Shown here: in pieces, positions 1 to 64,000 of the stretch
Position numbering within the stretch: the stretch's first letter is position 1
How the letters are laid out: each line of letters opens with the position of its first letter
Source of the DNA: Marsupella aquatica
Taxonomy: Eukaryota > Plantae > Marchantiophyta
NCBI GenBank assembly: GCA_973895155.1
Contig: OZ316895.1
Location: forward strand, 6,932,184-6,996,183
Length of the DNA stretch: 64,000 bases
Reading direction: 5' to 3'
The notes under the pieces: model-generated
Seen by the model: the letters and a program-made list of their open reading frames with translations, nothing else
Databases searched by the model: none
What the model was told of the DNA's origin: nothing
Made by a program: the position numbers and the translations under genes

Positions 1-291
1 AAATGTCTTGTTGGTGGTACAAGTTCTAGCTTACGACATAACCTACGTTAATGAGACGGAGTCGTCATTCCTTGCACAGGACTCAGTACAATAAAGATAC
101 TCATCTGACCGTCAAATTTAGCTCTCGGTCATTTTACATATTGTCGTGGATTATTTTATCGTTTGTGGGGTATAGGTCTACGACAACCTACAAGTTCACC
201 AGATTCTAGTGCGAGCAGACTTGCAAGCAACTGGTCATGCGAGGAAAATCTCAGCTTTCATGGGACGTCTTCGTTGAAAATGTGCGCGCAG

Positions 292-3170
<2,879 letters not shown>

Positions 3171-4421
3171 GAGGATGATAGACTGAGTTCCTTTGCCCAC
3201 CCGTTCGGTACTCGAGTCCTCGACGGGTCATAATTGGCTCCGGACCAACCTAGTTTTTTTTCACCCGAATTGGATCGGTGTTTTGTCTACAGTCCCAATC
3301 TAAACAAGCGCTGCAATGACTGGCAACCAATAGCTAGAGAAGCTGTTTATTACACTAGCTATGCTCACCATTTCAGCTGCAAACCTCCCAAACCTCTCCT
3401 TCCCGTTACGAGATACGATATCAATTACTCCTTTTGATGCGCCCGAGTACGATGTGGGAGCAAGCAGCCCGCCTCGTTATGGGAATTTGCTTTGTTAAGC
3501 TAGGGTTAGTAATTTGGGCAGTGATAGGTAAGGGGAAACAGTTGCCCGGAACAAAATCCTGCAGAAACATAGTCTTCCTGTTGTGAAAAAGAGAGATTTA
3601 AGAGCCTGAAGAAGAGTTACCTTGTTAGGAACTTTCTCGGTTATTTTTCTCTTCTAGGGCCGGTCACGAAGAGTTTCCTTTTTCAATGCTACCTTGTTCC
3701 GGGCATTAATTGCTCAGGTAACTTTGTAATTGGGGTGGTTAATTACCACGAATAAATTTTGAATGACACGAGCGTACTGTCAGCCGGGTCAGCTAATACT
3801 TGGCAGTTTTTTTTTTATTTTGAAATATGATTTGGAACAGCTGTTGTCCTTACACCTGGCTACCATTTCAAGAGTTTGATGTCCCCAACACCTGGCTACG
3901 GACAACTAAAATTTAGCATCCCCTTATTTGTTCAGAAGCTGCTATCTCCATTTCAAGAATTTGCTATGTTCACCACCATTGGGCTGTGGCCAAGTGACTT
4001 TTGCATTCCCTTTTCTTTTCACTTAATTTAGCCCTCACTCCAATGATCATTTCGAGTACGTTCAAAACACAAATCATTTGCAGGAACTTCACAATTCACT
4101 CTATCTCATATATACGCGTACTATAATCTCCAAACACACAAAAGAATATATGCAGTGTTGTAGGAATTGAAGAGCATTTTACCTGAGCTTAATTTGGTGC
4201 AAGTCAAAGTATTGGGAGCACAACCGAGGATTGCCTGCCTACTACGTCCCATCAATCTAGCCTGTTGAGCTGAACATATCCTCGAAAAGGTTCAGCTTGC
4301 CCAAGATCTGAAGTGGATACTTCAGGACGAATTTGGATACTCATAGTGAGCGGACATCAGAAAACATGCTTGAGATAAAACAGAGATCCAAAAGTTGTTC
4401 ATAAAGTTTTCGAGGATATGT

Positions 4422-4486
4422 TCAGACTTGTTTATGGCAAATTTGTGCATATAGTTTGTCATAAAGTTTGCCATAAACAAGTCTGA
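4422..4486. repeat. Perfect 20-bp inverted repeat (hairpin)
   Basis: TCAGACTTGTTTATGGCAAA (4422-4441) is the exact reverse complement of TTTGCCATAAACAAGTCTGA (4467-4486); the 25-nt spacer is partly self-complementary. Confidence 0.9.
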
Positions 4487-6326
4487 TAAAACCCAGCATT
4501 TTACAATTCGCCACTGCACCTGGAAAAGCTACTCCGGGCATCGTCTTAAAAATGAGCTTCCTTCCAAAAGCGTCTGATCAGTGTGAAGTGAGACAGCCTA
4601 TGTGAATAGTCCATGCGGATGATTGGGCAAAACAAACACTCGTCCATTTTATGAAAATACAAGTGGCGGAAAAGGATTTGGGCAGAACAAATCTAGCTGA
4701 ATTTTCTGAAACAGGACATTACAATATTCAAGTGGCAAAAAAGGCATAACCATAAAATGACGCTGTAGAGGACTAGAGCAGCTATGCACAAATTATAAAT
4801 AGTGTAAATGTACTTTTAAGTAGAACTCCATAATTATGTGCTGTCGAGTACAATTGTCTATTTTACACACATGCGTACTGTGGTGTACTTTGGCTTGCTC
4901 CAGTACCCAGGTGAGATAGGTGAGATGAGACATTGATACAACCTTTAATTTGTTAAATCGAATGGTCCTAAAAAAAGTGTGTTTTCAATAGAAAGGTCAA
5001 GATTTGATCCCACCGTTTTCAAATTTTTTAAGCAGACGAAAGCAAGAAAATAGCGGGATCTTGTATTATATATAATGCTTGATATATGTTGCACAACAAC
5101 GTTTATTATGTGTCGATCTTTTACAGTCAATGATATCAGTTCCTCAATGACATGATCTCATACTGATCGAATGCCATATTTTGCGTACACAATGATATCA
5201 ATTCCTTAATGACATCTCATACTGAATGCCATATTTTGCGTTGCTGCGTGTCTTATGCAGCACAAAGATATTGAGCTTGTATGCAATAAACATGCAATAT
5301 GTTCTGTGCAACACAAAGGTATGCAACTAGTTTGCAATAAGCTAGTTTGCAATAGATGTACAAATGAGAAGGAGCGGACTTGCCAAATGGAAGGAACGAG
5401 AGTTAAACAAAATAAGCCAAACCTACATGGCAGCTGTGCCAAAAGGCAATATCCCTATTAACCAAGAGCCAAGCCAGAATGTCTTGAGTGGATCTACTTA
5501 ATTATAATACTCCCAGCTTAAAGTCCGACTATCCACGAGGTTCGGAGAGTACAAAATTCAGCAATTTTTTTTGTTATTTACTTATTTTCGTAACGAGGAT
5601 GACCAAGTTTTGCTTCGAGCACAATGGATGTTGATCAGTATTCTCACATTGTAATGCATAAATGTAACACAATGGATGAGTAAGTAATAATTTACGTAAT
5701 TTGGCCTGTGTTTCAAAGCTGCCTACTAGCTTGAGGAATTAAAATTTGTTGCGGTTATAAGTTCCCCATTTGTATGAGGACACCTCCTGACCGCCAAACT
5801 CATTTAACGATAAACTCATAAAGCTAATGAGCAAGACAATATATTTGCTAATAGTTTAAAAGTCAGAAACTGCGACAAATTAAGACTGCCTTCAGCAATT
5901 TCCGTCAGGTTTACATAGAAAAAGACTTTCAAGTGGTTGAGCGAATCACACTCTCGTCTTCTGTAGCCAGCACGAGAAAATATGAGTACGTGACGGGAGG
6001 TGACAATTTACTCGATATTTTCTATGCTGGACTCGTATCTAAAACTTTATCTGTTGCAAAGAGACGGCTGCTTAATTTCAGCTCGATCAGGCCACTCCAT
6101 TTCTGTCAGCACATGCAGGGCATCGCTTTTGATAGTCTGAGAGCTAGTACCCTCGAGACCAGGAGGAGAATCCCAATGACAGAGGTTTGGAATGCAGTTT
6201 AAGTAGTGTAAGGCAGATGTGCTCCGTTGGTCGCCCGGTTGCTCGCAGTCTACATTACCTTCAAGACAGTTTGCGCACCCACCAGTTGGTTAACTTCCTG
6301 CGTTCACACCCGAGATTAAAGCAGTC

Positions 6327-11912
<5,586 letters not shown>

Positions 11913-14378
11913 TAGGAAGAGTATGCACAGAGCTCCTTTGCCCACCCGTTCGTTACTTGAGTCCTCTATCGACGGCCTACAATTGGCTCCGGACGAACCT
12001 AGGATTTTTTCCTGCCGAATTGGATCGATGCTACCGATCCTGACAAGCTGGCGTTGCCTGATCGATCTCTGCGCTAATATTGGTTTCTTGTCTCCAGTCT
12101 CAAGCTAAAGAAGCTCTGCAATGAGTAGCGATCAAGAACTAGAGCAGGTCTTTATACTAGCTACGCTCACCATTTCAGCTGCAGACCTCCCAGACCTCTC
12201 TGCCCGTAACAAGATACGATATCAATAACTCCTTGTGCTGCACCCGAGTGCAGCAAGCAGCCCTCCGCTTTATGGGAGTTAGCTTTGTTAAGGGTTAATA
12301 ATATGGGCAGTGATAGGCTAGGGGACACAGTTGCCCCTCACAAATCCGGCAGAAACATAGTCCCTTCGTGTTGTGAAAAAAGAGGGATTTAATAGCAAGA
12401 AGAGTCACCTTGTTAGGGGCTTAGTCAGATATTTTTTTCTTATAGGGCTGGTCACCAAGAATTTTCCTTTTTCAATATTACCTTGTTCCGGGCATGAAGT
12501 GCTCAGGTCAGTGTGTGCAATTGGGGCAGTTACCAAGAAATAATTTTTGAATGGCACGTAGTATCAGCAGGGGTAACTAATACTTGGCAGTTTGGGGATT
12601 TTCATATATGATATGGCCCCATCAATGTCTCCGTAACATTTGTAACAGCTGTTTGCCTCACACCTTCTGTTGCAAAAGTTTGGCGACGTCCCCAACTCCT
12701 GGCTACGACCAAGTAAAATTTAGCATCTCCTTATCTTTTCAAAGGACCAAAAATGATGAAACCTCAGCTTTTGGTTCAAGTCTAATGATTGGGAGCATAA
12801 CAGATTGTTTTTTCTGTGTTACAGCTCGCCTGCCTACTACATTTCATCAACCTGTAGGGCTGTACATGTCCTAGAAGGTTCAGCTTGCCGAAGCTCTGAA
12901 GTTGATACCTCAGGGGTGTATTTCCACACTCCAATAGTAAGCGGGCTTAAAACTTTCTAGCGAAGGTGCTGTTGGGTTAGTTCAGAGCATGAGCAGACTG
13001 AGGAATGCTTTGTGAGAACTGATTTGGTGAGTTGCAACTTCTCGTTTTACAGCTCCTATTGTTTCCTTAGGGGCTGGTGATGATTGCCCTTTCCCAGTTA
13101 CTGTCTTTGTTGGTTGGCCACCATCTCAGAGAACTGTCTTTGGTCATTACTTTATTTCTTGACTATATTTCAAAATGTCGTCAACTGAAGAACTACCAAC
13201 TTTCCGGAACTAGTGTCTTTCTAGCTTCACGTTCAATCTTGGCTCTCCAGACTATCGGGAGACTTGGCTAGTTATGATATTGCTTTTCAGTGCAAGGTTT
13301 CATACTTAATCTACACTCTTGAAGCCTATGACAATGTGGGAATTCTAAGACGTTTTAAAAATGGGATTCGAATCAAACTCAGTCACAAAATTCGGCTGAA
13401 AAGAAGAACTCGTAAAATGAATGTCAACCGATGGTAGGCAAAGCCAATATCACATGAAATCATTGTGAGTATTATTGCAGACAAGCCTGTGCGGATTTAG
13501 TCACGTCTCTCTAATTAGTGGTTTTGTAGGCTTGCATTCTTTGTTGAAGTCGAGTTCCATCACGTTATAACTCTGCGCCAAATTGACCACTGCCATATAC
13601 GCCAGTTTATTCGCTTATCGTCCCCGGAACTATAAAAAGGGAGGAGTTTGCAAGCTTCCAAGCTAAACTAAATAGAATTATTCGCGTTGTGTTTTCTGAG
13701 TTTGATAACCGCTCCTAATACATATTTTGGCACCGGGTCGGCGTTGATAAAGTTAACTTCCTGGTTTCAACGAAGAAAGAACGTTGCACTCAATTTCTAC
13801 TGCAATGAAATAAATGTCCAGGGAGCCCCAGTGAACGGATTGATTGTTAGATAGGTGGACTGATAATTGAACTGGGAAGAGTGGAAAAATTTGGAAAACA
13901 AGCATGTCCAAGAGCTGGAATGAAGAGCAATTGCTAACAAATCTTAATTTACGTGGTCGTCATGTCTTGACCGAGTCAAGTCATATATCTTACCAATGAT
14001 AATCACTCCTAACTGGCTCACATAACTTTACATGCCCTCATGGCTGACACCCGTTTACTACGTGAAACATACCATAAGCTTCAGCAAACTAATTAATCGA
14101 GCTGCTGTTCAACCCTCAGTTTACCTCTAAACCTTTAGAACTAGGAAACTTCACATATAGTATCCTTTCTGGCCAGACTAACAGTCTGCAGCGAGGATTA
14201 GGTCCAACCTCCTTGCGGGTAGTACTTTGAGCAACCGAGAAAGTGGACAGCAGTTTCTCATAAAAGGAAAAAACAACACATCAGACTACTGTATCTAAAG
14301 GACCCTGCCAGCTGTATTGCCTCATTTGTTCCTTCTATCTCCTCAATATCATAAGATGTACTCTACTCCAGTAAACCC

Positions 14379-18683
<4,305 letters not shown>

Positions 18684-19225
18684 GGACGACAGATTGCACG
18701 ACGCCCAAACCTCGCTTCCTCTTCCACTTTGCTGTCTGCCACTCTTCGCAGCAAAAGTTGAGTCAGCTCTTCAACGCCTGTCCCCAAGTGCGCGCCGAAA
18801 GAAGCAAAAAGCCTACGGGATGCGTAGAGTGAGTTCGATGGATCACAAGCTCCTGATGTCGTTCCCGCTGAGACACGAGAGGAGAGTGCTGTGCTGCAAA
18901 CACACTTATCAGCCTGCCCTTTTCGCTGAAGTGCTGGTCCTGAAAAACTTCAACGAATTAAATATCCTTAAATGGATCGAAGCATCCATATTGAAGATGG
19001 AAGGAATTTGACCAACCTGATGTAACCACTCAGGAATTGCCTCGATAAACCCTACACACCAGCCCAGATGGTGACACGTGTCCACATCTGAACAAGCAAA
19101 AGGTAGGGACCAGACCCAATTCCCACTCCCTAGTCCCTATGAAACCTTCTTTTGGGGGGGTTTGCCTTACAGCCGAGAGGAAATCCATCCATCCGGGACG
19201 TTTGTCCTGGCTGTATGCAACACTG

Positions 19226-19345
19226 CAAGGTGGCCCACATGGGGAATTATGAGAGTAGTCTCAAGGTGGCCTACAGGGGGAATTATTAGAGCACCAGAGC
19301 AGTCTCAACGTGGCCCACAGGGAGAATTATGAGAGCAGTCTCAAA
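19226..19345 (+). repeat. Three degenerate ~35-bp tandem repeats
   Basis: Unit approx. caaggtggcccacaggggaattatgagagyagtct, present three times. Confidence 0.7.
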
Positions 19346-21658
19346 TCCCCGTTTTTGTTGGCCTTGGAACTTAAGAGGAAATCCAACTACTGTCATTGGA
19401 GACTGCAATTACTACTGTAGCGCAGTCCACAGGGGATCAACTGAGCCGTCTCAACCAGCATTTTTTTTAATGTCGAAAATTAGACAAATTTCACCTCCCC
19501 AAAAGCTTTAGCCACTTTTGTGGGTCACCAGTGTTTTATGTTGACTTTTTGAATAAAATTTAATTAATTTTTTGGAATTAAAAAAAAAAAAATTGCCACT
19601 TTTGGTGAAAATTTGCTAGTATTGTTTACAGACCCCCATTAGGGGTCTCTTGCAAATTGTCTCCCACGAAGTTGCGCCACATCACCATAACCAGCCACAA
19701 ACAGGAATGATCCTACTTTTAGTAATAACAAACGTGCAATTCCTATTTGTGACAAAAGCAACGTAATTTTTGGGGCGCCATGCCGTAAATATTAAACGTA
19801 AAAAAAACCAAAATACAAAGAAAGAGATGTCATTTAGTAAAACAAAATTACCATTTTGATCTTTGTCAAAAATAAATTAGTGTTTTATATCAAATTTCTT
19901 GTATTTTTTAATTATAAATGTACATATTTAAAATCCCTTTGGCTTCACATTGTAAAACTAAATAATAAATCTCTTTAGTACTTGATAAAATCTCCTTAGT
20001 TGACGTCAAATGCAAACTCTATGTCAAAGAAACAATTGTTGGTCTTCCCTTCACACCATAGCTTTCTTAAATAAAAATAACTATAAATACTTTGTTTGAA
20101 ATGATGGCTCGTTCGTTTAGTGTGTTCTTCTCACCAAATCGACAAGCGCTCTTTTGCCAACAACTGAGTGTTGTGCTCCAGTCTGTCTTGTGGCGGTAAT
20201 GCTCAATGTAACTCACAAACAATTAATCAACAAATGGTTGAAAGATGATTTCTTCAATGTGTAAGCAAAATTCATAAGAAAACTCAATTCCTCCACATTC
20301 AATCTTTCGTTTGATAAATCTCTATCTTTTGGGCATTTGTTTTTGTACGAGCACACACCAACACCATCGGGAGACTCAAAATCGTTAGTTACCGTCTTGA
20401 TGAAAATTGATTGCACTTAATCACACACACATTCCTTGGATGAACAGGGGGTCCACGGATTAATTTTTCTGTTAGCCCATGTCCCACCTAATCACAGGCC
20501 TCTTTAACCACAATCTGATGGTCACCCTTAAATCTAGGGAGATCTGACGGTGAGGAATTTGATCAGAAAAGGAATATTTTGAGACTCTTCTCCTTGACAC
20601 ACAGTGGACATATTTTGAGCATCTTCTCCTTAGCCACTCTGCCGAAATAGCAAAACCCTATTAAAACATACGATGGTCTAAACTCCCATTTCCTAATCCC
20701 AATCTTTGTCGTTGCCTTGGAACCAAGAGTAATTGCATCCTGCTGGACCAATGTCATCAGAGTATGCAACCGTGTAGGTTAGCCCAGAGACGAATTACTC
20801 AGGGGATCCAATTACCTTGGAAGGAAAGGCCATGCCACAAGGGCCAGCCAGAGGCAGAGGAGATAACCAATACCCACCCACAAACCTCATAAATCCAGGC
20901 TCATCCCCTGCCCAAACCCAGCTGGGTCCTCTGCAACCTTTTGGCCGTCACCCGCAAAGAAATAGCAGCGAAGGACTTCGAGACAAGCTTTGCGCAAAAT
21001 TGCTTGATTCGCGCAGGACCCTATGGTGGTCGTTGAAGCTGTGGCCCGTGGGACATTGGAGATGGCAAAGGGCTTCGTGATCAAAGTGAAGCTGGGACAA
21101 TAGACAATAAACGAGGTGAGAGGCGACATTGCTTTCTGAATACTCTGTGTGGGGGATTGCCTATCCAGATGAACGATTTCGAGCACAGTTCGAGAATTGG
21201 ATCGCTTAGGGTTTGATTTCTAATTGAATTAGCTCGCAGTCCGGGCATCAATTTGGAAGCTCCAACAGTCCAGTCAGGAGTTGATCACTCCAATTGGTCC
21301 ATGCAATTGCAAAGATAAGCGAAGTTTTGGAAGTGTAGAGAGTATCTCATTCCGAAGCACGAATACATGACAGAATGGACGAAAGAACGAACAAAATGTA
21401 CTACTGTCCTGAAAGAATTTGCTGAGCACTTTTGTCAAGAAGTTAGCCGACGGATTCGGTTTTGTGGTGACGCTCGTTGGGTCACCTGATTATCATTGAC
21501 TCGTGAGCCCGCCTACAATTAAATTCGCGACCATCCTTTGTCCATTCTCGTTAAAATTTGTGGGTAATTTACGAATTTGTGCGCAGTGGCTGCCGCAGAT
21601 TGAGTCGGATGGTAACACACAAAAGAATTCGAACGCGAGGGGCTTCCTCTCGGCTGTC

Positions 21659-23415
21659 ATGACTGTACCTTCCTCGGTTGGACCAGAACAAGGGAAGATG
21701 GAATCAAGAGATTCAGTGGAAGATTGGAAACCCCTAGGTGCTCAAGAGTACGAGGCATTGTTGACTGCAGTTTTTGGAGAGTCAGATACAGATGACGACT
21801 CGAAGGATCAGCAGTGTGCAGAAGAAAAGGTATCGAACGTGTTTTCTTTGGGACGAGTGTTGTGATAATTAAGCTGATGTCTTTGGGGAAAGCTCCATTA
21901 AATCGTAAACATTAATTTCTAAACTACAAAAAAATTCTGCTTAAGTCGCAGGTTGATATTGAATCACTTGAAGAACGCTTGTGGGAGAAGGTAGAGGAAG
22001 TAGAAGGCTTGTGGCACTGTAGCAACTTTCTGTCAAACAAACAACAACAGTCTCTTTTGGAGGCCATAGAATCAGGTCGGGTTCATACATCTGCTCTCCC
22101 ATTGTCGTTTCCTGTCCAGCACAATTCGGGGTCTGGAAAAAAAACTCGCAAGTCCTTACCAAAGAGTAGCGCAGCGAATGGGCCTTTGGACGACTGTTAG
22201 CTTCACGCTTCCACTAAAGCTCTCATCGTTGTTATTTGTATTATTGCAGAGGGATGGTTTTGTGATCCTCTGCACAATCAGGTGCGATTTCACGGATGGT
22301 TTAGAGAATACTGCTTGCGAGGTTCAGTTTGAAGATCTAGAATGAAGCTTGTTGAAGCACGGCTAAGAAGCATGAAAGACTGCCATTCTTGTGAGCAACT
22401 GTATTCGATCTCTTTTCAGGTCAGGGGTTTGGATCTTTACAAGAATTCTTTCGGGAACTTATAAACTTGTAGGTTTTCTTAATGATAGGGAAAAACGTGA
22501 GCTTGGGGAAACCAAGTCACAAAGTGAGGAAGGGTCAATACAATAATACTTAGTAAAACTCCTCTGATGTGCTTTATTCTTCCACACAGGCAATGAGATT
22601 TGGAGATCTTCCAGGGTGGGCAGAAGATTTATCTACTCTCATTCAAATGAGTGGTGCCCAAAGCCGTGTTGAGGGTCTGGAACCTCTAAATTCTGATGAA
22701 TATTCCGAAATTGATGACTTCGGAAACAGTACAAGTCCTTTTCCTTCACGGATACTGGATAGGGAGCCATTGTTTGATCAGATGATTGTCAACATGTATC
22801 AGCCGGGCGAGGTGTGTTATTCAATCATGTTTGACTTCTAACTTGCCAAGTTAAGTATGCTGATCTGCTAGACATCTGATCCACAACAAATTCTGAGCTT
22901 GCTTGATATGATCGCAGGGCATAGCAGCACATGTGGACCTCCTTCGCTTTGAAGACGGTATTGCCATTGTGTCTTTGGAATCTGCCTGTATAATGTCTTT
23001 CCGACCTCTCAATAATTCATCTAATGGAGTTGAAGACACGAACGAACCTATCTCGGATACACATCATGACTGCAGTCCAGGCTATGGCAATTTTGCTAAC
23101 ACCAACGAGATGCCGCATTCTCAGTCTCTCGTATGCAAGCAGCCAGAGGCTTCACGGGCAAGTCCACAGGCCAGGCGACATAAATCACAAAGTCATACTT
23201 GTGACCTCGATCCAAGCAGTGGAGCCGCGAAGAGGGTGGATGTGCGTTTAAATCCAGGGGATCTAATCATAGCATGTGGACCGGCCCGCTATGATTGGAC
23301 ACATGAGATTAATCGTGGTAAGGGTAATCAGTTATGGAAAGGGCAACCCATTGTCCAGCAGCGGAGAGTCTCAGTGACATTGCGGAGACTCTGTTTTCAG
23401 AATGATGGTTCGTAA
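21659..23415 (+). CDS. AlkB-family 2OG-Fe(II) dioxygenase (multi-exon)
   Basis: Motifs LLTAVFGESD, EGLWHCSNFLS, QAMRFGDLPGW, FDQMIVNMYQPGE / GIAAHVD (HxD), ARYDWTHEI (H) and RVSVTLR (RxxxxxR). Exons approx. 21659/21698-21829, 21952-22075, 22250-22281, 22590-22811, 22918-23415. Confidence 0.9.
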
Positions 23416-24485
23416 GACAGGAGGGCTCTGCTTGAAACACGTTCTGTCAGGTCAACAGGCAAGGAGATCAGTGCATTTGACCCAGAACGAAGTGACTTGA
23501 TAATTATCAACAATTCAACCAAAATCTGGTTCACTCTACAATACCTTGTTAACATCAATGGCCCTATTTGCTAACGACAGCACACGGACTCCAGAAATAT
23601 GGGGGATCATGCTAAGTACTGTGGATTCAATTTTTAGGTGTTTTATATCTACAGAGAATTCACAAATTTTGTACTCAAAATTACTGAAGATGGATGTTAC
23701 CTTCAAGGACCATTAGATACAAGATGTGATCGAAGTGAAGTGAAGTGCAGTGAGAAAGATGTGGAGAAAGCTTGACGTCAATCCTAGATAGATTGCTTGA
23801 ACATGTGAAGATTATCCACTTAAATGTAGTCAGCAAACGAGTCAATTTCTATCCCCATTTTGTCTTCATATAATTTCAACTTGGAACTTGTCAAAGAGAC
23901 CAATCTTGATATTTCAACCTTGTTTGTGGCCATGTTGATGCTCCCAAGCAAAGCTTCGTTTCATTCAGGACATTAACGCAGTGCCAGTTCTATGAGCACT
24001 GTCAAAAAACAATCTGTGTGTACCTGTGGCTTTTTAGAGGTAGGGAAGGTGAACTACGAAGTTGAGATCTTTTCTAGGCCTTAGTTCGTCCACAACTAAA
24101 TTTACACTCAAGGGGGCTGTCATTTTGTGGAGCGAAGATTGAAGTTGTCCACGAGTTCATCGAAAAATTTCTTCGTGAAGGCACGACCATTATTGAGGCT
24201 ACCACCGTCTACACTATCGTTAGTGGTTCTAGAATCGTGGTCTTCTGTTACAGCAGTTAAGCTTACGAAAGACCACGGAGTTACGGGTCTACGTGAGCCC
24301 CCAACATTCATGGCTCATGGGCACTGCATCCTACCCACCCCGGTTAACACATCAATTTGAAGTTTGTTTTCGCGAATGGCACTTGGGTGCAACTTCATAG
24401 GTTGTCCTTGTTTTCACTCCAGAATTGAATAGCAAATTGGTCACTATGTGTCACTGTTTAGGTTCCGTAAAGTATAACCTCCTTA

Positions 24486-24868
24486 ATGCATCTCCAAACG
24501 GGGCCACAAAAAGTGTGTAACCTCCTTCTTTTTCCTTTCATAGCTATTTTTCCAGGTGAAGCTCCCCAAGTGGGTGGAAGCTGACCACCGAATGGGAAGA
24601 GGTAGCTGCTACATTTGGCAGCATTGGCGGTCATCCTAGGCAACCACAAAATGCTCCCATACAGTGACACTCTTCCAGCCACAATATGTTGCTCGGGATG
24701 AGAAACTCACAGTAGTAGAATACTCCCACATCTGAGCTCTTTATGAAATGCACAGGTGGTGATTTGTGGAAGGGATGGGGGCCAGCAACTGTTTAAGGTA
24801 AGGCCTCTAAATCAGTCAGTAAGCATGACTGATACTATCCAAAACCCACAGAACCAGTGGAGATGCTC
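24486..24868. mobile_element. Tourist/PIF-Harbinger-like MITE (~380 bp)
   Basis: TTA|atGCATCTCCA ... TGGAGATGCtc|TTA: TIR core GCATCTCCA with a TTA target duplication. A similar end (TTA|GAGCAGGTCCAACAG) starts at 24880. Confidence 0.6.
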
Positions 24869-25667
24869 TTATCTCCTTAGAGCAGGTCCAACAGTAGAGA
24901 ATTTTTCAACCAACACCTAGTGGGCAAAACATGAAAAAATCTTGATGCCCATCACAGTGATTGGGATAAAGTAATCATAAGATTCTCATCGACTTTTACT
25001 AAAGAAAAAAACCCCTTATTGAGTATCGAATACAAGGGCATTATGGGCAATAATAGCCCCCCAAAACTAGGAGCTAGGGCCCTTGTTTTGGGGGGCGGTA
25101 TGGCCCACAGCACCCTGTCCTGACTATATTACAGAAAAGACATTTCCGCCGGTGTATGTGAACGTGAACGAGAACGGGCAGTAAAATAATGGGGTCCACA
25201 GTACAGAATCTAACCTTCCTGGGAACTCTCATGCAAACCGTCGATTGTCGAATTGGGGTGGATACACGGGAGAGATACACCCGCCAGAAAATCGCAGAAA
25301 CTAAAGATTGGGCCATGAGCCGGAAATAGGACCGAATGGTACTCCACTACGGTCCGCTAAGTTTGGGGTCTTAAAAGTTATGCAGACCGTTGAGCGTGTT
25401 GGATAGTGTGGAGTTGTGGACTGTGCTGGCAACCCTCTACTTCCCCCGGTCAGGATGGAGGACCAGGCACTGAGGCTCTCAGAAGGGAGCTCCGTAGGGC
25501 AGTACTATTACTACTTTAATGGACAATTTTGTGGACTGGAATGGACAGGAGCGGTGGAGTGCAAGCCGGTACTAAGTTATTAGTTTCGCTTGTCTTCCGA
25601 AGGAGATCAGTCTGGTCGGGGCACAAAACACAACAGCAGATACAGGAGTATTGAGGGCACTCGCTCA

Positions 25668-26220
25668 CACTCGTCTCTGGGCTCCCCTCTCCTCTGAAAG
25701 AAGCTAATCTATCGCAAAGAGGGGAGTGAGACATAGATACCTCTACAGGACCGAGCTATCGAGTAATTTGGGGCGAGTGCCAGGCATTTGGGTGTTTTTG
25801 TCCTGCTGCCTCTCTGATGTTGTAAGCAGCTGGAATGGGGTGCGGCATGCACTCGTCTCTGCGCTCCCCTCTGCTTTGAAAGACCAATCTCGCAAGTGGA
25901 GTGAGAGAAGGACTTTCCACAGTACCGACCGATCGAGGACTTGGAGGGAGAGGGTACCATGCGTTTCGGTGGTTTTTATTCTGCTGTTTCTCTTCTGTTG
26001 TGTGCAGCTAGAATGGGTTGCCGCATGCACTCGTTTCTGAGCTCCCCTCAACTCTGAACGATCCTGATCAATCGCGAAGGGGAGTAAGACGTAGATTGCC
26101 AGATTCCGGACGGTCGAGGAATTCTGGGGGAGGGGTACCATGCATTTGGGTGGTTTTGTCCTGCTGTTGCTGCTGCCTCTATGTGTTTGTGTGCTGCAGC
26201 TGGAATGGGTGGCTGCAGGG
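25668..26220 (+). repeat. Three tandem ~180-bp copies of the 5'UTR/start/signal-peptide segment of the GH17 gene
   Basis: Units begin cactcgtytctg at ~25668, ~25850 and ~26028 and end cagctrgaatggg; the third unit holds the real ATG (26140). Confidence 0.85.
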
Positions 26221-27651
26221 GTCGGAGCTACACAGGCCGGATTGAATCACGGAACGAATGTGGGATCTGAATCTGCGGAGGGTTTGATTAAGTTGCTGAG
26301 GAGCCGCGGAATTGGAAAAATCAGGCTTCACAATGCAGATTCGGCAATTCTCCGCGCAATCGGCACCAGCAGCAGCAGCAAGGAAGCACCGATGGTCGAG
26401 GTCATAGTCGGAGTGACAAACGATGAGATTGTGGACGTCGGAGTTTCTCCGGCTTCAGCCCAGAGCTGGATCGCAAGGAATGTGGTTCCGTACTTACCGG
26501 CCACGAACATCATCGCCATTGCGGTAGGGAGTGAAGTTCTCACCAGCGGACTGGCTGATCACTCCACCATTGTCCCCTTCATGGTGCCAGCGATGAGGAA
26601 CCTGTACGCCGCTCTTTCGGAGGTGGGTTTGGAGAAGCAGATCAAAGTGTCCGCGCCGCAATCGGCCCAAATTCTGTCCAGCTACTTTCCTCCCTCGTCG
26701 GCAACATTCAATGGAGACATCACCATGGCTCCTCTTCTGGACTTTCTGGAGAGTTCAGGGAGCTACTTCATGCTCAATCTGTATTCCCAGGATCTCCAGC
26801 ATGACGACGGTGTGGTCGGTCTGAAGCAGCGGCAGCCTCTGGAGGACAACCCTGCTGCTGGTGGAGGAATGGTTGATCCTCAAACAGGGCGACACTATTC
26901 GAGCGTGGTCGATGTGCTCACGGATGCAGTGTCCGTGGCAATGGCCTCCTCTCTGGGGCGTCACCAGCTTAGTGTCATTGGGATAAAGATGGAGTGGTCT
27001 CGGACCATTGTGTCTAGTGGATTACAAACAGACCGAGCCGGTAGTTGTGGAGGACTTGCAGTTGACATTGATCCCAGATTTGGTGCGAATTTAGTGATAA
27101 ATTCACCACAGATTGAGACCGAGGTAGTTAAGGCAGGGTCGTTCTTTTCTCGCCGTTTCCTCGTGGATCCTGTCCAGACGAAGCAGCCAGATGAAAGTGG
27201 GAAAAGAAGAAGACTTGCAAACAAGAGTTGGTGCGTGGCTAAATCCGATGCCGACACATCGTCCCTCCAAGGTGCGTTGGATTGGACTTGTGGGAGCGGA
27301 GGGTCGGTTGATTGCCAACCCCTCGCGGTGGGGCAAAGTTGCTTTCTCCCTAACACAATTGTGGCTCACGCGTCCTACGCATTCAACATCTACTACCAGC
27401 AACGCAGCTGGGCGACAGGCTCTTGTGATTTCCAAGGTCTCGCAGAAGTTACGACGTCTGACCCAAGTAGCACCTCCTGCTTGTATTCATCGAGCACTTC
27501 TGCCAATGGCACCCCCAGTATTCCGACTGGCACCACGGTGCCCAACGTTGCTGCTTCCTCCCGAGTGCCTTGGGACCGGTGCCGGTTCATCGTCACCTCC
27601 GTCATTCTCATCTTCCTCGTCAAGAGAACTCTTCCGGATTTCAAGGTTTAA
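26140..27651 (+). CDS. GH17 beta-1,3-glucanase-like protein with X8 (CBM43) domain and probable GPI signal; intronless, probably non-catalytic
   Basis: 503-aa ORF: signal peptide, GH17 N-half (GLNHG, IAVGSEVL, IKVSAP, FPPSSATF), X8 (WCVAK...ALDWTCG..DC.PL..GQSCFLPNT...HASYAFN.YYQ...SCDFQG), Ser/Thr linker and hydrophobic C-terminus. Confidence 0.92.
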   Translation: MHLGGFVLLLLLPLCVCVLQLEWVAAGVGATQAGLNHGTNVGSESAEGLIKLLRSRGIGKIRLHNADSAILRAIGTSSSSKEAPMVEVIVGVTNDEIVDVGVSPASAQSWIARNVVPYLPATNIIAIAVGSEVLTSGLADHSTIVPFMVPAMRNLYAALSEVGLEKQIKVSAPQSAQILSSYFPPSSATFNGDITMAPLLDFLESSGSYFMLNLYSQDLQHDDGVVGLKQRQPLEDNPAAGGGMVDPQTGRHYSSVVDVLTDAVSVAMASSLGRHQLSVIGIKMEWSRTIVSSGLQTDRAGSCGGLAVDIDPRFGANLVINSPQIETEVVKAGSFFSRRFLVDPVQTKQPDESGKRRRLANKSWCVAKSDADTSSLQGALDWTCGSGGSVDCQPLAVGQSCFLPNTIVAHASYAFNIYYQQRSWATGSCDFQGLAEVTTSDPSSTSCLYSSSTSANGTPSIPTGTTVPNVAASSRVPWDRCRFIVTSVILIFLVKRTLPDFKV

Positions 27652-28997
27652 GATTGTGGTTCTGCATCTTGGCGAGGAAAACGTGAAGTAATTCGATTCT
27701 GGTCATGCAATTTTTATTTGGCGAGCACTTCGAATTTTTGTGCTTGCATGCTCTTACGAGGGCTGCTTTTCAAGCGAAATTTTTGATGACGTGACTACTT
27801 CACTCAAACCTATCATGGACCGTGAGCGCCAATTATCAGGACTCAGTGGGAGGACGAGGGGTAGAGTTTGCATGGTGGGATCCACATCCCTTTCCAGCCA
27901 CGTTTGTTGGTGATATCAGTGAGCTCCTTTTTGGGAGTTGGTATATGCCTCGTGACGAAAAGGGTATTTGCCCGGAGTCCGTGCTTCAGAGAATACCCAA
28001 TAGAATCTCAAGTTCGGGCAAATTGTCAACAGGCTCTTTTTGGGCGGTGGTGGTGGTCTGTGTAATGCATTTGCGCCGTACTTCTCTCTTTGTAGAGTAG
28101 TAATATGCTGAAAATGTGGCCAGCAGTGGTGTAGTACGAATCGATTATACAATATTGTTATCATGGACGGTCCCTCATCCCGCCAACTGTGCCTGGCGCA
28201 GCTCCTACATCATCAACATTATTTCACCATATTCAGCACCAGGAGCGAGTATCGGAGCTTTAGACGAATCACATTGTTTTCCATGACTGATGACAAAAAC
28301 ACTCAAAGAGAGAAAGAGAAGAAGACCGAAGGTGGCGTATTTTGGTACCTGATTTGATTATTTAACTTGTTGCTCTCCTAATTCATCATGGATCGTGGTC
28401 GTGGTTTGTCGTGAGATCAAGCGGTGTATCTATTGACCCAGCTTGAGGCTAGGAAGCACTCGAAAGAAGGATCTATTTTGTAATCAATTGATCCAAAGAG
28501 AGGCGAGCTAATTAACGTAGCGTATGTCACTTGGGGAGACTAGAATGGATTGGGCTGACCGAAATTTAGGCAACCTGAAATTGTCGTAGGAAGATAGAAA
28601 CACTCATTTATCATTCACAGAGTTTTGTCATCGAGGACTCTTTTGGAAATAAATCATTTACTTCGCTGCTGTCAAAATGATACACGTGCCGGCGCTCTGC
28701 ACACGGGCAAACTGATCTCTTCCCCGTGTCTTTCTGCCATTTTGTCTGTGAAGTTCATCCTCAATGCCGACATAATTATGACTGCGTTCCCCATAAACCC
28801 TCCAGAGTTCTTCGCACGTTTAATCACAGATTATCATTCTCTTCTCAACATTTGAAATGACCAAAGTTCAGTGTTGCGTGAGTTCTCCAGACAGCACCCT
28901 CCCTGCCTCCCTTTGGTCCATGGTGAGCTTTGTTGCTACTGACAATCAAAGTTGTATGGCATTTGAAGACATGGTCATAGTCATCACTTCGCACGAT

Positions 28998-29138
28998 ATA
29001 GTACCGTGCTAATCCGAGGGAGGATGTGCACCCACTTCGCGCAGAATTCGTATGCTCGTTTCGATGAGATAGTACCGTGCTAATTTCGAGGGAGGATTTG
29101 CACCCACTTCACGCAGGATTCGTATGCTTGTTTCGATG
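28998..29138 (+). repeat. ~70-bp tandem duplication
   Basis: atagtaccgtgctaat..gagggaggat.tgcacccacttc.cgcag.attcgtatgct.gtttcgatga, present twice. Confidence 0.8.
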
Positions 29139-31869
29139 AATGAGTTGCAGTCTGTTGCATCAGAATTATGCGGCGTACGCAGAATGTCGAGAATGACGTC
29201 GTTTGCCAGTTTCCTGGAAAGACCAAGTAAGAGTACTCAACTTTTTAGATCTAGACCTGGCACTACTACTGGCAATCCCTCTTCCCTTTTCGAGACAAGT
29301 ACCTCCTGCTGCTACCTACTATTTTGCACATGCGTGAATTTGAGTTTCGCCTACAGCTTCTCCTTTTGCCTAGAAGTGTTTTAGAGATTGAAGCATTCCA
29401 GGACACAGCATTCACGAGATATGGCTTTAAAGTCCATTCTACTGGAAATTGTTGTGCACATGCGGGAATTTGAGTTTCGCCCACAATTATCTGTGCCTCT
29501 CTCATCTGTTCCCGTCACTTGTTTGTAATCCAATCTTCAGTTAAATGTACATACTGTGTAGATCAGGTCCACGTCACTTGTGTGAATTTGAGTTTGGTCA
29601 CAATTCTGTGTGCTCTACTTGTGTGTTCTTGGTTATATTAGGCTTCACTGAGAGGCACGGGACACTTCGGAGAGACCGTTTCGTTTCCTCGTCTTGGAGC
29701 TGCAATTGACAAGTTAGTGAGTATTTCGAAGTCCACCGGGCAGAGGGACCCCATTTGCATGTTCCGCTCAATCAGAGCCGCCCCTATTGAACACATTGAT
29801 CAAGTGATGGTTCGACAACAATGGCCCTGATAATTCAAGATGGGAAGTCCGCCGTGTTCTTCTTCATTTCCTTTCAAGAAAAAACAAAAGGAAGTCCGCC
29901 GCGGCCAATCTAAAGAAAGCTTGGTCAAGGACGAAACGCCACCTTGAGCGTCGTCGGAACTCGGAAGACGTGATCCATCACGGCCAGTAGCACTCTTGAA
30001 TTGGACTCGTTAGTCGTTAACACAATAACACTTGTTCCTCGTCACCGCGTCATTCTACTGTACAACTCAATTATCAACGCTGTTACGCTGTAGCAGTTCG
30101 TTTGTCTGCCTACTGGCATCTTCCCCTTCATATTGAAGCCAATAATAATAGATCAGACTTCCAGAGTCGAGACTGCTCCTCGATGGAAACAGGAAAGTAC
30201 AGTGGAAGAGCCGCAGAATCATGGCCGTTGATAGAATCATGTACAGTTAAAAGCGCAATTTCGACAGTGCTACTTATCAATCTACAGTACTGTTCTGCAA
30301 TCACTGAATGCCGGTTGAAATTCCTGAACTTCAGGACTCCAGAATAAAAAAAGATTGCAGCCAGTCATTTTCCCGGGCGACTGGGGGGACTCGAGGGTGG
30401 GCAGCAACAGTCCAGAAAGTAATGGCAACACGGGGAAACCCCCAACGGTCTATAGTCGTCTAGACCAGACCACAACATTAAATGAGAGTGTCCTAACGAA
30501 CCCCAAATATAGTTATGGGGCGACGAAATATATGCACAGGACTGTACTGTGATCCGCCTCGGGGCTCTACAGTATCCATTTGCTGTGCCCTACCGGTAAT
30601 CCGTAATCGCACATCAAGGTCATATATTATGTACACCTATTGATTGAAAGAATTAACCAGATTTATCATGCTATGGGGAGACATGGTACACCAGACATTT
30701 GCTGTGCGAGTAATGTTTATTTTCAAGCTAATATATTATATATAGAATTAACAAAATTTATCATGGTATGGAGATATATTGTACACCAACATTTGCTGTG
30801 GGAGCAATGCTGATTTTTGTATTGTTTTGGAAGGTGGCACTTATCGCTATGTTCTATTTGACATGTAGGGCCACATGACGATCATTAGATATATGGACAA
30901 TCAGATCTGAACCGTTAATCTGATTAATATGTCACTACCCATTCTGCAAATCATAAATCACTACACATTCATGGACAATCAGATCTGAACCGTTATGTCT
31001 CTACCCATTCTGCAAAATTCACCGACCTAGAAAAGAAACACCGCTCAAGAGTAGGACTTGTTCCCTTGGGGCCAGAGGTTCAAACAGCTCTCCCTAAATG
31101 CAAACTCCCCAGAAGAAGGATTTGGTAGGCAATAGGGTTTGCGTATGCTATAAGTCCAAACACTTGGAATTTGCATTTAGTGATAAGAGTATGCTTTACT
31201 TCTCTCTGTGCGAGGGGTCCAATTATGGAGGTATCAGAGGGCTAATGCCAGGGTATGTTGGCAATGGCAAATCAAGCTCTGCAAAGTGAATCAACAACAA
31301 TCGGGAATCAAACATACCACATGCTGTATAGAGTACCCCTGACACGTGCTCATGAGCTACACTGCCTCTACATGCAATGGGCCCTCTTTCAGTCTACATT
31401 CTGGTGACTTCCTTCCCAATTCGTACACTCTTCCCTAAACATGATCCCCCTACCTCGTAAGTGCAACTTTTACTCTATGGAAACATGACATGCACTTATA
31501 ATTGTAACTCAAACAAATTATGTGCTTTACCATGAGTGTAAACCCTCGGACGATTTGGACTAACGTATCTGTCATTTTGTGCAGCCCTCTTTGCACTTTA
31601 AGAAAAAGTGCAAAAAAAGTGCAACTTGGTCAGAAAAAAAAGGGGAAAAAGGGATGCCTTGCAAACAGGGTTACACTTATGGAGTGTGGGATTAGCAAGA
31701 GCTGACTGTAATACCATTAGTGACAATCTTGACACCAAACCTAACATGAAGGATTCATTTAGGGCGTCTCAATCCTCTTTGTTTTGACTCTGTCAACACG
31801 GTCAAGGGGGTTTTACTAGAAAAAAAATGGCGGACAAAGAATTGTTTGTCCGCACACTCATGACCTCTA

Positions 31870-32285
31870 GTCGATGCTGAGCAAGGACGACATTCACAAT
31901 TGCAAAGCCTATGATTGTCGAACGCATAAGTAATCTAACACAAAGAAATACATGATTCATCTCAATTGAAGATATGTTCACGGGAGTTTCACTACACTCT
32001 AGGCCAGTTACCAAGTTTTTGCAACACAAGTTCTTGTTGTCTCCCAACTGACTCTATACCAATGAGTTTGAGTTACTCTTATCTAAACAAACACCCTTTG
32101 GGTAAATAGTATATATCATCATTCCCAACTTACTCTATACCAATGAGTTTGAGTTACTCTTATCTAAACAAACACCCTTTGGGAAAATAGTATATGTCAT
32201 CCTTAACCTAATCAAGTCTACTATTAAAGTTAATTTTCACTCTCATTACAATTGTAACTCTAGACCTAAAAATAAATACTTAACA
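31870..32285 (-). mobile_element. Degenerate LTR-like fragment (copy A) with an internal 80-bp tandem duplication (32052-32200)
   Basis: The reverse complement starts TGTTAAGTATTT and aligns with 39510-39860, e.g. tacaattgtaactctagacctaa vs the rc of ttaggtctagagtcacgattgta. Confidence 0.65.
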
Positions 32286-34522
32286 ACCAATAGGGTTTAG
32301 GGTTATACTTAACAACCAAAACAGTTACTTTGGAGAGTTTTTGTTCCAGAGATTTGTAGGTTTGAGACACCTCCCTATTCGTTCATTCTGTCATTCATGC
32401 CTTGTTATCCCCTCCCACTCATCACTAATGGTCTGCAGACGAACGAGGTGGGCACCACGCTAGACCGGCCAAGGCCTGCTGTCCTGTCGGACATCGGACA
32501 TCGTGGGGACGAGCCAGACCTGCATGAGTGCATGACGACGCACACTTCTCACCAGGTTTCTGATTCATTCATCACTTTTGGTGAACAAACCTACAGTACC
32601 GTTTACATTGCATTCTGAATAGAACCCAGTGCCCTGTCATAGCAACGACTCCAAAGCATGTTGCTGGTAAGACATTGCTCAGTCCGCTTCGTGAGACAGT
32701 GAGGACGATGCTTTGCTTTGGAGCAGAGAACTCGCTTGTACTGTCATTGATTCTTGTGGAGGCTACTTGAGAGGTACAGATTATTAACGAATCTCTGTGC
32801 ATCAGTATGTGCAGAGTTGGGGCTGGAGGATTTTGAGCTGGTGCACCATCACCACAACACAAAGCTGCTCTAAAAGAAGCGCTCTGAATTAAGCCCTCAC
32901 ATCACTTACCGTTTAATTCTTCACCTCCTCACTGCATGAAGACGCGTTCTCAAAGAGCAGGACTATTTGATGGTACGTATGGACTAGCAGAATAGCCGCA
33001 TCAATTAAATTCACGGGCAAGGATATTTTTAGAGCTAGAAATTATTACTACTAAGGGATTCATTACTAGCCAAAGACAATTTAATCTTAGTTATCAGAAA
33101 CGTCGTCGATTCGATTCAGAGATGGAGAATTACATCATGGCCACAAGTCGAGTATAGTAGTGGCAATAAAAAAAGAGCGGTAAAACAAAAAAGATCTAGA
33201 GAGGAGATGCGACGAGATCAACCAGGCAGGCAGCAAAATTGAAACACGAGCACACACCACGGGGCGTAGAATTCCACATTGTTGTCGTGCTTCTCCACGG
33301 TGCCCGTGCAGTCGCATCCAGAACCAACACATCGGAATTGAGAGCCGTCAGGCTACTTATAGAGCAGCGGCGCTCAGCGCCAACACAACCAGTCTTAATC
33401 CACCTCTCCGATCAGACATATGCTTCGAGATTGATTGATTCGGCCCTGGCTTTCAGTCATCAGTCAGAACATCCACCTTGGATGCGTCCGTGCCGTTCTG
33501 ATGAGTGAATCGCAAGGCACTGCGGATTGAGCTGAACTGCATGGCCGACCTACCACTGCACTAATCGAGGAGGGGCTTGACGACGATTTTAAATAGGATT
33601 GTGAGAACGGATGTGTGCATGCAGGCTATATATCTAAAGAACGATGCCAAAACTGTCTCTTTGAATGAATTTCAATATCTAAAGAATGATGCCCAAACTC
33701 TCTTTGAATGTAATTCAATTGGATGTTTCAAGGCCAAAAGGAACGATGCCCAAAATGTAAATTTCATGCATCGTGCCCAAATTTCGGGAGTTTCTATTAG
33801 AAATTAGAAAACTTGTTAATAGTTACGGGAGTTTCTATTAGAGAGTTTAAAACCTGTGAATACTGAGACAGAAATGCACTTTCGTTGTTTAATAAGATTC
33901 TAAGATGGACAGTTGCCACCCTAGAGATAATCTTGCAATATTATGTTTTAATCAACAACTTTTTTAGTCAAAAGGTGACGAGCTACCAATCATTCCAGGA
34001 ACATTCCAGAAGGTGCTTCTCTATTGACATTGCCCTCATGAAAGGGCTTTGGGTGCTCGGAGTAGAAGTCTGGTTTCTTTTCTCTTTGGAATGTTTGGTA
34101 GTTGCAAGATTCACAAATCTACCCAGGGCATTAAGCCAGTTCACTCCGCTGCGAAGTACAGAAGAAAACCTGGACACCAACATGGACATCTGCCGTGGTC
34201 CTTAGCTTCTGGTCCAAAAAATGGAAAAGCTCATTAGACCACCTGCTTCCTCATCGTACGTAATTTCTCACTTTCAGTAAAGACCCGTGGCTCACAGCAT
34301 ACTGAGGTTCATATTTCTGCGAACCCACAAAACAAAAACCAATTCTGATCCTGGCAATGTCAATTCTATACCGCAGGATCATTTGCGAAGGAATCTGCTC
34401 TCACAATTTCTAATGAATAATTACATCCTAAAGCATGCACGTGGATGGAAATTGTGCCAGCCACGAGACAGAACGACGGCAGCTAACTCCAGATTATTGG
34501 GCCCAAGTGCACAGCCCTGGAC

Positions 34523-37500
34523 TTAAATTGGGCGAACGATCATCACAGTAATGTCATCAGTTGTGCCACGTTCTTGTGCTAGCTTGACCAGAGTGGTTGC
34601 TATGTCCTCCAGAGGCTTCTCAGTCCTGCCGGAAGACCCACATACCAACATTAATGTGATCCGAATTGAACAAAACTGACACCGAATTACTAAAATAATC
34701 AATTTATCCCTTGATCCGAGGCCTTCATTTGATAAAAAACTCTCTAAGTAGAGAAGTAGACCTCTTACCCTGCTGATCGAACCAAGTTAACGGCGTCTTC
34801 ATTTGATACAAACTCCCAAAGTCCATCACTTCCCAGGATAAGAAACTCATCCTCTGCAAGTAGCGACCACATCTCAGAAACAAAGGCGCGTTGCTGATGT
34901 GGGAATGAGGGATTCAAAGCGTGACAGTTGTGAAAAGAGGATTATCGATGCCACCAGTTCAATTGCCAGAGACCTCAGAAATGGACCTTACCTGGGACGA
35001 ATGTTTGCACTACCACATGAGGTTCTGCTGTAAGACCGAAGCCTCCCCGTGCTCCATCGCGTAGTCCATCTGACCAGCTTTTGACAGTCAACAAGCAAGG
35101 AGAAATACAGTAACTACGAAAATATTTTGAGAAGTATTAATGATGAGATGAAACGAAAAGAAAAGAAAAGAAAACAATGCACACGTCCCAGAAGCACAAG
35201 AGAATGGCTATGAACTTCAGAATGAAATCCTGATCAAAGACTAAGTCTGCAGATTTTCAATGAGGAAACGCTGAGCAATTAATGTCTTTCCTCAAAAGCG
35301 GCCTAATCGGTAAAGCAAATTTATTAGAAAACGTACTCTTTTAGGTATACATCGCCAAAAGCCCGAGAAAGAGCAAGAAGACCTCCTACACGCCACGTTC
35401 CACCAACATTAACAACCTGTGACAACGAATTAGGCAAAGATAAGAATGACGTTCAAATGTGTTTACCATCAACATTTCTGATCATCATGACCAGAAACAG
35501 AATTGGAATACTTTTCTAACCAGAGAATTCACAACCATCCAGATAGGGTCCTTACTTATACTTTCAAAGACAAGGACAAAGAAAATTAAGGCAAGAACAT
35601 CCCATTGACTATTGAAATGCTACCTAATAGCCCTGTATATCATCGGTAACGCAGCAAATGTGCACATACTAATGGTTTCTTTGGTACGGGGTTCTTTGCT
35701 TCTATACGCGTTCTCTCTTCTTCCACATCTGGCTGCACATGCAATTCAAAAGTTAAATATTGACCCAGTGGGCCATTCAAACCGAAATTCAAAATGACGT
35801 CGTTTGTTCAACTAATTTATCAATCCCTTAATCGTGTTAACCAATCTTCACTTACACAACTCAACTTTTGGACTGTTACAAGTAAGTAAAGACTTACAAA
35901 TACAGCTTGTGGAGTAATCGTATATCTCATCATCTAGACATCTGCAGGTTCAAAATTGAGAAAGAAGGCGAAAGAACCTTGTGATCAAAAGTCAGCTGGA
36001 TGGCTGTTCCTGCTCGCGAGAGAACAACCCTTGAATCTCCAACATTCGATGCAACCAAAAGCTGCTTTCCATCTGAGGTGTATCAAGCATCATGTAAGAG
36101 ATCAACCTACTATAGCTGCTCCCATGTCACATGGAAACCTCTGCAAAACCATTTCCCCTTTCAAGGTTTATCTTCAAATTCTACAAAAGACACAAGTACC
36201 AGTCTTCAGACTTGGACAGAAAAGGGAAACACATCCATCCCTCGACAATTTTTGGATTTCAACCTTTCCCTACCGGTAATGGTTTAGATGAATAGAAGCA
36301 ACGGGTCGTAGAAAGAACGAGATCATCATGGCTACCCTTTGCAAGCGTCCAAAAAACCAAAAAAACTCAATTTTCATTTATGTAGTACAAACCTGCAGCT
36401 GGTAAGAAAACAACAGTGGCAGCTGTAGATCCGCATCTTGAGCCACCAACACCTCTCTCCCTTAAAGCACCAAATAATCCTTTTGGTTGAGCCTGCGTGA
36501 GTGCGATTTTAATGAGCAGGGACGGCATAGTTGAATGCTAATTTATTTGAAAGAGAATTCTAGAATTCTTAAGCAATAGATGGCAAAGTACCAGTGTTAG
36601 CTTGTCAAACTCTTCATAAGCTGATCTAGTGGCCTTCTCTGGATCAGAACCTGAACAAGCAAAAAATCCAGTTACAGAAGATGAATTTTTGGAATTGGCT
36701 CTAAACTCATCTCTTTACAGTCATGTTAAAAACATAACTCAGAATCGGAGAATACACAAATGATGCAATATTTAACACAAGACACTGAGAAAAAAACAAA
36801 CAGATCTGTAATATACCTGAAAGCTTGTCTTTATACATAGACCAGAAACTCTCCTTCAATAGTCTACAGTCAATTAACACAATTCGAGTCAGCTACCCAC
36901 AAAGACCCAATCAAAAGTGAATTTCTTAGTGGTCACCTTTTGCTTCTGGGGCCATAGGTCAGTAGACGAATCAGTGTAAGGAATAAGAGAATACAAGTTC
37001 TATTTTAGGGCACTATCCAATTGACCTTGATTAGAAAGCGAAACATTTCGGACACTCACTCTGCAACTGCAGCTCCCCCATGGCCATCAAAAACGCCAAA
37101 AAATGAAGGTCCCACCCCCTTCGGATCCACAAAGATGCTCACCGTGTCCTCCAGGACTTCTCGATCAGTCCCTTTGACAACTGTAACACCATAGCTCCTG
37201 AGCACAAGTGACCCGGTAGTTGGCGTCACATATTTAACTTCATCTGGCTTTGAGGATTTAATCTCACCGTAAACTGTAATTCTTCAATATCCTCATCGGA
37301 AAGTTGCACCCAAACATCTCCACTTGACTTCTGACAAAATGCAATGCTCAATGAACTGAAGATGGCCACACACTCTCGTACTTCTCCTAATTTATCATTA
37401 AATTTCGGGAAACAAAGTTCACATTAGAGCAGGTAACCGAGATCATCATCCATTAAAGGATAGAAACGAAGCAAGACTCGCTCCGGGAGTCAAATCTCAC

Positions 37501-38433
37501 AAATTCAAACCTCAGTATCAACCTTTGACGGACATGTGCTCAACTTTGTTCAAAGTTTTCACTAATTCCATCGAGGACCATTAAATTCGAGTCACAACTG
37601 AGAGTCCGGGCCAAAACCAACTACAGCTTTTTCGAAAAACAGTAACATAAATAAAACCACCAAGATGAAAAAAATTCAAATGCAGCTCCCAAAGGGGAAT
37701 TGATTTGAGAAATCAAAAGAGAGGCTAAGGATCATTGTCCTTGGGCCCCCACTCCCTCACTAGAATTCCATGACCCAAATATACTCTGGCTATATTGAAT
37801 CTAACAGTCTAGAATACCTTTCTTGGAGTTTTATTGCACAACGAGCCAGGCATCTTCGTTGTGACCTCCTGCTCCTCGAGCCATTGTCCACCACTACATT
37901 CTTTCACAACCCACCATTTACACTCCATCAACAGAGCTCACAAACTTAGAAACTAACATGTGCAGCGTTCCGATGAGGATATTGAAGAATTACAGTTTAA
38001 GGTGAGATTAGAGTGCAGATCAGCTTCTATACCACTCAATGTCTATGGGATCTCAGTCAATTCTGTGGCACGACATTTCTCAGTTTCCAACGCCAATATT
38101 GTAGATTGCACATGCAGCAAAATACAAGCATCGGCTGAAACAAATCTCCAAGCCAGCATTTGATAACGTGTGGCCACCCATATCTTTCAATCAATTGCAA
38201 AAGATCAAGACTCTTTCATTCCGTGCAAGCATTACACTACAGATAAAACAAAGAGTCAACATGTCCCAGAAGAGCTTTAGGAGCTTGCCTGTGACTTGAA
38301 CGAATTTCTTGAGCGAGGAGAGACGAGAGGCTCTGCCGAGCTGCGGGTGAGCAAGAGAGGACGATGAGGAGACAGTGGGAGATTGCATGGCCACCGTGAC
38401 GCTAATTCCTGCAGCTCGCAGAGAGGCCGCCAT
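34523..38433 (-). CDS. Protein phosphatase 2C (PPM family), multi-exon, with probable plastid transit peptide
   Basis: Ser/Arg-rich N-terminus MAASLRAAG.... Exons encode [27 protein letters not shown] (37059-37197), [29 protein letters not shown] and [15 protein letters not shown] (TAA 34523-34525). Confidence 0.88.
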
Positions 38434-39509
38434 GACTTCCCGTGCAATCAATCCTGTTGGGCCACTCCTCTGGCGTTCTTCTTGGCTATGGAGAGTATGG
38501 ACGTGATCGTATTCAGCAGGTTCTGCAGCATAAGTGTTAAATTGGTTTGGAACTGTTGAACTCTCGCCCTCAATCTCTGCCTCACCCAAAATGTGTCCCC
38601 AATCAAAAGAAGAGACCGAACACCACAGTGTTTGGATATGCGTTTTTTTAGATTCCAAAACGTCTATTGTTAAATCTCACCACTTGTCACTTTTTTTAAA
38701 AGATTAATTATTGGAATGGTTATCTCCATTTGTCATCACATTAGACTTAATTAAGTAGTGTAAGTGTTTCTTACTATGAATGAGAGGGATCTCCCCATGA
38801 ACTTGGAAAGTGCATCTGGATAGAATGGTGCCTCACTATCTGGAAGGGAAACTTTGAAGGAAGGCTAGCACGCACGCCGACCCGCCGGGTTGTGCAAACT
38901 AATGGTGTCATGGGTGGCCTGGAAGCTTTGGGTTATTTTTGGCAAGCACAGGATTAAGGGCTCATGTGGGGAGTCCAATATAGCCCCTCATGGCTCTATA
39001 TTTGTGTTTGATAAATGCCAGCCATCTTGGAGGCAAGGCGATCAACGAGTGACTATTAGAAAGTGGAGAAGCAAAGACGTTGGATAGAGTTTCTCAAACC
39101 AGTGATGGGCACCAACCCATCATCTCTACTTCTGGCAAAATGTGGGAGGGTGTATTCATTCACCAATTTACAAACATTATGAGACATTATGAAGAGTTTG
39201 AGACTAAAGCCTGGATGGACTGCTGCGGTGTCTTCAGGTATTCCCATGGACTATGACAGGGGACAAACCATTTTACATCTCATCATGAGACAACCCAAGT
39301 ACAAGTGGATGACAACTTCTCTCATTAATTGTTTAGCTAGATGGCTTTCACCATAAGAACATTATGACTATGCACCTAAAAATCAAATTGAGAATGTGAA
39401 TGGAATGGTTTGAAGGTGCACATTTAAAATCTCTCGTAGCTCCGAGCGCAACGCCACAGTACTCAAAGTGTGCCTTGTAACAAGAGAAGCACCGTATGAA
39501 CACATGATT

Positions 39510-39860
39510 TGTTAGGATTTACTCTTAGGTCTAGAGTCACGATTGTACCGTAGTTAAGGCTAACCTTAGTCGCAGACTTGGTTAGGTTAGTCATGTTGTG
39601 CACACTCTATAACTAAGCGGTGTTTGCTTGGAGAGTGGGAACTCAGGCTCATTGTTACGGAGCTAGTTGAGAGATAGAGAGAGCTTGCGTTGTGGATGCT
39701 TGGTATGGCCGGTCGGCCTAGAGTGCAGTAAATCTCGTGTGTGTTCTTGTGGATGTAGCCTCATGTGGAGGTGAACCACGTATCTCTCTGTGTCGACTCT
39801 TGTGCGTTGGATGGTTGATGGGCTTGCCGTTGTGATTGTCGTCTATGCTCAACATGATTG
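39510..39860 (+). mobile_element. Degenerate LTR-like fragment (copy B), inverted relative to copy A
   Basis: Starts TGTTAGGATTT and is homologous to the rc of 31870-32285. The 3' end is not defined. Confidence 0.65.
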
Positions 39861-40255
39861 CCGGTAGGAAGCTTTGCAGCACAAAAATTCCTTGAAGTGC
39901 TCTTTGTAATACGAGCAACGCTTTGTGAAAAATAGGATTCATCAGCAATACTCCCAATTGTATTCCTGAAAAGTAGAATTTCAAGTAGCTCTATAGCAAT
40001 AAATTAGACAAACCATTATTTATAACAAGAGCAATGGTATCTGAAAATAGCATTTCACAACCGTGGGGGTTTCACTTCCACAAAAATGGCACATCATGTG
40101 CAACAAAGGATATGGTTGTTTTATTGGTTCTACGGGAAGACTTAATGATTTTCTCAGAAGAACAATAGGGTTTTTGTAATCCAATTTGATACTTATAAGT
40201 CCATTAGGGTCTTTTTAACCAAAACTTTTATAGTAGTTATGGGTGGGAAGTAATT

Positions 40256-40515
40256 GAGATCCAAAAAAACTGGTCATGAAAGCAGTGTCATGCCTGAGGA
40301 CTAGGCATGCACGAGGGCGAGGAGGTGAGGGTACAATTTTACATGAACTGTTTTTAAATGAAAATAGATTTTTAATTATTCTACGTTCATTATTGATTTG
40401 CATTCAAAAGGTAAATCTGGGTAGGAAATCATCTACAGTAGATCCAAAAAACTTGTCATGAAGGAGTGTAGTGCCTGAGGACCAGCATGGACAAAGAGTG
40501 AGGAGGTACTGTACC
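40256..40515 (+). repeat. Two ~75-bp direct repeats about 180 bp apart
   Basis: gatccaaaaaa(a)ct.gtcatgaa.gagtg..tgcctgaggac.a.gcatg...gaggaggt at ~40257 and ~40441. Confidence 0.7.
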
Positions 40516-41583
40516 CTCACCAGGAGGGCAAAAAAAGTACCTTGCAGCTGGCAGTCAGGTGCGTAGGAGGGAAAGGAGGGGAGCCTAGGATAGTACCTGC
40601 TGTACTGGCAGACCAGGCATTGCGAGGGCTTCATGGCCGACCCTTATCACATTGATGGCTGACCCTTATTCCCGCATTGATGGCCGACGTGAGGCGTCAA
40701 GCGAGGTCACGGAGCGACGGACAGTATTGCGGGGCATGGGAGGCCTCGCGGAGGGAGGGTGAGTGCTGAATATGAAAAATACCCCAATGAAAATATCTAA
40801 CGGCCAAGTTTAACTCCCGCCAATATTGGATTCTGTAATGGGACAAAGGACAAAAATGGCACCATTGTTTATTATAGTAGTAGATAATGTACTCTAAACA
40901 CGACGTCACTCATTGTATGCAAAAGGCCAAGAATGCTTTAATAGTGTCCACATGTGGGCCTTTAGCTCACTGCATCTTTTTTCAAAGGTGCAAGGGAGAA
41001 ACTGTGGCAGTGTGTGGTGGTCTTGGGGGAAGGGCAGTGATTGGGAGAAGGTGGGAGTGGAGCGCTGAAGCTGGGATGGGAGTACAAAAGACCGACAACC
41101 TCCCCTATCTGCCATCTCTCACAAGCACAGTTTTCCTCTAAAAAGAGGCCTCCACATTTGAGCCCTTACAATTGACTTTTTTCCAAACTGAGAGGGCAGA
41201 TTCAACTGTAATTGTGGTAGTTACAAGGGAAGGCATCAATGAGTGGGAGAGGGCAGGGCCCATCATAATCTTTCAGGTTTTTCCTTATTTGCCTGAGTGG
41301 CAAAGGAGAAGATGTTAGAATATTCTTGATCTAGTTTTTCCAGATTATTTTTTGACCTCTAGATCTCTCTAGATTTAAGGATGACCGTTAGATTCTAACA
41401 AGTGGGGCATGTAACTAGGTGGGAAACTGGCTAACCAGGCACTAACAGAAAACTCAGTAAAAGTTTTGCCAAAATGGCAAAGACTTTTTGAAGAGGTGGA
41501 ATCTAGCAAAAACTTCCGAGAAAAATTCACTACCCAAAAAACACTTGCAAGGGAGAAGGTGTGAGGGCAGAGAATATTATAAT

Positions 41584-44500
41584 TGTAGTTTGCTATGAAG
41601 AACCAAAAATACATTTAAAGGTCTTCAAACTCGGTATTCGTTCCCGTAAAGAACAAGATGGGGTTGGTTTGATAAATTTAAACAATAATAAAGAACTAAA
41701 TATGTTTTCCACACATAGTAATCAAGTTTGATTACTTTACTAAGGTATTTTGAAGATCGCTCCACAGCGGTGAGTAGTTTTCAATGATAACTCAGCATCA
41801 TGTAATCATAAATTAATGAAAAGGGAATGATTAACAAAACACAAGGGAAAATATCTTAAAGTATGCTAACTAAGGGAGCCTGGAATTGACCAAGGTTGCT
41901 CCTTAGACATAAGTGAAAATGAAAAGACTTAAGGATTCAAATCCATATTGCTTTTCAGGTCTAAAATGCTTACTAGAGTACTCCTTTAAAGTGCCGTCAA
42001 CACGTCTTGTCTTTTCTTTCTAAGTGGTACTCAGACAAGATCTAAAAGAGTGACTACTTCAACATTTAGATGGTACTAAGCAACATGAAAGAAAATCCAT
42101 CAATTTCAATAAGGCTTAAACTCAATGAGTTAACTTTAAGAACTCAAGAGATTGCAATGAGTCACCAACAAGGAATCTGTCATTACAACTCAAAAGATTT
42201 GCACAAAAGGAATTTTACTTCCTGTGTTTATAATCATAGGTAAAAACACAAGAAGGAGGTAAGTCTCTCCAAATGTTAAACCTGATCTCGAACTCATAGA
42301 TTCATGATCAACTAGTTTAACACAAGGAAAAGGCAAAAATGCATAACTTAACCATAAACTACACTAGTGGTGAAGGGGTCTTATAGTAAAAATCTACAGA
42401 GTGAGAGGTCATAGGGTCGAAGAGACATGCCTCTTCATACTCCTCAAAAAGTCAAAATAGCAATTCAGCCAGTGAAAAGCTAGAAAAGTGGCTAAGTATG
42501 AACCCGTAAACCCTTAAAAGCGTAAAAGCGTAAAAACGTATAAGCGTAAAAGCGTATTCCAGTACACTTAAAAACTTAGCAAATTCAACTATTTTTAACT
42601 TTCTACTCTTGGTCTGGAAAACTCTGAAATTTTGCCAGCAGGTTTTCCTAGGTACAAACTACCTATTGAAGAAGTCTCATAGCTTTTAAAGCTCTATAAC
42701 ACATTTTGAAAAATAGGGAAAGATGCACTATTCTTAAAACTAACTAAAAACACTTAGACTACTCCTCAAACTTGTTGTCGGATGTCTTCTGGTTCGAGAA
42801 GCTCCACGAGGGTAACAGTCCGAGCTTGAGTAACTTCCATCAGCTCAGCCTGGCGTGGGGATCCTCGAGAGTAGGGTAGGCATCTCAATTGCCTTTCAGG
42901 ATACATCAGGGGCATTCTCTTCCTTAGATAACATATGTCTATTCGAAGAGCTTCTCTATATATCCCAATCACGTCATAATTATTGCAAGTAGCAGCATAT
43001 ATTTGGGGATAATGGTATAGGAATTCATCAGAGTTCAGCATCCTGGAATAGAAAGGGTGAAGCCTCCATTTGACATCTCTGAAATATCGGTTGAAGCTCG
43101 CTAGAGTTTGAGAGGTGACATTGTTCCAGATTCTCTGTTTCTCAACTAATGAACTGGTTGAAACAAGGGTAACCTTGGGCTCTCGAGGAAGGTAAGCGTT
43201 TTGGGAAGAAGTAGATTTCTTACTCTGCATGAGAAAAGAAACCACAAAATCTAGGGCATAAGCTGCCAAATTTCCAAAATATGCCAGGACTAAATCTGGA
43301 TCCTCCACCTCTACATCACCTTGAAGTAGCATCACAGCAAGAATAGGTCGGAAGTAGAGAGAGTCAGTCTAGAACTCATCAAATTGTGCCATCTCCAATC
43401 TGGAAGTTCCAAAACACCTGAGGTCGAAGATATAACTGGCCTCTGTCTTCTTGAGATAGTAGTATTTCCAGAACTCTCCAACCGGTGGTCTGTTGGCCTG
43501 CATAATCTTACAGGTCTCCGCATACCTGTGCACTTGGGACTCTGGATGTCTCGGGTATCTACTCTCGATGGTGGCATTCCGGGGTGTCTGAGTAGATGAG
43601 GTGACAACTGCTACTAAGTTTGGATTGGATCTTAAGGCAGTATCAACATCTTCAAATCCTTGCCTTGGGGATGACTCAAGAGAATTATCATAAGATCTAT
43701 AAGTTTCACCATCTGAGGGTGGATCAGAGTCTTCAAGTAGATCCTCTCTGTCGTAAGGGTGCTCATATTATGACCGATTGTAGGTGGGTCCTTCTGTGGG
43801 TTCGTAGTTGGAATCAGGGCTGTAAGGTTGCGAACCTGGGCTAGGAGTGGGACTAGCAGTTGGACATTGTTGGATCAAGTTGCGGACCACGGATGCTATC
43901 TGTCGAGGTTCACACTGAAGTATTTCTAGCAAGTCATCCACAATGGCCACACAGCTGGTACTATCTGCTACTGGAACAGGTTCACTTGTTTCTAGGGGAG
44001 GGGGCTATACAATGACAGGAGTACAGATCACAAACTCCATTGGTGCTGGTTCTCTTAGGGAAGAGGTCATTCTGACAGGACTTAGCTGATCATGAAATGG
44101 TGATCTCAAACTAACAGCCTCCATTCTCAAATTATTAACAGCATCATACAGTCCATCATCACTGTAACTGAGGAGAGATGTCAACTTATCAATAAGCTGC
44201 TGATTCGACTCTGCCTTCGAAGGAGTGGACCTGGTGGTCACATGAGGAGTAGCATCAGTTGGTGTAGCAACATCGTCTTGTTGATGAATGTTCCTTACTC
44301 CTTCAACTTCTAGTGGATCTGCACCTATGGTCCGACTGGGAGAATGCTCATCACTCATTGGATGGTTATCGACTTCCCTGCTATGCATAGGAGAATGTGT
44401 AGGGACTTCTAATGAAGTATCCTCCATAGGAACATCAGCATTCTCCTCAACGTTCTGATCATTCGAATTCAATGGGGTGACATGTACAATGTCCTCCATA

Positions 44501-45598
44501 GGAATTTCTTCTTCAATACCCAAGTCAATCAGGAGTAACCCCCTCTCTGTCTCTTCCTCCAGATATAAATAGTCATGGGTATAATAGAGCTGAGAGAGAT
44601 AATTCTGTAAGCAAGTGGTCCTCCCTGCTTCCAAGCTCCTTACTTGATCCTTCATTACATTAAACAGAAGTAGGGCCCAATTTACTTTTATAGCTCCACT
44701 GTGAGCAACTACAATGGTGTTAGCCAAGGCCACAGGACAGAGAGTTGGCTTTTTCGGATGAAGAATGGGTACCAGAAATTCCATGAGTACCCTCAATTCA
44801 GGATAAGTACACTGGGACAAGTTCCAACCATTCTTGGTATTTCGAGTTCCTGAGAAGTATGGAGTAGATAAGTCCTGCTTCTTGGAATATAATGCCTCTC
44901 CTTCTGACGGGCATCCAAAGGCGTAAGCAATTTGCTCAACAGTCCACAGGCTGGGGTGAGCTCGAATCGTTCGCCTGAATTCAATCGGGATGATAGTCCC
45001 CTTCACAAAATCCTGCAAGTAGGAGTCGAGCTTGACATTCCAGGGGATCTTGAGCAAGCGCTCCAATCCTAAGTGCTGTAAAGAGTCTTGTAGATTAGAA
45101 AGACTATCAGGCGCTCGTGGTATACGAGCTGCCACTACTTTTGAGACTGCTAGAGCTTCAATTTGATACTGTTCCTCAACACCCAGGTTAGCCATAGCTG
45201 CGACGGTGATTTGCGTGCTGTGAAGGTTGCTTTCGAAGAGAAAGAGCAAGTGAATAGGGGTGGTGAAAATACTGGAGTGATCGCCTGAACTCTGTGCTCA
45301 ATTCCTATCAAGGTATGAAGTCCCCAATCCGTTTCTAAGTCCTGTTGTGAAGTTAGCCGTAGCGCCGTAACGTACACTTTCCGTAAACGTGTAAGGTGTA
45401 GGCCGTAACCCGTATTGGCGTAACTTAAATACCGCGTAAACCCGTAAACCCATAAACGCGTAACTCGTATACGCGTAACTCGTATATGCGTAAACGCATA
45501 ATAGAGTACTTGTAACTAAGTTGGAATAAGGTTTAAACACCGTAAAAAGTTCAAAATTTTCAGTAATTTCAGGTTTTCGGTATTACCCACTACTCACA
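41584..45598 (-). mobile_element. ORF-bearing TG...CA insertion 1 (putative long solo LTR, 4015 bp)
   Basis: ATAAT|TGTAGT...CTCACA|ATAAT (TSD 41579-41583 and 45599-45603). In ORF sense it reads TGTGAG...ACTACA, matching the other two inserts. The TSD is AT-rich, so this call is weaker. Confidence 0.65.
42766..45249 (-). pseudogene. Long ORF of insertion 1 (retroelement accessory protein family), broken by in-frame stops
   Basis: ORF pieces 45249-44005, 43950-43768 and 43335-42766 share one frame. The N-domain (LGLERLLKIPW...IAYAFGCP...KNGW...C...LMEFL...NWA...L..YLSQLY) resembles the ORFs at 52934-53773 and 57634-59502. Confidence 0.65.
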
Positions 45599-45762
45599 AT
45601 AATGTACACTGCCAAAAGACAAGAACACCTAACCGGGAGACATGAGAAGGTGGGAAGACTTGGCAATGACGCCTAGCAGAATATTGGGGATTTAAAAATT
45701 GCCCCATAAGGTATAGTAGAAAACGGTATTCAAAAACAAGTTTTTACTAACCTGTCCCCCAA

Positions 45763-46135
45763 ACTACCCAATATTACTAACATGCACCTCAAACAAAATT
45801 AATTATCAGCCCGGCCCCCATTTCGTATTTGGGTTAGTATAATTAACTTGTGTATGGGTTCCTGTTGCCATGTGGTAAGTTGCTACTAGCTAGCCTTAAT
45901 TTGTCACGACCCCCTTTCCAATCCCTCTGTGTTTTCTCCCCACCAGGACTTGCAACTATGCCCTGCAATGGGGAAGGAGGGGTGAGGAGGTCACGGAGAG
46001 TCAAGGCTAGCCAGCAGCAACTTGCCACATGGCAATGGGAAGTCGCATATGAGTTAATAGTAACCCAAATACAAATGAGGGGCGGGTTATTGATCATTAA
46101 TTTTGTATTGGAGCACACTACTAATATTGGTTAGT
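45763..46135. repeat. ~370-bp imperfect fold-back palindrome
   Basis: 45865-45897 vs 46003-46035 pair at 30/33; outer arms 45763-45776 vs 46122-46135 pair at 13/14; weaker pairing continues toward the centre (~45950). Confidence 0.85.
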
Positions 46136-46609
46136 GTGGAAGCATTTTTCCTGAGACGGGATGGGGAGAATTGGGAGGGTTTATGCTTCTTGAATTGATG
46201 CTAATACAAAAACCTGCTTTTAGGTTGACAAAGTGGATTCTATTTAGAAATGCCCTTGTCTGAAGGGTGCTTACTATTCCTGGATAGAAATGGAGATTTA
46301 GAATTAGGTTATTCCAGCCTTAACATTAAGTGATATGCTCTTTGGAGGGGGTCTATTGTCTTTAGGTATGCCCTGTTGGGCCTCGGGTTCCTTTGCCTAT
46401 GGACTTTCCCTTACTATGGATCCTAGCTTTGGGGACCTGCTGTTGGGCTCTCATCCTTGGTCGTAGTGGACGCTTATTACATAGGCTTTCTACTCTGCCT
46501 GTCTACCCTTTGGTTGCTGGTAGATAGTGGTAGGTTTTTTTGACTTCAAATTGCCCTGTTTTTTATTTGATTTTTTATTTGATTTTAAATGATTTTAGAA
46601 CTTTATTCC

Positions 46610-47050
46610 ATGGAGAACCAGAGAAAGAACAAAAACCTGCCTGGGAGGAGAAGGCAAGAAAGAGCAAGAGCAATTAAGGGGGCAATAAAAGGAGCACACC
46701 CATTGAAGATGAAGGGCAGCCTCCACACCCCGACTGCCAGAAGGGAGGAGGCGGAAGAGAATGGGAGGGAGGACCCCAAGGAGGATAGATTGCTATTCTG
46801 AGAGAAGAATTGCGAGAAGAATTGTGTCCGAGAAAAGCCAAAGAAGAATACATTGGCAAGAAAAAACATCACGGAAACTGAAATGGACTTTGCCATCTCC
46901 ATCCACCACAACCGGCCAGACATTGCTGCCACTACTTGAAACCCATCCTGCAAGGAGACACCTACTTGCCCATCACTAACAAGGGACTCCATCATAGAAG
47001 AAAGCCAGTATCATTATGACGGGGTTCCCGTCACTGAAAATCCTCAATAA
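46610..47050 (+). pseudogene. Possible small basic-protein ORF or terminal exon with two in-frame TGA stops
   Basis: 147 codons from ATG 46610 to TAA 47050, interrupted only by two TGAs; preceded by a T-rich tract ending TAG. No family recognised. Confidence 0.3.
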
Positions 47051-50000
47051 TTGTTTACTGGGTTGTGCCATGTAAATAACCATTGTAAATAAGCCGTTTT
47101 TTTTGTTTTTTAGTTAATTCTGTCATTATCGGTTGCTATGCCCCGGAGGTCTCTACTTACTTTTATATCCTAATAGTTCGGATGGCTAAGGCTCCCCAGC
47201 AAGCAAGACTGTTGGGACCTTTAAAATAGGGTCGGTCTAATCGGACACCCCGTTTCCCTTAGGCCATTATTTCCTTGTTATTTTCTTGAGACCCCAATAA
47301 ACAAGAAGCCTTAAGGGATGAGTCCAAAGCCTTATTTCTCTTTTCAAAATCTTCATGATATTCAAAAATGTGTACCAAAAAACCACCCAAAAATGGTATG
47401 TATTTTCCAAACTAGACTCAAGAGAATTTTACCACCAAAATCTAACCATATCTTATATGATATTCTCACAATTGTATAAACCTTGAAATATGCACTTTAT
47501 AAAAGTAGACAAAATCAAACTCTTCGATCAGAGTTTAAGTCAAACTCAAAGTTTTACAGAATATAACCCAACTTAACCCCAAGTGGTTTCAAATGCTACA
47601 AGTCCCCCTATTTACCTAGTCTAATCCAAAGGGACCGCTTCCCCTTCCTCGGTTCCGGAAGTCCCTGCCATCAATTCTGGAACAATTGTGGCATCGTCAA
47701 CCACGCTATCCTCTCCGGCCTGAGGAATGTCTTCCTCACTATCCTCATCCGTCTCCCCCTGTTTGTCTTCCTCTTCAATGTTATCTGCAAGGTTAAGAAT
47801 CCTCCCTTTCAACACACTGCTCTGTCGCTCGTCAATCTCAATGGCAACGCAATGTCTCCCCATGGCCAAGGAGGAGGTTGTCCCAGTCCCTGATCCTGAA
47901 CAAATATCCAAAACCCAGTCTCCAACCTGACTAAAATGACTCACTTCCCAATCTAACAATGCACGTGGTTTCTGATAGACATTCACTGCCTTGTTATCCC
48001 CGTTGTGTTTCAGCTTCTTAGTCACACCTGCGCATACAACCACATTGTTCCTGGATTCATTTGTGTCAAAATTGAAGTGCTCCAATGACCGTTTACCATC
48101 TTGGCTGTGAAAGCCAATTGTAAAGCACTCAAAGTTGTTGTTCAATCTTGGCCCACCAGCATTCTTCACATTACCCTTAACCCTGAAAAGTCACAAAAAG
48201 TCAAGGAGTCATTTAAACTTAGAAACATGGATCATGAAATCATGAATAACTAATAATTGTTTTTTTCAAAAACAAATATTTCTTACCACACACAATTCTG
48301 GAACCCTCCATTACACTCCACTTTCAAAACGGTCTTGATGGCCTCATATTGGTCAAGGCTATGGTGAATGATAATATGCCACAACTTCGCAGTAGTAGCC
48401 ACCTTGAAAGATTGGATCATTTTTGTGATCTCCTCAATTCCCCATCCAGTAGTGTCCTCATGAAGACATCTAGGCAATGCAAACCTGTAGGGGATATCCA
48501 CTAAAGCTAATGTGTAAGCCCGACCCGGAACCACCTCGTGTAATTGCTGAGCATCATGAGTAAAAATATCATAGTGCACATCACCAAACTCTCGATGCTC
48601 AAAAGAATTTGGATGAAGTTCCCCCTCTTGGGTTTGCCAACTAGAAGTCTTCATGGATAGCCAATTTTGCGCTTGCACAATATGCGCATTGAATTTGTCC
48701 GGGAATGACTTGAGATCTTTGCCTTCCTCATCTCCCTTCTTTTTCTGGGAGGTGGTATCTTTCTACAAAAGGGAACCTTACAATTAGAAACAAGGATTCC
48801 AAATATTCAATGAATTCAAACAATCATTCAAAGAAAGGTGACAGAATCTTACCCATGTCTGGAAACAGGTACGAAATTCTTAAGCACATTGTCTGTGCAA
48901 TGCTCAGGGTACTTGGTTTTACAACCTGACCAACTCTCCTCGTGTAGACACGTGAGGAAGGCCTTCTGCACCTGCATCTGAAATTTGTGTCGAGTAAATT
49001 CCTGACCCATTTCTTGTAAAGAGAGTTCTTTAGTAAGAACTCTCTGTAACATTGGGCAAATCATATCAGGATCTTTCAAGGCCTGCATGTGTCTCCACTC
49101 TGTTAATTTCATGTCCTCATAAGGCAATTTGGCATCTCCAGACTTAGAGACTTTCTTCTTGCCCTTGTCTCCTTTTTGACCTTTGATCTCACACATCTCC
49201 CACTTGTCACAAATCTGCCTCACAAATGACCACACAGGATCTTGTCGGAATGCCAACTGAAATAGGTTATCGTTGGCATTAAGAACCTCAACATCCTTCT
49301 GCACACCCCAATCCTTGAGATTGATTTCAGTAGCACACTCTTTCTTGAAATCCTGGTTGGACGACAATCCATTCTCCACAAATCTCATGTGAATATAATT
49401 TACTCTCTGGATTGTCGTCATTTGTTGTCGAAATTCAGAATCAATATTGTGACTCCACGCCAAGTTTCTTGCCTCTTGCACACTCAATCCTGCAAATATC
49501 CAAGATTGCACTCTCCGAAATGCCTTGTTGTTAGGGAACTGAAGAGCAAGGTCTGATTTGGCACAGGCTGAATGGTTGCCCCCAATCACATAATAATGGT
49601 AATCAGATTTCCTTGAAAAATCAAAGTCTTGCCTAGTAGCACACTCCTTCGGATCCACCAAGAGGACAAATGGAGCTGCAAGTGGACTGGCACCTACAGT
49701 CTTCATCCGCAAGGTCAATTGGGTCAAAAATATGGTTGGATGTGTCAAACCTGGTAAATGGGCAAGCCCACAGCCTTCTCTCTCACTGGAGGGTAAAGTT
49801 GACCAATGTCAACCGTCACGGTCTCCTCTTGAACACCACATCTTCCCAGAATCTCCTCCTGGTACAATACCCGTGCATCCATTGACATTGATTGAGCCTT
49901 TTGCTCCAAATGCGTTGTGGTGCGTCCCATGGCTCCCCAAACACAAGAAACCCCCCGCACAAGCCGATTCCCGCAGGTTTTGTGCTCGACGAGGCCATTT

Positions 50001-50605
50001 CCGTGGCTTAGCGGTATGGGACGCTGCTAACTTCCTTCTACTACTATTATTAACATTTTACACACATATACTGGACAGATCCTTCATCGGGTCATGAGAT
50101 ACGTAGTCGGCCTAATCTAGGCCTTCTCTTGTCTTTCCCTCCTATTGGTTAGGTATATTTGGATTCCGCCGCCGGAATGATCCCCAATTGGCTTGGTTAA
50201 GCCGCTAAGACCTCTCTCAGCTCGACACATCCAACTCTCACTCCCTTGCTTACTTCCCTTCTTCTACTTGTTGATGTGAGCACTCTTCACACAAGTTAAT
50301 GCGACACACAAATAGCAAAATGACTCCTTCTGACTGAGTTATACCATGCACTTGCAATACAAACAGTACGTCTCATACACAAGCTCTGCGAACTAAGCCA
50401 TGAGGCCAACTCTATTCAGTTCTTAGGTATGAGGAAACATGAATATACACAAGGGTCATTGTATAACTAACCGAGAGCTTCTCTTACTACTTGATCCCAG
50501 CCCGGCTGGTGCAACTAAAAACTTGCTAAAGAAGAGGCCCGGAACTCCCCGCAGCCCAGGTACTTATCCTGGCTGTGGATCCGCCTGATTCCTTGCAGCG
50601 TAGGC

Positions 50606-50678
50606 CTAATTTACCTACTGTAATCTACCTAATTGTAATCTACCTAACTGTCATCTACCTAACTGTCATCTACCTATG
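50606..50678 (+). repeat. ~15-bp tandem repeat (tacctaactgtcatc), about 5 copies
   Basis: Visible directly, just downstream of the long ORF in insertion 2. Confidence 0.8.
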
Positions 50679-50863
50679 TATAGCGAGGCAGGAGCACAAG
50701 TGTCGCCCTTACCCGTGGATCCGAAATCCCACTAATCTAAGTGTCAGGGCCATCTCCTGGTCCTGATCCTAAGTCTAAACTTGGAGATCAGTGCCCGCCC
50801 TGCCCACTCATGCCTCCTACCTCCACGTCCGCCCTCCCTAAAAGGGACGGCGCCCTTACACCA

Positions 50864-53800
50864 TCACGACACCGGTGGCTGGTCCTCAATGGACGCCCCC
50901 AACGCTTCCTCCGCAGCCACTGCCGTTGGTCCGTCCTCTGACAGATTACCTGCCCCAGACCGAGTCAACTCTTCATCGGCCTGACTGGGTCCACCCTCGG
51001 CTTCGGCCTCAGCATCGGCCACGGCCTCTGATACGGCTAAGGCCTCCCCGATATGTTCTAGTGGAGGATCCGGTACCTCGGCAGCATTACTGGTTTTCCC
51101 GGCCTCAACCTTGCCATCCCCACTTCCTAGGACTGGTGGATCCACCGCCATGTCGATGCCAGAGGTTGGTGCCAGGTTTACCTTCTTGGTCACAACGGCT
51201 TGAGAAGCCGTATAACTCCCAGACCCAGAAGGTTTCCGCTTCTTCTTCTTCCCTATTTTGACAGCCGGTTCCTTCCCCTTGCCACTTACCTCCGGCACCG
51301 GGGTGAGTGTCTCGGCTTGTCCTTCGGCCAATACTACCCCCGGTAACTGGGTTCCCCCAATTGGAGTTGGACCTGATGAAGCCAAGCATTTAAATACTAC
51401 GGCTTGTTTCTTCAGCCGCTCCGTTTGGTTGTCGGCCTGCCGTTGTAGGTTCTCCATCTTCCTCGTGATTTCCTCCAACTCCTCCTGGGTCTCATCCAGG
51501 TCCTTGCGCGCCTCCTCCAGCTCTTTATTGGCTTCCTCCAATTCTTTCTTTAAGGTAGCCCTCTCCTCCTGGGTTGCTCTTAGCTCCTTGTCGAGCTCTG
51601 CTACGACCACAGACTCCATCTTATTCATCTTGGCATAAGTCTGGTCGAGCTGGTCGTCCTTTTCACGCAAGTCGGCCTTGAAGCTGGCCGTCAGGGATGC
51701 AAGCTCCTGCTGCAGCGCAATAATCCCTTGATAGGATTTCCCTAACTCTGCTTCCTTTTGCTCAAGGGCTCCGCGGATATCTTCGAGCTCTCCTTTCAAC
51801 GCCCTCTCCCTTCTCTGAGTCTCCGCCATGGTCCGGTTGTTGGCGGTTAAAGGGGCCTCCTCTATGTCCCTTAGCTCCCGCTTCCATTTCTCTCTTTCTT
51901 TGACTGCGTCGGCCAACTCTCCTTGGGTCCGAGTCAGTTTATCTTTCATAATCTGATTGTCAGACTGAGCGGTATCCAACTGCCCCTACATGATGTTTAG
52001 CTCATGCCGCTTAATCCGCAACTCATCTTGGGTTTTCTTGGCCGCCTTCAGGTCTTCCACCTCGGCTTCCATCTCCCTAAGCCGTCGGATGACCTCGTCC
52101 TTCTTGCTTCTTTCCAAAGCCACCGCTTCTTCTAATCGGTGCTTTTCCAACATCTCCCTCTGGAAAAAGGGTCCCTGCTCCAACTCCTCCCCAAAGATGC
52201 TAAGCGCCAGGTCCCCACACATCTCCCCGTACTCCATGGCTCTATCCTTAGCATAGGTGGAGTAACTAGAAGTCATCGGCATCAACCACCACGGCCTCTG
52301 GTCCCAAGCCGCCTTGCGGATTTCTTCTACGGTGGCAAGAGGGTTGCTTCTTTTTTCGGCAAGCCGCCTGATGTCCTCCGGCCAATCTCCTCCTCGTAAA
52401 TCTTTCTCCCTAGCCAGGGCTGCTTTCTCTTTCTCCCTAAGTCGCTCCTGAAATTCTTGTGTCGTCTGCTTTATGCCGTCAAAGCTCGGGGGAGCAACCT
52501 CTGGTGGGGGAGCCTCGGGGCTACTCTGCTGGGTGGGGTCCCCTCGAACTACTCTTGGAAGTGTGGGGATAAATCGGCCATAGGTCCTTACTCTTGGAAC
52601 ATGATGATCCGACCCATAGCCGGAGTTATCATTGCTGTAGTCCTCCACCACCTCCTCCACTACTTGGACTCCCGACTTCTCCCTTTGTTCCCCTGGTCCT
52701 GTCGTGAAAACGGCCTTACAGATCATGGGCTCTGGTTCCTCTGGTTTCCAGGCTGTCGTCTCCCTGTTCTTTCCGCGGGGAGGAGCCTTTGGCTGCTCTG
52801 CCTCTGATTCGGGGCTTGAGGCTCCCACGTACCTTCGCACTCCCGGCTTGTGTTCTGGCCTAAATCTCTCCTTGGTTCCGGTAAAGGGGTCTTCCCTTCT
52901 GAGTCGGCTTAGGCCAACCTCTGGGGCAGCATCCTATATCGATGCCGTTGCCATTGCCGGAACCAGTGCCGATGCCGTTCTCTTTTCCTTCTCCAGCAAT
53001 TTCAGCAGATTTTGCATGCCTGGTTGCTGCATCGGCAAGTCTTCTTTCCTTGGCCGAAACACCTGCTCGATCGTCGGACTATCAGGCTGGTTGGGCTTCT
53101 CTGGTGCCGGCCCTTGCTCCGTAACCTCCTCTGGTGCCCTTGCCGATAGGGGAAGTACTGGGGCAAAGATTTGACTTCTGGCATACCAGCACAACAGTGG
53201 CATGTGATAGCCAAGCCGGGACACGCTTCCCATGCCGATCACCTGCTGTTCCTCCTTCAAGATTTTCTTTAGTTGGTTGAGGAGGTACCCGTTGTAATCC
53301 TGGCTTGGGTCTGGCCTTTCTGCCAGGTAGACCTGAGCCTTGCCGATCTCTGCCCTCGGCAAGTTACAGTGCATGGTCACCCGCAAGAAATCGATCATCT
53401 CTCCGATGTGCGGGTTGGTGTAGGTGTTCCAGAAGAAGCCATTCTTCGTTGATGGTCCTGGGAACGACCGGAATTCCTTGTCAGGTAAGGTCTTCCTGGT
53501 ATCAACCTTGGTCTTATTACCCATCGGCAAGCCAAACACCTCGGCAATCACCCGGGGAGTGAGAAAGAAATCCTTCCCATACACCCTCGTGGAATTGGTC
53601 TCGGGTTCCCATGATCCCACAAATTCTAATAAGTCTGAGTCCGGCACCTCCGGCTTCAGCCATGGTAATCTTACGAAGGCTTCCAAGCCGGATCTGGCCA
53701 TGAAGCCCTGGTACTTCTTGGTCTGCATGGCCGTACAGCATGCATCCTCCTCCCGTGCAAAGTGTAATTGCACTTCCTCCGGTAGGGTCGCCGCCCAGCC

Positions 53801-53990
53801 TTTCCAGGTGTCATCGTTTGTTGGAATGGCATTGATGGGATTGACCTCTTCCTCTTCGGCTTCTCCCTTTGTCCTGCTCTGCTGGCTTCCTAGGTGCCGC
53901 CGACCTCGTTCTTTTTGCCGGGGTGGCCTCCTCGTTGTTGTTTCCTTTCCTCTTCATCTCGGCTGCCGTGGATGTTTCTCCTAGCAAGGT
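50864..53990 (-). pseudogene. ~1000-aa ORF of insertion 2 (conserved N-domain, Pro/Glu linker, long coiled coil), split by in-frame TAG stops
   Basis: ORFs 53773-52934, 52840-51986 and 51979-50864 are in one frame, separated by TAG codons. N-domain GLEAFVRLPW...EFVGSW...VYGKDFFLT...VFGLP...KNGF...IDFLRVTMH..PRAEI. A separate 113-aa ORF lies upstream (54027-54368). Confidence 0.75.
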
Positions 53991-55613
53991 TGCCTTCGTC
54001 CACCCCTCCATGTTACCCTTCAACTCCTAGTGTAGGTTGTTGCAGCAATTGATGGCTTCCCGGATGCCGATGATTCTATTTTTGCAAAATAGAAGGTCGT
54101 CGAGCTGATTGGCAGTAGGAGTCCACAAGAACTTGGCCTTGATAAGTTCTCCTCCTAAGAAAGCCGTCTTCTGCAGTTCCCAGAGCCGAGCGAGCTCCTG
54201 CCATTCTCGAGCTGCTCTCTCTGATTCTTCGTCCTCGTAAGTCCTGACGTACTCACTTGCCCGTTCGAACAGGCATCCCCAAAAATGTGCCGCTTGATTG
54301 ACGTTGCTCATACCCTCCTTGAGTCGATTGTTGGTATCTGTTCCCACCCCGAGTGCTTGCCTAAGCAACTGACAATATTTGGCCCCCCGTAGTTGTCTGC
54401 CCAGTTCGTTCTTGCAAATGAGCCACTATTCCTCGCAAGCGGTCCTTACCCCTCTCCTCCTCTGGTCTTCCCTCCCGTTGGTCACCCCTAGCCGCCGACG
54501 CTTAGCGCGCCCTAACCCTAATTGTGTTCTCTCCCCCGACATCCTTACTTCCGGCCTCGGCCCGGGTTCCATAGTCACCCTTAATTGTTTAAATTTTCCT
54601 TGTTTTTGTTCCTATACTAAGGTGTTTCCAGGGTACACTCCTACTTTACCATGTAAACCGGCCTAGTGATTCCTGGCTAGGCATCACATGCGTCAAAATT
54701 TTCTCCAAAGTCTTCTTTTTTGACTTTGGAGCACTGGGCTTGGCAGGCTCAGGAGTCATAGCAGGTCACTTCTTTGAAGAAGTACGAGTTCCAGTCGTAC
54801 CTTTCCAACCCACCTGTCAAAGCCGTTCCTAGGGATGATCTGCCAACTTGAGATCCCCCTCCAGATGCTGCTACTTCACGGGAGGTTGTAGGCGCTACCA
54901 CGGTCAAAATGTCATCGGGTAAAATGCTAGGCCTGGATCCAGAAGGAACACCGGAAGCCCCAGATTTGGGAGGACAACTTACCCCCTTCTCTGCCGATCT
55001 TTTTCGGAGAATCTCTCGTGATTTTCGGATTGCACTCTTTAAAGTGCTAGCGTGGAATTCGAACACAAAATCGGAAATCTTTCCTGCGACGTCGTGGTAA
55101 CGTTCCTCACTCGAAAGAGACTTGACAATCTCAATGATGCTATCGATGTCCTCATCGAGATAGAAGGTGGCAGCCGTTCTAGAAAACCTCTCCACATCCA
55201 CCACAATCAAAGTTGACATTTCCTTCGTTGTGATCAACATGTTCACAACTTCGTCTCCCTTCGAAATACATCAATACGGCCATAATTGACCCACCCTAAT
55301 GCCCCCGATGGAAGCCCCTCAAATACACACAACATTAGGAAGGGCTTCTTCCATGTTTCCGTCCCTAAGGAAATCGTCCAGGATGAGTTGTGGAAGTCCG
55401 TCAAAGGATGGCGCGAAAAGATGTCATCCACCAGCTCTTCCTGTGACATTGTCATGTTCTCGCCTGATCTTTAAAACCTGAAAACATACCACAAAATCAG
55501 TCCACTTCAACCCCAACCTGCGAGATAAAGTGCCATAGAACCAAAGAATGTGCCAACAAATGGCTACTAAAGCCGTGTCCTTATGGATCTAACAATGCTC
55601 TCGGCCACCCCAG

Positions 55614-56160
55614 GACTCCTACCATGAATTCATGAAGGGAGTCTCCCTCTTGCACCGACCTTCATGAATTCATGAAGGGAGTCTCTTCTCTCTTTGCATG
55701 TACACCTTGGAGATTCAGAAGGGTATTGAAAATGGGGTGCGGAGGGAGGGTGATGTGAAGAAATCTCCCAGGGTCTAAATTACTACCTAAAATAGGGTCG
55801 AAATGAAGCGCGACCACGATAACTTGCGACACATCGCCGATGAGTGCTGAAAATGGCACGAAATTGGACAGCGAGATTGTTTTTCACTCTTTTACAAAGG
55901 AAATCCAAATGACATCGAGTGAAAATGAATGTGCTACCCCGTGTTACTTGGTTATACATACTAATCATGGATCAGGCGCGACTTAGTAAAATTAACACCA
56001 AATCATGATAAATCAATGTTTTCGAGCCAATTATTCATGAATATTTTGGCGTATTAACGAGAAAAATTTCATGAATTTCATGAATATCTGATATTTTGAA
56101 GTTAAGAAGTCCCGACAATCCGTGAAAAACTATAAATAGGCTCGTTTATTCATGACTCTT
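55614..56160. promoter_or_regulatory. Divergent promoter region with clustered CATGAATTCATG/TTCATGAA palindromes and a TATA box
   Basis: Imperfect 30-bp palindrome at 55614-55643, perfect 20-bp CCTTCATGAATTCATGAAGG at 55659-55678, TATTCATGAATA at 56032-56043, TTCATGAATTTCATGAA at 56068-56084; TATAAATA at 56131, about 100 bp before ATG 56236. Confidence 0.6.
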
Positions 56161-56635
56161 GGTCATTATTTTGAGGAGATTTGTTAGATTTTACTAATTT
56201 TCTTAGTTTCTTGTCAATTTGCACTAGTTTTTCCAATGGCGGCATGTTATGAATCAGATGATTATTCAGATGGAGTTTCTGATGATGTTTCATTGCCGGA
56301 TGGCCCATGCACAGTGGTTGCCCTAGATATCCCTAGAATAACTACTATTTTAGATATGCCACCCCCACCCCTATGAGCAAGTTAAAACGTACTCCTTTAC
56401 GACTTGCAATTAGTGGGAAGAAATCATTGGTCGGTGGTAAGGAGAGGTCAGGGAGCTCCTCTGACTCCTTGGAGAGTATCGGTCCCCCTGGACGTCAAGT
56501 TGTGTCTCCTTTGTCACCAACAAAGGACAATTTGGGTAGTAATGTGGAAGGTTCAATGTCTATTGGGATGTCTGGGAAACGGTCTCATGAATTCATGAAG
56601 ACTGGATTTGGAAAGACGAAGAAGGCACTAAGTGG

Positions 56636-59600
56636 TGTGACACGGGTAACGTGTCACTTGACCGAACCCAGGTCGTAGATTAGGACTTATACGGTCATTA
56701 GGACCGTAGCCATAGTGTAGAATAGCACGTATAGCCGTCTATTGCCATTATGATTAGATTAGGAGTAGGTTAAGATGATCGAATCATTACGAGTTCAGGA
56801 AGGGGATTATTACGCGCGACCGAGGTACGGTGGCGGCAGCGGAGTAAAAATCAGTTAGAAGAATCACGCTTGGACCGAGGCGCCGACTTCAGCTCGCTAT
56901 CAATGACCAAAACGGCCTGGCCTTCTCACGCTCGGGCTCATCCTGGCACCTTCATAAGAGAGGAGCCGATGGTGCTGCGGGCCATTTGCTCATGTCTACC
57001 TTTCTTTGAATTCGCGGACGTTGCCACCCACTCGCCCTGCTGATCGAATCGAGTCGACCTTTACAAGGAGATTATCGAGGGAGAAGAGCGGAATGTGGCG
57101 AGATTTAGTCAGGACGAGCGAGGCCTCCACGAGACAGAGGACCAGCCGGGTGGGAACGCGGACTCAACGAACTGGACTATGAGGTTAGTATGACCCTCAC
57201 AGCCTTGGGATTTTGGACCTTGTTTGGTGAGGTAGGTGCTAAGTTCTCCGAGACTTACTGGTACTCTTCCCCCGAGAAAGCCGCTTACAAACGAAGGTAC
57301 GCAAAGCTGGTAACCAAGGTAGCACTGGTTAATTGCAAAAGGACAGCCATCACCAGGGATTCTAGCTACAACGAGCTGTGAGACTACATCACCGAACTAT
57401 ATCTCAGCAAAGAAGGGCTTAGATCGGTAGCAGAGGCGATTCTTGAGGTTCCAACGAAGTTCTTTAAGCTGAAGAGCAACCAACGGCTTACTCAAGCGGA
57501 GTTCGACAAGATTCTGGGGTACCTAGACCAGCAGATTGCAGCCAAAAAGCGCCAGGAAGACATCAGCAGACAACGGGAAGCGGCGCGTAATCTCACGTTC
57601 CTTGGGGAAAGCTCCAACGCCTTCAACTGGGATATGGCTACCCCGATACCACCAGTGCCTCAACCAATGACCACCGGAGTACCGCCGAACCAGTCCCAAG
57701 TCCGTCCAGTAATCAACACGGAGTGTTCTTCAGGTTCCGAGCGAGCTAGTCCGCAACTCAAACAGCATCCTCGTAAGTGGCCAAGGACTACGACGGCCCC
57801 CGAATCAACACGGACCGACGCAGCGCCTACGCCTGCCCTGCCAAACCCCCCGACCAACCAGACCCGACGGCCCCTGGATAACCCGAAGTCCAACTTATTA
57901 CAGGTAATCCGCGTCCCCGAGGTAGTCTGGATCGCGATCAAGAAACTCAAACATGCAGACTATCTCAAGGAGCATCAGTTGGAGCGGTTTGCCCACTTGC
58001 TATGGAGGCCGTGCACCACCGGGCCAAAGGAGATTTGTGAGTTCATCTCCAATTTCGACACTGACGCGTCGACCACCAAGGTTTCGGGGCAAGCTTTATC
58101 ACTCACGGAGCATCGGTTAACGCAAATCTTCTGCCTACCAACCGGGCCGGTGCCGGTGGAAATCCAAATTCGGGATAAGGAGTATACGCCGCGGCACTTC
58201 AAACCTGAGGGTAAGACGGACAACGGATACAAGCAGGGGGCGTGCACCAACTTAACCTGTATGGAGCGGCTTAACTTCATACAGACTACCCTACACATGA
58301 TTGAGCCACGATCCGAGATTTCCCTCTGCACGATCGTGCAGGTGGAACAGTACAAACGACAAAACTGGGCCCAATTCTTCTACCAAAGATTCTCGGGGGA
58401 GCTGAAGCGGGCTCAGGGTGGTATGGCTATTGGGGGGAAGACTTACTTGGGAAGTCATATCGCCATTATCCTCGCCTGGTACAAGGCACGGCGGGAGGCC
58501 AAAGGAAAGAATATGGCCACCTCAGCCCTGGGTAATGTCACCCCCACCCCAGAGGAGGCAACCCCGACTACGCGGACTACCGTCCCTCGGGCAAACCCCG
58601 AGCCGGAAGCCCCGACTAATACTCCGCCATCGCCCCCTGTGGAAATTCCACCGCCCCCTTCCGTCGAGCCTCCGCTATCCGCAGTACAACCACCCCCAAT
58701 CCCTCCACCACCTGAAGAGACCTTCCCCTCCCCAACGCTGACTACGGAGGAGCTCATTGCCCCTGCCGAGGAACCACCGGTACCCGAGAAGATGGAGGAC
58801 TACCAAGTAGCCCAGGGGACCATGGCCTACGACCTGGTCCAGAAGTTTAGCCACACTATGTCTGGGGAGCTGGCGGCGTACATCGGACAACAAGTCTCGG
58901 CGTACTTTCAACCAACCTTCTTCATGTTAGAGCACCAACCACGGATCGTAAGCCACCTGGAAGAAGAACTCATGGCGAAGGGGAATGAGATCGGGCGCCT
59001 CCAGATGTTGGTAGAGCACCTCGAGGAGGAGGCAACAACCAGATGTGAGGAGTTAGTCCGCACCGTCGAACAGAGGGACGGACTAAACCAGGAGTTAAGC
59101 GGAGCGCAGGTCGAACTCAAGAAGCTGGATGACACCGTGCTTCAATTACGCTCAGAATCTTCGGCTCGGGTTACCAGCCTGACCGACCTCAACAAACAAT
59201 TCCTGCAGATAGCACAGCAGGTGGCTAGTCTCTCCGCCGAACGAGATAAATTGCTAGCGCAGGACCAGGTCCATCGCGACGCCATCGACCAGCTCAACTT
59301 GGAGGTAGCGCGGCTCCAGACCGAGGCCGATGAAGCTGCAAACAAGGCGGAGGAAGCAGTACGGGACAACAAGGCTTTGCAGGACCGCATTACCCTGCTC
59401 ATCCTCCAACGGGGAAAACCTGGGCCCACCTTTGATCAAGGCGGCTCGAGGTCTCGTCCCGACAAGGGGACCAGCCCTGGTCCAACCACTGCACGCACGT
59501 AAGGGGTAGTTAGCAAAGGGTGGAAGCAGGCGCCGCGCGAGGCAGTTAAGTCAGCGACATCTTTTGGTTAGGCGTAACGATAGAATGACTGTCATTAGGC

Positions 59601-60484
59601 GCCGATTAGCGGCAGTAAGAAGAATTAGGGCCAGATCAGTTAGGATCAGCCAACGTAGGATAGAGTCCATCAACGGACTAGAATTTGTCAGTAGGATTGG
59701 CCGCTGCCATCCCGGTCAGCACCTTGTCGTCGACGGTCAACCAGTCAGTACGGCGCGACTAGTAGTCAGTAGGTAGTTAGTCAGTAGGTAGTATCCCGGA
59801 AGGCAGTATCCTCTGGCTCTCCTCCGCGATTGTAGTATTTAGGCTTCCCCTTCCGCTAAGGAAGGGGAGAAGGCTTAGTTATCTCAGCAGAGGGAAGGTG
59901 AGGCACGGGGAGTCCTGGCCTGAGCAGGGTCAGAGTGCACCAAGGAGTGAGAGCCAGAGTCGAGCTTGCTGGGCAAGTGCGAGGCAGGGCCTCGTAGAGA
60001 CTGGGCATCGACTGCCGTTGGGCCTGCTGACCCCCTTTGAAGTCGAGTCAACCATGTAAACTGATGCTTTGCTGAGTAAATGTAGTCTTTTCCCCCTAAT
60101 GTTTCTGCAAGTAACTGGTGTTGTGTGTATGCTTTGTCTGGGTAAAGGCGCCATTTTAAGGGACGTACCGGGTGCGGACTAATGGTAGGGATTGCCACTC
60201 ATTGTATGTCACAAGGTCCTGTCGTGTCGATGGCTTGAAAGGCCCCAAGCCGGGAGTTAGTCCGAGTCACTAACTGAGGGAATATTCCAGCGGTGGAAAA
60301 CAAATATACCTATGACTAGTACGAATTATTCAGGTGTTATACCGGTAAGTATATCGACTTAGCCCGACTTAGGGCTAATTGAGGTCACTACACACCTCCT
60401 TGCCCGAACCCCTCACCCTTACTGGTGGTCGAGGTCGCACCATGGCACTAAACTGGATTTAAGGCCCAGGTTAGCGGCACGACA
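56636..60484 (+). mobile_element. ORF-bearing TG...CA insertion 3 (putative long solo LTR, 3849 bp) inside the transposase gene
   Basis: AGTGG|TGTGAC...ACGACA|AGTGG (TSD 56631-56635 and 60485-60489). Excision restores the host frame. No internal terminal direct repeats and no gag/pol seen. Confidence 0.92.
57634..59502 (+). CDS. Intact 622-aa ORF of insertion 3: conserved N-domain, Pro-rich linker, coiled coil
   Basis: LERFAHLLW...EFISNFD...KVSGQALSLT...IFCLP.G...NGY...LNFIQTTLH..PRSEI...NWA...YLGSHI aligns by eye with the 279-aa ORF at 52934-53773; heptad-rich C-terminus. Confidence 0.8.
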   Translation: MATPIPPVPQPMTTGVPPNQSQVRPVINTECSSGSERASPQLKQHPRKWPRTTTAPESTRTDAAPTPALPNPPTNQTRRPLDNPKSNLLQVIRVPEVVWIAIKKLKHADYLKEHQLERFAHLLWRPCTTGPKEICEFISNFDTDASTTKVSGQALSLTEHRLTQIFCLPTGPVPVEIQIRDKEYTPRHFKPEGKTDNGYKQGACTNLTCMERLNFIQTTLHMIEPRSEISLCTIVQVEQYKRQNWAQFFYQRFSGELKRAQGGMAIGGKTYLGSHIAIILAWYKARREAKGKNMATSALGNVTPTPEEATPTTRTTVPRANPEPEAPTNTPPSPPVEIPPPPSVEPPLSAVQPPPIPPPPEETFPSPTLTTEELIAPAEEPPVPEKMEDYQVAQGTMAYDLVQKFSHTMSGELAAYIGQQVSAYFQPTFFMLEHQPRIVSHLEEELMAKGNEIGRLQMLVEHLEEEATTRCEELVRTVEQRDGLNQELSGAQVELKKLDDTVLQLRSESSARVTSLTDLNKQFLQIAQQVASLSAERDKLLAQDQVHRDAIDQLNLEVARLQTEADEAANKAEEAVRDNKALQDRITLLILQRGKPGPTFDQGGSRSRPDKGTSPGPTTART

Positions 60485-63400
60485 AGTGGGCCAAATGACG
60501 GAGATTTTTGCAGTCTCCAAAGTGTTCAGCGGCTGAAGCAAATGCCAAAAAGTAAAACCTTTGGTAAGCCAACGTCGGAAACATTTCACAGGGGAATGAG
60601 GGAAGAAACTAGACAACCAGTGTTATTGAAAAGTATTCCAGAAAGGAATTCTAATGTGTGTTCCTCATTTTTACCTGGGAGTCATGGTGTTGGGGCAGGG
60701 AGCGGATCAAGTCACGGAAACTCAAACAGGGAAACCAACCTGGTGGAGAGGGCCCCTAGGAAAATATTGAAAGGGTCCTTACACGGTAATGGAGGGATTT
60801 CTGAAATACGCCCAGGTATTCCAAGGCTGCATAGAGTGAAGGAAGAGCCTCCATCTCCGAAGGCTGCAGGTCTGGAATCTCGGGATGTTCAGAAGAAAAT
60901 GTTGGTGACCATTTCATCATCGAATGATAGCGAGTCTTCGGAGAGTGAGGAGGATGATGATGTTCCAGTGGCATCTAGTCGTTACAAACGTACGAGCAAC
61001 GCCACTTTGTGTGAAACAAAGTTGAAAGAGGAGGATATCAAGAAAACAAATAGTAAGTACTGTTGTTAGAGTCATTGTCTCCTAAGTCTATCTCCAAAAG
61101 AAATTCGTGAGGCGCGTTCTAAATTTTTGAGGTAGAAATCTCAGGATCGATCTTTATCTTTGTAGTGGCTTATAAAGCAAGACGGAAATGAAGGAGGGAG
61201 GCAAACTATATCTCACACGTTTGGTCAAAAGAGTATTTATCAGAAAGCTTTCAAGCTTATATTTTGCGTTGGCAATCAGAGATTAAATAGAATTTTGAAA
61301 TTAGACAACCAAGACTTAGGATATTCTAAACCAGTTGGACACCCTCCAGCTGTTAAAAGATTAGTCTTGGTCAGTTGGCTTAGGTCATTTTTTGAGACAC
61401 GCGTGGAAACATTGCCAAATAAAGAAGTTTCACATTTACCGAGTAATTATTCAAAGCTGGAGGTATGAAAGATCTACGATTCCAACCATGCCAAGATTGA
61501 TGAATCATCAAAAATATCCTATCGACAATTCTTGAAAGTTTGGGCTCAAGAATTTGGTCATGTGAAGATTCCTCCAGTCAGTCGATTCAGTGCTTGCGCG
61601 GATTGCGAGGAGTTCAAATCAATTCGGGACAAAGCTGTCTCGGAGACCGAAAAAAGTAAGTTACTTACAAGTTTGACAAGTTTTTTGTTTCAAGAATATG
61701 GCTTAGCACATGATTTCTATTTTTTTGAAGAAACTAACAAGTTGTTTTTCCAGGGCGAGGGGAGATTATGTTACAAATACATAGAGACCAACAATCCAAA
61801 GAACGTGAGAAACTCGCAAAGCATCGTAAGAAATGATTTTCAAATCCTGATAAATATTTGGGAGTTGTCATTGATGGGGTGGATCAGAAGAAGACAAGGT
61901 TGCCTCATTGGCCGCGTCCCCCAAAATCGGTGGACGAAACATGTTTGATCCAAATGCACGTTGTCGGATGCCTGGTTTTCAATGATGCACTATTTTCAAG
62001 AGTATTTCTTAATTATCCTGTATTGCATAATGATGGAAACTTGACAGTCACAATCCTGCAAAGGGTGTTTCACGAATGGGAAGAAAAGCCTGGTGGCTTG
62101 CCGCCTGTTCTCTATCTTCAACTTGATAATACCAGTAGAGAAAATAAAAATAATTTACTCTTTGCCTATCTTCATATGTTAATTCGAAGAAAGGTTTTTC
62201 GGAAAATCAAACTAGGATTCTTGTTGGTTGGACACACACACGACCAAATAGATCAAATGTTCAGTCGATTTTCTAAACGACTAGCAAGGTTTAAGGCATT
62301 CACATACGAAAGCCTATGTGATATTATTTGCGAATCATATCAACCCCAACCAAATATCACTCTTTTAAAGGAAACATATGATTTCCGTCAATATGCCTTC
62401 TTAGATCCACCTTTAGTCATTGAAAGGATTTGAAATGTTACCTTCCACCACCAGTACAAATTTGCACTTGACAAGTTGGAAGATCAAGTTCCAACCCAAT
62501 GGGGGAAGAAGTTTTCCACGGACTCAACTTGGAAACCTGACGGAGGCGTGAAATTTTTAGGGAAGAGGAGCCAGAAAAGGTGATGGGTTGTGCTCCCGGA
62601 TTACCCCTTTTCAAAAAGGGGGATAAGAACGTTACAAGGACTCAACCAAATATGTCTAGTTCTTCAAGAATGACTTTGAAGGAGATGGATGATTCGTTAA
62701 ATGAGATTCAAAAGGGAATACTTGCAGTTGAAACTTTATTCTCAGAAGAGGAAGTGAACTGGTGGAGAATGTTTTTTGAAGAGCAGTGGGAATTGAATAA
62801 ATCCTTGCTCCTTGATCAAAGACCATTGATTTTCCCTTTTCAATGGCCATGTTCCCAAGGGGAGATTGCTGTTGCTGCTGAAGTTCCCAGAGTCCTTGTC
62901 AATGAAGAGGAAATTGAAGAGAGAGTATACGGACCTACCAGAGATATATACGTGGGTCCTTATCGGAATCAAGGAAAGATAGATGCAGAGAAGGAGAATA
63001 TGGAAGGAGACTTTTCCGATCTTGAAGTCAACACTTATATTTCTGTTGCTAGAGATGTTGTCAACTTTTCCTTTTTCAAATTGCCTTTACCACTTATTCA
63101 TGAATTCATGGTTAAAGTTTCTTGAGAAATTTTTAGTTTAATATTTTCTTAGTGGGTTGTGTTTCAATTCAATTGGATGGTGTCATTTCTATCCTCCTTG
63201 TCTTCTTTTCACAATAATGTGTATCAGGCTAAGTTGTAGTAGTTTATTTTCTGGTTTTTAAATGACAATGGCTTTTGGAGGTGATTTAGTTATCGGTTCA
63301 AGAGACAGCTCGTGTAATTGTGAGACCATTGTAGATAATAGTGTTGTATTTGAGGTCATTTATTGGTGGAATGTATTTTCAGATAAATTTGGTCATTTTT

Positions 63401-64000
63401 AGGCTATCAAAACATAGCTAGTTTATGTCATATTTTGTTCGCTCCATATTTTTGTTCTAAAATAGGTGCTAATTTTGGCACTTTTTCTGACTTTTTCGTT
63501 GTTTTTCTGATTTTTTGGCTAGAGTTCCTAAAGTATGGGCTTGTTACTCATCATTTAAGGCTTCTTGTTAATAGCCAGGTCGCGGTGAGGGGTGCTTTGG
63601 TGTGTTGTTTTGAGTATTTAGGGGGAGAGCCCCGTAGTAGTGAGGGGGGGAACTCAGTCTAGTGTTTGCTTAGGGAAGTTAGCTCATAGCCAGAATAGGG
63701 AATCAAGCCAGAGTAGTGAGGTAAAGGTGTAGCACTTGCCCCAGTGAGGCAGTAGTTGTACAGACGGCAGGAGACCGGGTTGTCCTTGCAATGTGTTACT
63801 ACGTTTTGCCAAAAGATATGGATTTGGTTTGATTCCTCAAGTTTTGGTGTTACCTTTTCTGGTTCACAATTGTGTTCTTTCCCCAAGAAGCGTCTAAGGA
63901 ATCCTTGCACGGTTTGGTCAACCATGTGAGTAGGAGGGGTGGTGATAGCACTCCACCAACAACCAGTAGGAGTGTGTGTGTGTGTGTGGCGTAGTCCATG

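Follow-up and report, generated by a model that had tools for sequence, protein, structure and literature searches.

Introduction

MMTV sag and other retroviral ORFs lie within U3; the accessory gene described here resembles sag in neither sequence nor role. The nearest structural counterpart of the encoded protein belongs to the VANDAL (MuDR) transposons: VANC21 (PDB 9lnj/9lnk) and the accessory proteins of this study have a common predicted fold over 170-198 residues, and the disordered linker and coiled coil of VANC are also found in the proteins studied here. VANC proteins have family-specific targets, and arrays of the motif have accumulated in non-coding regions of the element, according to the available sections of PMC5735166. 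The systems differ in several respects. The accessory gene here lies in LTR-type elements, with a relative in a Ty3 element, not in VANDAL/MuDR; sequence identity to VANC is 10% with no DUF1985 Pfam match, and binding and demethylation are only predicted for the proteins here. VANC was described as dicot-specific in the excerpted text of PMC13547354, whereas the host here is of liverwort grade.

Several Ty3 lineages carry extra ORFs. Athila/Calypso elements have a 3' sense env-like ORF and an extra PPT, Ogre elements a PMD ORF and Retand elements a TRP28 ORF; a retrotransposon-encoded PMD-A is already known (PMC5418596). In the available portions of PMC7264820 and PMC6317226 the known extra ORFs sit in the internal region, and their role in plant LTR retrotransposons is considered an open question (PMC7264820). 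Ogre LTRs reach about 5 kb and are not described as coding in the available parts of PMC6317226 and PMC1142308. Sireviruses, which are Ty1/copia elements, carry clusters of CG-rich motifs both in the LTR and immediately before the extra gene, as well as upstream PPTs without an attachment site; their gene stays internal, and the accessible text of PMC2829016 names no element-encoded binder. In the portion of the literature covered, we found no report of a plant retrotransposon whose LTR contains a gene, nor of a VANC-like retrotransposon protein, although the VANC21 structure paper may discuss such relatives.

Results and Discussion

Three units with LTR-type termini

The window is a 64,000-nt stretch of Marsupella aquatica contig OZ316895.1 (6,932,184-6,996,183, GCA_973895155.1). 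Coordinates are window positions and the termini of the three units, E1, E2 and E3, are stated in ORF sense (Table 1). The initial annotation had given their limits, TGTGA and AC(C/G/T)ACA termini and 5-bp TSDs exactly. Unlike the known extra ORFs of Ty3 elements, the ORF of each unit lies between two LTR termini.

Table 1. Features of the units and of the element around E2 and E3.
Feature	Position	Strand	Remarks
E1	41584..45598	-	4015-bp unit, TGTGA...ACTACA; likely solo giant LTR
E1 TSD	41579-41583 and 45599-45603		ATAAT
E1 start segment (bases 6-163)	45436..45593	-	CpG-rich leader
E1 leader TTACG array	45370-45545	-	
E1 accessory ORF	42766..45195	-	809 codons, 3 in-frame stops
E1 VANC-like domain	about aa 25-225		E1 ORF without long coiled coil
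Worn internal copy of E1 start	42496..42662	-	+103 after stop codon, 72% identity
Second TTACG array	42509-42549	-	within worn start-copy
E2	49916..54688	-	4773-bp unit, TGTGA...ACCACA, TSD TGCGT; likely solo giant LTR
E2 accessory ORF	50864..54311	-	upstream part 53811-54311, main frame 50864-53953
E2 VANC-like domain	53114-53812	-	
E2 long coiled coil	about 51400-52200	-	
T-tract + purine tract + TG	50824..50843	-	25 bp after E2 stop
Four TAGGTAGA repeats	50624..50676	-	15-bp spacing, E2 tail
35-bp motif, E2 copy	50150..50184	-	TATA-like word 244 bp from 3' end
E3	56636..60484	+	3849-bp unit, TGTGA...ACGACA, TSD AGTGG; likely solo giant LTR
E3 accessory ORF	57190..59502	+	770 codons, one stop near start
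E3 VANC-like domain	57871-58533	+	E3 ORF with Pro-rich linker
E3 coiled coil	about 58920-59400	+	
35-bp motif, E3 copy	60278..60312	+	TATA-like word 182 bp from 3' end
Multi-copy host element	47297..63572	.	ends approximate; inverted repeat I5
DUF7869 ORF of host element	61954-62433		Pfam 2e-48

The combination of TGTGA/ACA termini and a TSD occurred four times in the window against a mean of 1.8 across 30 simulated windows; this did not exceed chance expectation and the pattern was rejected as stand-alone proof of insertion. The case for insertion of E2 and E3 is therefore based on empty sites. Contigs of other copies skipped 3854 bp at E3 (3849+5) in all four runs and a net 4778 bp at E2 (4773+5) in three of four, and the host frame reads open over at least 99+100 codons once E3 is removed. 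For E1 the evidence of insertion is the TSD, as no empty site was present among the 15 best-supported of 365 contig joints; neither E2 nor E3 appeared without its ORF among these joints. E1 was covered by contigs from other copies (80%+ likeness), and many contigs covered the first 100 bp of E2 (place 54603).

Searches of the units by tblastn with the proteins of L001, the full-length relative described below, identified no gag, PR or pol, in agreement with the reported absence of gag, RT and integrase. There was no PBS or PPT at the unit ends and no young 5'/3' terminal repeat. Two characters of solo LTRs are seen in the units: TG...CA termini with a 5-bp TSD, and the absence of PBS, PPT, gag and pol both at the ends and between them. 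The region 41500-60600 had no Rfam matches, and no shared continuation beyond a unit terminus was seen among 24 of 6608 loose contig ends. Summed contig depth did not change consistently from tail to ORF, a measure that cannot rank the parts.

The accessory ORFs and their shared domain

Each unit has one long ORF, as annotated, but all three are broken by one to three stops, with an additional frame change in E2 (three stops). The E3 ORF is uninterrupted for 622 aa from ATG 57634, and the E1 ORF is 66% identical over its entire length to an intact 808-aa protein (P0084). Upstream ATGs at 54311 in E2 and 57190 in E3 are earlier than the ORF starts first assigned, and the extra N-terminal part of the E3 ORF has homologues (P0118, E 5e-12). 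The annotated coiled coils in two of the three proteins, E2 and E3, and the roughly 1 kb of non-coding DNA after each ORF (1182, 948 and 982 bp in E1, E2 and E3) were both borne out. These solos are decaying, which suggests that the gene serves the element rather than the host.

The homology of the ~200-aa domain was upheld by blastp (E2-E3 3e-22, E1-E2 5e-5, E1-E3 0.007) and by the placement of all three domains in a single HMM family with 165 relatives. The domain has no Pfam name. No window protein matched PMD, Transposase_28, ATHILA ORF-1 or Transposase_32 above the curated Pfam cut-off; Transposase_32 was sub-threshold in 5 of 111 family members (best 34 bits, cut-off 45), and the family profile aligned with the best Transposase_32 member at prob 98. 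DUF1985 was not found by sequence in the window proteins or in the families listed for the 111 alignment members. A Harbinger link based on DDE_Tnp_4 fragments in 2 of 72 homologues was dropped, as these look like gene-model fusions. A FastTree phylogeny of 112 of 204 sequences (domains <170 aa and near-duplicates dropped) placed E1 and L001 in one 11-row clade (SH support 99) and E1 in a different deep subfamily from E2 and E3. When the E3 domain was used as query in a word-based protein search, none of the 475 candidates was significant, no loci were obtained for relatives in viral contigs (P0097, P0256, P0244) or for P0256 in prokaryote genomes, and a metagenome scan for relatives gave one locus out of 29 candidate stretches.

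The AlphaFold model of the E3 domain (pLDDT 93) had VANC21-DNA as its top Foldseek match (prob 0.98, TM 0.54, E 0.067) and a VIA Z of 8.0 to VANC21 (191 aligned, rmsd 4.2). Across 48,161 chains VANC21 scored Z 7.9 and the next chain 2.2; the L001 protein model also ranked VANC21 first in such a set of 48,161 chains (Z 5.6, 170 aligned). The two models, from different subfamilies, matched VANC21 at rmsd 4.2-4.5 over 170-198 residues with 10% identity, which are middling scores. Foldseek with the 708-aa, mostly disordered full-length L001 model returned nothing clear, with VANC21 not among the 50 best rows, and there was no BFVD match at E 0.001 or better. The Atlas feature neighbours of the domain were DUF1985 and PMD, at 0.93. 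Based on these models, the accessory protein is predicted to have a VANC/PMD-type fold.

L001, a full-length relative

The only full-length relative found, L001, is a complete Athila-like Ty3 element. It runs pol, PPT1, a 451-bp CpG-rich leader, the accessory ORF, PPT2, a 991-bp LTR and PBS (PPTs at 3757 and 6560, PBS at 7576), and TG stands behind PPT2 only. The gag/pol order is Ty3_capsid, RVT_1, RT_RNaseH, Integrase_H2C2 and rve, with protease assigned by position and motif only. As in Athila/Calypso, the PBS is set off from the LTR, and a sense extra ORF and an extra PPT follow gag-PR-RT-RH-INT; the Athila-type PBS motif is presumably of the tRNA-Asp type.

The L001 protein is 36% identical to that of E1 over 221 aa, and its LTR ends (TGTGA; ACTACA) are the same as the E1 termini. 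The distance from the PPT1 end to the LTR end in L001 (3794 bp) compares with 4015 bp for the whole of E1, the leaders measure 451 and 403 bp, and the distances from stop codon to LTR end are 1114 and 1182 bp. L001 and the window had no detectable DNA similarity, and the comparisons of the tails (score 145, shuffle maximum 151) and of the leaders were within shuffle range, so the E1-L001 match is one of layout. No full-length relative was found in the E2/E3 subfamily.

A Ty3-like lineage with an accessory gene inside giant LTRs had been proposed. An ORF within the LTR is not a trait of the whole lineage, because the ORF is internal in L001; an internal ORF in full-length elements had itself been named as evidence against the proposal, and L001 is the only such relative found. 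At best, an ORF within the LTR is a derived state of the E1-E3 families.

Non-coding parts and family-specific motifs

The absence of paired terminal repeats noted initially was confirmed for E2 and E3, while E1 holds one diverged direct repeat, a copy of its start (105 identities, 41 mismatches, 33 gap columns; local score 86 against shuffles of 42+-6, maximum 60, n=200). It lies +103 after the stop codon, compared with +123 for the L001 LTR start, has neither TG nor PPT and is likely a relic of a former LTR start. Decay estimated from stop counts was 0.035 (95% 0.007-0.10) for E1, 0.018 for E2 and 0.012 for E3; at 28% mismatch the copy is thus older than the E1 insertion. No start-copy in E2 or E3 exceeded shuffle range, and the first 60 bases of each contain no word >9 nt that recurs within the unit. 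These two units are young yet have no repeated start words, which excludes an ordinary LTR pair. The T-tract, purine tract and TG in E2 may be a relic PPT, a weak candidate with two similar tracts elsewhere in the E2 tail. The 35-bp motif with a TATA-like word (83% identity between E2 and E3, E 3e-4) is a candidate U3 core promoter.

Motif enrichment against a Markov-2 background, Bonferroni-corrected, identified TTACGC in E1 (9x, p 4e-4), CGGCTT in E2 (18x, p 8e-4), CGGACTA in E3 (7x, p 8e-3) and AGCGCTA in L001 (11x, p 2e-6). All four elements had p <0.01, and all 12 control stretches p >0.2. The motifs were clustered in non-coding DNA in E1 and in clusters in L001. Those of E2 and E3 were scattered, mostly in coding sequence, unlike the non-coding arrays of VANC targets, and their enrichment may reflect codon use. 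CpG obs/exp was 1.52 in the leader, 0.36 in the ORF and 0.44 in the tail of E1; in L001 it was 1.05, 0.44 and 0.42, respectively, and 0.07-0.13 in gag/pol.

Proposed function and origin

We consider it reasonably probable that E1-E3 are solo giant LTRs of three Athila-like Ty3 families, each with an accessory gene for a putative VANC-fold anti-silencer. Taken separately, the solo giant-LTR structure is the firmer part and we regard it as likely, and anti-silencing as the function of the gene stands at about even. The domain would bind motif arrays of its own family, the coiled coil of the E2 and E3 proteins would mediate oligomerisation, and the protein would hold methylation of the element low, as VANC does for VANDAL.

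The fold does not settle the function, since proteins with the PMD fold also take part in silencing or counter Polycomb. With the same element structure, the protein could instead be an accessory factor that binds DNA or serves as a scaffold, such as a transcriptional activator, an integration tether or an RNA packaging aid. We think this doubtful but worth serious attention, as the fold match reaches only Z 5.6-8.0 and PMD-A, TRP28 and env-like accessory ORFs have no shown function (PMC7264820, PMC11963269, PMC5418596); against it, family CG motifs and CpG-rich leaders beside CpG-poor gag/pol fit a local protection against methylation.

As to structure, the Ty3 origin and solo-LTR reading first put forward is favored by the L001-like termini, the exact TSDs and the lack of a young repeat, although we observed no complete element in which a pair of giant LTRs encloses PBS-gag-pol-PPT. 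Under this reading, the LTR would have grown to 3.8-4.8 kb by engulfing the accessory gene: plus-strand priming would have shifted to PPT1 once a TG attachment site stood behind it, so that U3 now starts ahead of the ORF, and PPT2 would have decayed. Recombination between two long LTRs would then have left the solos. Since E1 and E2/E3 belong to different deep subfamilies, the LTR switch likely occurred more than once.

Alternatively, an L001-like parent could prime at PPT1 and integrase could directly insert PPT1-ORF-PPT2-LTR, giving a TSD-flanked gene cassette with neither recombination nor a giant-LTR parent. The match of E1 to the PPT1-to-LTR-end span of L001 in size and layout, the ~1-kb tails of all three units, as in the L001 LTR, and the PPT-like tract with TG 25 bp past the E2 stop would suit this route. 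It is nonetheless unlikely, as a working parent requires an intact PPT2 and a TGTGA start: E1 has no PPT and TG after its stop, its internal start-copy is old, and TGTGA behind a purine tract was present in the tail of none of the three units. The accessible text of PMC2829016 also describes upstream PPTs as outcompeted and without attachment sites.

Still less probable is the loss, after insertion, of most of the 5' LTR, PBS and gag-pol from elements with ~1-kb LTRs. The ORF is internal in L001, and the 5' piece of E1 recurs where a 3' LTR should begin, but that repeat, at 28% divergence plus gaps, far exceeds twice the E1 decay (about 7%, upper 20%), it has no counterpart in E2 or E3, and many contigs span the first 100 bp of E2. 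Three independent deletions would also be unlikely to give one pattern.

Ginger/TDD DNA transposons encode an integrase-type transposase and have terminal inverted repeats. The units could also form a non-autonomous class of their own that has no LTR pairs, either DNA moved by a retroviral-type integrase, in the manner of Ginger/TDD, or a retroelement of the TRIM/LARD type, although TRIM/LARD elements have paired LTRs with PBS and PPT. Such a class would agree with the TG...CA ends, 5-bp TSDs and multi-copy occurrence as entire units, but is very improbable given a terminal inverted match of 3 bp, no integrase match, no LTR pair, ends that lack both PBS and PPT, and the fact that the one mapped relative of the protein sits in a Ty3 element with the same LTR termini.

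If the solo giant-LTR reading is correct, the PPT switch would be a simple route for an internal gene into an LTR. It would account for some giant LTRs and turn solo LTRs into coding sequence, which annotation would record as orphan host genes. One extra-ORF family would gain a testable function through its VANC21-like predicted fold and the target motif predicted for each family. More tentatively, we speculate that Ty3 elements of liverwort-grade plants may carry their own sequence-specific, VANC-like anti-silencing system, made up of the protein and co-evolving CG motif arrays, which several families moved into the LTR by a PPT switch. In that case each element would hold two gene copies and each solo LTR would seed a trans-acting anti-silencer gene, the VANC/PMD fold would extend in retroelements far beyond flowering plants, and an element-encoded binder could be offered for the motif arrays upstream of "env-like" genes.

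The host element

The multi-copy element around E2 and E3 is likely a DNA transposon. Both units are inserted in it, E3 within a host ORF, and host-element contigs without E2 or E3 exist.

Insertion of the Three Units

The three TGTGA...ACA units of the window, E1, E2 and E3 (see table below), are real insertions. Their coordinates, ends and target-site duplications (TSDs), as given in the initial annotation, were reproduced when re-checked on the window sequence, as was the lack of paired terminal repeats, self-comparison showing no young pair in any unit, and of gag and pol, the gag, protease and pol queries from L001 (a full-length Ty3 relative on a metagenome contig) having no match anywhere in the window. 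By itself, the pattern of end motif plus TSD is weak evidence of insertion (four pairs in the window; 30 simulated windows averaged 1.8).

Insertion of E2 and E3 is settled by evidence independent of the end motifs. Contigs from four public runs of two studies, possibly including the window's own source, joined across E3 in 4/4 runs, skipping 3854 bp, and across E2 in 3/4 runs, skipping a net 4778 bp; both skips equal the length of the unit plus 5 bp. With E3 removed, the host reading frame is open for at least 99 + 100 codons, and with E2 removed the host-sense frame runs for 24 + 56 codons. For E1, no empty site was present in the best 15 of 365 contig joints. Per run, 13,344–38,547 contigs aligned to the 19.7-kb stretch, most of them 90–99% alike and together covering 30/30 bins, and E1–E3 therefore represent multi-copy families. 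Both E2 and E3 lie inside a multi-copy host element carrying a DUF7869 gene; the element also has an imperfect subterminal inverted repeat.

Positions of the units and of other features in the window and in L001
Feature	Sequence	Position	Strand	TSD	Remarks
E1	window	41584-45598	-	ATAAT	
E2	window	49916-54688	-	TGCGT	
E3	window	56636-60484	+	AGTGG	
Host element	window	47297-63572			~7.6 kb without E2/E3; multi-copy; DUF7869 at one end
Unnamed host ORFs	window	48283-49706; 54749-55240; 56373-56635/60490-61069			divergent transcription
Extra N-terminal region, E2/E3 subfamily	window	57190-57630; 53811-54311			FW.LF word; without family name
Tandem gene duplication	window	200-4300; 8980-12900			period ~8.77 kb; 84-96% identity; presumably subtilase-like, by its motifs
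GH17 glucanase + X8 domain	window	26140-27651			closest to liverwort proteins (Calypogeia fissa, 67%), pointing to a liverwort-like plant as source of the window
LTR remnant	window	39420-39900			probably copia-type, by a motif
Fragment related to the LTR remnant	window	32247-32289			orientation opposite to the remnant
Inverted repeat, 51 bp	window	37259-37309/37960-38010			94% complementary; 650 bp spacing; within phosphatase-like gene region
gag, pol	L001	1-3717; 8171-10852			extremely CpG-poor (obs/exp 0.13 and 0.07; accessory-gene leader 1.05)
Apparent LTR end-PBS spacer	L001	7565-7575			11 bp, exceeding the 5 bp reported for Calypso/Diaspora; LTR end not exactly fixed in the collapsed contig

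A Full-Length Relative and the Giant-LTR Reading

L001, a 10.9-kb contig collapsed into a circle, is a complete Ty3 element with the order gag, protease, RT, RNase H, integrase, a first polypurine tract (PPT1), a 451-bp leader, a sense accessory ORF, a second tract (PPT2), LTR and PBS. Its 991-bp LTR runs from TGTGA to ACTACA and is followed by an Athila-type PBS; TG stands after PPT2 only, not after PPT1. An extra PPT has been reported for Athila4 and Calypso (PMC2829016), and Calypso and Diaspora are described as having a PBS of the tRNA-Asp type (PMC1142308). The accessory ORF of L001 is thus internal, as are all the extra ORFs described in the consulted sections of three reviews (PMC7264820, PMC6317226, PMC11963269), and this element speaks against the earlier suggestion that a whole lineage carries its gene inside the LTR.

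The span of L001 from PPT1 to the LTR end nevertheless corresponds to E1 in length (3794 versus 4015 bp), leader (451 versus 403) and tail (1114 versus 1182), with identical termini and a matching CpG profile. At the DNA level L001 and the window share no similarity, so this correspondence is an argument from layout. E1 also contains a worn copy of its own first 163 bp, at +103 downstream of the stop codon, the place where the LTR of L001 starts (+123). This copy is 28% mismatched and has neither PPT nor TG; the mismatch is several-fold above what the decay of E1 permits for an LTR pair made at insertion. E2 and E3 are young, yet none of their start is repeated. Because each unit was made by integrase and can be crossed from one LTR terminus to the other only through the ORF, it is most simply one giant LTR. 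E1–E3 are likely gene-bearing giant solo LTRs of Athila-like Ty3 elements, encoding a protein with a predicted VANC fold.

A parent element carrying a pair of giant LTRs did not come to light, and it is possible that a subgenomic piece with one LTR integrated directly. A plain deletion derivative is also possible.

Giant solo LTRs could have arisen if plus-strand priming moved to PPT1 once an attachment site stood behind it, which in E1 apparently came from a duplicated LTR start. PPT2 would have decayed afterwards, and U3 would thereby span the leader, the gene and the former U3. Recombination between such long LTRs would leave solos with a single TSD pair (for solo-LTR criteria, see bioRxiv 2021.05.30.446350). 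E2 and E3 have in common a TATA-like motif 182–244 bp from their 3' ends; were this the core promoter, the ORF would fall in U3 in sense orientation.

The Accessory Gene and Its Predicted Fold

Each unit has one long ORF, decaying in all three: that of E1 (809 codons) has three stops, that of E2 three stops and one frame change, and that of E3 one stop. An intact homologue, P0084 (808 aa), is 66% identical to the E1 protein over its full length. Stop counts give a post-insertion decay of 0.035 (0.007–0.10) for E1, 0.018 for the main frame of E2 and 0.012 for E3. The presumed solos lose their frame at about a neutral pace and therefore have not been domesticated by the host.

Pfam identified no domain beyond coiled-coil noise in the three proteins. 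A profile of the three domains had 165 matches at E ≤0.001, 46 of them at 1e-10, among 1.84 billion representatives, and a second search found 35 longer proteins, mostly of one family, in clusters of up to 166 members. Species were named for 4 of the 20 homologues looked up: Calypogeia (2), Riccia and Selaginella. Transposase_32 was touched by 5/111 family members, under its cut-off. In a FastTree phylogeny (112/204 sequences), E1 and the L001 protein fell in one deep subfamily, an 11-row clade (SH 99), and E2 and E3 in a separate one (SH 98). The extra N-terminal region of the latter is common to P0118, P0121 and P0241. On the E1 side, the C-termini of P0097, P0132, P0140 and P0144 hold a second conserved region (~490–707 of P0097), which gave no confident model; the C-terminal region of E1 and P0084 differs from it.

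The E3 domain was modeled confidently (pLDDT 93, pTM 0.89), and its best PDB match was DNA-bound VANC21, an anti-silencing factor of VANDAL transposons (Foldseek probability 0.98, TM 0.54, E 0.067). Direct comparison with VANC21 (VIA) gave Z 8.0 over 191 residues (rmsd 4.2), and against 48,161 chains VANC21 scored Z 7.9, the runner-up 2.2. For the L001 protein, of the E1-side subfamily, VANC21 was again the top-ranked chain (Z 5.6 over 170 residues); this model is mostly disordered, and VANC21 was absent from its listed Foldseek matches. Atlas neighbours were DUF1985 and PMD. VANC recognises arrays of short, family-specific motifs in non-coding DNA, to which it binds, and brings about a loss of methylation (PMC5735166); its domain is like the PMD of MAIN/MAIL1 (bioRxiv 2024.04.02.587720; PMC13547354; bioRxiv 2024.09.27.615353). 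In angiosperms, PMD-A is encoded by Gypsy elements (PMC5418596). Sequence-specific anti-silencing has been extended to Spm (bioRxiv 10.64898/2026.08.24.746577), in a report whose accessible text contains neither "retrotransposon" nor "LTR". From the fold match and the VANC and PMD literature, the accessory protein is predicted to act like VANC, though by membership it is not a VANC. Anti-silencing is our best guess at its putative function, with about even chances of being right.

Enriched Words and CpG Profile

Each element was enriched in a CG-containing word of its own: TTACGC in E1 (Bonferroni p 4e-4), CGGCTT in E2 (8e-4), CGGACTA in E3 (8e-3) and AGCGCTA in L001 (2e-6); control stretches gave p >0.2 in 12/12 cases. 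The E1 motifs form two arrays, one either side of the ORF, and those of E2 and E3 are scattered. In L001 they cluster in the LTR, upstream of gag, in the protease-RT interval and in the linker of the accessory ORF. Sireviruses likewise have CG motif clusters in their LTRs and upstream of the extra gene (PMC2829016). Judged from sequence, the accessory protein may bind its element's own enriched words, and in so doing would maintain copies of the family under-methylated. Leaders were CpG-rich (observed/expected) in E1 (1.52), E3 (1.19) and L001 (1.05), that of E2 standing at 0.76. In L001, a AGCGCTAC cluster occurs even in the protease-RT linker.

Follow-up and report, generated by a model that had tools for sequence, protein, structure and literature searches.

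Two decayed genes that face away from each other in the liverwort Marsupella aquatica raise the question of whether a DNA transposon carries its own DNA methylase, and of what such an enzyme would mark. The window analysed here, 64,000 nucleotides of contig OZ316895.1 (assembly GCA_973895155.1, positions 6,932,184 to 6,996,183), holds a transposase gene on the forward strand and, divergent from it, an accessory gene for a putative fusion of a ParB-like domain with a beta-class amino-methyltransferase (MTase).

Boundaries and gene content of the element

The stretch from 47300 to 63569 is a decayed Sola1-like cut-and-paste transposon in which the ParB-MTase accessory gene lies back to back with the transposase gene. 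The initial annotation had reported the termini as not found; we located them as terminal inverted repeats (TIRs) at 47300..47331 (+) and 63538..63569 (-), the first starting with AACAA and the second ending with TTGTT, which pair perfectly over 15 bp and imperfectly over ~32 bp and are flanked on both sides by a 4-bp target site duplication (TSD), AATA (47296..47299 and 63570..63573). Among 142 perfect inverted pairs of at least 12 bp in the window, two carry a 4-bp flanking duplication, and of these two only the pair at 47300-63569, which exactly brackets both genes, reaches 15 bp. The left boundary rests on the TIR and TSD together with one public contig (run X3) that matches 47071-47299 and then stops fitting. 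A larger element bounded by an inverted pair at 20471/41435 was also considered and was dropped, because host-like genes lie in between and no transposase was seen there. A search of Rfam over 40000-64000 gave no match.

As had been proposed, both genes are interrupted by nested insertions. The two have TG...CA ends. The first (49916..54688, -) lacks a terminal repeat pair, contains one long broken ORF and is flanked by the 5-bp TSD TGCGT (49911-15 and 54689-93). The second (56636..60484, +), flanked by AGTGG (56631-35 and 60485-89), contains a 706-aa ORF related to that of the first; in both cases the letters would also allow a TSD of 6 bp. Public contigs lack both insertions, with joins at 49917>54697 and 56629>60484, and once the first is cut out, tblastn with intact relatives stays in frame across the joint. 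Without the insertions the element is 7,638 bp (~7.6 kb) long. In TSD, TIR length and insertion-free size it matches the Sola transposons, for which the accessible part of PMC10741241 gives a 4-bp TSD, TIRs of 11-1124 bp and sizes mostly of 2-9 kb. Its AAC..GTT termini are of the Sola1-1_Ec32 type and unlike the GGCGG of Sola2-1_Ec32, one example of each having been compared.

The transposase gene begins at 56236..56635 (+) with MAACYE, soon meets a stop, and continues after the second insertion at 60490..63125 (+), where it has several stops and frameshifts and introns predicted from GT-AG alone. Its core (~61927-62394) matches Pfam DUF7869 (E 1.4e-49), which we take to be the Sola transposase family, and the three aspartate motifs named by the initial annotation, IDGVDQ, LQLDN..RENKN and GHTHDQIDQ, are present. 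The accessory gene is likewise broken, by frameshifts and an in-frame stop, so that the description of this copy as dead stands. The two start codons, at 55455 (-) and 56236 (+), lie 781 bp apart, in line with the ~780 bp claimed for two divergent, spliced genes, and the GT-AG introns of the accessory gene recur at the same positions in two related elements, L001 and L002.

That the two genes form one mobile unit, as first suggested, is well supported by the TIRs and TSD, by public contig depth and by a second head-to-head copy. In run X3 the summed contig depth, which is a depth and not a copy count, stands at ~1,500 in the left flank but reaches 18,100-19,900 in the MTase gene and 16,100-21,900 in the transposase gene, with 11,100-11,600 in the spacer between them, so that both genes are ~tenfold deeper than the flank and to a similar degree; runs X4 and X6 give the same profile. 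When further head-to-head copies were sought, one independent contig, L002, showed the pairing: its ParB exon is 69% identical to that of the window, and the ORF divergent from it starts like the window's forward gene (15/21 residues identical, a score reached by 0/5000 shuffles). The pairing was seen in this one of five metagenome loci, on a contig that ends before the DDE core, and none of the five reaches that core. At another locus, L003, the ~2.7 kb upstream of the matched region contain no transposase match.

Domains and predicted activity of the accessory protein

Read along its own strand, the accessory gene opens with the 5' part of its first exon (54694..55455, -), which is frameshifted and encodes an N-terminal domain that matched no Pfam family and a low-complexity linker. 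The 3' part of this exon (48853..49915, -) has frameshifts and one in-frame stop, encodes a ParB/Srx-fold domain with the motif IGGNH followed by a helical domain, and is 55-68% identical to seven intact relatives. An intron at 48763..48852 (-) follows, its position conserved in L001 and L002, and the matches to relatives P0001-P0007 end there too. The middle exon (48287..48762, -) encodes the N-terminal half of the MTase with the catalytic motif IV (DIPY). After a second intron at 48183..48286 (-), again conserved in position, the last exon (47621..48182, -) encodes the C-terminal half with QKP, motif I (VLDICSGSGT) and an acidic tail, and has 25 homologues. All four of these motifs had been named at the outset. 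Motif IV precedes motif I, the permuted order of beta-class enzymes, and the PDB matches are also beta-class.

Of the Pfam matches that had been expected, DUF7869 and N6_N4_Mtase (E 1.3e-8, with 35.5 bits where the cut-off is 26.7) were obtained, whereas ParB was seen only as the fold of a relative: the Pfam ParB profile matched neither the window piece, nor seven relatives, nor 52 long relatives, none of which is fused to DUF7869. The best Foldseek match of the structure model of relative P0089 is ParB/Noc (E 1.4e-5), and its ParB part aligns with PadC with a Z of 9.1 and an rmsd of 3.2 over 100 residues. The MTase model is closest to CcrM (E 1.9e-11), with rotifer N4CMT at E 3.1e-8. Both models are of relatives ~24-39% identical and not of the window's own protein; they support the ParB/Srx and beta-class MTase folds in the family. 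The CTP-binding motif of ParB proteins is arginine-rich (GxxRxxA). At the corresponding place 60 of 102 family rows have GGNH and the others variants of it; the CTP-binding arginines thus look replaced, so that a ParB-type clamp is not assured.

Turning to the methylase, the first residue of motif IV is D in 81 of 86 family rows and S in two. Positions 2 and 4 vary widely (DIPY, DVPY, DAPY, DFPC, DIPH, DMPQ): D-x-P-Y is found in 54/86 rows and exact DPPY in 20/86. Given how often motif IV departs from the canonical form, part of the family may have little or no activity. QKP (94/115 rows) and the glycine-rich SAM motif are retained across plants, animals and protists, and the most distant members often retain DPPY. 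In a PDB sequence comparison, the nine best matches (E 1e-12 to 4e-9) include no named N4C enzyme, and N4C enzymes appear at E 3.6e-4 or worse. N6_N4 domains have repeatedly switched between 6mA and 4mC, according to the available portion of PMC8885841. We infer that the accessory protein is a methylase, with 6mA favoured over 4mC as its predicted product.

A conserved palindrome as candidate site

The spacer between the genes (55456..56235), which is likely a bidirectional promoter, is similar to the L002 spacer at the DNA level (score 100; shuffles reach at most 49). It contains eight TCATGA half-sites and a pair of palindromes, TCATG-N4-CATGA, at 55622-35 and 55662-75. Further copies lie in the accessory intron (48232-48245, with the same motif in the same intron of L001 and L002), in the 5' part of the transposase gene (56585-98) and, with one mismatch, at its 3' end (63098..63111). 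The palindrome stands at corresponding places in the window element, L001 and L002, with the pair upstream of the MTase gene spaced 40-42 bp. Observed matches exceed expectation in each (6 vs 0.36 in L002, 3 vs 0.17 in L001 and 11 vs 3.1 in the window), counts that no shuffle reached, and all three exact matches in the window fall inside the element. We consider TCATG-N4-CATGA a likely candidate binding or methylation site.

Our preferred reading, to which we give a probability of roughly 0.6, is that this dead land-plant copy belongs to a Sola1-like family whose accessory ParB-MTase binds the family's own TCATG-N4-CATGA, with adenine methylation predicted in or near it. The ParB-plus-helical part would recognise the palindromes upstream of its own gene, in its own intron and in the transposase gene, and the MTase would write 6mA there. 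Binding and marking would then set the state of the shared promoter, through which the element might tune its own expression or shield itself from host 5mC silencing. As both of its genes are broken, the only role left to the window copy would be that of a target in trans.

It is also conceivable, if unlikely, that the palindromes are sites for the transposase or a host factor and that the ParB-MTase methylates broadly or elsewhere, perhaps as 4mC. Palindrome copies do occur within the transposase gene and directly behind it, and rotifer N4CMT is a good structural match too; however, the full palindromes lie away from the termini, at least 460 bp inside the element, and in all three elements they are concentrated in the MTase intron and upstream of the MTase gene, while S at motif IV, in two rows, is rare. 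We regard it as distinctly unlikely that the accessory protein binds palindromes and regulates the element with a weak or inactive MTase domain serving mainly for dimerisation or DNA contact. Although the variable positions of motif IV fit such a role, as do the negative heterologous tests of other adenine MTases borne by transposable elements (no 6mA was obtained in E. coli from related Dam enzymes, in the part of 10.64898/2026.05.21.726589 available), the retention of the first D, of QKP and of the SAM motif across plants, animals and protists, and often of DPPY in the most distant members, speaks against it.

If the palindrome-directed adenine methylase that we prefer does write 6mA, it would bear on the disputed existence of enzymatic 6mA in land-plant DNA; to our knowledge, land plants are reported to be without abundant 6mA. 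Relatives were found in Chara, Riccia, Ceratopteris, Ginkgo, two invertebrates and one amoeba, with several divergent paralogues in Riccia and in Chara. A broader and more doubtful extension is that an ancient Sola1 lineage, running from charophytes to liverworts, ferns and gymnosperms, encodes a CATG-operator 6mA writer that marks only its own copies. This would give land plants a genuine enzyme for producing 6mA in their DNA, and it would amount to a bacterial-style, self-contained operator-methylase switch running a eukaryotic transposon.

Comparison with known methylase-bearing elements

The element is a land-plant member of a design already published for the brown alga Ectocarpus, and the novelty implied by the initial annotation was for this reason too high. 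As described in the accessible part of PMC12477816, Sola1-1_Ec32 carries a Sola1 transposase, closest to that of a Physcomitrella Sola1, and inside its TIRs an opposite-strand gene with a ParB-like domain followed by an N4C/N6A MTase, for which self-modification was hypothesised. Both elements have a 4-bp TSD, biased in Sola1-1_Ec32 to end in A and here AATA, and their termini are alike (AACCG-CGGTT in Sola1-1_Ec32, AACAA-TTGTT here). They differ in size (21.5 kb with 282-bp TIRs vs 7.6 kb with 15-32-bp TIRs) and in host; the likeness is drawn from the published description. The conserved palindrome of our element is not mentioned for Sola1-1_Ec32 in that part of the source. Given this published pairing, and given that both genes lie within TIRs and a TSD, rise together in depth and have relatives in several divergent paralogues in Riccia and Chara, it is very improbable that the MTase gene belongs to the host, was captured once as passive cargo or is a chance neighbour, even though the pairing recurs in only one other locus and the MTase gene of L003 has no transposase in reach.

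Transposons with a ParB-methylase gene have been described briefly, in algae, with target sites and activity as hypotheses in the accounts available, and our literature search, which lay outside Repbase, Iyer 2011 and the published Marchantia paper, found no land-plant report of the design. The present element extends it to land plants with exact ends and adds a specific candidate site conserved in three elements, so that binding assays, and long-read methylation calls at known positions, can put the idea of self-marking directly to the test. According to the available text of 10.1101/2025.02.11.637652, the Plavaka (EnSpm) elements of Bostrychia similarly carry PF01555 methylase and ParB-domain genes, the accessory genes PAG2 and PAG3, with inverted-repeat arrays beside the ParB genes as proposed ParB binding sites. 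Unlike our element, Plavaka belongs to another transposase superfamily, has MTase-SET and ParB-2OG oxygenase fusions in separate genes, and has its repeats in tandem arrays where ours has a few dispersed palindromes. In the portion of 10.64898/2026.05.21.726589 at hand, DIRS/LTR retrotransposons carrying DAM encode adenine methylases of prokaryotic type, which are suggested to mark the elements that carry them. These are retrotransposons with an NPP-type Dam domain, unlike the DNA transposon of the window, and the DAM-LTRs are reported there as absent from Streptophyta.

The initial annotation also saw in such an element a possible vehicle for unusual DNA methylases of early land plants, a class to which MpDN4MT1 would belong. 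MpDN4MT1a/b of Marchantia and bdelloid N4CMT are likewise prokaryotic-type beta-class amino-methyltransferases in eukaryotes, but in the descriptions available they are host genes with demonstrated 4mC activity, an SPPY motif and no ParB (having no extra domain, or a chromodomain), whereas our family is transposon-borne with D at motif IV. The vehicle idea is unsupported here, since MpDN4MT1 has TSPPY and, as described, no extra domains, while motif IV of the family is mostly D-first; the window itself has DIPY in place of the SPPY of these 4mC writers. Among prokaryotic genomes no relative of the ParB region was found, nor among viral contigs a relative of that region or of the transposase core. 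The nearest named ESM Atlas clusters, taken as leads only, are phage ParB_N + N6_N4_Mtase fusions (scores 0.86-0.87); phage matches cover the MTase part alone, at 21-44% identity (best 15 of 60). Such phage fusions share both domains and their order with the accessory protein, whose gene, in contrast, is eukaryotic and spliced and encodes extra N-terminal and helical regions.

Two divergent genes in one repeated element

Six-frame reading of the window revealed two fragmented genes, an accessory gene on the minus strand (55455 to 47621) and a transposase gene on the plus strand (56236 to ~63125), whose start codons lie 781 bp apart, in line with the head-to-head arrangement at about 780 bp proposed in the initial annotation. 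Stops and frameshifts are present in both, bearing out the view that both have decayed. Searches against Pfam identified N6_N4_Mtase at 47624-48190 (E 1.3e-8) and DUF7869 at 61837-62430 (E 1.4e-49), so that the expected profile support was obtained for the methyltransferase (MTase) and the transposase but not for ParB, since the candidate region in the accessory gene had no Pfam match.

The element's ends, previously reported as not found, could be located. An imperfect inverted repeat (47297-47331 / 63538-63572) resolves to a perfect 15-bp terminal inverted repeat (TIR), running from 47300 and up to 63569, which is adjoined on both sides by AATA, a 4-bp target site duplication (TSD). Across the whole window, two of the 142 perfect inverted pairs of at least 12 bp carry a 4-bp duplication, and only the 47300/63569 pair among these reaches 15 bp. 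One public contig fits 47071-47299 at ~85% and then stops fitting, which places the left boundary at the same base as the start of the TIR.

The two nested insertions described earlier, 49916-54688 and 56636-60484, were upheld. Both end in LTR-like TG...CA and carry 5-bp TSDs, public contigs skip both and join the flanks, and relatives with an intact gene align in frame across the first joint once 49916-54688 is removed. Without the insertions the element measures 7,638 bp. Neither insertion has a pair of terminal repeats; each contains one long ORF with a coiled coil at its end. The ORF of one insertion is a relative of the other (26% over 204 aa, E 4.6e-19), and both lack a Pfam match above cut-off. 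Over the first insertion depth becomes extreme, up to 620,000 in sequencing run X3. These are possibly giant solo LTRs with a gene inside, or another element type. A 430-aa minus-strand ORF at 44008-45297, weakly related to both insertion ORFs (E 7e-5 and 1e-3) and with short repeats of 8-bp period on either side, near 42500 and 45450, is probably part of a third element of this kind.

Contigs from four public runs (X3-X6), chosen by matches to the MTase gene, with transposase and spacer playing no part in the selection, were aligned to 44500-64000 and read as summed depth, which is distinct from copy number. In X3 the left flank lies at ~1,500, the MTase gene at 18,100-19,900, the spacer at 11,100-11,600 and the transposase at 16,100-21,900; the corresponding values in X4 were 470-740, 4,250-9,300, 4,400-6,000 and 5,200-6,600. 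The X6 profile is shaped like that of X3, and X5 is noisy. Transposase and spacer depth rises along with the MTase gene. A metagenome scan returned five loci (L001-L005). One further head-to-head copy is L002, where an MTase gene with a ParB exon 69% identical to that of the window faces a divergent ORF. Over its first 21 residues this ORF matches the start of the plus-strand gene at 71% identity, a score reached by 0 of 5000 shuffles. The spacer DNA of the two also aligns (score 100; shuffled maximum 49), and the L002 sequence stops short of the DDE core. Pairing is therefore shown in one of five loci; L001, L004 and L005 have too little upstream sequence to show it, and no transposase was found in the degraded L003. 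We consider it highly likely (probability about 0.9) that both genes belong to a single Sola-like transposon.

The accessory protein family

Seven intact first exons (616-658 aa) are 55-68% identical to the window's, 25 relatives were recovered for the last exon, and a profile search yielded 148 cluster representatives with E values no higher than 1e-30. Twenty matches looked up by name included Chara braunii (3), Riccia sorocarpa (4), Ginkgo, Ceratopteris, Ptychodera, Holothuria and Cavostelium. The proposed MTase fold held up: alongside the Pfam match in the window, a Riccia protein model has beta-class MTases as its structural matches, with CcrM at the top. The ParB/Srx-like domain, which lacks a Pfam match on the window piece, is supported by fold matches on a model of a relative (P0089, built on 66 rows): Foldseek matched Noc, ParB and KorB (best E 1.4e-5), and VIA-align PadC (Z 9.1), a serine kinase (Z 8.6) and sulfiredoxin (Z 8.0). 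The first residue of motif IV is D in 81 of 86 rows and S in two, the rows including redundant cluster members and a few prokaryote-like matches.

A quick tree, restricted to the 76 of 221 rows that cover 150 or more MTase columns, places the window in a group of 22 rows (SH-aLRT 96) together with L001, L002, Riccia, Ginkgo and Ceratopteris; Chara falls outside it. This preliminary sequence tree fits long vertical descent in plants. L003-L005 are AT-rich (31-36% GC) and carry more distant ParB-MTase genes (41-49%), with DIPR or DIPH as motif IV; the Ginkgo protein likewise has DIPH, and retroelement remains surround L003. A hemichordate, a sea cucumber and an amoebozoan (P0110, P0124/P0219, P0206) also have members of this ParB-plus-MTase family, with motif IV eroded to DVPN, DMPQ and DLHS. 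Another relative, P0158, has a SAM (sterile alpha motif) domain N-terminal to the helical region and may be a fused gene model.

A shared palindrome and its possible role

Allowing at most one mismatch, the palindrome TCATG-N4-CATGA has 11 matches in the window against 3.1 expected; L002 has 6 (0.36 expected) and L001 has 3 (0.17 expected), counts that no shuffle attains. All three exact matches in the window fall within the element. Their positions agree between elements: each of the three has a pair spaced by 40-42 bp upstream of its MTase gene and one palindrome in the same MTase intron, and the window and L002 both have copies towards the 5' end of the transposase gene. The four central bases vary between elements. 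The window's 776-bp spacer holds 8 TCATGA half-sites, against a left-flank density of 0.34 per kb.

We lean towards a model in which the ParB-plus-helical part would bind these palindromes as a dimer and the MTase would write 6mA in or near them, which would determine the shared promoter's state or ward off host silencing. The palindromes may instead be transposase sites, with methylation broad or 4mC, a reading we consider unlikely. Somewhat less probable still is a palindrome-binding protein whose enzyme is weak or dead. That the MTase gene is passive cargo appears very improbable.

Related elements and surroundings

The linkage of an MTase gene and a DDE transposase in one transposon, as first observed, is real and now more sharply defined; the element is a land-plant addition to a kind described recently, rather than a new kind of its own. 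As described in PMC12477816, the Ectocarpus transposon Sola1-1_Ec32 likewise has an opposite-strand gene for a ParB-like plus N4C/N6A methyltransferase protein and a 4-bp TSD, there biased to A at its end, with AACCG-CGGTT termini and its best match in a Physcomitrella Sola1; comparable proteins are cited from transposons of green and red algae, and self-modification is proposed. Sola elements, already recorded in moss, carry 4-bp TSDs (PMC10741241), Bostrychia Plavaka elements combine related genes with inverted-repeat arrays (10.1101/2025.02.11.637652), and Dam-retrotransposons (10.64898/2026.05.21.726589) differ from the window's MTase in enzyme class. Section 8 and the other parts covered of the Iyer 2015 main text contain no plant ParB-MTase clade. 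Our literature searches turned up no land-plant report of such an element, although Repbase, Iyer 2011 and the bioRxiv/Ectocarpus supplements may contain one. What the present element adds is exact anatomy, a family found across plants, and a conserved site that is a candidate target.

By its sequence, the window is land-plant nuclear DNA, with GT-AG introns and genes for subtilase, glucanase (GH17 plus X8) and 2OG-oxygenase. The subtilase gene is duplicated in tandem, ~8.77 kb apart (200-4300 and 8980-12900). A short repeat is present in two diverged copies, inverted relative to each other and 21 kb apart (20471-20769 / 41181-41435), which enclose host-like genes (2OG-oxygenase, GH17), with no transposase seen between them. 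Immediately left of the element, 45759-46140 contains a local inverted duplication of ~140 bp (76% identity), and another high-depth repeat (~63600-64000) has a TG-type start ~30 bp past the right TSD.

Follow-up and report, generated by a model that had tools for sequence, protein, structure and literature searches.

What does a gene that joins a ParB-like domain to a DNA methylase do in the genome of Marsupella aquatica, and whom does it serve? The question is raised by the minus strand of a 64,000-nucleotide stretch of this genome (the window), in which the first-pass annotation had recognized an intron-containing gene at 47621..49915 and interpreted it as a long-resident, eukaryotized prokaryotic gene with variant catalytic motifs, perhaps a clamp-loaded or spreading methylase. 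The copy at this locus is dead, and the answer that we consider probable is that the gene is an accessory of a Sola1-type transposon, the working protein of which would dimerize, bind the element's own palindromes and add N6-methyladenine nearby. The features on which this answer draws are collected in Table 1.

Table 1. Features of the transposon copy, its two genes and its nested insertions (window coordinates)
Feature	Position	Strand	Remarks
Left target-site duplication	47296..47299	+	AATA
Whole Sola1-like DNA transposon copy	47300..63569	.	16,270 bp; 7,648 bp minus the two nested insertions
Left terminal inverted repeat	47300..47331	+	32 bp; 27/32 identical to the right arm
Exon 3, ParB-methylase gene	47621..48182	-	Motif X VYQKP, motif I DICSGSGT, motif II IEID, acidic tail, stop
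Intron 2	48183..48286	-	GT-AG, 104 nt; exact palindrome at 48232-48245; position common to L001 and L002
Exon 2	48287..48762	-	Start of methylase domain; motif IV DIPY
Intron 1	48763..48852	-	GT-AG, 90 nt
Exon 1, 3′ part	48853..49915	-	ParB-fold domain, then helical DNA-binding-like domain
Nested insertion A	49916..54688	.	4,773 bp, TG...CA ends, 5-bp duplication TGCGT; splits exon 1 of the ParB-methylase gene
Exon 1, 5′ part	54689..55455	-	ATG at 55455; N-terminal domain, low-complexity linker
Intergenic region of the divergent genes	55456..56235	.	Palindromes at 55622 (1 mismatch) and 55662 (exact)
Broken DUF7869 transposase gene (DDE-type, Sola1-like)	56236..63125	+	Start MAACYE..SDDVSLP; core 61759-62559; 3′ end approximate
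Palindromes in transposase gene	56585; 63098		Exact at 56585; 1 mismatch at 63098
Nested insertion B	56636..60484	.	3,849 bp, TG...CA ends, 5-bp duplication AGTGG; splits the transposase gene
Right terminal inverted repeat	63538..63569	-	
Right target-site duplication	63570..63573	+	AATA

The motifs by which the gene was recognized are present on the minus strand at 49583–49569 (GGNHS), 48498–48487 (DIPY) and 47908–47885 (DICSGSGT), and the two GT-AG introns predicted for it hold up: intron 2 divides the Trp codon of the CVW/VK motif in the correct phase and, by comparison of homologue DNA, both intron positions are kept in two related loci, L001 and L002. The stretch 47621..49915 is neither a complete nor an intact gene. 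At position 49915 it runs into insertion A (4,773 bp), and the first ∼255 codons lie beyond this insertion at 55455–54689, where a tblastn search with the homologues places them (E = 7e-13 to 2e-5). Both parts of exon 1 are broken, the 3′ part by a TGA at 49747–49745 and frameshifts at ∼49727 and ∼48862, and the 5′ part by a frameshift at ∼55250 and a stop or shift at ∼54750; because of the frameshift at ∼48862, intron 1 is out of frame in the window copy. Seven homologues (616–658 aa) read through both places where the 3′ part breaks, with YQIRHIQxYFL facing the TGA and frameshift at 49745–49727 of the window and NFVPxFxxW, at the intron 1 donor, facing the frameshift at ∼48862; they also have about 290 extra N-terminal residues, which match window positions 55455–54689. 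Contigs from all four public runs have an extra base at 48862 and at 49725–49727. Alternative splicing that skips the breaks was ruled out, because both the homologues and the sister copies read through them. The window copy is a pseudogene, interrupted by a stop and frameshifts and split by an insertion.

The gene lies inside a mobile element, the termini of which read AACAAG...CTTGTT with AATA on either side. These ends correspond to the Sola1 pattern of terminal inverted repeats and a 4-bp duplication (32-bp repeats, AATA/AATA), and a second parse of the same copy, with a 3-bp TAA duplication and termini one base further in, also fits. The right end is defined by the inverted repeat and the duplication, and the left end by these and also by breaks in the flank: contigs of runs X3 and X6 diverge into unrelated flanks at 47298–47300, and the summed depth steps up there in all four runs (from 285 to 4,780 in X1, 855 to 16,044 in X2, 119 to 1,097 in X3, and 0 to 60 in X6). 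Long contigs over the element have a depth of 484–621 in X3 against 15 for the flank contig, and the element contig in X1 has a depth of about 1,600 against 44 for the flank, which suggests, with depth taken as a rough guide to copy number, that the element is present as tens of near-identical copies. Sister copies among the public-run contigs are free of both nested insertions and of two of the frameshifts of the window copy, and joints free of insertion A (49917–54697) and of insertion B (56629–60484) were each found in contigs of three of the four runs. Insertion A has a very high depth in the public runs; a search for an LTR pair within insertions A and B found none in either. The element is likely a multi-copy plant cut-and-paste DNA transposon of the Sola1 group. 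Elsewhere in the window, the ORFs include genes that we read as subtilisin-like and glucanase-like, in keeping with a land-plant host.

Within the element, the methylase gene stands head-to-head with a transposase gene, both enclosed by the 32-bp inverted repeats. The transposase matches Pfam PF25273 (DUF7869) with E = 1.4e-49, and a PDB sequence search with it gave no informative match; its likely placement in Sola1 is drawn from the Pfam DUF7869 match and the ends of the element, and its D-D-GHTH motif set is one that we take to be Sola-type. The pairing of the two genes recurs in other genomic settings. In L001, which is 69% identical to the window in exon 1, the same transposase N-terminus is also head-to-head with the methylase gene, and in Riccia sorocarpa the ParB-type genes R1sor_010796, R1sor_022317 and R1sor_014303 lie 1, 2 and 6 locus tags, respectively, from a DUF7869 gene. 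The simulated chance of this Riccia linkage is about 1e-6 (calculated post hoc), or 1.5e-4 for two genes within two tags, using the 46 DUF7869 tags found among the best 120 of 284 matches; because the listed matches are partial and transposons cluster, the true odds against coincidence are weaker than simulated. The linkage between methylase and transposase is an old one.

The methylase domain retains the features of a recognizable enzyme. Exon 3 matches Pfam N6_N4_Mtase (PF01555) with E = 1.3e-8 (35.5 bits, cut-off 26.7), and the motifs follow the beta-class order IV, X, I, II, with DIPY ahead of VYQKP and DICSGSGT. A full-length model of the homologue P0079 (mean pLDDT 80.7) matches CcrM (Z = 24.0, rmsd 3.0 Å, 228 residues aligned), followed by M.BceJIV (Z = 23.0), M.MboII, M1.HpyAVI and the rotifer N4C enzyme (Z = 20.8); the predicted structure, that of the homologue rather than of the window copy, is a permuted Rossmann methylase fold. 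The motifs that had been regarded as variant are the norm in this family. Of the 24 exon 3 homologues that cover motif I, 19 have DLC there and none has DPF, and motif IV is D-I-P-x in all five loci that reach it, three of which (L001, L002 and L004) have DIPY, as in the window. Wider relatives have DAPY, DFPY, DIPH, DIPR, DFPC or DPPY, and in animal relatives the motif is decayed (DMPQ, DTPQ, DVPN, DKPK), in a census of the wide alignment that excludes four misaligned DIPY exon 2 fragments. Catalysis is dispensable in some lineages, because motif IV is decayed in animals and variable in plants. Adenine and cytosine enzymes cannot be told apart strictly by motif IV; the methylated base is likely to be adenine rather than cytosine, with the match to the rotifer N4C enzyme counting against this assignment. 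DIPY is motif IV of the HindIII-like N6-adenine beta-class methylases, as these are described in PMC12294265, and, judged by the motif, it is compatible with catalytic activity.

The ParB-like part was not detected in the gene by Pfam and PDB sequence searches, and its identity comes from predicted structure and from an Atlas look-up. The look-up returned eukaryotic clusters (0.97 and 0.95), DUF3723 (0.93) and ParB_N (0.92, with 35% of members). The exon 1 homologue P0002 was modeled with a mean pLDDT of 80.5, and its Foldseek matches listed at E ≤ 0.001 were all ParB or Noc chains. Compared with 13 ParB-family entries, the model gave middling Z scores of 8.0–9.7, several of the alignments running across both domains: KorB (8qa9_B) aligned over the N-domain and the DNA-binding domain (Z = 9.2, rmsd 4.5, 200 residues), ParB (7bm8_A) aligned over 98 residues (Z = 9.6, rmsd 2.5), and SerK and Srx ranked below ParB, Noc and KorB (Z = 6–7.5). 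The N-terminal domain of the same model, which spans 170 residues, has weak structural matches only (SANTA, Z = 4.8; PH/PTB folds, Z = 3–4). The homologue, in place of the window copy, is thus predicted to have a ParB/Noc/KorB fold followed by a helical DNA-binding domain, and both folds supposed from the letters, the methylase Rossmann fold and the ParB fold, are recovered in the models of P0079 and P0002. When two copies of P0002 290–640 were modeled together, the score was 0.63 against 0.00 for the best control, the interface lay in the ParB N-domain, and the runs shared at least 42% of their contacts with a pLDDT of at least 73. Among solved homo-pairs, 21 of 30 reach the mark set for a dimer, whereas among single chains 0 of 23 do so (17 of 29 and 0 of 30, respectively, for eukaryotes). 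A dimer through the ParB N-domain is predicted on these grounds, and its pass may come from likeness because ParB dimers have already been solved.

The residues expected to handle nucleotide in a ParB protein are only partly kept. GGNHS is found in all seven close homologues, and GGNHS or GGSHS in all ten loci; like DIPY, it is family consensus and not decay. Across the wider alignment the box II (GxxR) arginine is present in 2 of 71 rows and replaced in the other 69, the replacements including Ser (37), Thr (10), Gly (6), Cys (5) and Asn (5). The upstream arginine of the Q/E-I/V-R motif is retained in 52 of 63 rows and a box-III-like Asn in most, the mapping onto ParB boxes being our own reading.

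The element also offers a candidate site for such a protein. The palindrome TCATG-N4-CATGA occurs in the 7.65-kb element three times exactly (six with one mismatch); exact copies number zero in the 47.3 kb of left flank and zero in insertions A and B. As the pattern was chosen from the window, the independent tests are L001 and L002, which hold four and three exact palindromes, respectively, against a simulated mean of 0.01 and maximum of 1. Placement is shared as well: the window, L001 and L002 all have a pair of palindromes 40–42 bp apart upstream of the methylase gene and another in intron 2, and the window and L001 have further ones in the 5′ part of the transposase gene. The N4 spacer is lineage-specific (mainly AATT, ATAT/ATTT and CTAG). 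No exact palindrome was found in the eight more distant loci L003–L010, and enrichment of CATG, GATC, GANTC and AAGCTT in the element was inconsistent as a clue to the target. From its occurrence in the sequence, the palindrome is likely the binding site of the ParB-like part; alternatively, it could be a site for the transposase or a host factor.

The family is broad and has been maintained. A profile search gave 761 representatives at E ≤ 0.001, and the named sources among the 20 that were inspected are Chara, Riccia, Adiantum, Ginkgo, Ptychodera, Actinia, Holothuria and an amoebozoan transcriptome; a Ceratopteris protein is also among the homologues. In a quick tree, the named streptophyte rows fall with the clade of the window (26 rows, SH-aLRT 91), apart from the animals (8 rows, SH-aLRT 90). 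pN is 0.11–0.24 against a pS of 0.69–0.77, with omega at 0.062 for L001/L002 and 0.075 for window/L002 and with window/L001 saturated; dS is rough because synonymous sites are near saturation. For L001/L002, pN is 0.10–0.11 in each of exons 1, 2 and 3. L001 has a stop of its own. These coding differences bear the signature of purifying selection, which had been proposed as a check on the family (dN/dS about 0.06–0.08). The conserved introns, the low dN/dS and homologues from Chara to Ginkgo and the animals support long residence, and the prokaryotic-type fusion is likewise borne out; what falls from the original interpretation is the host gene, as the gene is a transposon accessory. No close viral donor was found, since the profile of the ParB part of the plant family was matched by none of the 80 best viral loci; the viral contigs and phage genomes searched yielded generic beta methylases only.

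In the reading that we prefer, the protein of a working copy would dimerize through its predicted ParB N-domain, bind the TCATG-N4-CATGA palindromes of its own element through the ParB-like part and write N6-methyladenine near them with the methylase part. Because the box II arginine has been lost, loading would probably proceed without CTP. The mark would then serve the element, for example by shielding the promoter shared by transposase and methylase from host silencing, or by setting expression. A wider claim, which we offer tentatively and with more doubt than conviction, is that Sola1-like transposons have carried a read-write system since the charophyte–land-plant ancestor, made up of an arginine-less ParB dimer, a parS-like palindrome, N6-methyladenine on the element's own promoter and escape from silencing. 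If true, plant genomes would have a source of 6mA that is encoded by transposons and directed to a sequence. Plant transposons would then possess a second route, beside the VANDAL anti-silencing proteins, to altering their epigenetic state, and a debated plant DNA mark would have a defined enzyme.

The loss of the box II arginine bears directly on the clamp suggested in the first-pass annotation. Applied to this element, that model would have a CTP- or ATP-gated ParB protein load at the palindromes and then slide, so that methylation spreads along the element. Several observations would suit such a clamp: the modeled ParB N-domain and DNA-binding domain, the predicted N-domain dimer (possibly a product of likeness to solved ParB dimers), the upstream arginine in 52/63 rows with its mostly kept box-III-like Asn, and palindromes of parS size. 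However, the box II arginine is missing family-wide (replaced in 69/71 rows, kept in 2), which argues against a CTP clamp; an R-to-A exchange at that position is reported to have abolished NTP binding in the binders tested (bioRxiv 2025.10.10.680097), and phage ParB activators of thymine dioxygenases are described as functioning without NTP-binding residues (PMC13229309). The clamp-loading idea is weakened accordingly, and we regard it as unlikely. The protein might instead be a site-specific DNA-binding regulator (a repressor, an anti-silencer or a transposition scaffold), with a methylase domain that is inactive or structural only, as would accord with animal homologues that keep the fusion without catalytic motif IV and with palindromes that cluster, operator-like, between the divergent genes. 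We give this reading a small chance too, as the clade of the window retains each of motifs IV, X, I and II, purifying selection is the same on exons 2 and 3 as on exon 1 (L001/L002 pN 0.10–0.11), and DIPY is, by the account in PMC12294265, used by characterized restriction-modification methylases. A domesticated host methylase that acts genome-wide in sperm, like MpDN4MT1, and has a transposase beside it by chance would have the beta-class fold, the introns and the old streptophyte residence to recommend it; no feature of the locus points to sperm, and the inverted ends, target duplication, many near-identical copies and repeated DUF7869 linkage, together with a window copy that is broken and that has DIPY and a ParB fusion in place of the TSPPY and lack of extra domains described for MpDN4MT1, make it very improbable.

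The accessory-gene reading that we prefer has precedents, as algal genome papers have proposed that transposon ParB-methylase proteins bind and mark their own DNA. The Ectocarpus transposon Sola1-1_Ec32 is described as carrying, on the other strand from its transposase, a gene that combines a ParB-like domain with an N4C/N6A methyltransferase, for which the authors propose self-binding and self-modification; its termini are AACCG-CGGTT, its 4-bp duplication shows a bias toward a final A, and the best match listed for its transposase is Sola1-1_PPa (PMC12477816). Likened by description, it has in common with the window element its gene design, AAC... termini and 4-bp duplication with a final A, and differs in being a brown algal element of 21.5 kb with a 282-bp imperfect TIR and 1,104 aa, against 7.65 kb and a 32-bp TIR in the plant; a binding site or catalytic motif is not given in that description (PMC12477816). 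The Bostrychia Plavaka genes PAG2 and PAG3 likewise combine a transposon-borne PF01555 methylase and a ParB-like domain, and inverted-repeat arrays in these elements are proposed as ParB sites, but ParB is there joined with a 2OG oxygenase and the methylase with a SET domain, in separate genes of an EnSpm-type element, as described in bioRxiv 2025.02.11.637652.

Outside transposons, phage and prophage ParB_N + N6_N4_Mtase fusions have the domain order and the beta-class methylase of the window gene (bioRxiv 2025.10.10.680097), and a ParB-like motif stands upstream of the methylase in 50 of the 80 best viral loci; as described, the phage fusions differ in their length (about 400–460 aa), their DPPY motif, the GHxR arginine that they keep and the absence of introns. 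M.HindIII, M.EcoVIII and M.PsaI share motif IV DIPY and the beta-class order with the window gene but are stand-alone restriction-modification methylases by the account in PMC12294265, and the common DIPY may be convergent. Marchantia MpDN4MT1 and rotifer N4CMT are also eukaryotic beta-class amino-methylases of bacterial origin, described, unlike the window gene, as SPPY N4-cytosine enzymes encoded by host genes and having no ParB domain (bioRxiv 2021.02.12.428880, PMC8885841), and the ParB-HTH-fused chlorophyte Dam reported by Iyer et al. belongs to a different methylase group (PMC4738411). In the literature searched, no transposon with a ParB-methylase gene was found described from a land plant, and Repbase reports, subscription journals or bioRxiv supplements may hold one. 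With the window element, a class of transposon accessory genes already reported in algae gains a new member from land plants. Its family offers an element of compact size (7.6 kb), sister copies that were amplified recently, a catalytic motif that is also found in working enzymes, and a candidate site conserved even within an intron of three lineages in which synonymous sites are near-saturated. To that class the family adds a range across the streptophytes, a catalytic motif that is retained, a ParB arginine lost throughout the family and a candidate binding site that is conserved.

Extra introns occur at homologous loci of the ParB-methylase gene (L001, 2079-2310; L002, 1023-1124; and L003, L004 and L006; coordinates approximate). 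One lies in the N-terminal domain, and the remainder fall in the helical part and the methylase part. Their presence in some lineages shows that this family of transposon genes has gained or lost introns. In public sequencing run X3, a single contig (depth 294) joins window points 56602 and 63510, its short side comprising only 23 letters; this joint could be a derivative in which the methylase gene is kept and the transposase lost.

Both insertions nested in the transposon are of high depth, with TG...CA ends and 5-bp duplications; a search inside them for an LTR pair found none in either. Each carries coiled-coil-tailed ORFs, which are mutually related (26% identity, E 2e-19), and the two share a 35-bp motif (83% identical), its copies each lying near one insertion end in opposite orientations. 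They may represent solo LTRs of very great length or some other element of the integrase type. The 430-aa ORF within a ~3-kb unit left of the transposon is weakly related to the ORFs of the insertions (E 2e-4 and 1e-3). The remaining neighboring features are listed below.

Features of the window within and around the transposon
Feature	Coordinates	Strand	Remark
Subtilisin-like gene, tandem duplicate	200-12500		spacing ~8.77 kb; identity 84-96%
~3-kb unit	42500-45500		
8-bp telomere-like repeat arrays	42501-42557 and 45431-45501		both edges of ~3-kb unit
430-aa ORF	44005-45297	minus	within ~3-kb unit
MITE-like fold-back, ~275 bp	45811-46086		inverted repeats I1 and I10
ParB-like domain	49250-49736		
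Nested insertion A	49916-54688		
Nested insertion B	56636-60484		
35-bp motif copies	50150-50184 and 60278-60312		

In the Atlas, the ParB-like domain matches DUF3723 clusters with a score of 0.93. DUF3723 is a conserved family carried as cargo by Starship transposons of fungi; as a lead only, it may be related to the ParB fold.
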